Position numbers and translations under genes: made by a program | Notes under the pieces: model-generated | Databases searched by the model: none | Seen by the model: the letters and a program-made list of their open reading frames with translations, nothing else | What the model was told of the DNA's origin: nothing | DNA from: Yuukianura sp. NJ FZ-2021 | Lineage: Eukaryota | Reading direction: 5' to 3' | DNA length: 64,000 nucleotides | NCBI GenBank assembly: GCA_046563655.1 | Contig: CM102286.1 | Location: 1 to 64,000, forward strand | In this document: piece by piece, positions 1 to 64,000 of the stretch | Layout: every line of letters begins with the position of its first letter | Numbering within the stretch: the first letter of the stretch is position 1

Positions 1-10776: not shown

Positions 10777-13700
10777 TTAGTCACTAACTATTTCTACTGG
10801 AACGAGATCCTCTTCGCTCCCTCTTTTCGTCACTCCCTTCTTCTTTTTCTTGAGGTTTTTCCTTCCCTTGGATTTGGACTTCAAAGTGTCCACAACGGCC
10901 ACTTCCTCATCCTCCTTCCCCTTGAACTTTGAGAGGAGGTGGAGTTCCTCGAGTGGCATTCGGATGAGCAGTTCATTTTGACTCATGAGGTCCAGCACTT
11001 GGTGCATGAGATGAGGAAAGTACAGGATTCCATCCAAGTACAGACACTTGCTCGTGGGACACTGTCGAATTGCTTCATACAAAAGTCCCTCTGCTCTCCT
11101 CCTGTCCTTCCCCTCCTTCGCTCGCATGGCCAAGTGCTTGAGATGAAGTCTCCAGATCAAGGGGCAGTGACCACTCAACACATTCTTCTCAGCACCACTC
11201 AGAATCCCATCCACTTTGTAGAAAATCGTATCCGGAGGCACTGCTGGTCCCCCTGCAACAAAAACCAATGACTACTTGAACATTCCTTCCAAAAACATTC
11301 CCATCCTCACCAATTCCAAATTCATGCAGGGCCACTGCCGACTCCTCCTCAATCTCCTCCATTTGTGTGGACAAAGTGTAGGCCATGAAGACGGGAGTCC
11401 AATCCAGAGTGCAAAAGTCACTCGCATTCCGTTCCTTGACTGTCTTGACGAGGGACCGCCACAGTTTCCCCACCACACTGCACTGACTCTGCAAAAACAA
11501 ACAAAATGAGTCAACTGAACACAGCCAAAGTTAAAAAGTGAAAGTACTTCGACATTCATGTAGAGGAAGAGGAGAGGGGGGCTGGAGGGGTAGAGTTCCA
11601 GGGCCTTTCCAAGGATACTTCTCAACTTGGCGTTTTGCATTGGGTGAAGCGTCACATGGAGGGCTCCTAGTCTGGACCAACTCACAAACAGCTCCTCCCG
11701 AATCCTGTGTCCACTGTTCCAAACAAACAAACAGTTAGTACTTTTCCACAAATTCAAAGTACATTGTTGGAAATGTTGGCTTACTTGACGATTGAGGAGG
11801 AGTACTTGTTGGTCCGAGAGAGAGGCGGCAGTTGTTCCAGTCTGTCCATCACTCTCGTCATGACCTCTGAGGCTGCGTCCAGGGAGTCATGGACCAGAAA
11901 TGCAAAGAGACTGTAGGCCACTGTCCACTCCACAATCAAATTAGTCTTCTGCCCAAAGTACTCCAAGCAGTGTCCACCATCCCACTTCCCAAATTCCGTT
12001 CCCCACCAATCGTCACAGTCAATTCCCACTACATCCTCTTCCTTCCCCACAAGTCTATCCAGCACACTTTCAAAAAACTTCTTGGCTCTCAGTATTGCAA
12101 CATTCGACGTCGCTTCACTTCCGTCCTTGGATTCCAGGAAAGACGTGTCAAAGTGATTGCCGAGTGAGGTCAGAATCCCAAGTGCGTCGGCCCTCGACTC
12201 CTTCAAGTGGAATTCTGCCAGAACACGAAACAGTTTCGTAACTCCCGCAACTTTTTCCCAGTTCTGTTCCACAAACTGCCCAACATTCTCCTCGTGTACA
12301 TTTTCTCTCAACACTTTGGCACTGGACACGACTGTTTTGGTTAGAAGTGCAACTGCTCTCTTCTTCTTTCCTCCAAAGTACTCCAACAGACCAATCTCCA
12401 AGTAGCCCTCCACGCAGTCTCTCACTTTGGGATTCTGGAGCAAATTCTTGGAAAAAGTGAGAGGTTCCTTGGGATCTTTGCCACCGAGAGACCTCTGCTC
12501 AAACCGAATGAGCGTTTGGACGAGGAGAGAAGCAAAGTTTGGTTGGAGGTGGTCCAGACTCTGAGTGACGATGGATCGAATCATGCCATGCAACTTGGTT
12601 GCGTTCTCCTCCAGCAGTTCCTCCTGTCTCTTGGAAACTGAGTCTGGAAGTGGAGTTCCCACTTTGAGCTTCTTTCCAGTTGGCATAATGGAGGGGGCAG
12701 AGGGAAGAGAGTACTCTGGCAACTGGAATCCCTCTGGAAGGTGCATAGTTTTAGGATTGGTGTGGTAGAACTCTGTTCCTTTCCTCCAGTAGTTGACTTC
12801 AGTCCAGAAAGTGGAAGTGTCTGAGAGGGAGAGTGAAGAGAATGGAGCCAGGATTGATTCCAGAGTGTGTGTCCTTGGGAGGTAGTGCGGGGCCAGCAGA
12901 AGCAAGTAGTTGAGGACATGTCGAAAGTAGGCACTTTGACGCTGGAAGAGAGACAAAGTGGAAGGAATTTGAACTAAGAACGGAGTGACGTCTTGAGAAG
13001 AGATGATTCTATTCGTGTCATCGCAGTCTGGGATGTCAGAAGTTGTTCCTCTCCAGGGAGTCCAGTAAACCTTGGAACGGAGAGACTCAATGAGTGCCCA
13101 TTTGGCAGACTGTGCAAGAGTCCATTCACTCCTTGTCAAAACACTCTCTCCTTCCGAACTTTCAATCGCTTCAAAAAACCCAGACTCAAAATCTTGAACT
13201 GAAAGCGAAACCAAAAATAAAACAGTTAGTACATAATCACTTTTCAAATAAAGTTGAACAATTGAAGGAGTAAGTTGTTACCAACGGAATCAGGCACTCC
13301 GATTGGATCCACTTTTCGTCCGAGTGACTCTGGACTTTCTGTTTCCAGAACTTCCTTCCAGCCCCCTCCACATCCTGGTTCTCCAAATCGCAGAGTTTCC
13401 AGTCCCCAAAACAATTCAAACAGCTTCACAACTCCCTTCCATCCACTTTTGTCGCTTCCCAGTCTCCTTCCTTCCTCTGGAAAGTTGAAATGGAATTCCA
13501 GCTGAGCTTGACAAATGGCCACACTCTTCTCCGTGTAACCAAGGTTCCTGAGCAGCACAGTGAGGCCATAAAGTAAATCAGGAACAAGTAAATGGATTTG
13601 CGATGGTTTGGGATGTGCTGCTGGGTAGGATGGACTCAGCATTCTGCGCAACTTCTCGAATCCTTTTCCGAATTCCCTCCCAAGACCAGAACATGATGAC

Positions 13701-15026
13701 AGTTCCAGTTGAGTTGCACTGAATTTGAAGCGTTCTATCCAAACTGGTTCTGAGTCCTCATTGGCTCCTACCAGTTTCTCCCACTCCCCAACCACATCAC
13801 CTGATTTCACAATTTCGCTGAGCAAATCCAGACGATCAAAGTGGAGATCTGTACTCTTGGGGTTACTCCCTGCAAAAACCAAAATGGAATTTAATTTAAT
13901 ACTCAATTTGATTTAGAAGTAAAAGTAGGAATTGCTTTGACTTACTGAGAGCCTTCTCCAGAATGGCGACCTTCTTCTCCACTCGTCCTTTCCGCTTCAA
14001 GTCCACGCAGTCTTCATCCTGGAATTTGACAAAGTCCCTCCACAACTCCACGTCCTCTGGATTGTGGCGAGTGCGCCTGTTGAAGTCCTCTCTCTTGTCC
14101 GTCGTCCCTTCCTCTGTCTCTTTAGGCGTCCCTTTGGATTGGATGGACATGAACTGGACTATCTTGGAAGGAGTCCTTAAGGGCTCTGTGCCTGGAGGCG
14201 GAGGGGGACTCTCTTCTTCCTTCACTTCCTCTTCTTGCGTGTGGCTTTTGTTCAAGTAACTGCGGATGTTGTTTCTCTTGATGTAGTCCTCAGTGGCACC
14301 CAGCACATTGTCCCTGTAGAAGGAAGGGAAGAAGGAGGGAGTGTCTTGTCCAGCGGACTCTGTTCGCAGCATGTCTGGATTGGAACTGGAGTCCAAACGA
14401 AAGGCAAAGGCAGGCGGAAGGGCAGCTTCCTCCAGAAACGAAACATCTCTCCTCCCACTCACTTCCAGTCTAAACACAAAACACAATGTTTTAAGTTCTT
14501 AATCCAGTCTATAAACTTCTTTCTTGACTTACCTTCGCTGTTCGGCGCTTCTCGGGTGTGGTTCGGAGTGTCGACCGCGTTGTGAACCCCTTGAATATCC
14601 ACCATCACCGTTTCTATGACGACCGTCTCCATTTCTCCGCCAGTCTGAGTCTGAATTTCGGTTGTACAGCGGATTAGGCACGAATTCTTGCTGTTCACTT
14701 CGATAACGTCCATTCCAACTGTCCGTGTTCAGAGCCCAACCTTGGCCGTGTCTCATTTCTCCTCGTCCACTCAAGTTGTCGTAAGCAAAATGAGAGGAAA
14801 AGTCTGGCATGCTTCTCCTGTCTCCACGATGTCCCCTCCTGTCCCACCGCTCTTCATTCCCACCGTGATGGCCAGAACTTGGACGTCCCCTGGACCACGA
14901 CCCTCGTCCGTCACTTTCCCCACCGCCAAAATCTCTCCCACTCCTATAACACTCTTCTCTTCCACGAACGTTTCGAGAGTAGTTGTTGCCCCCACCGGAG
15001 GGAGACCGTGACCTCTTGTACGACAT
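10777..15026 (-). CDS. NRDE2: NRDE-2 (nuclear RNAi defective 2 / nuclear exosome regulator) homolog, multi-exon
   Basis: REDFNRRTRHNPEDVELWRDFVKFQDE...KKVAILEKAL|...NPKS; GYTEKSVAICQAQLEFHF; FELFW...RFGEPG; C-terminal LYEAIRQCPTSKCLYLDG...LLIRMPLEE. First exons are approximately 15026-14533, 14469-13946, 13869-13282 and 13198-11785. Confidence 0.88.
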
Positions 15027-15177
15027 TCCTACTCCAATCTCCCCACTAAAACAAAAACAAAAACTATTTAAAACTTTGAATACTCCACTAAAAACTGTTT
15101 ACTTTTTACTAAAAAAACAATGACAAAGTACAAGAGAGTTGATGCGTCATGTGATTGTAACTAATCATATTATCATA

Positions 15178-15975
15178 TCATCTAATTCCTGCCTCAGTGA
15201 TACTAAAAACAGTCTTGTTAGGCGATACTTTCCCCTTGACTACATGAGCAGTGCGAAGAGAGCCATCGAACTTCAAGTGAATTCGCGTATTTGGAATGTG
15301 AGTCCAAGTGTCACCGAGAAATGGAATTCGATAGTCCGTCCCACTGGCAGAGAAGCGAGTAGTCATGTTGTTCGTCACTACGACTGCTATGCCTAACTCA
15401 GAAGCTACTTTGTGAATGGTCTGGAACAACTCGTACAGTACTTTTCCCCGTTCACTGAACTGCTCCGAAGTTCCATAGAAGAGGAAAGCCAAACTGTCAA
15501 TCACAACCAACTTCACTTGAGGATGGACACGAAGGAACTCCCGCAGATCCGACACGAAGCTCCTTAGTTCTGCCACATCTCCACATCGGACCAAGTGAAT
15601 ACCGTGGAGCAAAGATTGCGGAGTGAGAGAGGAGGCTGGGTCGAGAGAGAGACAGTGCTGGACACAGTGGGTGGCCATCGTCTCCAGTCGATTGACCACA
15701 AAAGAGTTCTCCGTGTCCAGGAAGAGGCACTCTGCCCCCAATCCGCCCAAGGAAGCTGGAATCTGGACATCGATGGCCAGTTGACAGGACAGAGTCGTCT
15801 TCCCACTTCCCTTGTCTCCGTACATCTCCGTCACTTTCTTGAGCTCAATTCCTCCTCCCACGATGTTGTCCAGAGCCTCACTGAATGTAATGATTGGAGT
15901 GAGACATGCTTCTGCGTCCAGCAGTTCCCCAAATGACTCCATTCTGAGTCCACCTCCTCTGTCCATTCCAGGCAC
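15178..15975 (-). CDS. RAD51C: RAD51C-like recombinase paralog (start codon uncertain)
   Basis: Walker A (EMYGDKGSGKT), QLAIDVQIP..LGG...LFLDTENSF, Walker B (VKLVVIDS), VVVTNNMTTR, PFLGDTWTH. The core is uninterrupted by introns. Confidence 0.85.
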   Translation of the reverse strand: MPGMDRGGGLRMESFGELLDAEACLTPIITFSEALDNIVGGGIELKKVTEMYGDKGSGKTTLSCQLAIDVQIPASLGGLGAECLFLDTENSFVVNRLETMATHCVQHCLSLDPASSLTPQSLLHGIHLVRCGDVAELRSFVSDLREFLRVHPQVKLVVIDSLAFLFYGTSEQFSERGKVLYELFQTIHKVASELGIAVVVTNNMTTRFSASGTDYRIPFLGDTWTHIPNTRIHLKFDGSLRTAHVVKGKVSPNKTVFSITEAGIR

Positions 15976-16322
15976 TGCGAGTCAAATCAAAGTGACTAAT
16001 TCATGTCCACCCTACCTCCCTTGACCGCTGACCTTCACCTAACCAATCCCTATCCAACTCCACATGCTAAATGACACAAGGCGCTATTCAAATGAAATAA
16101 AATGCGAAATGGTCCTCACCTTTTGTCTTTAGATGATAAGTTGATGAAGGCGATATTCCACCAACTCCACGATCGTCCTTCAAACTCTCCACTCCAAACA
16201 ATACGAGATGATCTCTTGATTAACCAACTAATTACTTACAGGAAACCAACAATTAAGTACTTTTAAACACTAGAAATTAAAACTGCTTCTTTCTTGTGTC
16301 TTGCTTTAATTGTTGGTTAATA

Positions 16323-16454
16323 ATTTCAAAATGATTTCCCGCACTTTTGTGTCCTAATTCTCGGAAAAAAGAGAAAGTACAGATGAGGTTATCGGACTAT
16401 TAGACCCTGCTCCATTTTGAACTTGAGACAAAGTGCGGGAAATCAGTTTGAAAT
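16323..16454. promoter_or_regulatory. Module C palindrome between RAD51C and maelstrom (E2F-like GCGGGAAA and CHR-like TTTGAA in both arms)
   Basis: ATTTCAAAATGATTTCCCGCACTTTTGTGTC ... GAGACAAAGTGCGGGAAATCAGTTTGAAAT form a ~30-bp imperfect IR around a ~70-bp core shared with 43015-43075, 45960-46020 and 56240-56300. Confidence 0.7.
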
Positions 16455-16477
16455 AAGTAAACAAATAATTCAAAAAA

Positions 16478-16622
16478 ACAGCTTGTTCGCTCTCTCGGTC
16501 CGCACCCTGGACGAGATTCACATAAATACTGCGAGAGCTGGATCCAACTCCTCGGAAGGGTAACTCCTACTCCTCTCGCTCTCATATAAAAGGAAACACA
16601 AACCAAAATTTCCTCAGTCCAC
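16478..16622 (+). promoter_or_regulatory. Module B, TATA/Inr promoter-like region upstream of maelstrom
   Basis: TATAAAAG at 16585 and a TCAGTC Inr at 16614. Related copies at 5680-5815 (+), 45755-45905 (-), 42908-42962 (-, partial) and 56060-56180 (-, diverged). Confidence 0.75.
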
Positions 16623-16983
16623 AACCAACTCTTCTTCGAAGGAGGAACGTGTTCGCCATTCGGCATAGCTTTACTAATTAGTTGGTTGATTAATCGGTTC
16701 TACTTCCAAAGGAACTCGTAAAAGGTAAGGATAACTCCACTTTTCTTAACCAACTAGGTTAGGTAGGTCCAGGGGGTACTTCAGATAAGGAATCTATCTC
16801 AATCTCAAGGGGTCAAAGAGTAGGGTCACACAGTTACAGATTAATAGTCTCTTTTGAGATATCTCATGTAGTAAGCGTTAAGTATGATTTGAGTATTAAT
16901 TCTGCCTGGAATTCGGTACTGATTTTTGGTCGCATATTTCAGTCCAAGTGTTTTTTAAAGATTTGTGGACCAAAATTCTGACG

Positions 16984-19193
16984 ATGCCGAAGAAAAAGAA
17001 GCAACCGAGGAACGCCTACTACTTCTTCATCTCGGACAAGAAGAAAGAGTACGAGCGACAGGGAACTCGGTTTAGATCTATTCAGGATGTCTTTGCCATG
17101 GAGAATCTGAGGGAGGAGTGGAAGGTAAGTGGACGTTGATTCCATTATTCAATGCAGTAGAACTAACTGGGGAATTGTTAACATTTACCAGTGTCTGGAC
17201 CCAACTGCCAAGTCCAAGTACGATCAACTGGCGAAAGAAGCCAAACTGGCTGACAAGGAGGACTTGACGAACAAGTTTACATGTGCAGGAGAGAGGTAAG
17301 TGCAAAATTAGTAGTTATGGCTTTAGTGAATAGGTTCGGATAATAACGATTGTTTTGGTTTCCAGTTATGCTCAGGTGAACCAGCGTGTGTCTCAGGAGA
17401 GAAGAGAAGAAGAGCTCAAGGAGGAAATCTTGTCCAATTTGACGATGGAGGGACCTGGACTCAATGGGCAGAAGTTTGTAGTTTTCAAGTCCATCGACGT
17501 GTGTGAGGTTGGATATCCTCCTGATTCGGAGTTTCTGCCAGCGGAACTGGCCATTGGATCCTTCAGTATTGCTACTGGACACATTTCAAACTACCACACT
17601 CTCGTTGACATCGGTGAGCTCATCTAATATTTAACATTTACGCTCCGTTTCATCCAAAACCTAATTTGCTTTTATATTCCTGTCACTAGTGAACACTCCA
17701 CTGGGATATGCAGCTCAGGCGAAAGATAACTTCGAAGCTACAGCTCTGCCGCTTCCCGGCTCAGACAAGTTTAAGCCTGCACACCGCAACTACTTCAAAA
17801 TTCTGCAAAATCTGAAGAGATTCATTCAATCGGTATGTCAGGAATCTCCTCCGTCTTACTTAATCAAGGATTGAATCTTGATCCTAAATCCTTATTTGTT
17901 ACGTCCATAACTTTCACTTTGGTTTCCAGTATGTGACTCCAGTGCACGGGTTCTACCCAGTCTTCATCAAACCAGACAATGACAAACCAGTGGACGAGCA
18001 AGTTCTCAAGTGGATGGTCAAGGAATCTAGACGTAAGGCAACTCTTCTTTTTTCCCCAACTCATTTCACATGCTTACAAAATGTTGGTTTTTGACAGGGA
18101 TTGGGCCATATGAAGGGTTTGACGATGAGGCTGAGAACGAGTTGTACGATTTTTTCAACTACTTGAAGTTTCTGAAGGTGACAAAGTTGCTGCTTCGACT
18201 GGGCGGAGTAGCCCGTGTGCGATGCCCAACATTCCGTTCTCACGTTGCTAGTTTCAACTACTTGGAGAATGCGGCAGTTCATGTCCTGAGTGCGGGAGTC
18301 TACGATTATTTTCCCAACATCACTTGCTCCTATCACAACTTGGTAAGCCCTCTACTTTAATGTTCCACTGGAAACAAAGTCATGTGATGTTTTGTAATTT
18401 AGAGTACGGAGGACACTGAGTCCATGAAGATGAATCGGTGCTGCCGAAACATCGTGTTGCGCACAATCTTCCTCATCTTGAGAGAGGTCATGCCAGGGAT
18501 GAATGTGCAACCAATCATGAGCCACACACCACAGTCCATCAAACCTCAGCCGCGGTATGAACTTGGGCCCAAAGTTCCGGAAAATGAGACGAAACGAGAC
18601 ATGGACGAAATGAAGGAAGTAAGTCTTTCTTGAAACATTGATAAAGAGAAGTAAGAAAGTCAAGTTTTGCTTAATTTGTAGGAAGTTCTACCGCCGGTGC
18701 CGAACAACTGGGATGTGCCAAGTGGTAGCCGTGGTGGTCGAGTGAAGAAGCCTTTGAGTGAGGAGATAGACGATCCGTACTATGAGCCATGTCCATCGAC
18801 GCTTGGAGCCTTCGGAGTCAAGGGGTGTGATTGGGGGGCTGAAGGGGACAGTTCCTGGGGAATGACTTCCACTCCTTCCTTTTCCAGCGAGGACTTCCCA
18901 GTCCTTGGACAGGGTGGAGGGAGCAGTGTTTGCAGCTCTGGCAGAAGTTCAGTCGTCGGAATGGGAGCTGGCAGAGGTCGTGGGTGGGGATCGAGTGACC
19001 AGGCTGCTGGAAACTCCTTCCAGCAACAACCGACGAACCAGGACAATTGGTCTTTCCGTAAGCTTTCCAAAAGTACATTTCTCAAATTCACTTTTTAATT
19101 TCTCCTTTTTTCTGGATTGCAGGACCTAATTCTGGATCTGGATTTGGACGCGGTCGTACCGCTCACTACCAAAACTACGAATCAAAGCCATAA
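16984..19193 (+). CDS. mael: Maelstrom (HMG box + MAEL domain), piRNA pathway
   Basis: HMG-like MPKKKKQPRNAYYFFI...EEW. MAEL motifs FLPAELAIGSFS..G....YHTLVD, PLGYAAQAK, CSYHN...RCCRNIV. RG-containing C-terminus. GT-AG introns and a stop at 19191-19193. Confidence 0.88.
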
Positions 19194-19527
19194 CTTCCAC
19201 ACCTCGGACCTTTTCCAACATTTTCACTTTTCTTTTTCAAGCATACTTGTTTCGTTCCCTTTGAACAATTAACTTTTGAGGCTCTCTTCAGCATAAGTTA
19301 CTCTAAACTGTTACTTACACTTTATGAATTAATTTTGTCCGTTGTGGAATTGGCTAATTAAATAATTAAAATAAAAGATTGGATTCCAAAGTGATTGGAT
19401 TTATTAGTTTCCACTGATCGATCATGGAGTGAGATGGCCTTATAAAATTAGACTTAAGTTGGGGTTTCGTGGGAGAGTTGGGAAGGAGTTAAAGGTAAAG
19501 AGACGATAGGTGTTAGGTGAAAGTGTA

Positions 19528-20430
19528 TCACTTGAGGGGGGCCATTGCGCCAACAGCCAATACTTTGATTTTCTTGGATCCACTGGCAGTGCTAGGAATG
19601 GAGGAAGATCTTGAGGAGGAGGCAGAGGCAGGAGACCCTGGTTCGTCCTCTCCCTCGTCACCAATTGACCCATTCATGTCTCCAGTCACTTCCAGCACAT
19701 TTCCACACAAAGTGGCCGTGGCAGAGGTCAAACTGCCCGTTAGCCGTGCTCTCTCCACCCCTCGAACTGGAAACAAAGGGAGTTAGTGACTGAGTGTTAA
19801 AATACTTGGACTTGTGTTAGAGTAAGAGTAATTTCCAGGTACCAGACACGGACTCACTTTGGGTCTCAAGGATACTGTTTTGTCGCTTGAGATCTTCAAT
19901 GTCATGTTGGTGGGAGGAGTTTTTGCGTCGCATGAACTGAATGTAGTCTGCTGCTTTCTTGAGGATTTGAGCCCGACTTGACTAAAGAACAACAGAAATG
20001 TAAGGAGAAGTTGAAATTGAATGTGGCAGTTGTGTTGACTTGCCTTCTCCCCCTGTAGTGATGGTACTGAATCTCGTAAGCATGTGAAACTGTCCTTGAT
20101 GTGATCGCGTCGTTTCCTCTCCAGTGCATTGTGGTGAGCTCGTTTCTCGGCCTAAGGAAACAACTGATTAGACATGGAAGTCAATGGTTAAAGTGGTGAC
20201 AAGGCTCCACCTGAGTCATTGGTTTGGAAGAGGGGGAAGGCCCACCCTTGTCCCCAAGGTCATCTTCGTCCATGTCATCGTCCTAATCATGAAATGAACA
20301 CATTTACATCAGACTAAGGTGAGTGCCACCTCCCATTGAAGCGTAGATGCCACGTGTGTTGTCTTACGTCACTGTCTCCCATGAGTCCATCTCCCTCAAT
20401 GTCAATGTCCACTCTCTCCTCGTCAGACAT
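19528..20430 (-). CDS. Max: Max (Myc-associated factor X) bHLH-LZ protein, 5 exons
   Basis: Exons 20430-20368, 20282-20211, 20151-20044, ~19981-19858 and ~19766-19528 give [12 protein letters not shown]...[85 protein letters not shown]. Mostly missed by the ORF track. Confidence 0.95.
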
Positions 20431-21513
20431 TAAATCACGCTTCCACCAATGTCACTGTGTCCCTCAATTGTCCAGATCCACCAAAACCGATCAACCAACT
20501 CACTCCCAATTTCGAAAATACAAATCAAAATGTTGACGTTGATTCTTATCTTTGTTATTGACTTCTCTCTCACAAGTTCTATACACATAAACTAACATGT
20601 GCTTTTCCCATTCAACTCTGTCATCACTCTCCACTAAAACCACCCAACACATGTGGGCATCAAATCCTTCAATCACACGCAAATATATGCAGAAACAATT
20701 GCTAATTAAAAGTTATTAAATTTAATATGTTATGATTTACAAAGTCAATTATAATAACCAATACAATAATTAAAAATCAGTCGTAGAACGCGTGGGTCAA
20801 GTTGCGGTTTCATTACGTTCGCTTTGCATCCAGTGTACCCAACTACCAACGTGAACTTCGACCGCGGTTAACTGGGTAGGACCCAGTATGCCTCAGACCC
20901 CAAGATTAGCAAGATGGGTAAACAAATAAAGCTAGGTAATATACCTAACCTTGTAGGCTTTTTGTAGATTGGTTGCTATAGTAACCTTGAAGATTAGTTT
21001 TAGTAAGCATCACGATCCTGAGGATTATGAACTTGTTTTTAGTATTGTAGTATTCTTATCGTTAGTGGAATGTTCGTGAATTTTGAGCATTAGTCACTTC
21101 TTCCATCTACGCTATAATCGCGGTATGGATCCGTAATATAATCGTGGTAGTATGAAACTAACCTTAAAAACCAGGTTATGCCGCTGTTACAGTTTACAGA
21201 TATGACTATTGAAATTATAAAATACGGTTAAAGTTGCATTGCTAGAATGGAGTTTACTTTATTGCAACAGTAGGACTTTTGGACAGGGTTGCTGATTTTT
21301 TTGATTTCTTTCAAAAAAATCAAAAATCATGATTTTTTTATTTAATCAAGATTTTTTGATTTAAATCAAGTACACAATCTTGAACGGCTTAGTCCTAAAA
21401 AATTGCAAATTAAGTTCAAATTTGAATGCAAAAATACTCCTAAATGGCTTTTCATCACCTTTCACGTGGGGTTATTCTGATTATAATGTAAAAATTCACA
21501 GTTTTGAGCAAAT

Positions 21514-22448
21514 AATAACAAAAACCAAAAAATTGGAAAAAATCCTTCGGTGACAATTAAAGACAAAAATAAAGGGTGAGAACCTAAAACTAAGCTCAAA
21601 ACGATTTGGCACCGATGAGGCTCTTAACCCATAACAAAGTTTAATTCTTATAGAAATTGTATAAGTACAAATATAGCAAACTTAAGCATATTATTATTAC
21701 ATAGGGGACAGTTGATTTTATACATATTTATGCTTATAATTTTACCTGGGTATTTGTTCAAATATCCAGCGTACTCTTCACCTTGATTAAATGATATTCG
21801 AACATTCACAGACGCTTTACCAAGCTGTACGAAGGTGGATTGAGAAGTCCTGTACCCCATTGACCTCCTTGACCTTTCCTAAACTAATCCTCGTCACCAT
21901 TGATTCGTACGTATTTACCCTAAACTGTTTTCAACTTCCTATTCCTTCCAAATTCCAAAACCATACTCTGTTTTAGCATGAAAGATGGATGTACATTATC
22001 ACTCTGCCTGGCATTGACATTCAGAATGGTGGACAGGGAAGTGCCGAACACGCAGACAGTGGGAGGAGGTCAAATGTGGCGGAACTTTGATAAGGTCAAG
22101 ACAAGGATACTCTGCATTCATGGCTGGACGCGACAGCAACACCAGCGCTAGAGTACAGAACAATAGCCTCCATCATCACTTCAACCAAAGCGTTGATTCG
22201 CTCTAAACGAACGAAGAAGTTCTATTACCGTTATGGGTTCTCTTAGATGCTTAAGTTTGCTATATTTGTACTTATACAATTTCTATAGAGAATTAAGAAT
22301 TAATTTTCTAAAAAGAATTAAACTTTGTTATGGGTTAAGAGCCTCATCGGTGCCAAATCGTTTTGAGCTTAGTTTTAGGTTCTCACCCTTTATTTTTGTC
22401 TTTAATTGTCACCGAAGGATTTTTTCCAATTTTTTGGTTTTTGTTATT
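21514..22448. repeat. ~175-bp near-perfect inverted repeat (arms 21514-21689 and 22247-22448)
   Basis: The arms are reverse complements apart from a ~25-bp extra segment in the right arm. A second short IR pair links ~21707-21735 with ~22536-22563. Confidence 0.85.
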
Positions 22449-22665
22449 TTATAATTTTTTTTTCGTGTAAGTTTTTTTTACTTGACTTCTTTAAGTTTGA
22501 CAAATGGCGCTGTCACTTCAATTAATAATCGATACAAGCATAAATATGTATAAAATCAACTGTTACCTGTGTAAGAAACTTCGTTTTAATTAATGATTTA
22601 GATTTTAACATTTTTATTTTATGTTGCTTAGTTTAGTGTTAGTGTTTAACGATAAAGTTTGTACT

Positions 22666-23330
22666 CTATGCTCTATCTAAGCTAGCATTTACGTGACTCA
22701 ATAACTTCCTGACATCGTTTGAGTCGTCGAGTGCTTCCAGATGGCATGGAGTGAATGTTGCCGTTGTGAGTAGCTTGGTTACACCCAAACTGGAAATCGC
22801 CACGCCATTAAGAGTGTTGCCTCTGCTAAGTACCACGTAAGCCATTGCCTTCGCGAACAACGACTTGCCCAAGTTAATGACAGCCTTTTCGCAAGTTACA
22901 CCCTGCATCTTGTGGGTATTGATGGACCAGGCTGCAATGATTGGAAGCTGCTGCATCTTGGTCTGATGCTTGGCAAAAAACTCAACCCTTGCTGGTGTAA
23001 CAGTGCATTCATTGTTGCTTGAACCACAGATTTCACGATCAAATTTAATTCTGATTGATTCTGGCATATCGTCCTCCGTCAGTGGCTTTTCACGAAGTGC
23101 TGGCCAACGAATTCTAGTAATAGTTCCCGTAGCTCCGTTGACGATGTGATTTGGAAATCGAATTCAGCAAGCAGAGTTTGGATTTGATGAGTCATTTTGT
23201 ACCGCTTGCCCTGTTTCGGGTACATCATCTTGTCACAAAACTTGCAAGGAGTGGTGGCAAAGACACTGATTTGCTTTTCATAAGATTGGCGTAGTGTTAT
23301 TCCAATTCTTGCATCATTTGTTCCCTCCAT
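22666..23330 (-). mobile_element. Helitron-like Rep-Hel relic: PIF1 helicase C-terminal motifs plus an upstream Cys-containing fragment
   Basis: QQLPIIAAWSINTHKMQGVTCEKAVINLGKSLFAKAMAYVVLSRG matches PIF1 helicase motifs V-VI. The upstream ORF has TPCKFCDKMMYP. Walker A and Rep motifs were not seen. Confidence 0.7.
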
Positions 23331-24994
23331 GGTCGCCTTTAAAATTCCGAATTGTAAGTTTCCAAAGAATTTAAGCTATATTTGTTGTTACGTTTTCAGT
23401 TGCTCTTTGGTCCTGGTTATGAGAGATTGCATTGTCTTGAAGTGGGGCACATCCTTTGTTTAACTTTGCTCGTTTTAGATTTGTATGGCGGAGAGTTGCA
23501 TCAACTTGGATATCTGCAAACCAAGATATTAAACGACGATACCCGTAGTTTCAAATTTGAAACATTACCTGTTCCATTATTTCTTCGTTTTAATGCCCGA
23601 TAACACTTGTCACAAACTCTGGTCGCTTGGAATTAAAACGGCTTGGACCGTTCGGAATTATTTTTCCATTGGTTGCAAGCTCCGCATTTCCAGTTGAGTA
23701 TATTAGATTGTGAGCTTTCGACAGCATCCATGGTCCACAATTGCATTCTAAGTTATCCGAACTGTACTAATCTAACTTATTCGAACTGTAGTAACCTAAC
23801 TTTGTAATTTATCTTTATGGCAATGGGGCTGTTGGTACGATATAGACAAAAACTGCATATAACAGGTATGAATGTTGCCAAACATATTGCAGCGAAAGGA
23901 AGTGGCAACTTGTTACTCAGAAATGTTAAAATAGTTACAGAAGAATGCTTCGTTGTTATAGTGAATTTTAAAAATATCGGTTCCATTACAAAATTTTGAA
24001 ATGCAATTTCCCGAAATACTTATCCGAGTTTGTGTATCTAAATACTGCAATCCTATAGGAAATTTGCTGCTGATTCATATTTTCGTGGTCTCTAGTTGGG
24101 TCGAGCCGTATTTCCCTTAGCAACGGGCCGTAAAACCCTGTTGCGATGGAATTTGATCATTGGAAACATCACCAATCGATTCAGAACCCTCGAAATATGT
24201 CAGATCCAAATTTTCAGATTTTTATTAATTAAATTGCCTGAGTTATTAATTAAAAACCGAAAAAGTCGACGTTCAAATTCCATTCCTGAGGTTTACCTCA
24301 TAGTAGGTTGCTAAGGGCAACCAACTAATTCGTGTTTGTTGTCACCTCAGGAAAAACGACAAAGTGCTGAGGTTTTACGAAAAATTGGTCAAATTAGGCG
24401 AAAATTTACTCAAAACAGGCAAATTTTGCAACATTTGATTTAAATCAAAGCCACCCAGCTTTTGGAAAAAACAAATTCTACTTTTATTTTATCAAAAATG
24501 TTACAAGCGTTGTGATGTTGCACAGCATGAGTACAACAACTCTAACTTGTCCTTTCGTCAACCTAGCATGTGATTGTGGTGATGACGTAATCGGGATGAC
24601 TTTTAGTCGGACCAACTTAATCTCAAATTCTTGTGTTCCCAAAATAAAAGATTTAATTTTTTGTGGATTGGATTTTTGCATTGGTTTTTGCACTGTAGTT
24701 TCCTCCCTCAATTGTCCCCTTCTTTACGTCTGAGTCAACGTGATCGTTGTCCTTGTTTTCCTTTTGTTACGCTCCCAAGAACAGAGTTATCTTTAGCATT
24801 TGTCTTTTGCATTTTACTGTAAGCTGGGTGTCTTTGTCATCACAATGGAGTAGTGTCCCAAACACCAAACACTTACTTTTTACTAGCTTCAACTCACTCG
24901 TAAGTTAATCAGTCAATTACTTGACCAGATAAAGTGTTTGATTACTGAGATCCATGATTACCGCATTCTCTTATTTCTAGTTTTAGATTCCACA

Positions 24995-27900
24995 ATGGCA
25001 GCCTCAGTCAAAGTAGCTGTGAGGGTCCGCCCCTTGAATCAACGGTAAGATCCACTACAATCTTCTTATATATCAAGGGATCTGCATGTTATGTTTGTTT
25101 TCAGAGAGAGGGACCTCAATGCAGTGCCCATCATTGAGATGGATGGCAAGAAAACCAGAATTTCCAACTCCAAGGTACCCTTTCATTAGTGGACTTTAAT
25201 AAGTACTCCTAACTATTTCCCTTTGAAGTTGCAGAGCACAACTAAGCAGGAGGGAGAGGCTGCAAGGGAGATGTTCAAGGACTTTACGTTCGACTACTCC
25301 TACTGGTCATGTGATGAGAATGACAACCACTTTGCCACGCAGGAGCAAGTCTTCAGTGACCTCGGGACGGATGTTGTGCAGAATGCTTTCGAAGGATACA
25401 ATGCTTGTGTCTTTGCTTATGGACAAACTGGATCCGGAAAGACACACACCATGATGGGCACTCAGAACCCAGCCAGTGACCAAGGTCTCATTCCGCGCAT
25501 TTGCTTGGTACGTTTTTCAAACGTTGTTGATTTGAGCTCAAGTTTTTGAGATGATTGTGTTTTTGCAGGACATGTTCAACAGGATGAGTCAAGGGATGGC
25601 CAAGGGAACGACATACAGCACAGAAGTGAGTTACCTGGAGATCTACAACGAGCGTGTGAAGGATCTCCTGACCAAGGATCAGTTCCACAATCTCAAAGTG
25701 AGAGAGCATCCTAAACTGGGCCCTTACGTGGAAGGGCTGAGCAAGCACTTGGTAGCAGACTACTCTGGGATTCTGGATGTGATGAACAGAGGGAATGCCA
25801 ACAGAACCACTGCGAGCACCAACATGAACGACACTTCCTCCAGGAGTCACGCCATCTTCACCATGACCTTTGTCCAAGCCAGTTTTGTCAACGACATGCC
25901 TTCAGAAACAGTGTCCAAAATACACCTAGTGGACTTGGCAGGAAGGTAAATCTCATCTGTCACTCAACAAACTAACTTTATTTAACTAACTAAGATTTGT
26001 AATGCTTTCTTGAATTTTTTTTTTCCAGTGAGCGTGCGGATGCAACGGGTGCGACTGGAACTCGGTTGAAAGAAGGCGCTCACATCAACAAGTCCTTGGT
26101 GACCCTTGGATCTGTGATTTCTGCTTTGGCTGAAGTGTCTCAGCATCCCAAGAACACTCACAAAACGTTCATTCCCTACAGAGACTCCGTTCTCACTTGG
26201 CTCCTCAAGGATTCTCTCGGAGGGAACTCTAAAACTATCATGATTGCAAGTGAGTTGATGAATCCATTCTTCCATTCACAATTAACGAATAACTGTCTAA
26301 ATTCACAAATATTGAGGATGTTTTAATACTTTTCAGCCATATCACCGGCGGATGTGAATTACGGGGAGACGCTGAGTACTTTACGCTACGCCAACCGAGC
26401 CAAGAACATCATCAACAAACCAACAATCAACGAAGACGCCAACGTCAAACTAATTCGAGAACTGAGGGCGGAGATCGAGAAGCTCAAGCGGAAATTGGCC
26501 AGTGATATTTCAGTGAGTTTCAAAAGCATAAGTTTATCCTCAGAATTGCAACTTACTTTCCAAATTGTTAATTTTTTAGAGCGAGTCCACCGTTTTGGCG
26601 GAACTGCATAAGAAGGAAGCTCGTGAAAAGAGTTTGACTGAAGAATGGACTGAAAAGTGGAAGGAAACGCAGCAGATTCTGATGGAGGAAAAAGTTTTGG
26701 CTTTGAGAAAAGCCGGCACTGGAGTTGTGCTTGATTCCAATCGTCCTCATCTCATCGGTATTGACGACGATGTGCTGAGTACTGGGATTACCCTCTACCA
26801 CCTCAAGGTAACACTCAACAAATCATTTCTAGACTCATCTTCATCTCTTATTCGCTATGCAGGAGGGAGAAACTAAAATTGGGTCGGAAGAGGGAAATGA
26901 CAAGCACGACATCATGCTGAAGGGACTTGGACTGGAGTCACAACACTGCAGTATTCTGCTGGAAGCAGGAGTGGCAACACTCACGCCTTTTGCAGGGTCC
27001 CTCTGCTGGGTCAATGGACAGCAAGTGGACAAACCCACTCGATTGTTCCAAGGTAATCTCTTTCTCATCCTCAATTCCCAACTTTCTTTTCTTTTCTAAC
27101 TTTTCTTTTCTATTTCTTTGCAGGTTGTGTTGTGCTATTGGGGAGAACAAGCATGTTTCGCTACAACGATCCAGCAGAAGCAGAGAAACTAAGGAAGGAG
27201 GGATCCAAAACTCATCTCAGTCTCAGTCGCCTTTCTTTTCTGAGTCGCTCCGTCACGGAACTGGGCGTTTCATCAGAGAACTTGGATTCTTCAGCACTAG
27301 CGTAAGTCCACCTTTGTCTTTTTGTCAAAGTCCTTAGTTGTCCATTTCCTTCTCTTTTTTGTAGTGAAGAAAGCAGTGTTCTGGAAGAGAAGCGTAAGCA
27401 GTTGGAAGCGGAGGAAGTGAGGCTGCAGAAGGAGAGTTCTGAGCTGGTGCAGCAAAAGAAGTTGTTGGAGGAGCAGAAGTGTTCTTATCAGGTTCATCTC
27501 TAAACAACTTTGTTTCTTTGGATTTTTATTTAATTTAAGCTTTGATTTCCAGCAATTGCAGCAACAGAAGGAAGAGGCATGGACTGCAGATATCCAGTCT
27601 GCGCAGAAGGAAATTGAAGAGGTAGGAAGTCAAAGGCTCAATTTCTTGACTTTTGTGAATAATTTTGTTGTTTTAGCGAAAACACAAGCTGGAGTTGGAG
27701 TATGCAGCACATCGGAGGCGTCTGGAAGAGGACTGGAAGCGACTGGAGCAACAAGAGAAGGAGACGCTGGCCAGTCTCCAGTCCAAGGAAACAGATCTGA
27801 AGAAACGGAAGGAGTTGTTGGAATGGGAGCTGGAGCAGGAGATGGTCCAGGTACCCATTCAATTTTTATCATCAGCTACTTTTCTCAATGTCTAACTTTT

Positions 27901-30660
27901 TGTTAATTTTTGAGCAGATCGAGGCAGAGGCAGTTCGAGTGGATGCACTCAAACTTTCCTTGGAAAGGAAGCAGGAAGAAGTGCTTAGTTTTGAAAATGC
28001 ACTCATCTCTCAGCTGCAGAAGGAACTTGGAAGTACAGCACAAGAGTTGAAACCGCTCCTGTCGCTGGATGAAAACAACTTTCAACTTCAGTTGAAGTCG
28101 CAATCTCAAAGTGTCAAGGAGTGGAAAGAGGCAGCCCTGATCGCAATTTCTACACAAAGGGAGCAGTTGGAGGCCAAACTGAAAGTTAGTCCACTTCCGT
28201 TTTAACTTGATACATTCCTGACTGCCTAATTTTAATGAATTTGAGATGTTTTAGGAATTGTGTGACAAGATCCAAACTTGTGATGATTGTAACGTTGAAG
28301 CTGAATTGAAGAAGGAGGAAGAGAAATGCAAGGAAATGCAGTTGGATCTTTCACTTCAAGTGGACCAAATTCAAAAGTGTTTCGATGCGAAGATGGTTGA
28401 GTTCAATATTGGAGCGGATGCGTTAACTGCAGCAAGGAAACTGCTTCGGGAAAAGGTAAACTTTTCTTAGCTTTTATACATGGAAAACATATTTAGCTTC
28501 CATGCCCCAAATGTTAGCGAAATCAATATTTTGGGTTATTTTAGTATTAAATATTTATTGATTTTCCTGTTCCCTTAATGTTAATTCAGTAAAAATTTTG
28601 AGGTTTTTGATGAAAACGTTTAATATTTAAATATTTCGCCTCTTTTGTATATAATCTTGATAATTTTTGGTTGAATTAGGAGCGCGAGTGCGAAGAGCTG
28701 AACTTGGACGTGGAGAAAGGAATCAGCAGAATGGTGGCGAGTGAGAAGAAGATTCAGCGACTGGAGTCTGATTTGGCACTTATTGGGGACCAGGAGAAAC
28801 TGATCGTTAGCCAACTTTCACACATCGACAGCAGCAAACAGAAGCTTCTCACAATCATTGAAAATTCCACGGAAGTTATGGACGAAGACCTTGTGTAAGT
28901 TTGGAATCGGACTTTAATTGACAAATTAATGTTGAATCTTTTGAATTGTGGAACAGGAGACGGGTCCCTTCGAAACTGCCTCCTTTAGCTGAGGTTCCAG
29001 CCAGAGAATCTTCCCCCACGAAGAGAGTGAATGGAGTTCCTGCTCTCAGTCCCACCAAATCCACCGACCAAGAGAGCCACGAGTTGGTGGCTGCCTTGGC
29101 CCTTGAAGGCCTCCCTCCAGTCTCCTCTCTCGTCAAAATGTGTGCAGAAGACGTTCAGCTCCAACTGAATCGCCTCATAGCCCAAATCAGCGATCAGAAG
29201 ACGATCGTCCTCGAGTGTTTGGAAAACGACAGTGATGCCAAAGAACTCAAGCACCAAATGACTGTGAGAATACAACAATATGTTAAGGATGTAAAGAATA
29301 ATTTGATGTTAAATTCCTGGTTTGTGTTTGGTTTAGTTACTTCAGCAACTCCGATCTCGCTACATGCAAATTGAGTCTTTATATGGAGGAGGATTGAGGC
29401 AGAAGTGGTTTGGGTATGAGGATGAAGACGACGACTCCTTCATGGAGAAGCACGGCGGTGGTGGGGATGCGACGCCTGGAGGAGAGAGTGAGTTGGAAGA
29501 TTCAGAAGCACTCTCCAGCGTCACTGATCACGATGACCAGTGAGTCAAAATCACTAAATTATTCGTCATTTGGATATCCTAATTCACTTGTCTTTTCCTT
29601 CCAGTATTGAGTCCATCGTTGAGCAGCGAGTGGAGAAGAGGCTGCAGGAGATCTTTGAGCAGCTAAGATCTGGTCAACCATCTCCTTTCTTCCTGGGGTC
29701 AGAGTCAGGAATACATCGTCGCAGTTTGTTAGCTCAACTTTACAAAAACTAAAGAATCTTTGTGTTTCACGAATCTTTACTTTTTGTTTCAGTCGGCGAA
29801 GTATGCCATCGGATCTAAATCACCATTTTGGTTCCGGATCTGTAAGTGTTTAGCTCATGAATATTTGTTGTTTAACTGTTAATTCTGAGTGTCTCTTTTG
29901 AATTAGGAGGATGACACTCTATCAGAATCTCCGAATCAGCACAACTCAACTATTCCACGCTCCATTTCTATGAATTCAACAATTTGGCCTATCACTAACA
30001 CTCTCCGTAAGTCAACCTCAAATTTCATTCACTTTGAACTCCTGCTCACTTTTGACATGGAAATGTGGACTTTTGAAATGACTTTTTTGATTTGGATTGG
30101 TAGAGAGTGGCGTGATTCCTGGGTTGCTGGACATTTCCATAATCAACTACTTCCTGCGTGGTGCTGGAAGTCATGAACACTATCAGTATGAAGTTCTGAT
30201 CTGCACTCCGTCTGAAAAGTGGTCAGTATTGAGACGATACACGAGATTCTACGATCTGAGGACTTACATGAAGAAGAAATATGGAAATCAGGTCACTCAC
30301 GCTTCAACAATTACTTTTCCATTTCTCATTTTTTACAAGAATTTTTTGTATTCCAGGTTGCTAAAATTCCATTTCCAGGAAAGCGGCTATTCCGCAGAAA
30401 ATCAGAGAGTGTAGCAAGGGAAAGGAAAAAGTTACTTGAGGTGAGGATGATCCCGTCAAAAATTGGCAGAAAGTTGGCATAAAGTAAATGTTGAATTTGT
30501 GTTTTAGGATTTTGTGCGGAATTTGATCCAGATCTGCTCCACATTCATCACCTGCCCACTCCACAACGTGGAGCCTCCCAACGTGAGATCTGCTCTCATC
30601 GCCTTCTCTGGCTTCTTTGAGAAAGGAATTTTTGACAGTACAAAATACGGAACGTCGTAA
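24995..30660 (+). CDS. KIF16B: Kinesin-3 KIF16B / Klp98A (motor, FHA, coiled coil, PX domain)
   Basis: [73 protein letters not shown] region [23 protein letters not shown] region HYQYEV...[10 protein letters not shown]...FPGKRLF. Stop at 30658-30660. Confidence 0.95.
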
Positions 30661-31362
30661 GCACTTCAATCCCTCCATTCCCTCCACTTTTACTTTTGTA
30701 TTCAGAATCAGTAGGAAACTAACGCTCAACACTTTTACATCGCACAGTAGCACAGTTCCCTAAATTAGTCAATCGAGAGGAGTATGAATGAGAGTGTTGC
30801 GTTGAGCGCAATTGAAAAGCTCTACATTATTGTGATCACAAATTCCAGTTAAAAACTTAATTTAATTAGACTTTAACGTTAAAGCAAGTGCAAGTGAAAA
30901 GTGCAGATTAAAATACTCATCCCCACGCAATACTTTGTAATTGGAGTTTATTACGGAGGAGAAGTTGTAGAGGGCACAAAGAGTACTTGGTGGAGTAATT
31001 AATAAAGTTAGTCCACAACTACGTTGATTGAGCACTTGGGTTAACCCCTTTCCACACTGAATCACAAATCACAACTAAAAGTTCCTCATCAACGCTCAAC
31101 TCTACGAAAAGAGTTGAGAAGTGGGGGTAAGTGAGACTAAAAAGACAAAGAGAGTACAAAAGAGTGCGTTGTCTGGATATTTGGCAGTTGACGGAGTTTC
31201 CTCCAGTGACTTTGGAATTCGTGATGAGCGGTGACTGCGTGAGAGGGTAATGTTGGCACTGCGGAATTTGGAAGTGGCATTTCCAGGGCAGCCTCAAGGT
31301 ACACTTTTCTCCAGGGACTCTGTACACTTCTGGACTCTTTCCAGTGGAAGTTGAGCTGGAGT

Positions 31363-34300
31363 CTACTTGTCTCCGCACGGTTTCCGTCGAAAGTCACCGT
31401 TGGAACCGTGTTTCGGCAGAGTCCTACTCCTGTTCTCCTCTGGGTACAGTCTCACACCCTCCACGCACAGAATACTCGATTCTAAAACCAAATTTAGAAT
31501 TAACACTTCCAAATGACCACAATTAAATTGTCTTCTGAAACTTTTCCTCTGCACACTTAAACTAAAGACGCTCCAATTTGTGAAAAAAGAAGAGCTGGAT
31601 TATGAAATTAAAAAGAGTTTCCCATTCCTACTTTCGTGCGAGACAGGTGAAATTGAATTAGCGGAGGGAAGAAGCGGGCTGAGTGATTAATTTTAGAAAG
31701 CATTTGGCCTCTGGAGAGCAACTTGCCCAATTACTTTCTACTTTCTCCGTCCCTAAGTCTATGCCAATTGGTTGAGAGATGGTTGAAATGAGAGAAAGTA
31801 GAGAGTGGATTGGAGTTTGTGCGTGAGAGTGGAGGTATTTGGGTGTGTTGGGACAGTGAGTGACTCACCGTGAGGTAGTTTGTGCACATTGTTCGGCAGA
31901 TCTCCAAAGTAGTTGTGATGCAGAGCCTCCTCTGCCTCCAGCCTCTTCACTGGATTCAGCTGAAAACAAAACAAAAAGTCAACTTCCACCTCACCCAAAT
32001 GTCACAATGTCAAAATGTGTCTTACTTGGAGGAAGGCGGAAGCCACGTTTTCTGCAAATGCAATGTCATGCAGACGGGGGAAAGCAAAGCCCAGTTTCTG
32101 TGCCTTGTACATCCTTCTCACATCCTTCGCATAGTTTTGCAACTGAGTCACACCTATGAAAGAGAGAAAGTAAAAAAAGAGAGAAAGTAAAAAAGAGAAA
32201 GTGGAATTGAGTGAAGATGGACCCACCTTCCCATGTCTTCTCGGTGGGAGTGCCGAGTATTCTGAAGATCTTGTCCAGTTGATCAGTGACATCTCTCACT
32301 CCAGGGAAGACGGGGCCTCCAGTGAGCATCTCCACAAAGATGCACCCCACCCCCCAAGTATCCAGAGAAGTTGAGTAGTCCACTGAGCCGAGGAGGACGT
32401 CGGGCGGTCTGTACCAAAGTGTGACCACTTCATGGGAGTAAGTGTGACTCGGCACGGACTTTGCCCTCGCCAGACCTAACAAAACACAAACATTAGTCAT
32501 CCAATCAACTCCTTCAACAAGGAACCTCCACTTCCAGTCTCAAACTACTCAATAAAAAAGAATGAATCATCTGCTGGGCAGAATCTTGGCAGCAGAGTAC
32601 TTTGAGAAACATGCAAAAGTTGGGAAAAGAGTTTTGGCTAAATTGTTTTTCTAAGGGAATTGTGTGTTTGTGGGATGTTTTGGATGAATCGATCGTGATT
32701 CCAAGTCAAAGGTTTGTGAAGGTCATGAGGTCCCTATCTCAGAAATGACGCAAATGCTTTGGAAATGTTACCGAAGTCTGCCAACTTGAGTTCGCCCAAC
32801 TGAGAGATGAGGAGGTTCTGTGGCTTGAGATCTCTGTGCAGAATTCTCCTGCGATGGCAAAAGGCGAGTCCCCTCAGCAGTTGGAACAGGAACAGCTTCA
32901 CGTTCCTTGGATTCAGCCCCCCGGGATGTCTCTCCAAATACTGTGAAAGATCTGTGTGCTACAACAAAGAATCATGTTAAAAAGTGCCCAAGTAGTTGAA
33001 TATTTGTGAAAGTGCTTACAAGGTATTCGAATACGAATGTGAGAGTGGATCTGGTGTGCACAATGTCGTGCAGAATGACAATGTTAGCGTGTTTGAGGTC
33101 CTTGAGCAGAGAGGCTTCTCTGATGGCTGTAAAGGGCGTGCCCTCTTCCTCCTGCAGCCGAATCTCCTTCAGAGCCACAACCTGATTCGTCAAACTGAAA
33201 TGGAAAACACAGCCATTAGGAAATTCAAATGGAAATTAATTCCAGTTGTCATTTGTTTCCAAAAACGAACGTCTCTCATGACTAGCAGAGTGACCTTCAT
33301 CCACTTTCACTATTTTCTTATTTCATTTGAAGTTGCAACTCGAATAAAATTGTGGATGGGAGTGAGTGCCTTTTTGTGCTGAGAAGGAGAAAGCCGGAAC
33401 TCCTTGAGAGAAAGGATCAAAAACTTTCTCCTCTTCCGAGTGATTTGAAGTAGGAATGAATGGAAACAAAGCGCTTTCACTCCAACAAAAGAACTTTCTC
33501 CTCCACGCCTCCTCCGACCATCTAATTTCATCTCTGAATCTCCTCACAATAACCATCATTATCCCAACTCCCAACACTTTCCAATACAAAAGTTGAATTG
33601 AAAAGTGACTCACTTGCTGTATCCTTTGAACACGGTTGCATAAGACCCCTCTCCCAGTTGCTCCAGTTTAATGTAAGCCTCTGCCTTCCCAAACGGTGAG
33701 TCACCCTGCAAACCAAAACACAAATTAAACTTCAATCACAACTTTCACTCTTTCTCTTTCAACTACATTCATACTGTTAAATCTCATCATTCAATTTTCA
33801 CTCTACTTCCAACATCCCTAATCACTTTCATTTCCACACTCCACCAGTCCACTCATCTCATCATTTCCTCATTCTCTCAATTCCAAATGAAAGTCAAGTG
33901 GATGAGAGAGCGTGGAATGAATTAGTGGAAAGGAATCAAGTCAAAGTTGAGAGTGTTTGGATTGGGCATGCGAGTGGGTTTGGGTGAAAGTGAAAAGCAT
34001 GCCCCTGCTCATCCTCCTTACACAGATCTCCTCCATCAAGGCCTTTCTCCAATAAAACCCTCCCTTTCTCTCTCCTCCGATCAATAGAGTGACATGGACG
34101 GAATAAAAAGAATGCATGAGTCATACTCTCCTCTAGTAATAAGGACACCAACCTCACTTTTAACTTTCTCCTCTCCCAAGGACTTTTCTTGTTACTTTCT
34201 CCTTGGAATAAACATGAAAGTATGGATTTGTAAGGACACAATTGTGGACGTCCTTAACAAGAGTCATACATTATTTAGCAGGAGTCTGTGGAGCGGGAAA

Positions 34301-36703
34301 TTCGAGTCCACTTTCTCCTACTTTCTCTCTCCAGAGGGAGGAAGGGCAAGGGGGAATTGTAAACAAGTTCCATTACCTCCAAATGACCTTCGACCAACAA
34401 ACACCAAAGTCCCCTCGTCCCCCTCCAAGCACGTTCCTCACTTTCTCCCTTCCAATCACTTTCTAAACTCCATCAACAATCTCCAATTTCACTCCAACAC
34501 TTTGTCCCTCCATCCCAAAAGACACGCTAATCAAAATACTTAAACACAAAGGTCAACATTCCTAACAAAACAGATGCAGCACAAAAGATTCCTCTACTTA
34601 AAGTCTCCTACGGCGTCTCCTCTTCCAGTACGTTCCAGTCCGTTTCCGACGCAGTGAAAGTTGTTAAAAAACACACACTTTCACTGCATGGACTTTGTAA
34701 ATTTGGTTGAGGTGACAAGGTGAAAGAGATTCCAACTGAAATAGGACCAAGTAGAGCGTAAGCGGGAGGATTTGAATTTGTGTTGTAGTGGTGACATGGT
34801 CATAAAGTCAACTCCCACCCTTCAACTGGGCAATGCGAGGTGGAAATTATGGCTTGTTGCGGAGAGCCAAACAACTTTCTCCGCTTTCTCCACCTCCAAT
34901 AAGTCACTCTGTCCTTAGAGAAACGTCCACTTCCTCAAACCACAAAACACAATTAATTGGCCCAATTTAAAATTCACACAAACACTTCTCTCCAACACGC
35001 AAAGAAACTCCCCCACTTTCTCTTTTGTGAAATGATGCTTATCGTTCTCCTTGAGGACTTTTATGCTGAGTGTAAGTTGTTCAAGTGGTGCATGAAGGTC
35101 GTAAGGCATAAACTCTCTTTATTGGACTCATAAATCCCCCTCCAACACCCCTTCTTCGGTGGGGCATTCCACTTTTATTAATTTACATTTGGATGCTACA
35201 GAAATTGATCTCTCCACCAACATCCCATTTCAAATCCAACTTCCAGAGAGCAGTTACATGTGAATGGAGGGATGGAAATGGAAAGTGAAACGAAAAGTTA
35301 ATAAAGTTTCTCTCTCCAAGCACACAGTGGCTCTCCCCCAACAATTCTCCAGGCATTCAAAACTCTTTTCTCCAGGCAAAGTCTTTTGTGGAATGCACAT
35401 CCTGTACAATGTGTGAAGAGAGTGTGGCTCTAAATCAAGAAGAGCCTTATTGAAACGTGGACATGGCGACATGTGGCAACGACGTCCTCAACCCCATTAC
35501 AAAAATCCCATTGTCCAGAGAATGGAGGAGATTGGAGGAATCCATTACGGCACACGACACCCATGTTACCACCCTCTCAAACTCTACAAAATATTACAGA
35601 CTTTAATCCCTCCAATTTGTCGGCATGACAAGGCTCATGTCAAATTTAACGTCCCCTCTGCTCTAAAGTGACAAACTATAAAAGTTTGGAGGGAGTAACT
35701 ACTTTAATTAAAAGTTGCATGTGAGTGGAGGTCGTTGGCCCCACATCCTTTTATGAAGTGACAAGGACTAGTTAGCATTCTCTCACTTTCTCTCATCACC
35801 CTCATGTCTCCACTTTCTCTTCTCCACTTCAACACACGATAGAAGCGTAGTACAACTTGTGTCGAAGTAAGACGAGGATTAGTCTCCCTCCCTCCAAATC
35901 CAACCACTTCCACACTAAGCCAATTTAACATTGAGCACAGGAAAAACATGTCTAATCTCAAATGTTTAAAAATGAAAGTGATTTTGACAAAAAGAGAAAG
36001 TGACTTACGCCGAATGCAGAGTATCTCTTGGAACTGCGTTGGTCCTTGGAGAGGAAGAGCTCAGACTTGGGTCTCGGCGGCTTCTTCGGGCGCAGAATGA
36101 CTTCTTGCCCCCCTTCAGAGGACCCCTCCAACGCACGACCACTGCACACGGACAGATGACGACTCAAGGGACCAAGGGCCCCTGCACCTCCCCAATCCCC
36201 TACAAACAAACCACTTTCACTTACAAACATCCAATCAAAACACTTTTTACATAAAGTGAAACTTAAAAGCTGAAATAAAAATGTGTGGTTGGCGAAAGAC
36301 TTTCACCAACCGCACATTTTTATTTCTTCTACTGAAAGTCCAACTCCACCCAACTAAGTTTTCACTTTCCCGTTACAATTCCTCCTGACTTTTATTCGGA
36401 CATAAAAGAGAAAGTGGTGACCCAGACCCATTTCTCTCTTGGAAATTAGGCAGAGTGAAAGGGAGGAAATTGGAATTGAATTTCCGAAGGTTGGCCTCTG
36501 TCTGTTGTCAATTATTCAGGAGTTGGCGGGAGTAACTTTCTTTGTTTTGGAATTGAGTACTTACCGAGTGTGGCGTCTGAGGTGGAGGAATGCTGTTTGG
36601 CTCTTAGAATGTTTCCGTTGGGCTCAATTCGGTCCAGAAACTCATCCGAGTAGCCATTGCACACAAATTTAGTCCCACTATCCTCTCCCTCCTTCGAAAT
36701 GGC
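31363..36703 (-). CDS. CDK14: PFTAIRE cyclin-dependent kinase (CDK14 / Eip63E); further 5' exons probably extend to ~41100
   Basis: [58 protein letters not shown]...[23 protein letters not shown]. Upstream exons include [11 protein letters not shown] and [15 protein letters not shown]. Stop at 31363. Confidence 0.93.
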
Positions 36704-39700
36704 TGAAACACAAAATTAAAAAGTGAAACGACCAACCCACATGCACATTCCTCCATGTCGCAGTCTCAACTGAATCACACTCCAACAAAAGTTCAAACAA
36801 TCCCTTTGTTTAGCTGTCTTTAAAATCCGCTCAATGAAAAGTGTGAATCCGTTTAGGATTTGGAGAAATCGAAGGATGCTTAAGCCCTGGAATGATTTGA
36901 AAGAGACGTTGGCTCAAAGAGGCTTAAGATTGGAGCTTTCTCTTTGTGCTTTCTCTCCCTTAACACGAGGGGAAGAGGAGTAATGACGAATGGGATTTAG
37001 TCTCCCCTCAACTTCAAAAAGAAACCTCTGCATTCATTCACCTACACCATGGTCCACAAATATTTCAAACATCTCCACACTACTCACCCCTCTTCCGTTC
37101 CTTTCTCCTTGTGAATCAGAGTGTACCTTAAAAGTAAGAATTGGATGTTTAAGAACATGAAAAGAACATGAGGGGGAATGGAGAAGAGAGGAATTAGACA
37201 CTTTCTCGCTCGCTTTCTCCTTCCCTAGCTATGGAATTACAAATGTCCAGTTATTGAGAACTTGAGCAATGAATCAATTACTCCCATTGTCTCCACACGA
37301 ACACCACTCTCCACTTTCACTTCTTCCCAACTTCCACGTTAAACAATGGAACTTCAAAACTAAAGTTTCCTCTTCCCCCGGGGAGGAAAGTTGGAGTTGC
37401 ATGAGAATGGATGATGAAAGTATAGTTGGGAGTTGATCTCTGTTCTCCAATGAATTATGTCTCTCCACGTCTCCCTAATCCCAACAGAAACACAACTACT
37501 TTCACCAAATCCACAAACACAGGTAGAGAAAGTATGCTCCACTTGTCTCCCTCCACATCTCTCTACACTATTTACGTCAACTTCTGACAGAGACCAAGGC
37601 AAAACTTTCTTCCTAAACTCATCCCCTCACTTTCTCCGACAGGAAAAGACAGTTCCACTCCAGTCACAAACTAAAAACCAAGAGTCAGAGACAGGAAAAG
37701 AAAAAGTAGAAAATGATGTACGTAGAGATGCAAGATGTGAATCTGCTTTCCGAGATACGACAGAATAACAGTGTAAAACTTTGTGCAATTCCCCCCATTT
37801 TCATTTCAAATGAGGACTAAAAGTTTCATCTCCGCACTTTCTTCGTTCCAAAGGGAGAAATTTGGCAAGGAGAAAACTCAATTTGGTGGTTTGGCCAAAA
37901 GAATGAAAAGCGTGGAATTTGTTGGTTGTTAGATAAGGTTTGGTGCGACATTGAAAGGAAAAAACCGCAATAAATTGAAACGTCGCCAGCATTGGTCGTT
38001 GGAGGCTGAGAAATGGGAATGGTGACTAAGCGACTCGACCTGTCACACACAGACGCTGTCAAGGGAGTGACCCAACAACAAACTACGAATTCCTCCGCTC
38101 AAAACTCAATCCACTTTCTAATTTCAACTTCCTCCTTCCTCCAACTTTTCCCAAGAAGTTTTAGGAAAATAAACAAACGTTGATCCTAACTGAGAAAAGG
38201 AGAGTTTGTGCATGAAAATATGCAGAGATTCATAAAATGAGAAAATTGAATTCCACGTCTTGAAGGATTCCCCGGAGACAATGCCTTTGTTTCAAGGACC
38301 ACTTTCTCTTTGTTCTTTTGTTTTGAATGGACCTTGAGACAAATGGGACTCCAGTTCAATTCCGCCTTCCAGAACTCCTTAAAAAAACAATGCACAAAGA
38401 AGATGAAAAGATGAGCTTACCGAGTCTTCCGAAACTCCTGGAGAGTCTCTTCTTCAGTTTCTGGACACGCGACAGTCCCTTCTTCGTCTCACACATCGTC
38501 ACGCCCACTGGAAAACAAACAGAAGTTGATCAATTTTCCACAAATGTAAAATGCACAGTGGCTGGAACTAAAGTTGGCATTCTTCCGTCGGCAAAGTGCC
38601 ACCAAACCACCTTGAACCACCAATAAAAACACTTTCTTGGCAACAAGTCTCATCTTGAGTCTACACTCTCCTTGGCCCACACTTTTAATCACAAAACTCA
38701 AGGAGAAAACACAGATCCATGTTTCTCTTTTAAATTTTGAAGGTGGACACTTTGACACTGACCTCCAGAAATGAAACTGAACATAAACCGCAGAAAGAGT
38801 GGAATGTGTCTGAATTTAGAATGTTACATTGGAAGTTGTTAACGGGAAACATTAAGGATGTGTACGAGGGTGAGGAATGTCGGAATTCTTTTCAAGGGAA
38901 GTTGAAAATGCGACAGGGGAAGGCGGAAGTCTTGATTTGTGTCTTTGGCGGGGGAAGAGCTGGAAGATTCAAATGACAGAGAAGATGGTGGGTTTTGGGA
39001 ATGACATTCATACAATATTCAGAGGACTTTTCCACTTTCCAGCCCAAAAGCCACAGAGACAGCCAAGGGAGGAGAATTATGAAGAATTTAAAAATAAAGT
39101 ATGAATAAATCTCCCTTAATTTCAATATTTCCTTCCTTTCTCCCATAAAAAACACATTCTGACTTTCTCTACCTTTCCCCTCTCTTTCTCCATTCGGAAG
39201 ATGGTGGAAGACGCTGATTGCTTTTGGCGGAACCAATATCCTTGGAATCGGCGGAGAAAAGACAAGAGTGGCCCAGTGAGGAAAGGGCCATGATTAAAAC
39301 CGGGAGTGAAATGACTTTCCGAATCCAATCTTCTCCAGATTTCAATCTTCCTTGTTTCTTTTGAGGTAAAGCAGATGTGTGTTGTAATTTGGTTGTTGTG
39401 GGTATTGGAAGTGGAGGAATTTATCGTTATGTTCCTAATAGTTGAAGGGGGGATTTTATGACTAAAGTTTCCTCCCCCCTCAAGTGTAAGTGGAAAGTGA
39501 TCTGTGGGAGCGTGACTCGTGCCTCTAAATAAGAAAGTGGAAAACAATAAATCCCCACCTGCCCAACACAGCATCTCTGGAGGGGGGCCCTTGAGTGGAC
39601 TTGAACTTGCGCAGTCTCTAATCCCTTGTGTAGTTGTGAGGGATCTTAGAAATGAGTCCTTAGGGGTACTTGGGAGGATTCTTTGATGAGTCTTAATTAA

Positions 39701-41439
39701 TTAGCGTCATTTGCATCTCCATAGCCTAGCAACCACTCCTAGTCCCACCATGACTCATTCTAAAGTTGCCGATTCGTGAAATTGGAAATGAAAAGTCCCC
39801 CTCCCACTTCCACTCTTCCTCAAATCAAAACCAAAAGTCCAAGGGCGACAGTGACTCAGCCACCAAACCCAAGGCTACAAAAGACTCAAGATCTTAAGTG
39901 AATGTGCTTCTGAATTAATTTAGCATTCTGACAACTGAAAACCTCCTCTTAAACTGACTGACGAATGGAAGAATGGAACCTACTTTCCTACTTTTGATGT
40001 GCTTACCCGTCATTGTTTTAAACTGATCCAAGTAGCAACTCTTTTGTACAACTTCACCTTGGTCCTGGGATTCCTTGAGGAAAAGGAAGTTGGAGATGCT
40101 GTACATTGGACCCCTCACTCTCACTTTCTCTCAATACTTTCACTTCAACTTAAGTGGGACTACAGATGAGGAGATCATTCCGAGCACAAGGCAGAGAAGC
40201 GACTGACGTGAGTGGAGGGGAAAGTGTCTCCTCCTAACTTCTTTCGCTCCTTCTGCACATGAGCAACCAAAGCCAGATCCCCACTCACTCCTCACCACAC
40301 TTAGCACGATCATCCTGACGCAGAGGAATTCCAACCAAAAGGTCAAGGTCAACCACGCTCTATGCATCCATGCTTAATTTCCCTATACAAAGTACCCTCT
40401 GCCCTCTACCTTCATTTTCTACTTTCCCCATTCAATTCCATGCCATTCAACCTAACTTTTAAAATGTATCCAACTAACCACATTCAAAAACGCGAATCTA
40501 ACGTGGGTTGATTAGAATAAAACTTACGATTCGTCATTGAAGTTCCGGAATGTGAGTAGGAATCGCTCAAGTGTGACATCAAACGCAATTTGTTGAGAGC
40601 AGAAGTTGGCTTAGCGAAGGTGGAGATGTGTGGAGTGTGTGACTGGTCAGTCGTCGCTTGAATCCTCTGGAAATGGACTTGACATGGCAGCAGTTGCTGT
40701 CATTGTGCCTAACCAGTAACCTAGCTTGAGGTTTGTTAGATATTGAATCCTAGTTTCTTCATGCAGTTGCGATGGGCTTCTATCAATGCTGTACAGTTGT
40801 CCTCTCCATGCTCCACGATACTAAAAAGTAAACCAAACATGTTCAATTACTAAAACTCAGCGATGCTGTCTGCGTTAATTAAGCTAAAACTTCTCAATTA
40901 CCAGGCATCTCTGACTCGTTTGGTTTCAGAACAGGCAAAACAGGATTTGCGAGGTTTGTTCTATGATGAGTTCGAGTTCTTCGGATCTTCAGTGGTTCGC
41001 GTTGACCTTGTAAAACAAAACAAAAATTAAGTATTTCGGCTAAACATGCCTAAGTTAAGCCAGGAATTGGAGCGTATACTAATCGTTTGACTTGTTCTTA
41101 CCCCAGCATTATTCCATAAGCACCGGTGCAGTGCAAATCAATTGTTTTTATCACAATTAAACTTCAAAAGCACTGTGCTTGTCCCCCTCCTCAGCTGTTA
41201 AAATAACATTTTAAATTCAAAGTTCAAAAATACACAATTTAGAGGGAACTGTGGAGGCTATTCTTGCAACACTGTCACCCACTTGATAGAAGCATAGCAT
41301 ATGGGCATTCAAACAAAAATTTAATTAGCAAAACTAATAAATTAACTAAAATAAAGCTCAAACAATTAACGTCCTTCTTTAGAGATTTATTTTAATTAAA
41401 AACCGTCAACTTACAACTGGTTCTTTATTACTAACTTAA

Positions 41440-42600
41440 TTATGCTAGGTTTCTATTTTTTGAAAGTGTCCATATGCGAAGGCTAGAAAGGCTGAAGAGA
41501 AAGTCCCTCTTTGTTGAGCCCAATTATTTATCTGGAATTTAAAATTATGGAGTTGGCGCCAATTCCGACAAGCGTCCTGCCTTCCTTATGAGTATCAAAA
41601 TAACCTCTGGCTTTGACAGGAGAAAGTTATTTGTCAATTGGAAAGTTGTGCAAATTACTTGACCTTTAACGATTTATTTGGAACTTAAATGACTGTCGAA
41701 CAGATTGAAACAGTTTCCACAAAGGTATTTGTGGTCTCTTATCCAGAAGAAACACTCACTTCAACATCAATTCTTTGTTTTCGCTTAAATAACTCCATTT
41801 TCAAAACTGGAACCAAAACCACGAAGAAAGGTAGCGAAAACAATGGAGAGAAACTGAAATTGAAGAGATTTTGACCTTTGACTTTGATTAAACAACCGAA
41901 CATGAAAGTAGAACTTGTGTTTTTAGAGTGGACGTAACCAAAACAGAAAATAAAGTTGAGTCAACTCACAGAAAGTCTCCCTGTTCTCAGGAACTTTTCC
42001 CGTTCTCACACTCAAAAATTGAAGCCTTCTTTATGTGATGATGTTGGAAAAGCATGAAAAATGACTTTTTACATAAGAAAATTGTTGCAACTGTCAAGAA
42101 ACAACAACTTTAGCATTAATTGGCCTTTTCAGCCCTGTTTTCGGTTAAATAATTTGAAAAAAAAAACAACAACATTTTTTTAACTTTCATAAGAAAAGGA
42201 CAAAGGAAGTTTAAGAAAAGGAAGCAGAAAAAATGGAAATGAAAGGTTTGTAGAACTTTTACTTAGATTTAAGAAGGGAAACTGTATGGAGAAGATGCAA
42301 GTTTAGTATACCAAAACCAAAATAAAATTGAAGTGGATTCTGCCTGTTCTGAGGAACTTTCTCCATTTTTCTTAACAAAATGTTTTGTTTTCGGGGGTTT
42401 GGAGTTGGGATGGTCCCCACATGCATTTTTTCCATTGCCACCCACTCCCTCCCCCACCATCCAACTCCAAAAGAGTAGAATCTTCCTTCGTTCTACTCCT
42501 TTCGGCTTCATATAAAAGGGAAGCTCAACAAATTCTTTTCATTCACTTTTTGTTGTCGTTCGAGAGATGAAGGAAGAGGAGTCACAGTTTCCTTATGTAA
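41440..42600 (+). repeat. Cassette copy 1: module U (~1 kb) + module A (hairpins, TATA at 42511, Inr ~42539)
   Basis: Colinear similarity with 44400-45600 and 54925-55880, e.g. AGTTGGCGCC..CTTATGAG..AGGAGAAAGTTATT..AATTGGAAAGTTGTGCAAATTAC (copies 1-2), ATTGGCCTTTT.AGC, and TTGGAGTTGGGATGGTCCCC..CATCCAACTCCAAAAGAGTA..TATAAAAGGGAAGCTCA. Confidence 0.85.
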
Positions 42601-42749
42601 ACAAAGACAATCTGCTCCCTCTTCAGTTCTTTTTAATTGTCATCTCCAATTAACTTCCATTTTAGTTAATTGATCGATTGAATTATCAATCAAAAGATCC
42701 AGGGAATAGATGCATCAAAACATTGTAATTTTGAATTTGTGAAAAGATG

Positions 42750-43130
42750 TTGGGGGTTTGGAGTTGGGATGGTCCCTGCATGCATTTTTTTCATTGCCAC
42801 CCACTCCCTCCCCCAACATCCAACTCCAAAAGAGTAAAACACTGCTTCGTTCTACTCCTTCCGTCTTCATATAAATGGGAAGCTCAACCAATTCTCTCCT
42901 CCTCTGAACTATTTATGTGAATCTCAACCCCTGGTGCGGACCGCCGATGTAACAAGCTGCTTTTACAACTTTTGTTTTTGTGATTTCGTCTCAAGTTCAA
43001 AGTCAACCTTGAGGCTAATCCTCTGAAAACAACAGAAACTGCTGACGATTATCGCAGCATTAGACGCCGCTACGATTTGAACTTGAGACGAAATTGCGGG
43101 AAATCTTTTCAAAATTTCAAAAGTCAAAAT
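42750..43130. repeat. Second module A (TATA at 42870) joined to a partial reverse module B and palindrome C (42983-43094)
   Basis: Motif identity with the other copies. Perfect 19-bp IR ATTTCGTCTCAAGTTCAAA / TTTGAACTTGAGACGAAAT. Confidence 0.8.
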
Positions 43131-43293
43131 CAAAAAAAACAACTAAAGATCCAGATCAAATTCTAATTCACCAGCTAATAATTTGAGGGAAGGAAGTGAA
43201 CATTAACAATTTTAGTTATAACTCTGATGTGACGTTTGACCTAGGACTGACCTCTACTGCTTGGGTCAACGTATCTACACAAGTACAGCGACC

Positions 43294-43627
43294 ATGCTAA
43301 CTGCCAATTGGAATGGATGGCTAAAAGACCTCGGTCCCTGTCCCTGGACACTGCGGACGACATATCGCTACCGTTCGACCCAGCGCCTTGTGTATTCGGA
43401 ATTCGGTGACCCAGCTCAAGTACTCCGCTTCGAAGACAACGTCGACATTGGTACAGGGAAGGACCGGGTAAGGGCACTTGTCTTCGCAAAAAAAAACAAA
43501 CAAATCAGTGTTTTTGTTTTAACAATCCTTTTCTTCTGAGTTTCAGCTTGTTGTGAAGATGCTTGGCAGTCCAGTGAATCCGGCGTACATCAACACAATC
43601 CAGGGGAATTATCCCATCAAACCCTAA
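43294..43627 (+). pseudogene. MECR: Mitochondrial trans-2-enoyl-CoA reductase 5' fragment
   Basis: Exons 43294-43467 and 43547-43627 give ...LVYSEFGDPAQVLRFE...|LVVKMLGSPVNPAYINTIQGNYPIKP*. The rest of the gene is absent. Confidence 0.8.
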
Positions 43628-43656
43628 GTATTTCCTATTTTCCGTCTACTTCCCAG

Positions 43657-44100
43657 GGACTTGTTGCTTGGATTGGAAACTTGGTCAACAGTGTCACTAG
43701 CGGCTCTTCAGCCACTTCTGTTGGGAGCGAAGATGAGGCTTTGAATGCAAAATGCGAGGACCAAGCGAAAGAGATCTTCCGAGTGGATGACAAGAAACCA
43801 ACTTGCAAAATGCAAGTTCGCCTTCTGGATGGAAAGAAGTAAGAATGTCTTTGCATAACCAACGAAAGAAACAATGAAATTAGTGACATGTTGTTTATTA
43901 ACAGGATGTCTGTGGTGTTGAACAACACGGTGACTGTGGAACAACTCCGCCAATACATCACCATTGCTCGGCCATCGCTCGCTGAAGTGCCGTTTCGCCT
44001 TTTCGCTGGTCATCCAAGCAAGGCCATTGAAGATGAGACAGCAACGTTGGAAGACGCCACCTTGGCAAACGCCGTGATTCTCCTCCAACAAGCCAAATGA
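43657..44100 (+). pseudogene. p47/NSFL1C-family UBX domain 3' fragment
   Basis: FRVDDKKPTCKMQVRLLDGKK|MSVVLNNTVTVEQLRQYITIARP...FRLFAGHPSKAIEDETATLEDATLANAVILLQ* resembles the p47-type UBX domain. No UBA or SEP exons upstream. Confidence 0.75.
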
Positions 44101-44399
44101 TTCAAACAATGCTGCCTTTGAATCAAACACAATTCCAATTTTTCAAAAAAAAAAGTTAAATATGAAACAGCACTTGCCCAACGAATTTCACACTTATTAG
44201 ACGACTATCCTTTTCGTTTTCATTCTTAAATTGCAAAGTATTTCAATCAAAATGGATTATCCTTTTAAGCGGTTTTCGTTGTTTTGTTCAACTCCTCAGG
44301 ATTGGGAAATAAAATTTTAATTTGTTTCACTTACGATCATCACAGAACCATTACGTTTTACTAAAACTAATTAAGTTTGAGTGGATTCTTCGCAGTTTT

Positions 44400-45600
44400 C
44401 TAGGTTGTCTTTCGTTTGTATTTTTTAAAGATGCCCATATGTGAAGTTATGAAGGGTGCACAGAAAAACTGTTTGTTGGACTGTTTATTTTTGTTTAATT
44501 TTAAATTGAGTAGTTGGCGCCTTTGTTGCTCGGAAGGCGTCTTGTCTTCTTATGAGGACCAAAAACGCCTTCAAGGAGAAAGTTATTTCGCCAATTGGAA
44601 AGTTGTGCAAATTACGAATCTTTAACGGTTAATTTGGTACTGAAAATGGCGGTTGATCAGAATGAAACAACTTTCATTAGTGTAGTCCATCTTTATTCAC
44701 CACAAGAAACACTTCTTTTAACATAACTTCCATTTTACATGCTTAGATTTTGATTAAAGTGAATTTTCAAACAGAAACTAAAACTAGGAAGAAAGTTGGT
44801 GAAAATAATGCAAAGAAAGTGCAAATTGGAAAGCTTTTGCCCTTTGATTTTGTTGGGACAAGAGAAAATGTGTGGAGGATTTGTGTTTTGAGAGTGGACG
44901 AAAGTGAAACTGAGAATAAAGTGGAGTCAACTCTCATGGACTCTCCCTGTTCTCACCAACTTTCTGTGCTTTTCACACTCAAAAAATTCAAGCTTTTTTG
45001 ACGAAATAATGAAGGAAAATCATTACAATTGACTTTTTACGCAAGAAAATTGCTACAACTGATGTTCTGTTTTTTTTTACAAGAAAACAACACTAATTTC
45101 CTCATGAATTGGCCTTTTTAGCTCTGTTTTGGGTTAAATAACCCGAAAAATTCTTGTTTTTAACTTTCATACGAAAAGTACAAAGAAAGTTGGAGAAAGG
45201 ATGTAGGAAAAGTGAAATTAAAAAGCTTTTTGAGCTTTTATTTAGATTTGAGAAGCAAAAGTGCATGGAGAAGATGCGAGTTTGGTGGCCAAAAACCAAA
45301 ATAAAATTGAAGTAGAGTGAACTCCAATGTATTCTGCCTGTTCTGAGGAACTTTCTCTGTTTTTCCACACAAAAAGTTGGAATTTTGGGGGTTTGGAGTT
45401 GGGATGGTCCCCACATGCATTTTTTCCATTGCCACCCACTCCCTCCCCCAACATCCAACTCCAAAAGAGTAGAATCTTCCTTCGTTCTACTCCTTTCGGC
45501 TTCATATAAAAGGGAAGCTCAACAAATTCTTTTCATTCACTTTTGTGGTCTTGTACGGGAGATGAAAGAAGAGGAGACAGTTTCCTTATGTGAACAAACA
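44400..45600 (+). repeat. Cassette copy 2: module U + module A (TATA at 45505, Inr ~45533)
   Basis: Module A is near-identical to 42399-42548, and U is colinear with copy 1. Confidence 0.85.
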
Positions 45601-45754
45601 TCACGTTTCTTCATCACTTATTTTTAATTTATGCGTGAGAAAGTTGTTAGAAGTGTTAGGTATTTTTATTTGTATTTATATTTAATGTATTTGAAAATTA
45701 AGTTAATTACTCATTAAATCACTCATTAACTTGAGTGTCATTTTGCTTCTTCAA

Positions 45755-46080
45755 GTTGTTGACTGAGGTGATTTTGGTTTTGTGTTTCCTTTTATATGAG
45801 AAGGAGAGGAGTAACAAGTTACTCTTCGAGGAGTTGGATCCAGCTCGCTCGAAGTATTTATGTGAATCTCATCCCGGGTGCGGACTCCGAGCGAACAAGC
45901 TGCTTTTACAACTTTTGTTTTTGTCCTTTCGTCTCAACTGCAATCCAAGTCATGTTAAAGGCTAATCCTCTGAAAATAGCAGAAACTGCTGACGGTTATC
46001 TCAGTATTCGTCAATTTTGCAACTTGAACTTGAGACAAAAGTGCGGGAACTCTTTTCAAAAATCCAAAAGTCAAAAATAA
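45755..46080 (-). promoter_or_regulatory. Reverse module B (TATA 45790-45796, Inr GACTGA at 45761) + palindrome C
   Basis: The reverse complement aligns to the maelstrom-upstream region 16478-16622, including CCTCAGTC.ACAAC. The C core and GCGGGAA arm lie at ~45960-46052. Confidence 0.8.
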
Positions 46081-46249
46081 AATTAAACTTGCAGCTGGAA
46101 GATCAAATTAAATTGAAAAAGAAGAAGAGCTAGAGGCAAGTCAATTTAATTTTAATTAACGTAATCAATGATTAAGTTAATTAGTGCTTAACTCCTCTTC
46201 CTAATTCGAAGGCCCATCAGTTGATACGTGATTTGACAACTATAGTGGA

Positions 46250-46915
46250 ATGATTGACGTGCGGGACATTCTTGACCTGGGCAATGAGGTCCCTGGGTCA
46301 TCTGTGCAGAAGAAGCCGCAACGGAAGGTAAACAACCGCTTAAAATATTGTGGATGTTCTTTAATTAGCTAAGTTATACCTTAATTAGTCTAAACTTCAG
46401 TCAAAGTAACTAGTTTCTTTGTTGTTTTGTAGTCGGACGTTGTGTTCAAGCGTCCGGAAGGCATGCCAAGGGAGTTGTATGCTCTACTATGTGCTGACGG
46501 TGGAAAGAACCAGGAACTAGCTCCATTGTTGCCAACGGATATCACAGGAGGTTACAAACAGAAAGTTAATCTAGGAGCCAAGAAAGTGCGGCACTGGAAG
46601 TGGACGCCTTTTACAAATCCAGGACGAACCGACGGAGCAGTATTTTATCACTGGAGACGAGTGGGAGAAGAGACTAGAGAGTATCCATTTGCCAAATTCA
46701 ACAAAGTAACTCTGAACTACTAATAACTTAATTAAATAATTAACTTCAGTTCTCAATTAACTAAATTGTTTTCATGTTAACAGGAGATTCCGATCTTGAA
46801 GTACTCAGAGGCCGAGTACTCGAATCATCTGGAGAAAGAAGGGTGGACGAAGGAGGAGACTGATCATCTCTTTGACCTCGCCAGAAGATTCGACCTTAGA
46901 TTCCCCATCATACAC
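46250..46915 (+). pseudogene. DMAP1: DNMT1-associated protein 1 (DMAP1/Eaf2), first three exons only
   Basis: MIDVRDILDL...|FKRPEGMPRELYALL...KVRHWKWTPFTNPGRTDGAVFYHWRR...YPFAKFNK|...YSEAEY...GWTKEETDHLFDLARRFDLRFPIIH. No downstream exons were found; module A follows at 46981. Confidence 0.85.
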
Positions 46916-46974
46916 GTAAGACTCATCCATGGTTTCACTCTTTGATTTCTAATTTTAGTTAACCCCCTAATTTT

Positions 46975-47130
46975 GGGGGTTTGGAGTTGGGATGGTCCCC
47001 ACATGCATTTTTTCCATTGCCACCCACTCCCCCATCATCCAACTCCAAAAGAGTAAAATCCAAAGGAATCCTACTCCTTCCAGCTTCATATAAAAAGGAA
47101 GCTCACATAATTCCTCTCCTTCACTCACGT
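46975..47130 (+). promoter_or_regulatory. Solo module A (TATA at 47089) directly after DMAP1 exon 3
   Basis: TTGGAGTTGGGATGGTCCCCACATGCATTTTTTCCATTGCCACCCACTCC..ATCCAACTCCAAAAGAGTAAAA..CTACTCC..CATATAAAAAGGAAGCTCA..TTCACTC. Confidence 0.8.
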
Positions 47131-48409
47131 CTCTGTCTTGGACGAGGAGAGGAAGGGTTTTTGTGTTGGAGAGATGGCGCTGCAGAGAGAGGGTGACTGG
47201 TGTTGTGTGTGGCTTTTAGTGCAACCGGCGTCTCCTTCATTTGAATTTTCTCCCTCCTTCCTGCCGCATTCGTCTCCTCTTCGTCGTCACTTTTGTTCCT
47301 CTGTCTTCAGCTGTATCCTCTCCTCTCCCGCAAGTAAAGTGTCCGTTACTTTAATTCAAGTTTAATTAACGTTCATCGATTAAGCATTGTTGTTAGTTAG
47401 TAGTTGTTAGTCACAATCTCATGACCATACAAAGTGTCAACTACAGGTAACAACAACTAACAACTAAAGGAACCAAAAGTCATAAGGTCTAACGGTCAAT
47501 GTTTGTTGCTTTGTTTTAGTTGGGACTTGGGAATGGGGCTTTCTAAAAATGGACACCCACATCGTCACCTTTCAAATCGGCATCACCTCTTCCAAATCTT
47601 TTGATCCTGCATCTCTATTCTCCATTTCAGTCGTCGTTCCTCTTGTGCAAACTTTGGCGACGAATCATTCACACCTCTCCATTTCTACTACTTCAATCGT
47701 TGCTCAAGTACTTGGAAGGTAGGACGCGAAGCACTTTTCACATTCCACTTTCCACATTTTGATAACAAGGTAAGGAACACTCTTTTTCATTACTCCTAGT
47801 TGACATTTAGTCATTTGTTTGGGCTTCAATTGGTCATAGTGAGAACCGTTGAGGTCAAACGTAGTTCAAAGGTCAGGTCACTTGGACAAACGTAATTCGG
47901 AAGGGAGGGACTTTACCGGGGTTCAGTCCTTACATGAGGTGCTAAAAATGGAATTGAGATGCTGGGAAGACAAATGGCCCAACACTTGCCATCTTTGTAT
48001 TTGCCAGTGTTTATATTCCATCTTCATTCCTTTAGACTCAATCAATTCAGTTCCAGTGCAGGGTGACACTGGATTCATTTACCTAACGTACACTTCCAAG
48101 ATAGCTAAGAGATTCTTCTCAAAACAACTCACGCATTCCACAGCATCTCGATTCCAAAGTTATTGTATGATTCTGATCCCACGTTATTTTTGTTTTTGGT
48201 TTTAGATAAGTGGCAAGATGCTAACACTTCTATTCTTGCCTAAGTATTTTAAAGTTCAACTGAAGTCTGAAGTTATGTACTTTTGTTTTTGTTTAGAAGG
48301 AGTAGTGTGGCTATGGGGGACTCTGCCTCACTATTTTTAGCTCAGCCGTAGGGACTAGTCGGGAGCAGTATTTGGGAGGGGAAATAGCTTAAAAATGACC
48401 AAATATCAG

Positions 48410-48752
48410 AAACGGTTTGCTTTTTGAATTTTTAGTGGGGGATTTTAAAAGTTCTTTGAAAAACAACTTTTCTGCAGAAAAACTTTTTTTTAATTTTAAA
48501 TTACTTTTCAAACGTTGCTTTTTGAATTTTTAGTGGGGGATTTAAAAAGTTCTTTTAAGAACAACTTTTCTCTAGAGAAACATTTTTAAAAATAATTTTA
48601 GTTACTTCTCAAACGTTGCTTTTTGAATTTTTAGTGGGGATTTAAAAAGTTCTTTTAAAAACAACTTTTCTCTAGAAAAACTTTTTTTTTAAATTTTAAA
48701 TTACTTCTCAAACGTTGCTTTTTGTATTTTTAGTGGGGGATTTAAAAAGTTC
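48410..48752. repeat. ~100-105-bp subterminal tandem repeat (3+ copies)
   Basis: AAACGTTGCTTTTTGAATTTTTAGTGGGGGATTTAAAAAGTTCT recurs. Confidence 0.85.
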
Positions 48753-50940
48753 TATCCTTTCAAATATTTAATCCTTATTTCTAGGCTTCGAATCATTCGC
48801 AACTTTTTATCTTTTCAAATATTTAATCCTTACTTTTAAGCTTCGAATCCTCCGCAATTTTTTCTATCCTTTTAACCATTAAATTCTTAGTTCTAACCTT
48901 CAAATCCTTCGCCTCTTTCTATGTTTTTAACCATTAACTTCGTAGTTCTAAGCTTCGAATCCTTCGCCTCTTTCTATGTTTTTAACCATTAACTTCGTAG
49001 TTCTAAGCTTCGAATCCTTCGCCACTTTCTATCTTTTTAACCATTAAATTCTTAGTTCTAAGCTTCGAATCCTTCGCCACTTTCTATCTTTTTAACCATT
49101 AAATTCTTAGTTCTAAGCTTCGAATCCTTCGCCACTTTCTATCTTTTTAACCATTAAATTCTTAGTTCTAAGCTTCGAATCCTTCGCCACTTTCTATCTT
49201 TTTAACCATTAAATTCTTAGTTCTAAGCTTCGAATCCTTCGCCACTTTCTATCTTTTTAACCATTAAATTCTTAGTTCTAAGCTTCGAATCCTTCGCCAC
49301 TTTCTATCTTTTTAACCATTAAATTCTTAGTTCTAAGCTTCGAATCCTTCGCCACTTTCTATCTTTTTAACCATTAAATTCTTAGTTCTAAGCTTCGAAT
49401 CCTTCGCCACTTTCTATCTTTTTAACCATTAAATTCTTAGTTCTAAGCTTCGAATCCTTCGCCACTTTCTATCTTTTTAACCATTAAATTCTTAGTTCTA
49501 AGCTTCGAATCCTTCGCCACTTTCTATCTTTTTAACCATTAAATTCTTAGTTCTAAGCTTCGAATCCTTCGCCACTTTCTATCTTTTTAACCATTAAATT
49601 CTTAGTTCTAAGCTTCGAATCCTTCGCCACTTTCTATCTTTTTAACCATTAAATTCTTAGTTCTAAGCTTCGAATCCTTCGCCACTTTCTATCTTTTTAA
49701 CCATTAAATTCTTAGTTCTAAGCTTCGAATCCTTCGCCACTTTCTATCTTTTTAACCATTAAATTCTTAGTTCTAAGCTTCGAATCCTTCGCCACTTTCT
49801 ATCTTTTTAACCATTAAATTCTTAGTTCTAAGCTTCGAATCCTTCGCCACTTTCTATCTTTTTAACCATTAAATTCTTAGTTCTAAGCTTCGAATCCTTC
49901 GCCACTTTCTATCTTTTTAACCATTAAATTCTTAGTTCTAAGCTTCGAATCCTTCGCCACTTTCTATCTTTTTAACCATTAAATTCTTAGTTCTAAGCTT
50001 CGAATCCTTCGCCACTTTCTATCTTTTTAACCATTAAATTCTTAGTTCTAAGCTTCGAATCCTTCGCCACTTTCTATCTTTTTAACTACTAAATTCTTGG
50101 TTCTGAGCTTCGAATCCTTCGCCACTTTCTGTCTTTTTAACCATTAAATTCTTAGTTCTAAGCTTCGAATCCTTCGCCACTTTCTATCTTTTTAACCATT
50201 AAATTCTTAGTTCTAAGCTTCGAATCCTTCGCCACTTTCTATCTTTTTAACCATTAAATTCTTAGTTCTAAGCTTCGAATCCTTCGCCACTTTCTATCTT
50301 TTTAACCATTAAATTCTTAGTTCTAAGCTTCGAATCCTTCGCCACTTTCTATCTTTTTAACCATTAAATTCTTAGTTCTAAGCTTCGAATCCTTCGCCAC
50401 TTTCTATCTTTTTAACCATTAAATTCTTAGTTCTAAGCTTCGAATCCTTCGCCACTTTCTATCTTTTTAACCATTAAAATCTTCTAAGCTTCGAATCCTT
50501 CGCCACTTTCCATCTTTTTAACCATTAAATTCTTAGTTCTAAGCTTCGAATCCTTCGCCACTTTCTATCTTTTTAACCATTAAATTCTTAGTTCTAAGCT
50601 TCGAATCCTTCGCCACTTTCTATCTTTTTAACCATTAAATTCTTAGTTCTAAGCTTCGAATCCTTCGCCACTTTCTATCTTTTTAACCATTAAATTCTTA
50701 GTTCTAAGCTTCGAATCCTTCGCCACTTTCTATCTTTTTAACCATTAAATTCTTAGTTCTAAGCTTCGAATCCTTCGCCACTTTCTATCTTTTTAACCAT
50801 TAAATTCTTAATTCTAAGCTTCGAATCCTTCGCCACTTTCTATCTTTTTAACCATTAAATTCTTAGTTCTAAGCTTCGAATCCTTCTCCACTTTCTTTCT
50901 TTTTAACCATTAAATTCTTAGTTCTAAGCTTCGAGTCCTT
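48753..50940. repeat. 55-bp satellite (ACCATTAAATTCTTAGTTCTAAGCTTCGAATCCTTCGCCACTTTCTATCTTTTTA), ~40 copies
   Basis: Period 55 (CCATT at 49041 and 49096). Homogeneous core with a diverged left edge. Confidence 0.97.
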
Positions 50941-50941
50941 A

Positions 50942-52050
50942 AAGGTATAATTTACATTCAGAGAGAAATTTTTTACAAAATTTATTCTTTGTTAAGGTGT
51001 CAATTCACTTTCAAAGAGAAATTTTTTACAAAATTTATTATTCTTTGTTAAGGTGTCAATTCACTTTCAGAGAGTAATTTCTTGTAAAATTTATTATTCT
51101 TTGTTTAGGTGTAAATTCACATTCGGAGACAAATTTTTTAAAGAATTTATTATTCTCTGTTAAGGTGTAAATTCACATTCGGAGACAAATTTTTTAAAGA
51201 ATTTATTATTCTCTGTTAAGGTGTAAATTCACATTCGGAGACAAATTTTTTAAAGAATTTATTATTCTCTGTTAAGGTGTAAATTCACATTCGGAGACAA
51301 ATTTTTTAAAGAATTTATTATTCTCTGTTAAGGTGTAAATTCACATTCGGAGACAAATTTTTTAAAGAATTTATTATTCTCTGTTAAGGTGTAAATTCAC
51401 ATTCGGAGACAAATTTTTTAAAGAATTTATTATTCTCTGTTAAGGTGTAAATTCACATTCGGAGACAAATTTTTTAAAGAATTTATTATTCTCTGTTAAG
51501 GTGTAAATTCACATTCGGAGACAAATTTTTTAAAGAATTTATTATTCTCTGTTAAGGTGTAAATTCACATTCGGAGACAAATTTTTTAAAGAATTTATTA
51601 TTCTCTGTTAAGGTGTAAATTCACATTCGGAGACAAATTTTTTAAAGAATTTATTATTCTCTGTTAAGGTGTAAATTCACATTCGGAGACAAATTTTTTA
51701 AAGAATTTATTATTCTCTGTTAAGGTGTAAATTCACATTCGGAGACAAATTTTTTAAAGAATTTATTATTCTCTGTTAAGGTGTAAATTCACATTCGGAG
51801 ACAAATTTTTTAAAGAATTTATTATTCTCTGTTAAGGTGTAAATTCACATTCGGAGACAAATTTTTTAAAGAATTTATTATTCTCTGTTAAGGTGTAAAT
51901 TCACATTCGGAGACAAATTTTTTAAAGAATTTATTATTCTCTGTTAAGGTGTAAATTCACATTCGGAGACAAATTTTTTAAAGAATTTATTATTCTCTGT
52001 TAAGGTGTAAATTCACATTCGGAGACAAATTTTTAAAAAAGTTTATTAGT
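50942..52050. repeat. 56-bp satellite (AAGGTGTAAATTCACATTCGGAGACAAATTTTTTAAAGAATTTATTATTCTCTGTT), ~20 copies
   Basis: Period 56 (ATTCGGAGAC at 51121 and 51177). The first units are diverged. Confidence 0.97.
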
Positions 52051-52968
52051 TAGTTTGTCGATATTTAAGTGACGGACTTTTTTCGTTTGAGATATTTGGT
52101 CATTTTGAAGTCCCCCCCCCCCTCCCAATACTGCGCCCGGCTAGTCCCTACGGCTGAGCTAAAAATAGCGAGGCTGAGTTCCTCCCACCCACACTACTGA
52201 AGGTGCTGCGATGAGTATTGGGAAGAGGTGCCGTTGCGGAAGTGAAGATGCGATCACGTGGCCTGACAGTGAAGCAATGGCCAACTTCCGGAAGAAGAAG
52301 GATGAACTGAAGTTGTACATGGAGAGAATGAACGAAGTCAAATGTAAGTCAATAATGTTCAGTATTCTTTAAAGAGTAATTTTGGTTGATTGACAGTTCC
52401 GGATGTGGTATGTGGTGAGAGCTTGATTGTTGATTCCTCCTCAATGTGTCTTTGGCCATGTCACTAATTGTGACAATAATATTTCCCTAGCTCTAAAAGG
52501 TTACAATTACAAAGAGTGTGTTGAGATGAGATACGATTTGTAGTTTTATATTGAAGATCCTAAACTTTTCTTGGTTCCTCCCCTGACTTCTTTATATTTT
52601 TGGACAGGAGTCAAAAGATTCGTAGAGAGGAAGAGACTTGGCATTAGTAAGCCAATTCTTGATTGAATCCCATTTAAGTTTACTCAAAAGTTATTTAGTG
52701 TAAAAGTTAATTATAATCAACTAAACTGGTCGTGTATTAGTTAAAGTTAAGATGGATTTAATAACGTCCAAGAATGTCCCACGTTCCGCAACTGGTAATG
52801 GCGATTCCAATTTTGAATGAATGTCTCTAAGTAAAGAGGTTTACATGATACGAATTACTAATTAAATTTTAATTAATTTTTTTGCTAAAGGGAGTCAACA
52901 GCCATCGAAACTTGGAGGGTACGTCGCAGGTCAGACGAGGAAAGGATCACGAACTCCAGATCAAAACA

Positions 52969-54649
52969 ATGTCAGACCCGGAACTCTTCTTGGAAGGTGC
53001 TTGCTATCATTTGGATACGTTCAAGAGGTCACCTCACTTGACCTCTTACCTCAAAGTCCACTCACTTTTGTTTTTCCTAAAACAGACAAGGAATACGAAC
53101 TAAAGGGAATCTACGGAAGATGTGTCTCTTGTGATACCGTTGTCGGAACTCAGCTCTGTCTCAGATGTACTTTCATTGGATGTGTCAAGGGAGGGCACTT
53201 GAAGGAACACTTCGAAAGTACTGGACACGAACTAGGTATTTAACTCACTCACTTCCTAAACTTAATTTTGTCTGATTGTCGATTGCTTTCTTTTTAGCCT
53301 CCAACTTGTCAAATGGATCCATCTACTGCTTCAACTGCTCAGACATCTTTGTTGATCGTCCAGGCACTCATTCACACACCCATTCTACGTAACTTCTTAT
53401 CAAGTGAAATCAACTGCTCAGAAAAACATGACATCGGGAAGAGGAAACCCTGCATTGTCAGTTTGGTTGCGGATCTATACCAAGAGGTTTGTAAAGTTGC
53501 TGAAAATGGGACCACAGTTCTCTCCTTTCTCATTAGCTCATTAATCTCATTAATCATGTGAAACTAATCCTGCTTTTGGTAACAGTTTTACAGTGGAAAG
53601 GAGACGGCGATGAGTTTGCATGATTTGCTGTTCAAGATTTGGGCCAATGCTTCTCATTTGGCTGGTTACGAGTAACAAGATGCCCATGAATTCTTCATCG
53701 CCATGCTAGATGCTCTTCATCTGCATTTCCATGCTCCTGATCTCAGAGGAATCTGTAACTGTGTCATCGATCTCACCTTCCTGCGCAAACTGGAATCAGC
53801 TGTTACTTGCATCAGTTGTGGGTAAGACTCTCCTATAAATAGCAGCACTGCAGCATTTAATTGAAATTGGTTCAGTTAAAACGTTTTTTTCGTTCTATGT
53901 AACCAGTCACAAATCCATCACTGTTGATCCATTCTGGGATACTTCACTTGACTTAATGACAGATGACCCCGGAGTAACATTGACCCTGAGTGATTGCCTC
54001 ACTCGCTACACGAGAGTGGAGCACTTGGGCTCCACTGCAAAGATTTGGTGTACAAAATGCAACAGCAACCAGGAATCAACGAAACAACTCAAGTTCAAAT
54101 CCCTTCCGATGGTTCTCTGTCTCCACCTCAAGGTAATTTAATTTATTACTAATTACTTTTGTAATTACTTTCAGTTCCAGTATACTAACAAAGTATTTTT
54201 TGTTTTGCAGCGGTTTGAGCACAGGACGAGCTATAAGAAGATTGACACGAGAGTGGAATTTCCCGAGCATCTGTCAATGTATGACTACACCTCGGACTCT
54301 GCCATCCAGGAAGAACCAGGCTCCAACCTCCGATCCAGTGTCAACAGACTAAGTGCCAAGTAAGTACTTTTTTACAAGTTTTTCAACTTTATAAGTTTCA
54401 AGTTTTTAAGTTTTGAGACTCCTAACCTAACTTTTTGTGACAGATATGTGCTGTATGCAGTGGTAAACCACGTGGGTTCGCTGGAAGGCGGTCACTATTT
54501 TACTTACATCCTGCACGCAGGGGACTTGGTACAAATGTGACGACCACTGGGTCACTATCGTCCATCAGTCAGAAGTACTCGCCAATCCAGGATACTTGCT
54601 CTTCTACCACAAACAACTCATCTCAAAACCCATTTCCATCTCACAGTAA
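52969..54649 (+). pseudogene. USP22: USP22/nonstop (SAGA deubiquitinase) pseudogene
   Basis: ZnF-UBP (CVSC..LCLRCTFIGC..HLKEH..GSIYCFNCSD), IVQALIHTPILRNF, HLAGYE*QDAHEFFIA (TAA at 53673), [38 protein letters not shown]. Frameshifts are present and the catalytic Cys box is absent. Confidence 0.9.
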
Positions 54650-54924
54650 ACCAATAGACTAATTCAGATTAACGATTAGGGTAGTTAAAAGTCAAGTTCA
54701 GAGGCTCATTGAGTTGAACACTCCCATTCAAAGGCAGTGACGCAGAGTTAAAGGGACTCTTTTTATGACACAAAAAGCAAAACAAGTTTGTTGATTTTTT
54801 TTTCAACTTTCTAAATAATTTGTCGATGATGAAGTCACTTTTGATTTTTAGAGTATCATATAATTAAATCTGTTAAAATGAGATACTTTGAAGAAAGTTG
54901 ATTCGTCATTTGCAGCCTTAGGAA

Positions 54925-55882
54925 CTTTAATGATTAATTTGGAACTTAAAATGGCAACTGACCATGCTGAAACAATTTTTGCAAGGTGTTGCATATTTTT
55001 CCAACATAAGAAACATTTACTTCAGTAATAACTCCATTGTAAGTCTTGTTTTCATTTAAAAATTCCATTTTCAAACGAAAACAAAAACTAGAAAGAAAGC
55101 TGGTGAAAGTAAGGTGGAGAAAGTGAAACTGGAAAGCATTTGACCTTTGAAGTTTGTTTGGACAGGTGAAAATTGATTTAGAGTTTGTGTTTTTAGAGTA
55201 GTAGAGTACTAGACAAAACTCAAAATAAAACTGAAAGTGGAGTCAACTGCTAAAAGGAGTCTCCCTGTTTTCAGGAACTTTCTGTGTTTTTCGCACTCAA
55301 GAAATTGAAGTTTTCCTAGTTTAATTGAAGTTTACGAAATGATGAAGGAAAAGCATGACAAATGACTTTTTACACAACAAAATTAATAAGTAAAACTGTC
55401 TTTCTTGTCTCTTCACACGAAGAAAACAATAATTTCAGCAATAATTGGCCTTTTTAGCCCTGTTTTCAGTTAAATGACCTAAAAAAGGCATTTTTTTAAC
55501 ACTCATAAGAAAAGGACAAAGAAAGTTTAGGGAAAGGATGCAAAAGAAGTGAAATTGAGCAGCTTTTGGTACTTTCACTTGGATTTTAGAAGCGAAAGTG
55601 CATGGAGAAGACGTGAGTTTGGTGTTCAAAAACCAAAATAAACTTGAAGTGGAGTGACCTCCATCCAATAGGATTCTGCCTGTGCGGAACTTTCTCCATT
55701 TTTTCACTCGAAATGTTTGTTTTTTGGGGGTTTGGAGTTGGGATGGTCCCCAATGCATTTTTTCCATTGCCACCCACTCCTTCCTCCAACATCCAACTCC
55801 AAAAGAGTAAAATCCAAAGGAATCCTACTCCTTTTCTCTTCGTATAAAAGGGAAGCTCACCAAGTTTTTCCTCTTCACTCAT
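54925..55882 (+). repeat. Cassette copy 3: module U + module A (TATA at 55843)
   Basis: Colinear with copies 1 and 2 from TTAATTTGGAACTTAAAATGG onward. Confidence 0.82.
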
Positions 55883-56059
55883 CAACACAGTGGAGCTTCC
55901 TCCGTTCTCGTCTGCTGTGGCCTTTGACCCTTCACTCTTGTTTTTCTTATGACTAAATCATTGACCCACAAGGTCAAGGTCATGGCAATTATGCAATGCT
56001 CATAGTCACTCCGTCATGCAGACTTTTGGTGGCATTTTGGTTCATTTGTTGGTTTTTGT

Positions 56060-56365
56060 GGAGTGATTGAGATTTTGGTTTGTTTTCCTTTTTTATGAAA
56101 GCAAAAAGAGTAAGATGCTACTCGTCTGGGTCTATTTATAACATTTCCCATTCCGAGTGCGGACCTAGTCGGCTAACAAGAATTCCGCAACAATTTTGGC
56201 TGCTGAGAGTCATTTTGTCTCAAGTCCAAGTGACCTTGAAGGCTAATTCTAAGAAAACAGCACAAACTGCAGCATGGTTATCTCAGCATTAGACATCGTG
56301 TAACTTGGACTTGAGACAAAATTGCGGGAACTCGCTTCCAAAATTCAAAATTTAAAATCAAAATT
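56060..56365 (-). promoter_or_regulatory. Diverged reverse module B + palindrome C (56212-56322)
   Basis: GATTTTGGTTTGTTTTCCTTTTTTATG..GTGCGGAC..AACAAG. Perfect 20-bp IR ATTTTGTCTCAAGTCCAAGT / ACTTGGACTTGAGACAAAAT, followed by GCGGGAA. Confidence 0.75.
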
Positions 56366-56493
56366 AATTCAGACATCAAATTCTTAAATTCAGTTTTCTT
56401 AAATTAGAATTAGGCTGATTGATTAATTTTAACTAATTAATTGGGTTTCCATTAACATCTCCGTCTGCGTTAACAACTGTTGGTGACCCAGCG

Positions 56494-56748
56494 ATGATCC
56501 CGGAACTGCGACAACCCGAGAAAACCGGCAATGTGAAATTGGACACCAGAATCGCTATAATTGGGACTGGGAGCGGAATTGCTGGTTTATCGACTGGACT
56601 TGCCCTGCACAACTCTGGATTTACTCAAGTAAGGATTTACGAACGACACGATTGTTTTGACCGGAGACGACAAGGGTATGGACTCACAATGCTACAAGGA
56701 AATAATACCCTCGCCTCAGAAGACTCAGACTCTAGAAAATGGAACTGA
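56494..56748 (+). pseudogene. FAD-dependent monooxygenase N-terminal (Rossmann) fragment
   Basis: RIAIIGTGSGIAGLSTGLAL..SGF..VRIYER...RRQGYGLTMLQG, followed by a stop. No downstream domain was seen. Confidence 0.65.
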
Positions 56749-57111
56749 TGCTGGAATGAGTTTTTTGAGGTGAGGAGACATGGAATCCGTGTGTGCCAAT
56801 TTGAATTCTAACTAATTCTAATTCTAGAATTGTCACCTCTTTTAGGCTTTTCCCGGAAACGGGACACTTTGTGTCCGTTGACCTCCTTCCAAGGGACAAT
56901 TTCCGAAGTGATTCTAAAACACAAAAGAATGGAACGGGAGTTTATTTAAGGAAGTGGGACACTTAAGGGACAGGTGAACAATGGAAAGTGGATCTCCCAA
57001 ATTAGTCCAGAAGCGGGATACACTTGAGGATGTGAGGACCCTTAAAAGGGCCCTCCACTCACTCGTCACTTTCAGTCTCACTTTCTCCAACCATCCCTCA
57101 TCTCAGTCGCA

Positions 57112-57831
57112 ATGGCTTTTCAAGTACTCGTAGTTGTTGGAATTGGTCTGTGTTTGTTTGGGGTCGTGACCTCTGACGAGGAGAAACGAGAGATGCCGAG
57201 TCAGTTTGCATACAGTTTGTACCGAGGAGGAGACAACGCAGCCTACAGCGCAGTTTCCTCTCCAGCCACCGACAGACAGAGTCAACTTCCGCCGTTGAAT
57301 GTGGCCATTGGGCCTGCTGCTCCGTCCACAACTGGATACGGAGGTGGGAACTACCAGGGCGTGGCTGGTGGCCCACCATACCCACCCTACGGATTCAAAG
57401 ACCCTGGATTCAGCGTCCAAACGGGATTCGAAGGATTCCTCGTAAGTTTAACTCATTTTTAAATTGTCTAACAATATAATATTTAGAAATATTTTAATAT
57501 TTAGCAATATGTATAATAAAAATTATATTAATGTGATATTTGTGGTTTGTAGGTGCCTAATCCTTGGTATGGAGCCATTTCATGGGGAATCGAAGGGATC
57601 GTGATAGCTGGGATTGCAGTTGTGTTTGTGCTTGCGCTCAAAGCAGGCATCATCTTCCTCCTTTTCAAGTTCTTTAAGTTCGGGAAGCTGTTCAAGGACG
57701 ACGAGGATGGCGCAGACGCTGGTCGATCTTACCTCCCCTCCATCTTGAGTTTAGACAACCTCCAGTCACTCACTACTTCTGTCATGGACGCCATCGACAA
57801 GTACAACGAACTCATCCGCGCAGACGCCTAA
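57112..57831 (+). CDS. Uncharacterised protein with signal peptide and transmembrane segment (2 exons)
   Basis: Exons 57112-57441 and 57553-57831 join in frame via GT-AG. Hydrophobic N-terminus, G/P/Y-rich stretch, TGFEGFL|VP, a hydrophobic segment and an AATAAA downstream. Confidence 0.75.
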
Positions 57832-58058
57832 GGGCCCCCCTCGTAACTTATTCTACAAATTTAATTTATGACCTCCCATTCACTCTCGAACGTACTTTGG
57901 AAGTGTTGATTGGAATAAATTGGAAAGTATTCTTAGAAGTTTTTTAATTGAATTGAGGAGCGTTAATTAGAGTGATGAAAGTTAATTGCCAATGTACACG
58001 TGGAGTCCCTATAAAGATCCCCTCTCCATGTTTCCACACTTCACTTTCTCTGGACACA

Positions 58059-58824
58059 ATGACCAAAATCATCTTGACTCTCGCCTGCCTCTGCGCAGTG
58101 ATTGCCACTGCTTCTGCCGTCAGTGAACAATAGTCTTTACAATTTTTAACTTTAACTTCAGCTCTTTGTTTTATTTTGAAATGTATTTTTAGAAGAACTG
58201 TTTGAGTGACTTCACTGCCAAGGAGAATCTGGTGGGGAAGCAGTTTGTGCGTGGAGAACCAAGGTTACTATAGCAACGCTTCTTTAAAGAGGTTAGGCAA
58301 TACCTCGATGTTTGAAAAAATCGCCAAAAAAAACAAAAAGTGGAACCAATTTGGAACCAATTTTGTTTACGAGTGTGAAAAACCAGTTTCATTTGGCAGA
58401 GCAGTGCATGGGAAGCCATGGAAGGATTTTTAATTTTCCATTTTTTAAATTCAAATTGCCATAACGACGACGACTGAACTTGGGTGAATTCGTTTTCGAA
58501 AATTTTGCTTAAAAAATTAGGAGCTCGAGCTATTGCCAAACCTCTTAAAGACCAACCTTGGTGGAGAACGGACTTCAGATGCCCCCGTCAAGTTCAACCC
58601 CAACTCCTCGGAGGTATGTTGAGCATTAGTTAATTAAATGTGAGGATTAATTACAGTTGAGAGTCAACTGCTGTGATCTGTTGTAGGTGAGGGAGGCTGA
58701 GCTGAATCTAGCCAAGTACCGCGTGGCGGGACCACGTCAAGCCATGACGATGGACTACTGGCCAAACAGAGTCAACTTCATCCTCGACCCAGACGGAATC
58801 ATCACAGACGTCTACTGCGGCTAA
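58059..58824 (+). pseudogene. Secreted peptidase inhibitor, I78-family-like, disrupted by a MITE
   Basis: Exons 58059-58118, 58193-58613 (minus the insert) and ~58687-58824 reconstruct MTKIILTLACLCAVIATASA|KNCLSDFTAKENLVGKQFVRGERTSDAPVKFNPNSSE|VREAELNLAKYRVAGPRQAMTMDYWPNRVNFILDPDGIITDVYCG*. TATA at ~58009. Confidence 0.75.
58260..58560. mobile_element. ~300-bp MITE with CAAGGTT termini and 9-bp TSD GTGGAGAAC
   Basis: GTGGAGAAC|CAAGGTT...TCTTTAAAGAGGTTAGGCAATACCTCGA ... TCGAGCTATTGCCAAACCTCTTAAAGACCAACCTTG|GTGGAGAAC. Removing it restores the reading frame. Confidence 0.88.
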
Positions 58825-60326
58825 TCTCCTTTCAACCAAATAAACAAAGTCTTTTATTCTAACTTTTCTTTCAATTTCTTTTCTATTTTTATAAACTTGG
58901 TCCAGAGTTCTACAAAGAACAAAATCTTTCTTGTACGATCCGTCTAGATTTAAAAAGTAGACAAATGGAATGATTCAACCCATTTCCCATTGAAAACTTT
59001 CACAGACTAGAATTATTTTTGATCCTCTTCACCTTTGAGCATGCAAAAGCTAAATATTTTAAGGGGGTTGTCTACAATTTCTTTTGGAGATTGAGGTCAA
59101 TTTGAATTTTGAAGTTACATTTTGCGTTTTTGAGTGAATTTCCAAAGGACAGTTGAACTTTTGGAGGAAAACGGAAACCACAGGAACATCCGCACTAATT
59201 CGTTGTGTTCCAAATGCCCTGACTTTGGTTTCACAATTTCCAGTCTCCAAGTGCACCATTTCCAGTCGGAATGCCAAACCACTTTGATCTGTACCTGCTC
59301 TTGGTCATGTTGACCTTTGGACTGTCTCAGGTCACTCCCAAGTCACACCAACCTAATTCCAAGGTCCACTTCCCAAACGCAGGTCAGAACACAGAATTCT
59401 ACCCCCATAATTGCAACACTTTGGCTTAATTTCAAATTGTGTGAAGTTCCTATTTTTTGCAGGTTCTCCGACGTTTCCATCTGCAGAGGAGAGGCCAATC
59501 ACTTTTCCTAAATCCTCAAACGACCTTGGGCGAGATGTGGTGGGTTCGAGTGGGAAGGAGGCAGAAGACTTCCTGCGGTGGGCCCAGAAGAATCCAAAAC
59601 GGAAGATGGTGGGTTCGGGTGGAGTTTTACTCAAAGCAGCGCCCCCTCCCAGTTCTTCTGTGGATGTTGATATAAGTGACCAGTGTTTGACCTGCGGGAG
59701 CCATTTGACATGCAAACATGGCGAGAGGAGATCCAACGGAAAGTGCGTCCCTACTGTGTCCATTCCTTGAAAGTCACAATAAAACCATTTGAATGGAACA
59801 GTCTTTTCATTCCTTGTCCACAAGATTATGATTTTGGGGTGAGTGGCGTCTTGAGGAAATGACGCTTTGCTTTTAGTTACTTCCTCCATTGTGTGAGATT
59901 GATGGTAAACGGATTAAGGCAATTGCCTCATTTAGCCACCCTCCATAAATTCCACTTAACTTTGTAGACAAAAGTGGGGCTGGAAGTGGGGCTCAACGTC
60001 AGTCGTCCACAAACAACCTCCGAAAGTCAGTCTCAAAACTTCCTTGCACTAAAACAGTAAGTGTCGCCTTAAATCTGCTCAGGATCTCTGCTTCTGCGTT
60101 GCTTTACATTTCGTCGCTGTCTTTTTCTGAATTAAGTTAGACATTGTGTGGTGGTGGTCAAGAGCAGCGATTGTTGGATCGGTGGGCAGAAATGCTTAAA
60201 CTATTTGAGCTCATTCTCCAGCTCCACTAAAGTTCTTATCCAGGAACTTCCTTGGAATTCACCCGCGTCACTCTTGACGTTTCCTCCACCTAAAACAGGC
60301 CTCTGGACCTCATTTTGGAAGTGAAA

Positions 60327-63111
60327 ATGGGCTGGGGCGACCGACTTCTGTACAACAAGGACTTGATCGTGACGATCTTTGTGCCGATCCTCCTGCTGCC
60401 GATCCTCTTCATCCCCGACAACGACATTGTGGATGCGACGGGGAAACCTTCGACCGTAAGCACAATTCCCTCCTCAAGTGCGTCATTTCCTAATTGATTG
60501 GTCCATTATTCCAGAAGTTCGAGTGCACTTATGTGATTGTGTTGATGGGAATCTACTGGATGAGCGAAGCAGTTCCGCTCGCCATCACGTCACTCCTCCC
60601 CGTCGTCCTCCTTCCTCTCCTCGGAGTGGCAGACACTGGTAACAATCACAACTTAACTAACAAATAACTGGAAATGTTATAGTTTTAGCACAACTTCAAA
60701 ACTAAAAAATGGGTGTAAATGTTTGTTTTTAGGTGCGGTGTCTGAGGCGTACATGTCTGAGACAAACATGATGTTCGTTGGATCCCTCATCATTGCCCTG
60801 GCCATGGAGTACTCCAACCTCCACAGAAGAATCGCCCTCAGAGTCATGTCTGTCATCGGGGGGTCACCCACCAGGTCAACCACAATTCCAAAATCAACTT
60901 TGAGCAAACTTTTTAGTTCTTTTCCCTAATTCGTATTTTTGTTTAGGAACATCCTGAGCATCATGCTCACAACAATGTTTCTGTCCATGTGGATGACCAA
61001 CACAGCAACGGTACAACTACGTCCTACATCTAATACTAACAAATTGTATTTTTTGTATTTCTGTAATGTGGAAGTTTGTGGGCGGGAAAGAAATTAATTC
61101 CCTGACTTTAAGCCTTTCTTTTCAAACCAAAAGACGTTTAATTTGGTTAAAATCCACTTAATTTGTATTTTAGGCTGCCATGATGCTTCCGATTGTGGTT
61201 GCAGTTCTGGATGAGCTGGGTGAAGTAAGAAGACATTTCAGGAATAAAGTCTAGTCAGTTGTTTGATTGCTGCTTTGAATTGCAGACGGAGTTGCTGCAG
61301 GCGCAGCGCGTGAGTCACGTGTCTGTCCACTCCTACCGCCGTCGTGACTCCATCATCGGCAACCCTGGACTGCGCAGTGGCAAGGAAGAAGACGAAGAAT
61401 TTCACCCGCCGCAGAGCGATCCACTCGAGTGAGCCAACTTTTAGCGTACTTAAACACATCACTTTTTAAATTGTGTTTGGATATTGCAGGGCTCAAGTGG
61501 ACGAGGAGTTTGAGAAGAGGCGTCTGCGTCAGAAGAAGATGTACTTGTTCGCAGTGGCTTATGCTACGAACATCGGCGGAACAGGAGTCATCACTGGCTC
61601 AGGATCAAACCTCGCCTTCCAAGGACTCATCAAAAAGTAAAACTCCCTAAAATCCTTCAGTGTTCATCTAAAGTGACTTTGGATTTGTTTTAGAGTGGAA
61701 ATGGCGCAGGGGGGCAAGTTGAACCTCAACTTCACGACGTGGATGGCTCTGAACGTGCCGATTATGCTGGTGAACATCGCAGTGGCCTACTTCTACCTCA
61801 CCGGCATCTTCTTTGGGCCGCCGAACTGGCTGCGCATTGGGCGATCCAGGAAGTCAGCGGAGGAGATGCTGAAGGAGAAGAGGAGTGAGGCTGCCGTGTC
61901 GCGCATGCTCCAGGAACAACACGCTGCTCTGGGCAGAATGACTTTCCACGAAATGGCCACAGCCATTCTCTTCACTCTGGCTGTCCTCCTCTGGTTCAGC
62001 AGAGACCCTGGATTCATGACGGGGTGGAAGGGACTCATCCAGATCGAAGCCAAGGACTCCACTGCTGCCATTTTGGTCGTCTTCCTCCTCTTCCTCATCC
62101 CCAGGGATCTCGACGTTCTCTTCGGAGGTTCATTCTCAAAATTACACTTTGGAAAAAGGATTCTGACTAAAAACTTTCTTACTCAAAATAAACTTGTGTT
62201 CATTTTAGAAATGCCACCAAAAAACCCGGGTGCTTTGTTGGACTGGAAGCATGTCCAGAAGAACTTACCGTGGAGTGCCGTTTTATTGCTTGGTAGGAAC
62301 ATCAAAAAAAGTGTATTTCCTCGAATATAAGACGCGTCTTATCTCCGAAATTTCGACAAAAATTTTGAAAAAGAAATTCACTTTCAAAATAGGAACCCTG
62401 ACGGAAAAAGAATGTTTTTAACTTTAAACTTTAGGCTTTCGTCCATTATTAGAGTATTTTTGAGAATTTCTGGGTGCGTCTTATACGCAAATGCGTCTTA
62501 TAGGCGAGGAAATGGAATAGTTTACATATTTTTCAGTTTTGTTTTTAATTTATTTTGTGATTTAGGTGGTGGGTTTGCGTTGTCGGATGCTGCCGAGGCG
62601 TCTGGTTTGTCTGACTGGATTGGAGAGCAGTTGAATGTGCTGCAGCCTCTGCCGCCCTGGTGCATTCTGCTAGTCGTCATGGTCGTCACCACCATCATCA
62701 CAGAAGTCACTTCCAACGTCGCCACGGCCAACATCCTCGTCCCCATCCTCATCAGCCTCGTAAGATCAAATACTGCGCACTACTTTCACTTCTAAATCCA
62801 AGTTTTCATTTAATTTGTGGTTGAACTAGTCGAGGAAATTAAACTTGCACCCACTCTACCTGTCCATTGCGTGCACCGTCACTTGTTCCTACGCCTTCAT
62901 GTTCCCTGTCGCCAGTCCACCCAACGCCATCGTCTTCTCAGCCGGTGACCTCACGATCATGGACATGGTCAAGACTGGAGCATTTCTCAAAGTGCTCTGC
63001 ATGGCAGTCTTCTTCATCCTCAACATCACGTATGGAAATGCTGTCTTCAATTACGACAACTACGTCTACCCAAACACAACCACAACTACACCACCACCCA
63101 TCTTAGCCTAA
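60327..63111 (+). CDS. SLC13 / DASS Na+-dicarboxylate/citrate cotransporter (Indy-like)
   Basis: YWMSEAVPLAITSLLP; EYSNLHRRIAL; FLSMWMTNTAT; AYATNIGGTGVITGSGSNL; LPWSAVLLLG|GGFALS; TEVTSNVATANI; SYAFMFPVASPPNAIV. Confidence 0.93.
62313..62515. mobile_element. Small pogo/Tc-mariner-type MITE relic in an SLC13 intron
   Basis: GTATTTCCTCGAATATAAGACGC ... GCGTCTTATAGGCGAGGAAAT inverted termini. TSD unclear. Confidence 0.55.
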
Positions 63112-63274
63112 CCTTGTTTGTCAGTAGTTAAAGTAATAAAAACTAATAAATCCTTTTGGAGCAAATAGTACAACTGTAGCAAGGACGAAAGTTCATACTC
63201 GCTAAAACGTATTTCCAACGTTCATCCATATTTTTGCTGTATTTATGCAAAAAAATTAAAAATTATAAATGAAA

Positions 63275-63347
63275 TACCCCAGGCAGGACTTGAACCTGCA
63301 ATCTTCGGTTTAGGAGACCGACGCCTTATCCATTAGGCCACGGGGGC
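63275..63347 (-). tRNA. tRNA-Arg (anticodon CCT)
   Basis: GCCCCCGTGGCCTAATGGATAAGGCGTCGGTCTCCTAAACCGAAGATTGCAGGTTCAAGTCCTGCCTGGGGTA folds as a 73-nt cloverleaf, with a T-rich tract downstream. Confidence 0.95.
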
Positions 63348-64000
63348 TTCAAGTAAGCGTCCTGGGTGAAGAATTCCGTTTTGTTGTTTATTCCCAAACC
63401 GGCTTTTTTGTTGTTGGTCAGATGTCGGCAGAAATCACTCAGTTGTTTGTTAAAAATTATTAAATGACGTGCACACTTTATATTTTACTAATATAATTGG
63501 CATAAGTTTGTTAGTATTAATTATTATTATCATTAGTAATAAAAAACTAATTATTAAAGAATTAGTTTAAGAAATTATTATTTTGTAAGAATAATACATA
63601 ATACTAGATTATTGTGTAATACTAATTACCTATTCATCTTACTGCCTATCCATATTTATGAACACGAGCCTGCGAAATCAAATGACACTAAGCCTTGTGA
63701 CCTTTTTTTTTTTCGTAGTTTTTCCTTTTTTTACTAAAAATTAGCAATACGCGACGTTTCCTCTGTTGCCTTTTAAATTAGCTAAAATTTTTAAATTCTT
63801 AAAATACTCGATTTGGGAACGGTTTTAATTTTTTTTATAGGTAGAAGGTTAATAATTGTGATTGTTCGGAAATATTTGGAACTGGATCGTTTTTTATCAG
63901 GTTCTTTCTATGTGTAGTCTTTAGTGCAACAAAATTTCAGCATAAGTTCATGTTATAATAAGCGTTGGTTTTTTTTTAAATTTTAATTCACATTTAATTA

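Follow-up and report, generated by a model that had tools for sequence, protein, structure and literature searches.

Three diverged copies of a non-coding repeat, 1.5–1.7 kb long and made of promoter-like modules, lie near a chromosome end, apparently of a springtail, in the window (the whole stretch of 64,000 nt analysed here), and each copy is followed by the 5′ end of a truncated gene (a ‘stump’). We tentatively characterize this cassette as a promoter-bearing repeat of no established class that, through rearrangement at the DNA level, came to have promoter-proximal pieces of genes attached to its C end, a reading that we hold with slightly less than even confidence. The copies, with modules U, A, B (or B′) and C, are as follows.

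41449–43144, + strand: cassette copy 1, from blastn, finer alignment and module profiles; U 41449–42388, A 42389–42571, second A 42747–42900, distal remnant of reversed B 42906–42981, C 42978–43139
44414–46086, + strand: cassette copy 2, the fullest of the three; U 44414–45380, A 45381–45566, spacer, reversed B′ 45741–45924, C 45921–46086
~54892–56367, + strand: cassette copy 3, its start set by a more sensitive run; U 54892–55721, A 55722–55881, degenerate reversed B′ 56056–56126, C 56208–56367

An earlier, sequence-only reading of this DNA had described three copies with modules U, A, B and C, and both blastn and the per-module identities bear this out. Copy 1 matched copy 2 at 75.0% over 1247 columns (41449–42638 versus 44414–45629); copy 3 matched copy 1 at 70.6% (54922–55869 versus 41661–42537) and copy 2 at 75.8% (54918–55869 versus 44612–45531), each over 964 columns; the B/C parts gave 77.6–81.2% between copies. 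By module, identity among the three copies was 70–74% in U, 83–98% in A, 42–59% in the A–B spacer, 50–63% in B and 78–80% in C; 3′ of C it was 36–44%, as in unrelated sequences, and homology ends at the C end. The U of copy 2 has an internal repeat (44777–44988 resembles 45171–45378), the U of copy 3 is short of ~165 bp at its start, and copy 1 has undergone a local tandem duplication of 359 bp that put a second A in place of the TATA-proximal half of B seen in copy 2. The cassette was said to have no ORF of its own; indeed, its ORFs had no match in Pfam, nor did the cassettes have one in Rfam. The notion of a modular, non-coding, promoter-like unit is likewise supported by the module identities and by the TATA+Inr architecture of the following elements.

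45505–45538, + strand: putative promoter A core of copy 2, TATAAAAG then Inr-like TCATTC; predicted +1 at ~45535, rightward
45761–45796, − strand: putative promoter B′ core of copy 2, TATAAAAG then TCAGTC; predicted +1 at ~45764, leftward
46969–47154, + strand: solitary A, without U, 48 bp past the last DMAP1 exon; predicted +1 at ~47123, rightward
5648–5832, + strand: forward B′ at the promoter position of an MBT-domain gene; TATA at 5779, predicted +1 at ~5810, 5′UTR donor after 5924, ATG at 6021
16324–16635, + strand: C (16324–16474) then forward B′ (16459–16635), filling the gap between a Rad51 paralog and maelstrom

Module A, credited to the three copies, is present in all of them, yet its count in the window is five, not three (42389–42571, 42747–42900, 45381–45566, 46969–47154 and 55722–55881). 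A and the reversed B′ are, as far as sequence can tell, related TATA+Inr core promoters facing each other. The A core architecture recurs at 42511–42544, 47089–47126 and 55843–55880; TATAAA, a 21–27 nt gap and TCA(G/T/C)TC are found in seven of the nine A/B′ modules (three B′, four A), against a chance expectation of 0.08–0.15, with predicted +1 sites at 42541, 45535, 45764, 47123, 55877, 5810 and 16616. The A-type core pattern had five matches, the 5.7-kb B′ site included, versus 0.15 by chance (none of 100 shuffles reached five), and the B′-type pattern three versus 0.08. The motif ATCCAACTCC occurs 10 times versus 0.18 expected, nine times inside A or B′ modules. That the two modules are akin is seen in a direct match (45489–45538 versus 5763–5813, 78.8%, E 1e-5) and in a joint A+B′ profile, which gave exactly nine copies at E ≤8e-12, the next match being at E 0.1; homology between A and B′ ends within ~15–25 nt of the predicted start site. 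Sequence and position together suggest that A and B′ fire as promoters.

The identity of A (83–98%) while the adjoining U stays at 70–74% is a sign of constraint. Greater conservation of A could reflect gene conversion instead of selection. In its three contexts B′ is 70–79% identical, with five blocks of at least 9 bases in invariant columns (none of 10000 column shuffles gave as many), a further sign of constraint; the pattern comes from three sequences only, and gap placement by the aligner can inflate its blocks.

In copy 2 the predicted starts of A (45535, +) and B′ (45764, −) converge, ~229 bp apart. Overlapping transcripts from such a pair could make the cassette a source of dsRNA or small RNAs, with siRNAs or piRNAs directed against the cassette family or the parent genes; leftward transcription from B′ would then also cross, in antisense, the pieces of genes that lie upstream. 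The presence of B′ before maelstrom, a piRNA-pathway gene, gives a hint of germline expression, and a chromosome-end location with gene fragments resembles known small-RNA clusters. Still, we consider such a role very unlikely, as the stumps are sense to the nearest promoter and the convergent pair is intact in copy 2 only: the B′ core is replaced by the second A in copy 1 and the B′ TATA box is degenerate in copy 3.

B′, with or without C, lies at the predicted promoter position of two apparently intact host genes in the window, which lends further support to the promoter-like reading. From the predicted B′ +1 there are 114 nt to the 5′UTR splice donor and 211 nt to the ATG in the MBT-domain gene, and 108 and 368 nt, respectively, in maelstrom (plus strand; predicted +1 at ~16616, donor after 16724, ATG at 16984). 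Maelstrom was identified by Pfam matches to HMG_box_2 and Maelstrom; the identity of the MBT-domain gene is weak, the end of its ORF matching the start of the SCML2/L3MBTL3 MBT repeats at E 9e-4 to 4e-3. The Rad51 paralog is on the minus strand (5′UTR donor 16120, ATG 15966).

Module C is a long palindrome, ~120 bp, ending 40–50 bp before cassette homology stops. The palindrome is true in three of the four window copies (DNA folds of −26.7 to −29.5 kcal/mol, z −4.7 to −6.5, none of 200 shuffles as good) and decayed in copy 2 (z +0.62); 2 of 26 palindrome pairs have changed on both sides with pairing kept, another sign of constraint. The relative orientation of C and B′ in the cassettes is opposite to that at the 16-kb site; thus, the modules do not form one fixed unit.

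The gene pieces found downstream of C are listed below.

43294–43627, + strand: MECR 5′ stump; exon 1 43294–43467, exon 2 43547–43624, then directly an in-frame TAA
43650–44100, + strand: p47/NSFL1C-like 3′ piece; last two exons, UBX domain and stop codon
46250–46918, + strand: DMAP1 5′ stump; exons 46250–46327, 46433–46708 and 46784–46918, with GT/AG borders
56494–56745, + strand: FAD/NAD(P)-binding oxidoreductase 5′ stump; ATG and GxGxxG Rossmann exon only

The stumps are outside the repeat unit. A gene ATG does follow each copy, as had been noticed, but at 127–164 bp rather than 170–200 bp past C (159, 164 and 127 bp from the end of C homology for the MECR, DMAP1 and FAD/NAD enzyme copies). 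Truncation of all three genes, also part of the sequence-only reading, was confirmed by exon and orthologue comparison. The MECR stump retains ~84 codons of ~350; its exon 2 matches residues 35–61 of 364 in Etr1/MECR (E 1.7e-5), and exon 1 alone had no match in PDB. An intron-like remnant of 29 nt links this stump to the p47-like piece, which matches Pfam UBX (E 6.2e-6) and the p47 UBX domain in PDB (E 2.7e-7, residues 308–366 of 370 in 7r7s_I). The DMAP1 stump covers residues ~1–178 of ~466, ending within the SANT domain (Pfam SANT_DAMP1_like, E 1.4e-16, profile positions 9–54 of 80); the remainder is absent from the whole 64 kb in tblastn searches with four full-length orthologues. Its conservation is that of true orthologues, 68% to the nearest protein, whose own identity to two other top matches is 57–59%. 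The FAD/NAD enzyme stump had Pfam matches to NAD_binding_8 (E 1.2e-3), DAO (0.014) and FAD_binding_3 (0.16), and weak PDB matches to amine oxidase and monooxygenases (E 0.03–0.17). Past this stump, a separate gene with an N-terminal signal peptide begins at ~57109. Since introns were kept in the truncated 5′ gene pieces, the copies arose at the DNA level. The cassettes are 26–30% different but the stumps look undecayed, so a shared history of cassette and stump is not required.

The surroundings could speak for a passive patchwork, in which the cassette is an old and dead repeat, be it a relic of a TE or a block of duplicated intergenic DNA, segmental duplications and rearrangements have built up in the chromosome-end region with their breakpoints in repeats, the stumps are by-products and the promoter-like motifs are inert. 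The window starts with (CCTAA)n, a TTAGG-type telomere, at 14–294, then satellites; between the cassettes there are satellites (48417–52048), a pair of 81-bp inverted repeats and further multi-copy sequence (47100–48300). Age and decay fit as well: the copies are 70–76% identical, decay has reached the palindrome of copy 2 and the B′ TATA box of copy 3, the stumps are apparently single-copy, and the MECR stump, closed by a stop codon, has an unrelated 3′ piece fused to it. Nevertheless, we find this account rather unlikely, as it leaves unexplained why all three cassettes have a gene 5′ end on one and the same side, oriented alike and 127–164 bp from C, why A is so much better conserved than U, why B′ precedes two intact genes at the distance of a promoter, and why genes that look intact (kinesin, protein kinase, maelstrom and NRDE-2) are located between the telomere and the cassettes.

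Evidence from outside the window was taken from contigs of four public DNA runs (X1–X4, two studies). We observed 319, 722, 940 and 1008 contigs, respectively, lying on positions 41000–48300 (7.3 kb), many of them 80–95% alike; in X1, 100 of 319 contigs were <90% alike. Summed word depth in the cassette bins was ~3–25 times that in the MECR/DMAP1 bins (401–3277 versus 134–292 in X2), although summed contig depth is not copy number, and contigs of conserved genes, thus of intact parents, may be filtered out. At a single position in U (45106) up to 13 contigs had the same variant, and loose ends of contigs cluster at 46069–46076, the C end (8, 5 and 4 contigs), running on into A-rich sequence. 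The cassettes belong to a dispersed, apparently low-copy repeat family with diverged copies elsewhere in the genome. With 319–1008 contigs per run at the cassette region the family is not confined to the window, and such further diverged copies are not the result of one local tandem duplication, an origin that the sequence-only reading had put up for checking. In the contigs all of the gene pieces look single-copy, which gives no sign of cassette and piece moving together; as the stump bins are lowest in depth, the cassette-plus-stump unit is apparently not amplified.

The same contigs bear on the assembly. A misjoin at repeated modules would mean that the truncated genes are really intact, with their other exons placed elsewhere; the window does have two scaffold gaps of 100 N each (5266–5365 and 9240–9339), and X2 record 15 (46616–46998), which leaves DMAP1 exon 3 and enters solitary A by 30 letters, is one short of the bridging rule. 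However, there are no Ns in 41–57 kb, bridging contigs exist for the C-to-DMAP1 junction in both studies (X1 record 6; X2 record 14, X3 record 22 and X4 record 30) and for the p47-to-U2 junction in X2 (record 13), and the MECR-to-p47 join is in unique, non-repeat sequence, making an artefact highly improbable.

Comparison of the copies revealed no conserved TIR or TSD, in agreement with the sequence-only reading, and no inverted match of at least 9 bp common to copies 1 and 2. Nor did we find, at the cassettes, a CTRR at a shared aligned position, Helitron ends (5′ TC, 3′ CTRR, short palindrome), Helentron/HINE subTIRs, TG...CA ends or paired LTRs. Among 509 ORF translations scanned across the window (at least 45 aa in 36–64 kb and at least 60 aa in 2.5–35.7 kb) none had a reverse transcriptase, transposase or Rep/helicase domain. 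The suggested Helitron-like capture was not borne out, as Helitron/Helentron end features are absent, and neither was a Pack-TE, as the gene pieces are outside the repeated unit.

A classical gene-capturing transposon, either a non-autonomous Helitron/Helentron acting by 3′ end bypass or a Pack-type TIR element, could still have ends too decayed or ill-delimited to be recognized. Intron-bearing pieces that follow each other in like orientation (the 5′ part of MECR, then the 3′ part of p47), a palindrome close to the unit’s 3′ end, the lack of a TSD and the sharp 3′ boundary at which loose ends of other copies lie would agree with it, and the available parts of PMC4778049, PMC5148889 and PMC4224331 describe Helitrons as capturing gene fragments and regulatory sequence. 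Helitrons have, in the available text of PMC4067079, 5′ TC, 3′ CTRR and a 16–20 nt palindrome ~11 bp from the 3′ end, and Helentrons/HINEs have subTIRs of 12–15 bp. These termini are missing here, C spans ~120 bp and stops short of the homology end by 40–50 bp, the stumps are not between the ends of the unit, and the window has no Rep/helicase or transposase domain; we regard this origin as quite improbable.

In the reading that we favour, the cassette consists of three separable modules: U–A (~1.1 kb), ending in a putative rightward TATA+Inr RNA polymerase II core promoter; B′, a putative leftward TATA+Inr promoter of 185 bp, whose proximal 50–60 bp are homologous to those of A; and C, the palindrome. 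Flanking or ectopic DNA would have been captured at the C end, through co-mobilisation of the 3′ flank or through template-switch repair at the palindrome. Each stump ends in or at an intron and starts ~130–160 bp upstream of its ATG, and hence its native transcription start region has probably come along with it. The outcome would be promoter-plus-stump units and one stump–stump chimera (MECR 5′/p47 3′). We infer the mode of stump attachment, as well as present or past mobility of the cassette family.

In host promoters derived from TEs (LTRs, MITEs), one repeat gives promoter sequence to unrelated genes, and in chromosome-end patchworks of duplicated segments gene fragments gather near the telomere. 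The cassettes resemble both, with one repeat before unrelated genes and gene fragments near the telomere; unlike in LTR or MITE promoters, the A/B′ homology does not extend through R-U5 or to a TIR.

Helitrons capture promoters, first exons and gene fragments in maize and bats, according to the available parts of PMC3288121, PMC4224331 and PMC4778049. As described there, such capture shares with the cassettes intron-bearing, DNA-level pieces of unrelated genes in one orientation, an end palindrome, no TSD and a potential for chimeric transcripts. The cassettes differ from the Helitrons so described in having no 5′ TC, 3′ CTRR or short hairpin ~11 bp from the end, in having gene pieces outside the repeat with no Rep/helicase partner seen in the window, and in conserved parts that are complete putative TATA+Inr promoters found also at host genes. 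Non-autonomous Helentrons of the DINE-1/HINE type, as far as the available text of PMC4067079 goes, are also non-coding dispersed repeats with a 3′ palindrome, but the cassette palindrome is ~10 times longer and the cassette is without 12–15 bp subterminal inverted repeats, T-rich termini and central microsatellite. In Pack-MULEs and other TIR elements, as presented in part of PMC1947982, fragments of host genes are tied to a non-autonomous repeat and exons are combined into chimeras, as they are here; the cassette, however, has no TIRs or TSD, and its fragments are beside the repeat, not within it. Finally, promoter reuse and ‘mobile promoters’ have been described in bacteria (PMC3575422, available in part): as in that account, near-alike promoter sequences stand before unrelated genes, apart from their own downstream genes, whereas the cassette modules are 185-bp eukaryotic TATA+Inr units, 70–79% identical in three contexts.

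The three copies of a promoter cassette reported by the sequence-only reading are real, as pairwise alignments of the modules demonstrated. Each copy is a non-coding repeat with the order U, A, reversed B and C, where A is a rightward promoter-like module, C is a palindrome and the reverse complement of B is designated B'.

41449-43144, cassette copy 1
44414-46086, cassette copy 2
~54892-56367, cassette copy 3

Pairwise identity among the three copies was 70-74% in U, 83-98% in A, 42-59% in the spacer between A and B, 50-63% in B and 78-80% in C. Beyond the end of C it was 36-44%, the level of unrelated sequence; thus, the repeated unit stops at C and the gene pieces lie outside it. The distance from the end of C to the ATG is 159, 164 and 127 bp in copies 1, 2 and 3, respectively. 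U contains an internal repeat of ~210 bp and starts ~165 bp later in copy 3 than in copies 1 and 2. Module A is present five times in the window, once as a solitary copy (46969-47154). Copy 1 has a second A, which a 359-bp tandem duplication has placed where the TATA-proximal half of B would be.

We observed a long hairpin fold of C at 16.3 kb as well as in copies 1 and 3 (z -4.7 to -6.5; none of 200 shuffles was equally stable), and none in copy 2 (z +0.62). In the four-copy alignment of C, 2 of the 26 predicted pairs had changed on both sides with pairing kept. The orientation of C is identical in all four copies (the three cassettes and the one at 16 kb). A reversed B' flanks it on the left in the cassettes and a forward B' on the right at 16 kb, so the modules can be separated from one another.

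Pfam scans of the 509 ORF translations of the window gave no match inside the cassettes, and in an Rfam scan of the whole window the cassettes had no match either, the sole one being a tRNA-Arg (CCT) gene (63275-63347, minus strand) directly beyond the Na/sulfate symporter gene. A short ORF downstream of the A start site was considered and ruled out, as its frame differs between copies 1 and 2; heat shock- and interferon-type motifs (HSE-like and ISRE-like) that visual inspection suggested in A and U are not conserved between copies. On visual inspection, introns, 5'UTRs and intergenic spacers throughout the window are conspicuously rich in TAATTA- and TTAATTAA-like motifs (e.g. 45680-45740, 46140-46200 and 16670-16700).

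Each cassette is followed by a 3'-truncated piece of a different gene. Behind copy 1 this piece comes from MECR:

43294-43467, + strand, MECR exon 1, which alone has no PDB match
43547-43624, + strand, MECR exon 2, with TAA directly after it

Exon 2 aligns with residues 35-61 of yeast Etr1 and residues 45-69 of human MECR (E-values 1.7e-5 to 9e-4); the MECR identification rests on exon 2. At 29 nt past the MECR stop there is an acceptor, and behind it a p47/NSFL1C-like gene is represented by its last two exons, which include the UBX domain and the stop codon. The DMAP1 piece behind copy 2 has three exons with clean GT/AG borders, covers residues ~1-178 and breaks off within the SANT domain (profile position 54 of 80); a tblastn search of the 64 kb with four full-length orthologues found no further DMAP1 sequence. 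Conservation of the piece equals that of real orthologues, and its best matches include proteins of the springtails Orchesella dallaii and Allacma fusca, an indirect sign that the DNA probably comes from a springtail. A near-length protein search with exon 2 gave a best match of 84%, with none identical or nearly so, in a collection from which the species' own proteins seem to be absent. Behind copy 3, weak but consistent evidence points to one exon of an FAD/NAD enzyme with a dinucleotide-binding motif; beyond it a different gene begins at ~57109. The ubiquitin hydrolase (USP) gene ahead of copy 3 apparently has its own start exon near 52745 and may be intact.

To look for copies beyond the window, contigs of four of five public DNA runs (from two studies) were aligned on 41000-48300 at 80% likeness or more. 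The four runs placed 319, 722, 940 and 1008 contigs on these 7.3 kb, with all identity classes represented. Summed word depth, which is not copy number, was several-fold to ~25-fold higher in cassette bins than in bins over the truncated genes; at a single position of U one variant was common to up to 13 contigs, and many contigs lose the match at 46069-46076, the end of C, and continue into A-rich sequence. Elsewhere, these genomes carry diverged relatives of U, A, B and C. The modest excess, of tens of copies rather than thousands, points to an apparently low-copy family. Low and even depth over the truncated genes was at one point taken to mean that close parent copies do not exist; this argument was dropped, since contigs of conserved genes may have been filtered and depth is not copy number.

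In one run a contig over 41000-42417 had depth 82 versus 10-14 for the truncated genes, with approximately unique depth there in the other three runs. The sequence directly upstream of copy 1 is thus apparently also repeated in that organism, and the unit may really begin to the left of the start of copy 1. The stretch 40900-41449, ahead of copy 1, is possibly amplified in one of the two organisms. The junction between C and DMAP1 was bridged by contigs from both studies and the junction between p47 and U of copy 2 by one contig; at the junction between DMAP1 and the solitary A contig cover reaches just 30 letters. That the whole arrangement is an artefact of assembly seems to us extremely unlikely.

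Two tracts beyond the solitary A should be mentioned. The stretch 47100-48300 has no Pfam match and is probably a further repeat, as its summed contig depth is ~3-7x that of the gene pieces next to it. Next to it, an 81-bp inverted-repeat pair (48301-48381 and 52118-52198, 85% complementary) surrounds 3.7 kb of purely tandem repeats (a 100-bp unit at 48417-48753, a 55-bp unit x40 at 48750-50940 and a 56-bp unit x20 at 50942-52048); 48301-52198 thus resembles an element of the foldback or TIR type with satellites as its content.

A TATA box ~30 nt upstream of an initiator (Inr, TCA(G/T)T-like) is the layout of an RNA polymerase II core promoter. Both A and B' carry TATAAAAG, followed 21-27 nt downstream by TCATTC, TCAGTC or TCACTC; in seven of the nine A/B' modules TATAAA is separated by 21-27 nt from TCA(G/T/C)TC, with a chance expectation of 0.08-0.15. 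Judged from motifs, the distance fits a TATA box paired with an initiator, and the modules have the TATA+Inr architecture of a predicted core promoter ahead of a 5'UTR exon. The proximal 50-60 bp of A and B' are homologous (78.8%, E-value 1e-5). Within this stretch the motif ATCCAACTCC occurs; the window has 10 occurrences versus 0.18 expected, nine of them inside A/B' modules. A profile made from A and B' recovered exactly nine copies in the window at E-value 8e-12 or better, everything else being no better than 0.1. Scans of metagenome collections with the A motif and the B' motif gave no match for either one in those collections. In copy 2 the predicted starts, 45535 (+) and 45764 (-), converge 229 bp apart. 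The sequence-only reading had also offered that the cassette turns gene fragments into transcripts or sources of small RNA; a small-RNA source is in our view very doubtful.

Forward B' modules were found at two genes away from the cassettes, as follows.

5648-5832, + strand, forward B', 75% identical to B' of copy 2; predicted start (+1) at ~5810
5'UTR GT donor after 5924 and ATG at 6021, + strand, start of the MBT-domain gene behind this B'
16324-16635, + strand, C followed by forward B', the latter 83.6% identical to B' of copy 2; predicted +1 at ~16616
donor after 16724 and ATG at 16984, + strand, start of maelstrom behind this B'
200 bp from C, on the side opposite to B' at 16 kb, - strand, 5'UTR donor of the Rad51 paralog

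At both places a 5'UTR splice donor follows 108-114 nt past the predicted +1, and the ATG comes only after an intron. By these gene models B', with or without C, is exactly at the expected promoter position of apparently intact genes. Alignable promoter sequence of 170-185 bp is rare between unrelated eukaryotic genes unless supplied by a repeat. Pairwise identity among the three B' contexts was 70.5-79.4%; 111 of 187 columns were invariant, in five blocks of at least nine bases. Five such blocks arose in none of 10000 column shuffles, and the longest run, 18, was reached by 0.4% of them. The invariant blocks look like conserved binding sites, a resemblance that depends on three sequences and on gap placement by the aligner.

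Among longer proteins, no homologue was found for the 402-aa ORF that belongs to the gene behind the B' at 5.7 kb. Just before this B' lie copies (5370-5610) of a 172-bp tandem repeat, which is also present at 3897-4456 (3.3 copies, 81% matches). Gaps of 100 N are located at 5266-5365 and 9240-9339; the second one splits the first MBT repeat of the MBT-domain gene. NRDE-2 (-), the Rad51 paralog (-) and maelstrom (+), whose roles are in recombination or in silencing by small RNA, are side by side at 11784-17624, and the intergenic region with C and B' is common to the latter two.

The window starts with a TTAGG-type telomere repeat, (CTAAC)n, at 14-294, indicating a chromosome end; a 46-bp satellite follows at 294-2452 (~44 copies, 97% matches). 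The gene map was built from the Pfam scans of the 509 ORF translations and two PDB look-ups.

~6.0-9.2 kb, + strand, MBT-domain gene
~9.6 kb, + strand, TFIIE-beta
11.8-14.5 kb, - strand, NRDE-2
15.2-16.0 kb, - strand, Rad51 paralog
from 16.98 kb, + strand, maelstrom
~20 kb, - strand, HLH gene
25.2-30.4 kb, + strand, kinesin with FHA and PX domains
32.1-33.2 kb, - strand, protein kinase
52.7-54.6 kb, + strand, USP-type ubiquitin hydrolase
~58.7 kb, I78 inhibitor-like exon
60.5-63.1 kb, + strand, Na/sulfate symporter

A duplicated segment shared among chromosome ends would be expected near a telomere, with copies at other ends; the cassettes are 41-56 kb from the telomere repeats, with apparently intact genes between. 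A passive patchwork near the chromosome end would be one account of the locus, and we find it somewhat unlikely. Our tentative preference, held with a little less than even confidence, is for a dispersed promoter-bearing repeat, with predicted promoter activity, whose C end became joined to promoter-proximal gene pieces by rearrangement at the DNA level.

Comparison with known element classes used cassette ends defined from the three copies and from the loose ends of other copies in contigs; the 5' boundary reads TTT(G/C)TATTTTTT. Canonical Helitrons insert between A and T without target site duplication (TSD), and an autonomous Rep/helicase partner shares their ends. Pfam scans of the 509 ORF translations of the window found no Rep/helicase, reverse transcriptase, integrase, transposase or gag domain. 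Canonical Helitrons are described as having 5' TC, 3' CTRR and a palindrome of 16-20 nt ~11 bp from the 3' end (PMC4067079); C of the cassette spans ~120 bp, its right arm ending 40-50 bp before homology stops. Canonical Helitron ends were not found; no shared aligned position of the three-copy alignment has a CTRR. For Helentron, HINE and DINE-1 elements the same paper describes T-rich termini, subterminal inverted repeats of 12-15 bp (lying 2-4 nt from the 5' end and 38-60 bp from the 3' end) and, at 8-35 bp from the latter end, a palindrome of 5-10 bp (PMC4067079); the 3' end of the cassette is A-rich instead. A search of the 5' 180 bp against the 3' 260 bp found no inverted match of at least 9 bp in copy 1 and two low-complexity AT matches, nothing more, in copy 2. 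Helitron and Helentron ends, which the sequence-only reading had proposed to look for, are absent from the aligned copies and their boundaries.

Pack-MULEs and other TIR DNA transposons have TIRs flanked by TSDs, with captured fragments between the TIRs. In the cassette the gene pieces are outside the repeat, beyond the end of homology; no TIR was found, and a search for direct repeats at the boundaries gave just AT-rich matches of 6-7 bp; the suggestion of a Pack-TE is not supported. A decayed classical capturing transposon is quite improbable. LTR retrotransposons and solo LTRs have TG...CA ends and TSDs of 4-6 bp, paired LTRs being near-identical around a PBS and a PPT. Copies 1 and 2 were considered as such LTRs, being direct repeats 1.3 kb apart, and rejected: they are only ~74% identical, with no TSD, and this 26% difference stands against intervening gene pieces that are undecayed and have kept their introns. 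Non-LTR retroposons and SINE-like elements are recognized by a tail rich in A at the 3' end, 5' truncations of varying length, TSDs on both sides and a partner that encodes reverse transcriptase. All three copies have an A-rich 3' end and copy 3 is without the first ~165 bp; no TSD, and no reverse transcriptase in the window, was seen. The A-rich tail and the one 5'-shortened copy would be compatible with a non-LTR origin. A narrow literature search found no published description of such a cassette.

A single promoter module is thus seen in three contexts within the window: ahead of apparently intact genes, as part of a dispersed non-coding cassette, and beside cut-off gene fronts. If the modules are silent, the locus is a tidy, ordinary case of repeat-mediated patchwork near a chromosome end. 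If they fire, a single locus would show both promoter copying and recombination of promoter-plus-exon pieces, with bearing on how chimeric genes originate and on regulatory rewiring in a little-studied arthropod group. One could go further and see here a eukaryotic counterpart of 'mobile promoters', with A/B' copied around the genome and cassettes capturing and transcribing gene pieces, though in this full form the comparison is improbable. Self-contained A/B' modules of ~185 bp, sometimes with C, would be copied independently of coding sequence and would by now act as promoters of unrelated host genes, among them the chromatin and germline genes maelstrom and the MBT-domain gene. Full cassettes, whose promoters converge, would take up promoter-proximal gene pieces at the palindrome and transcribe these; they could thereby supply raw material for new chimeric genes, or sources of small RNA.
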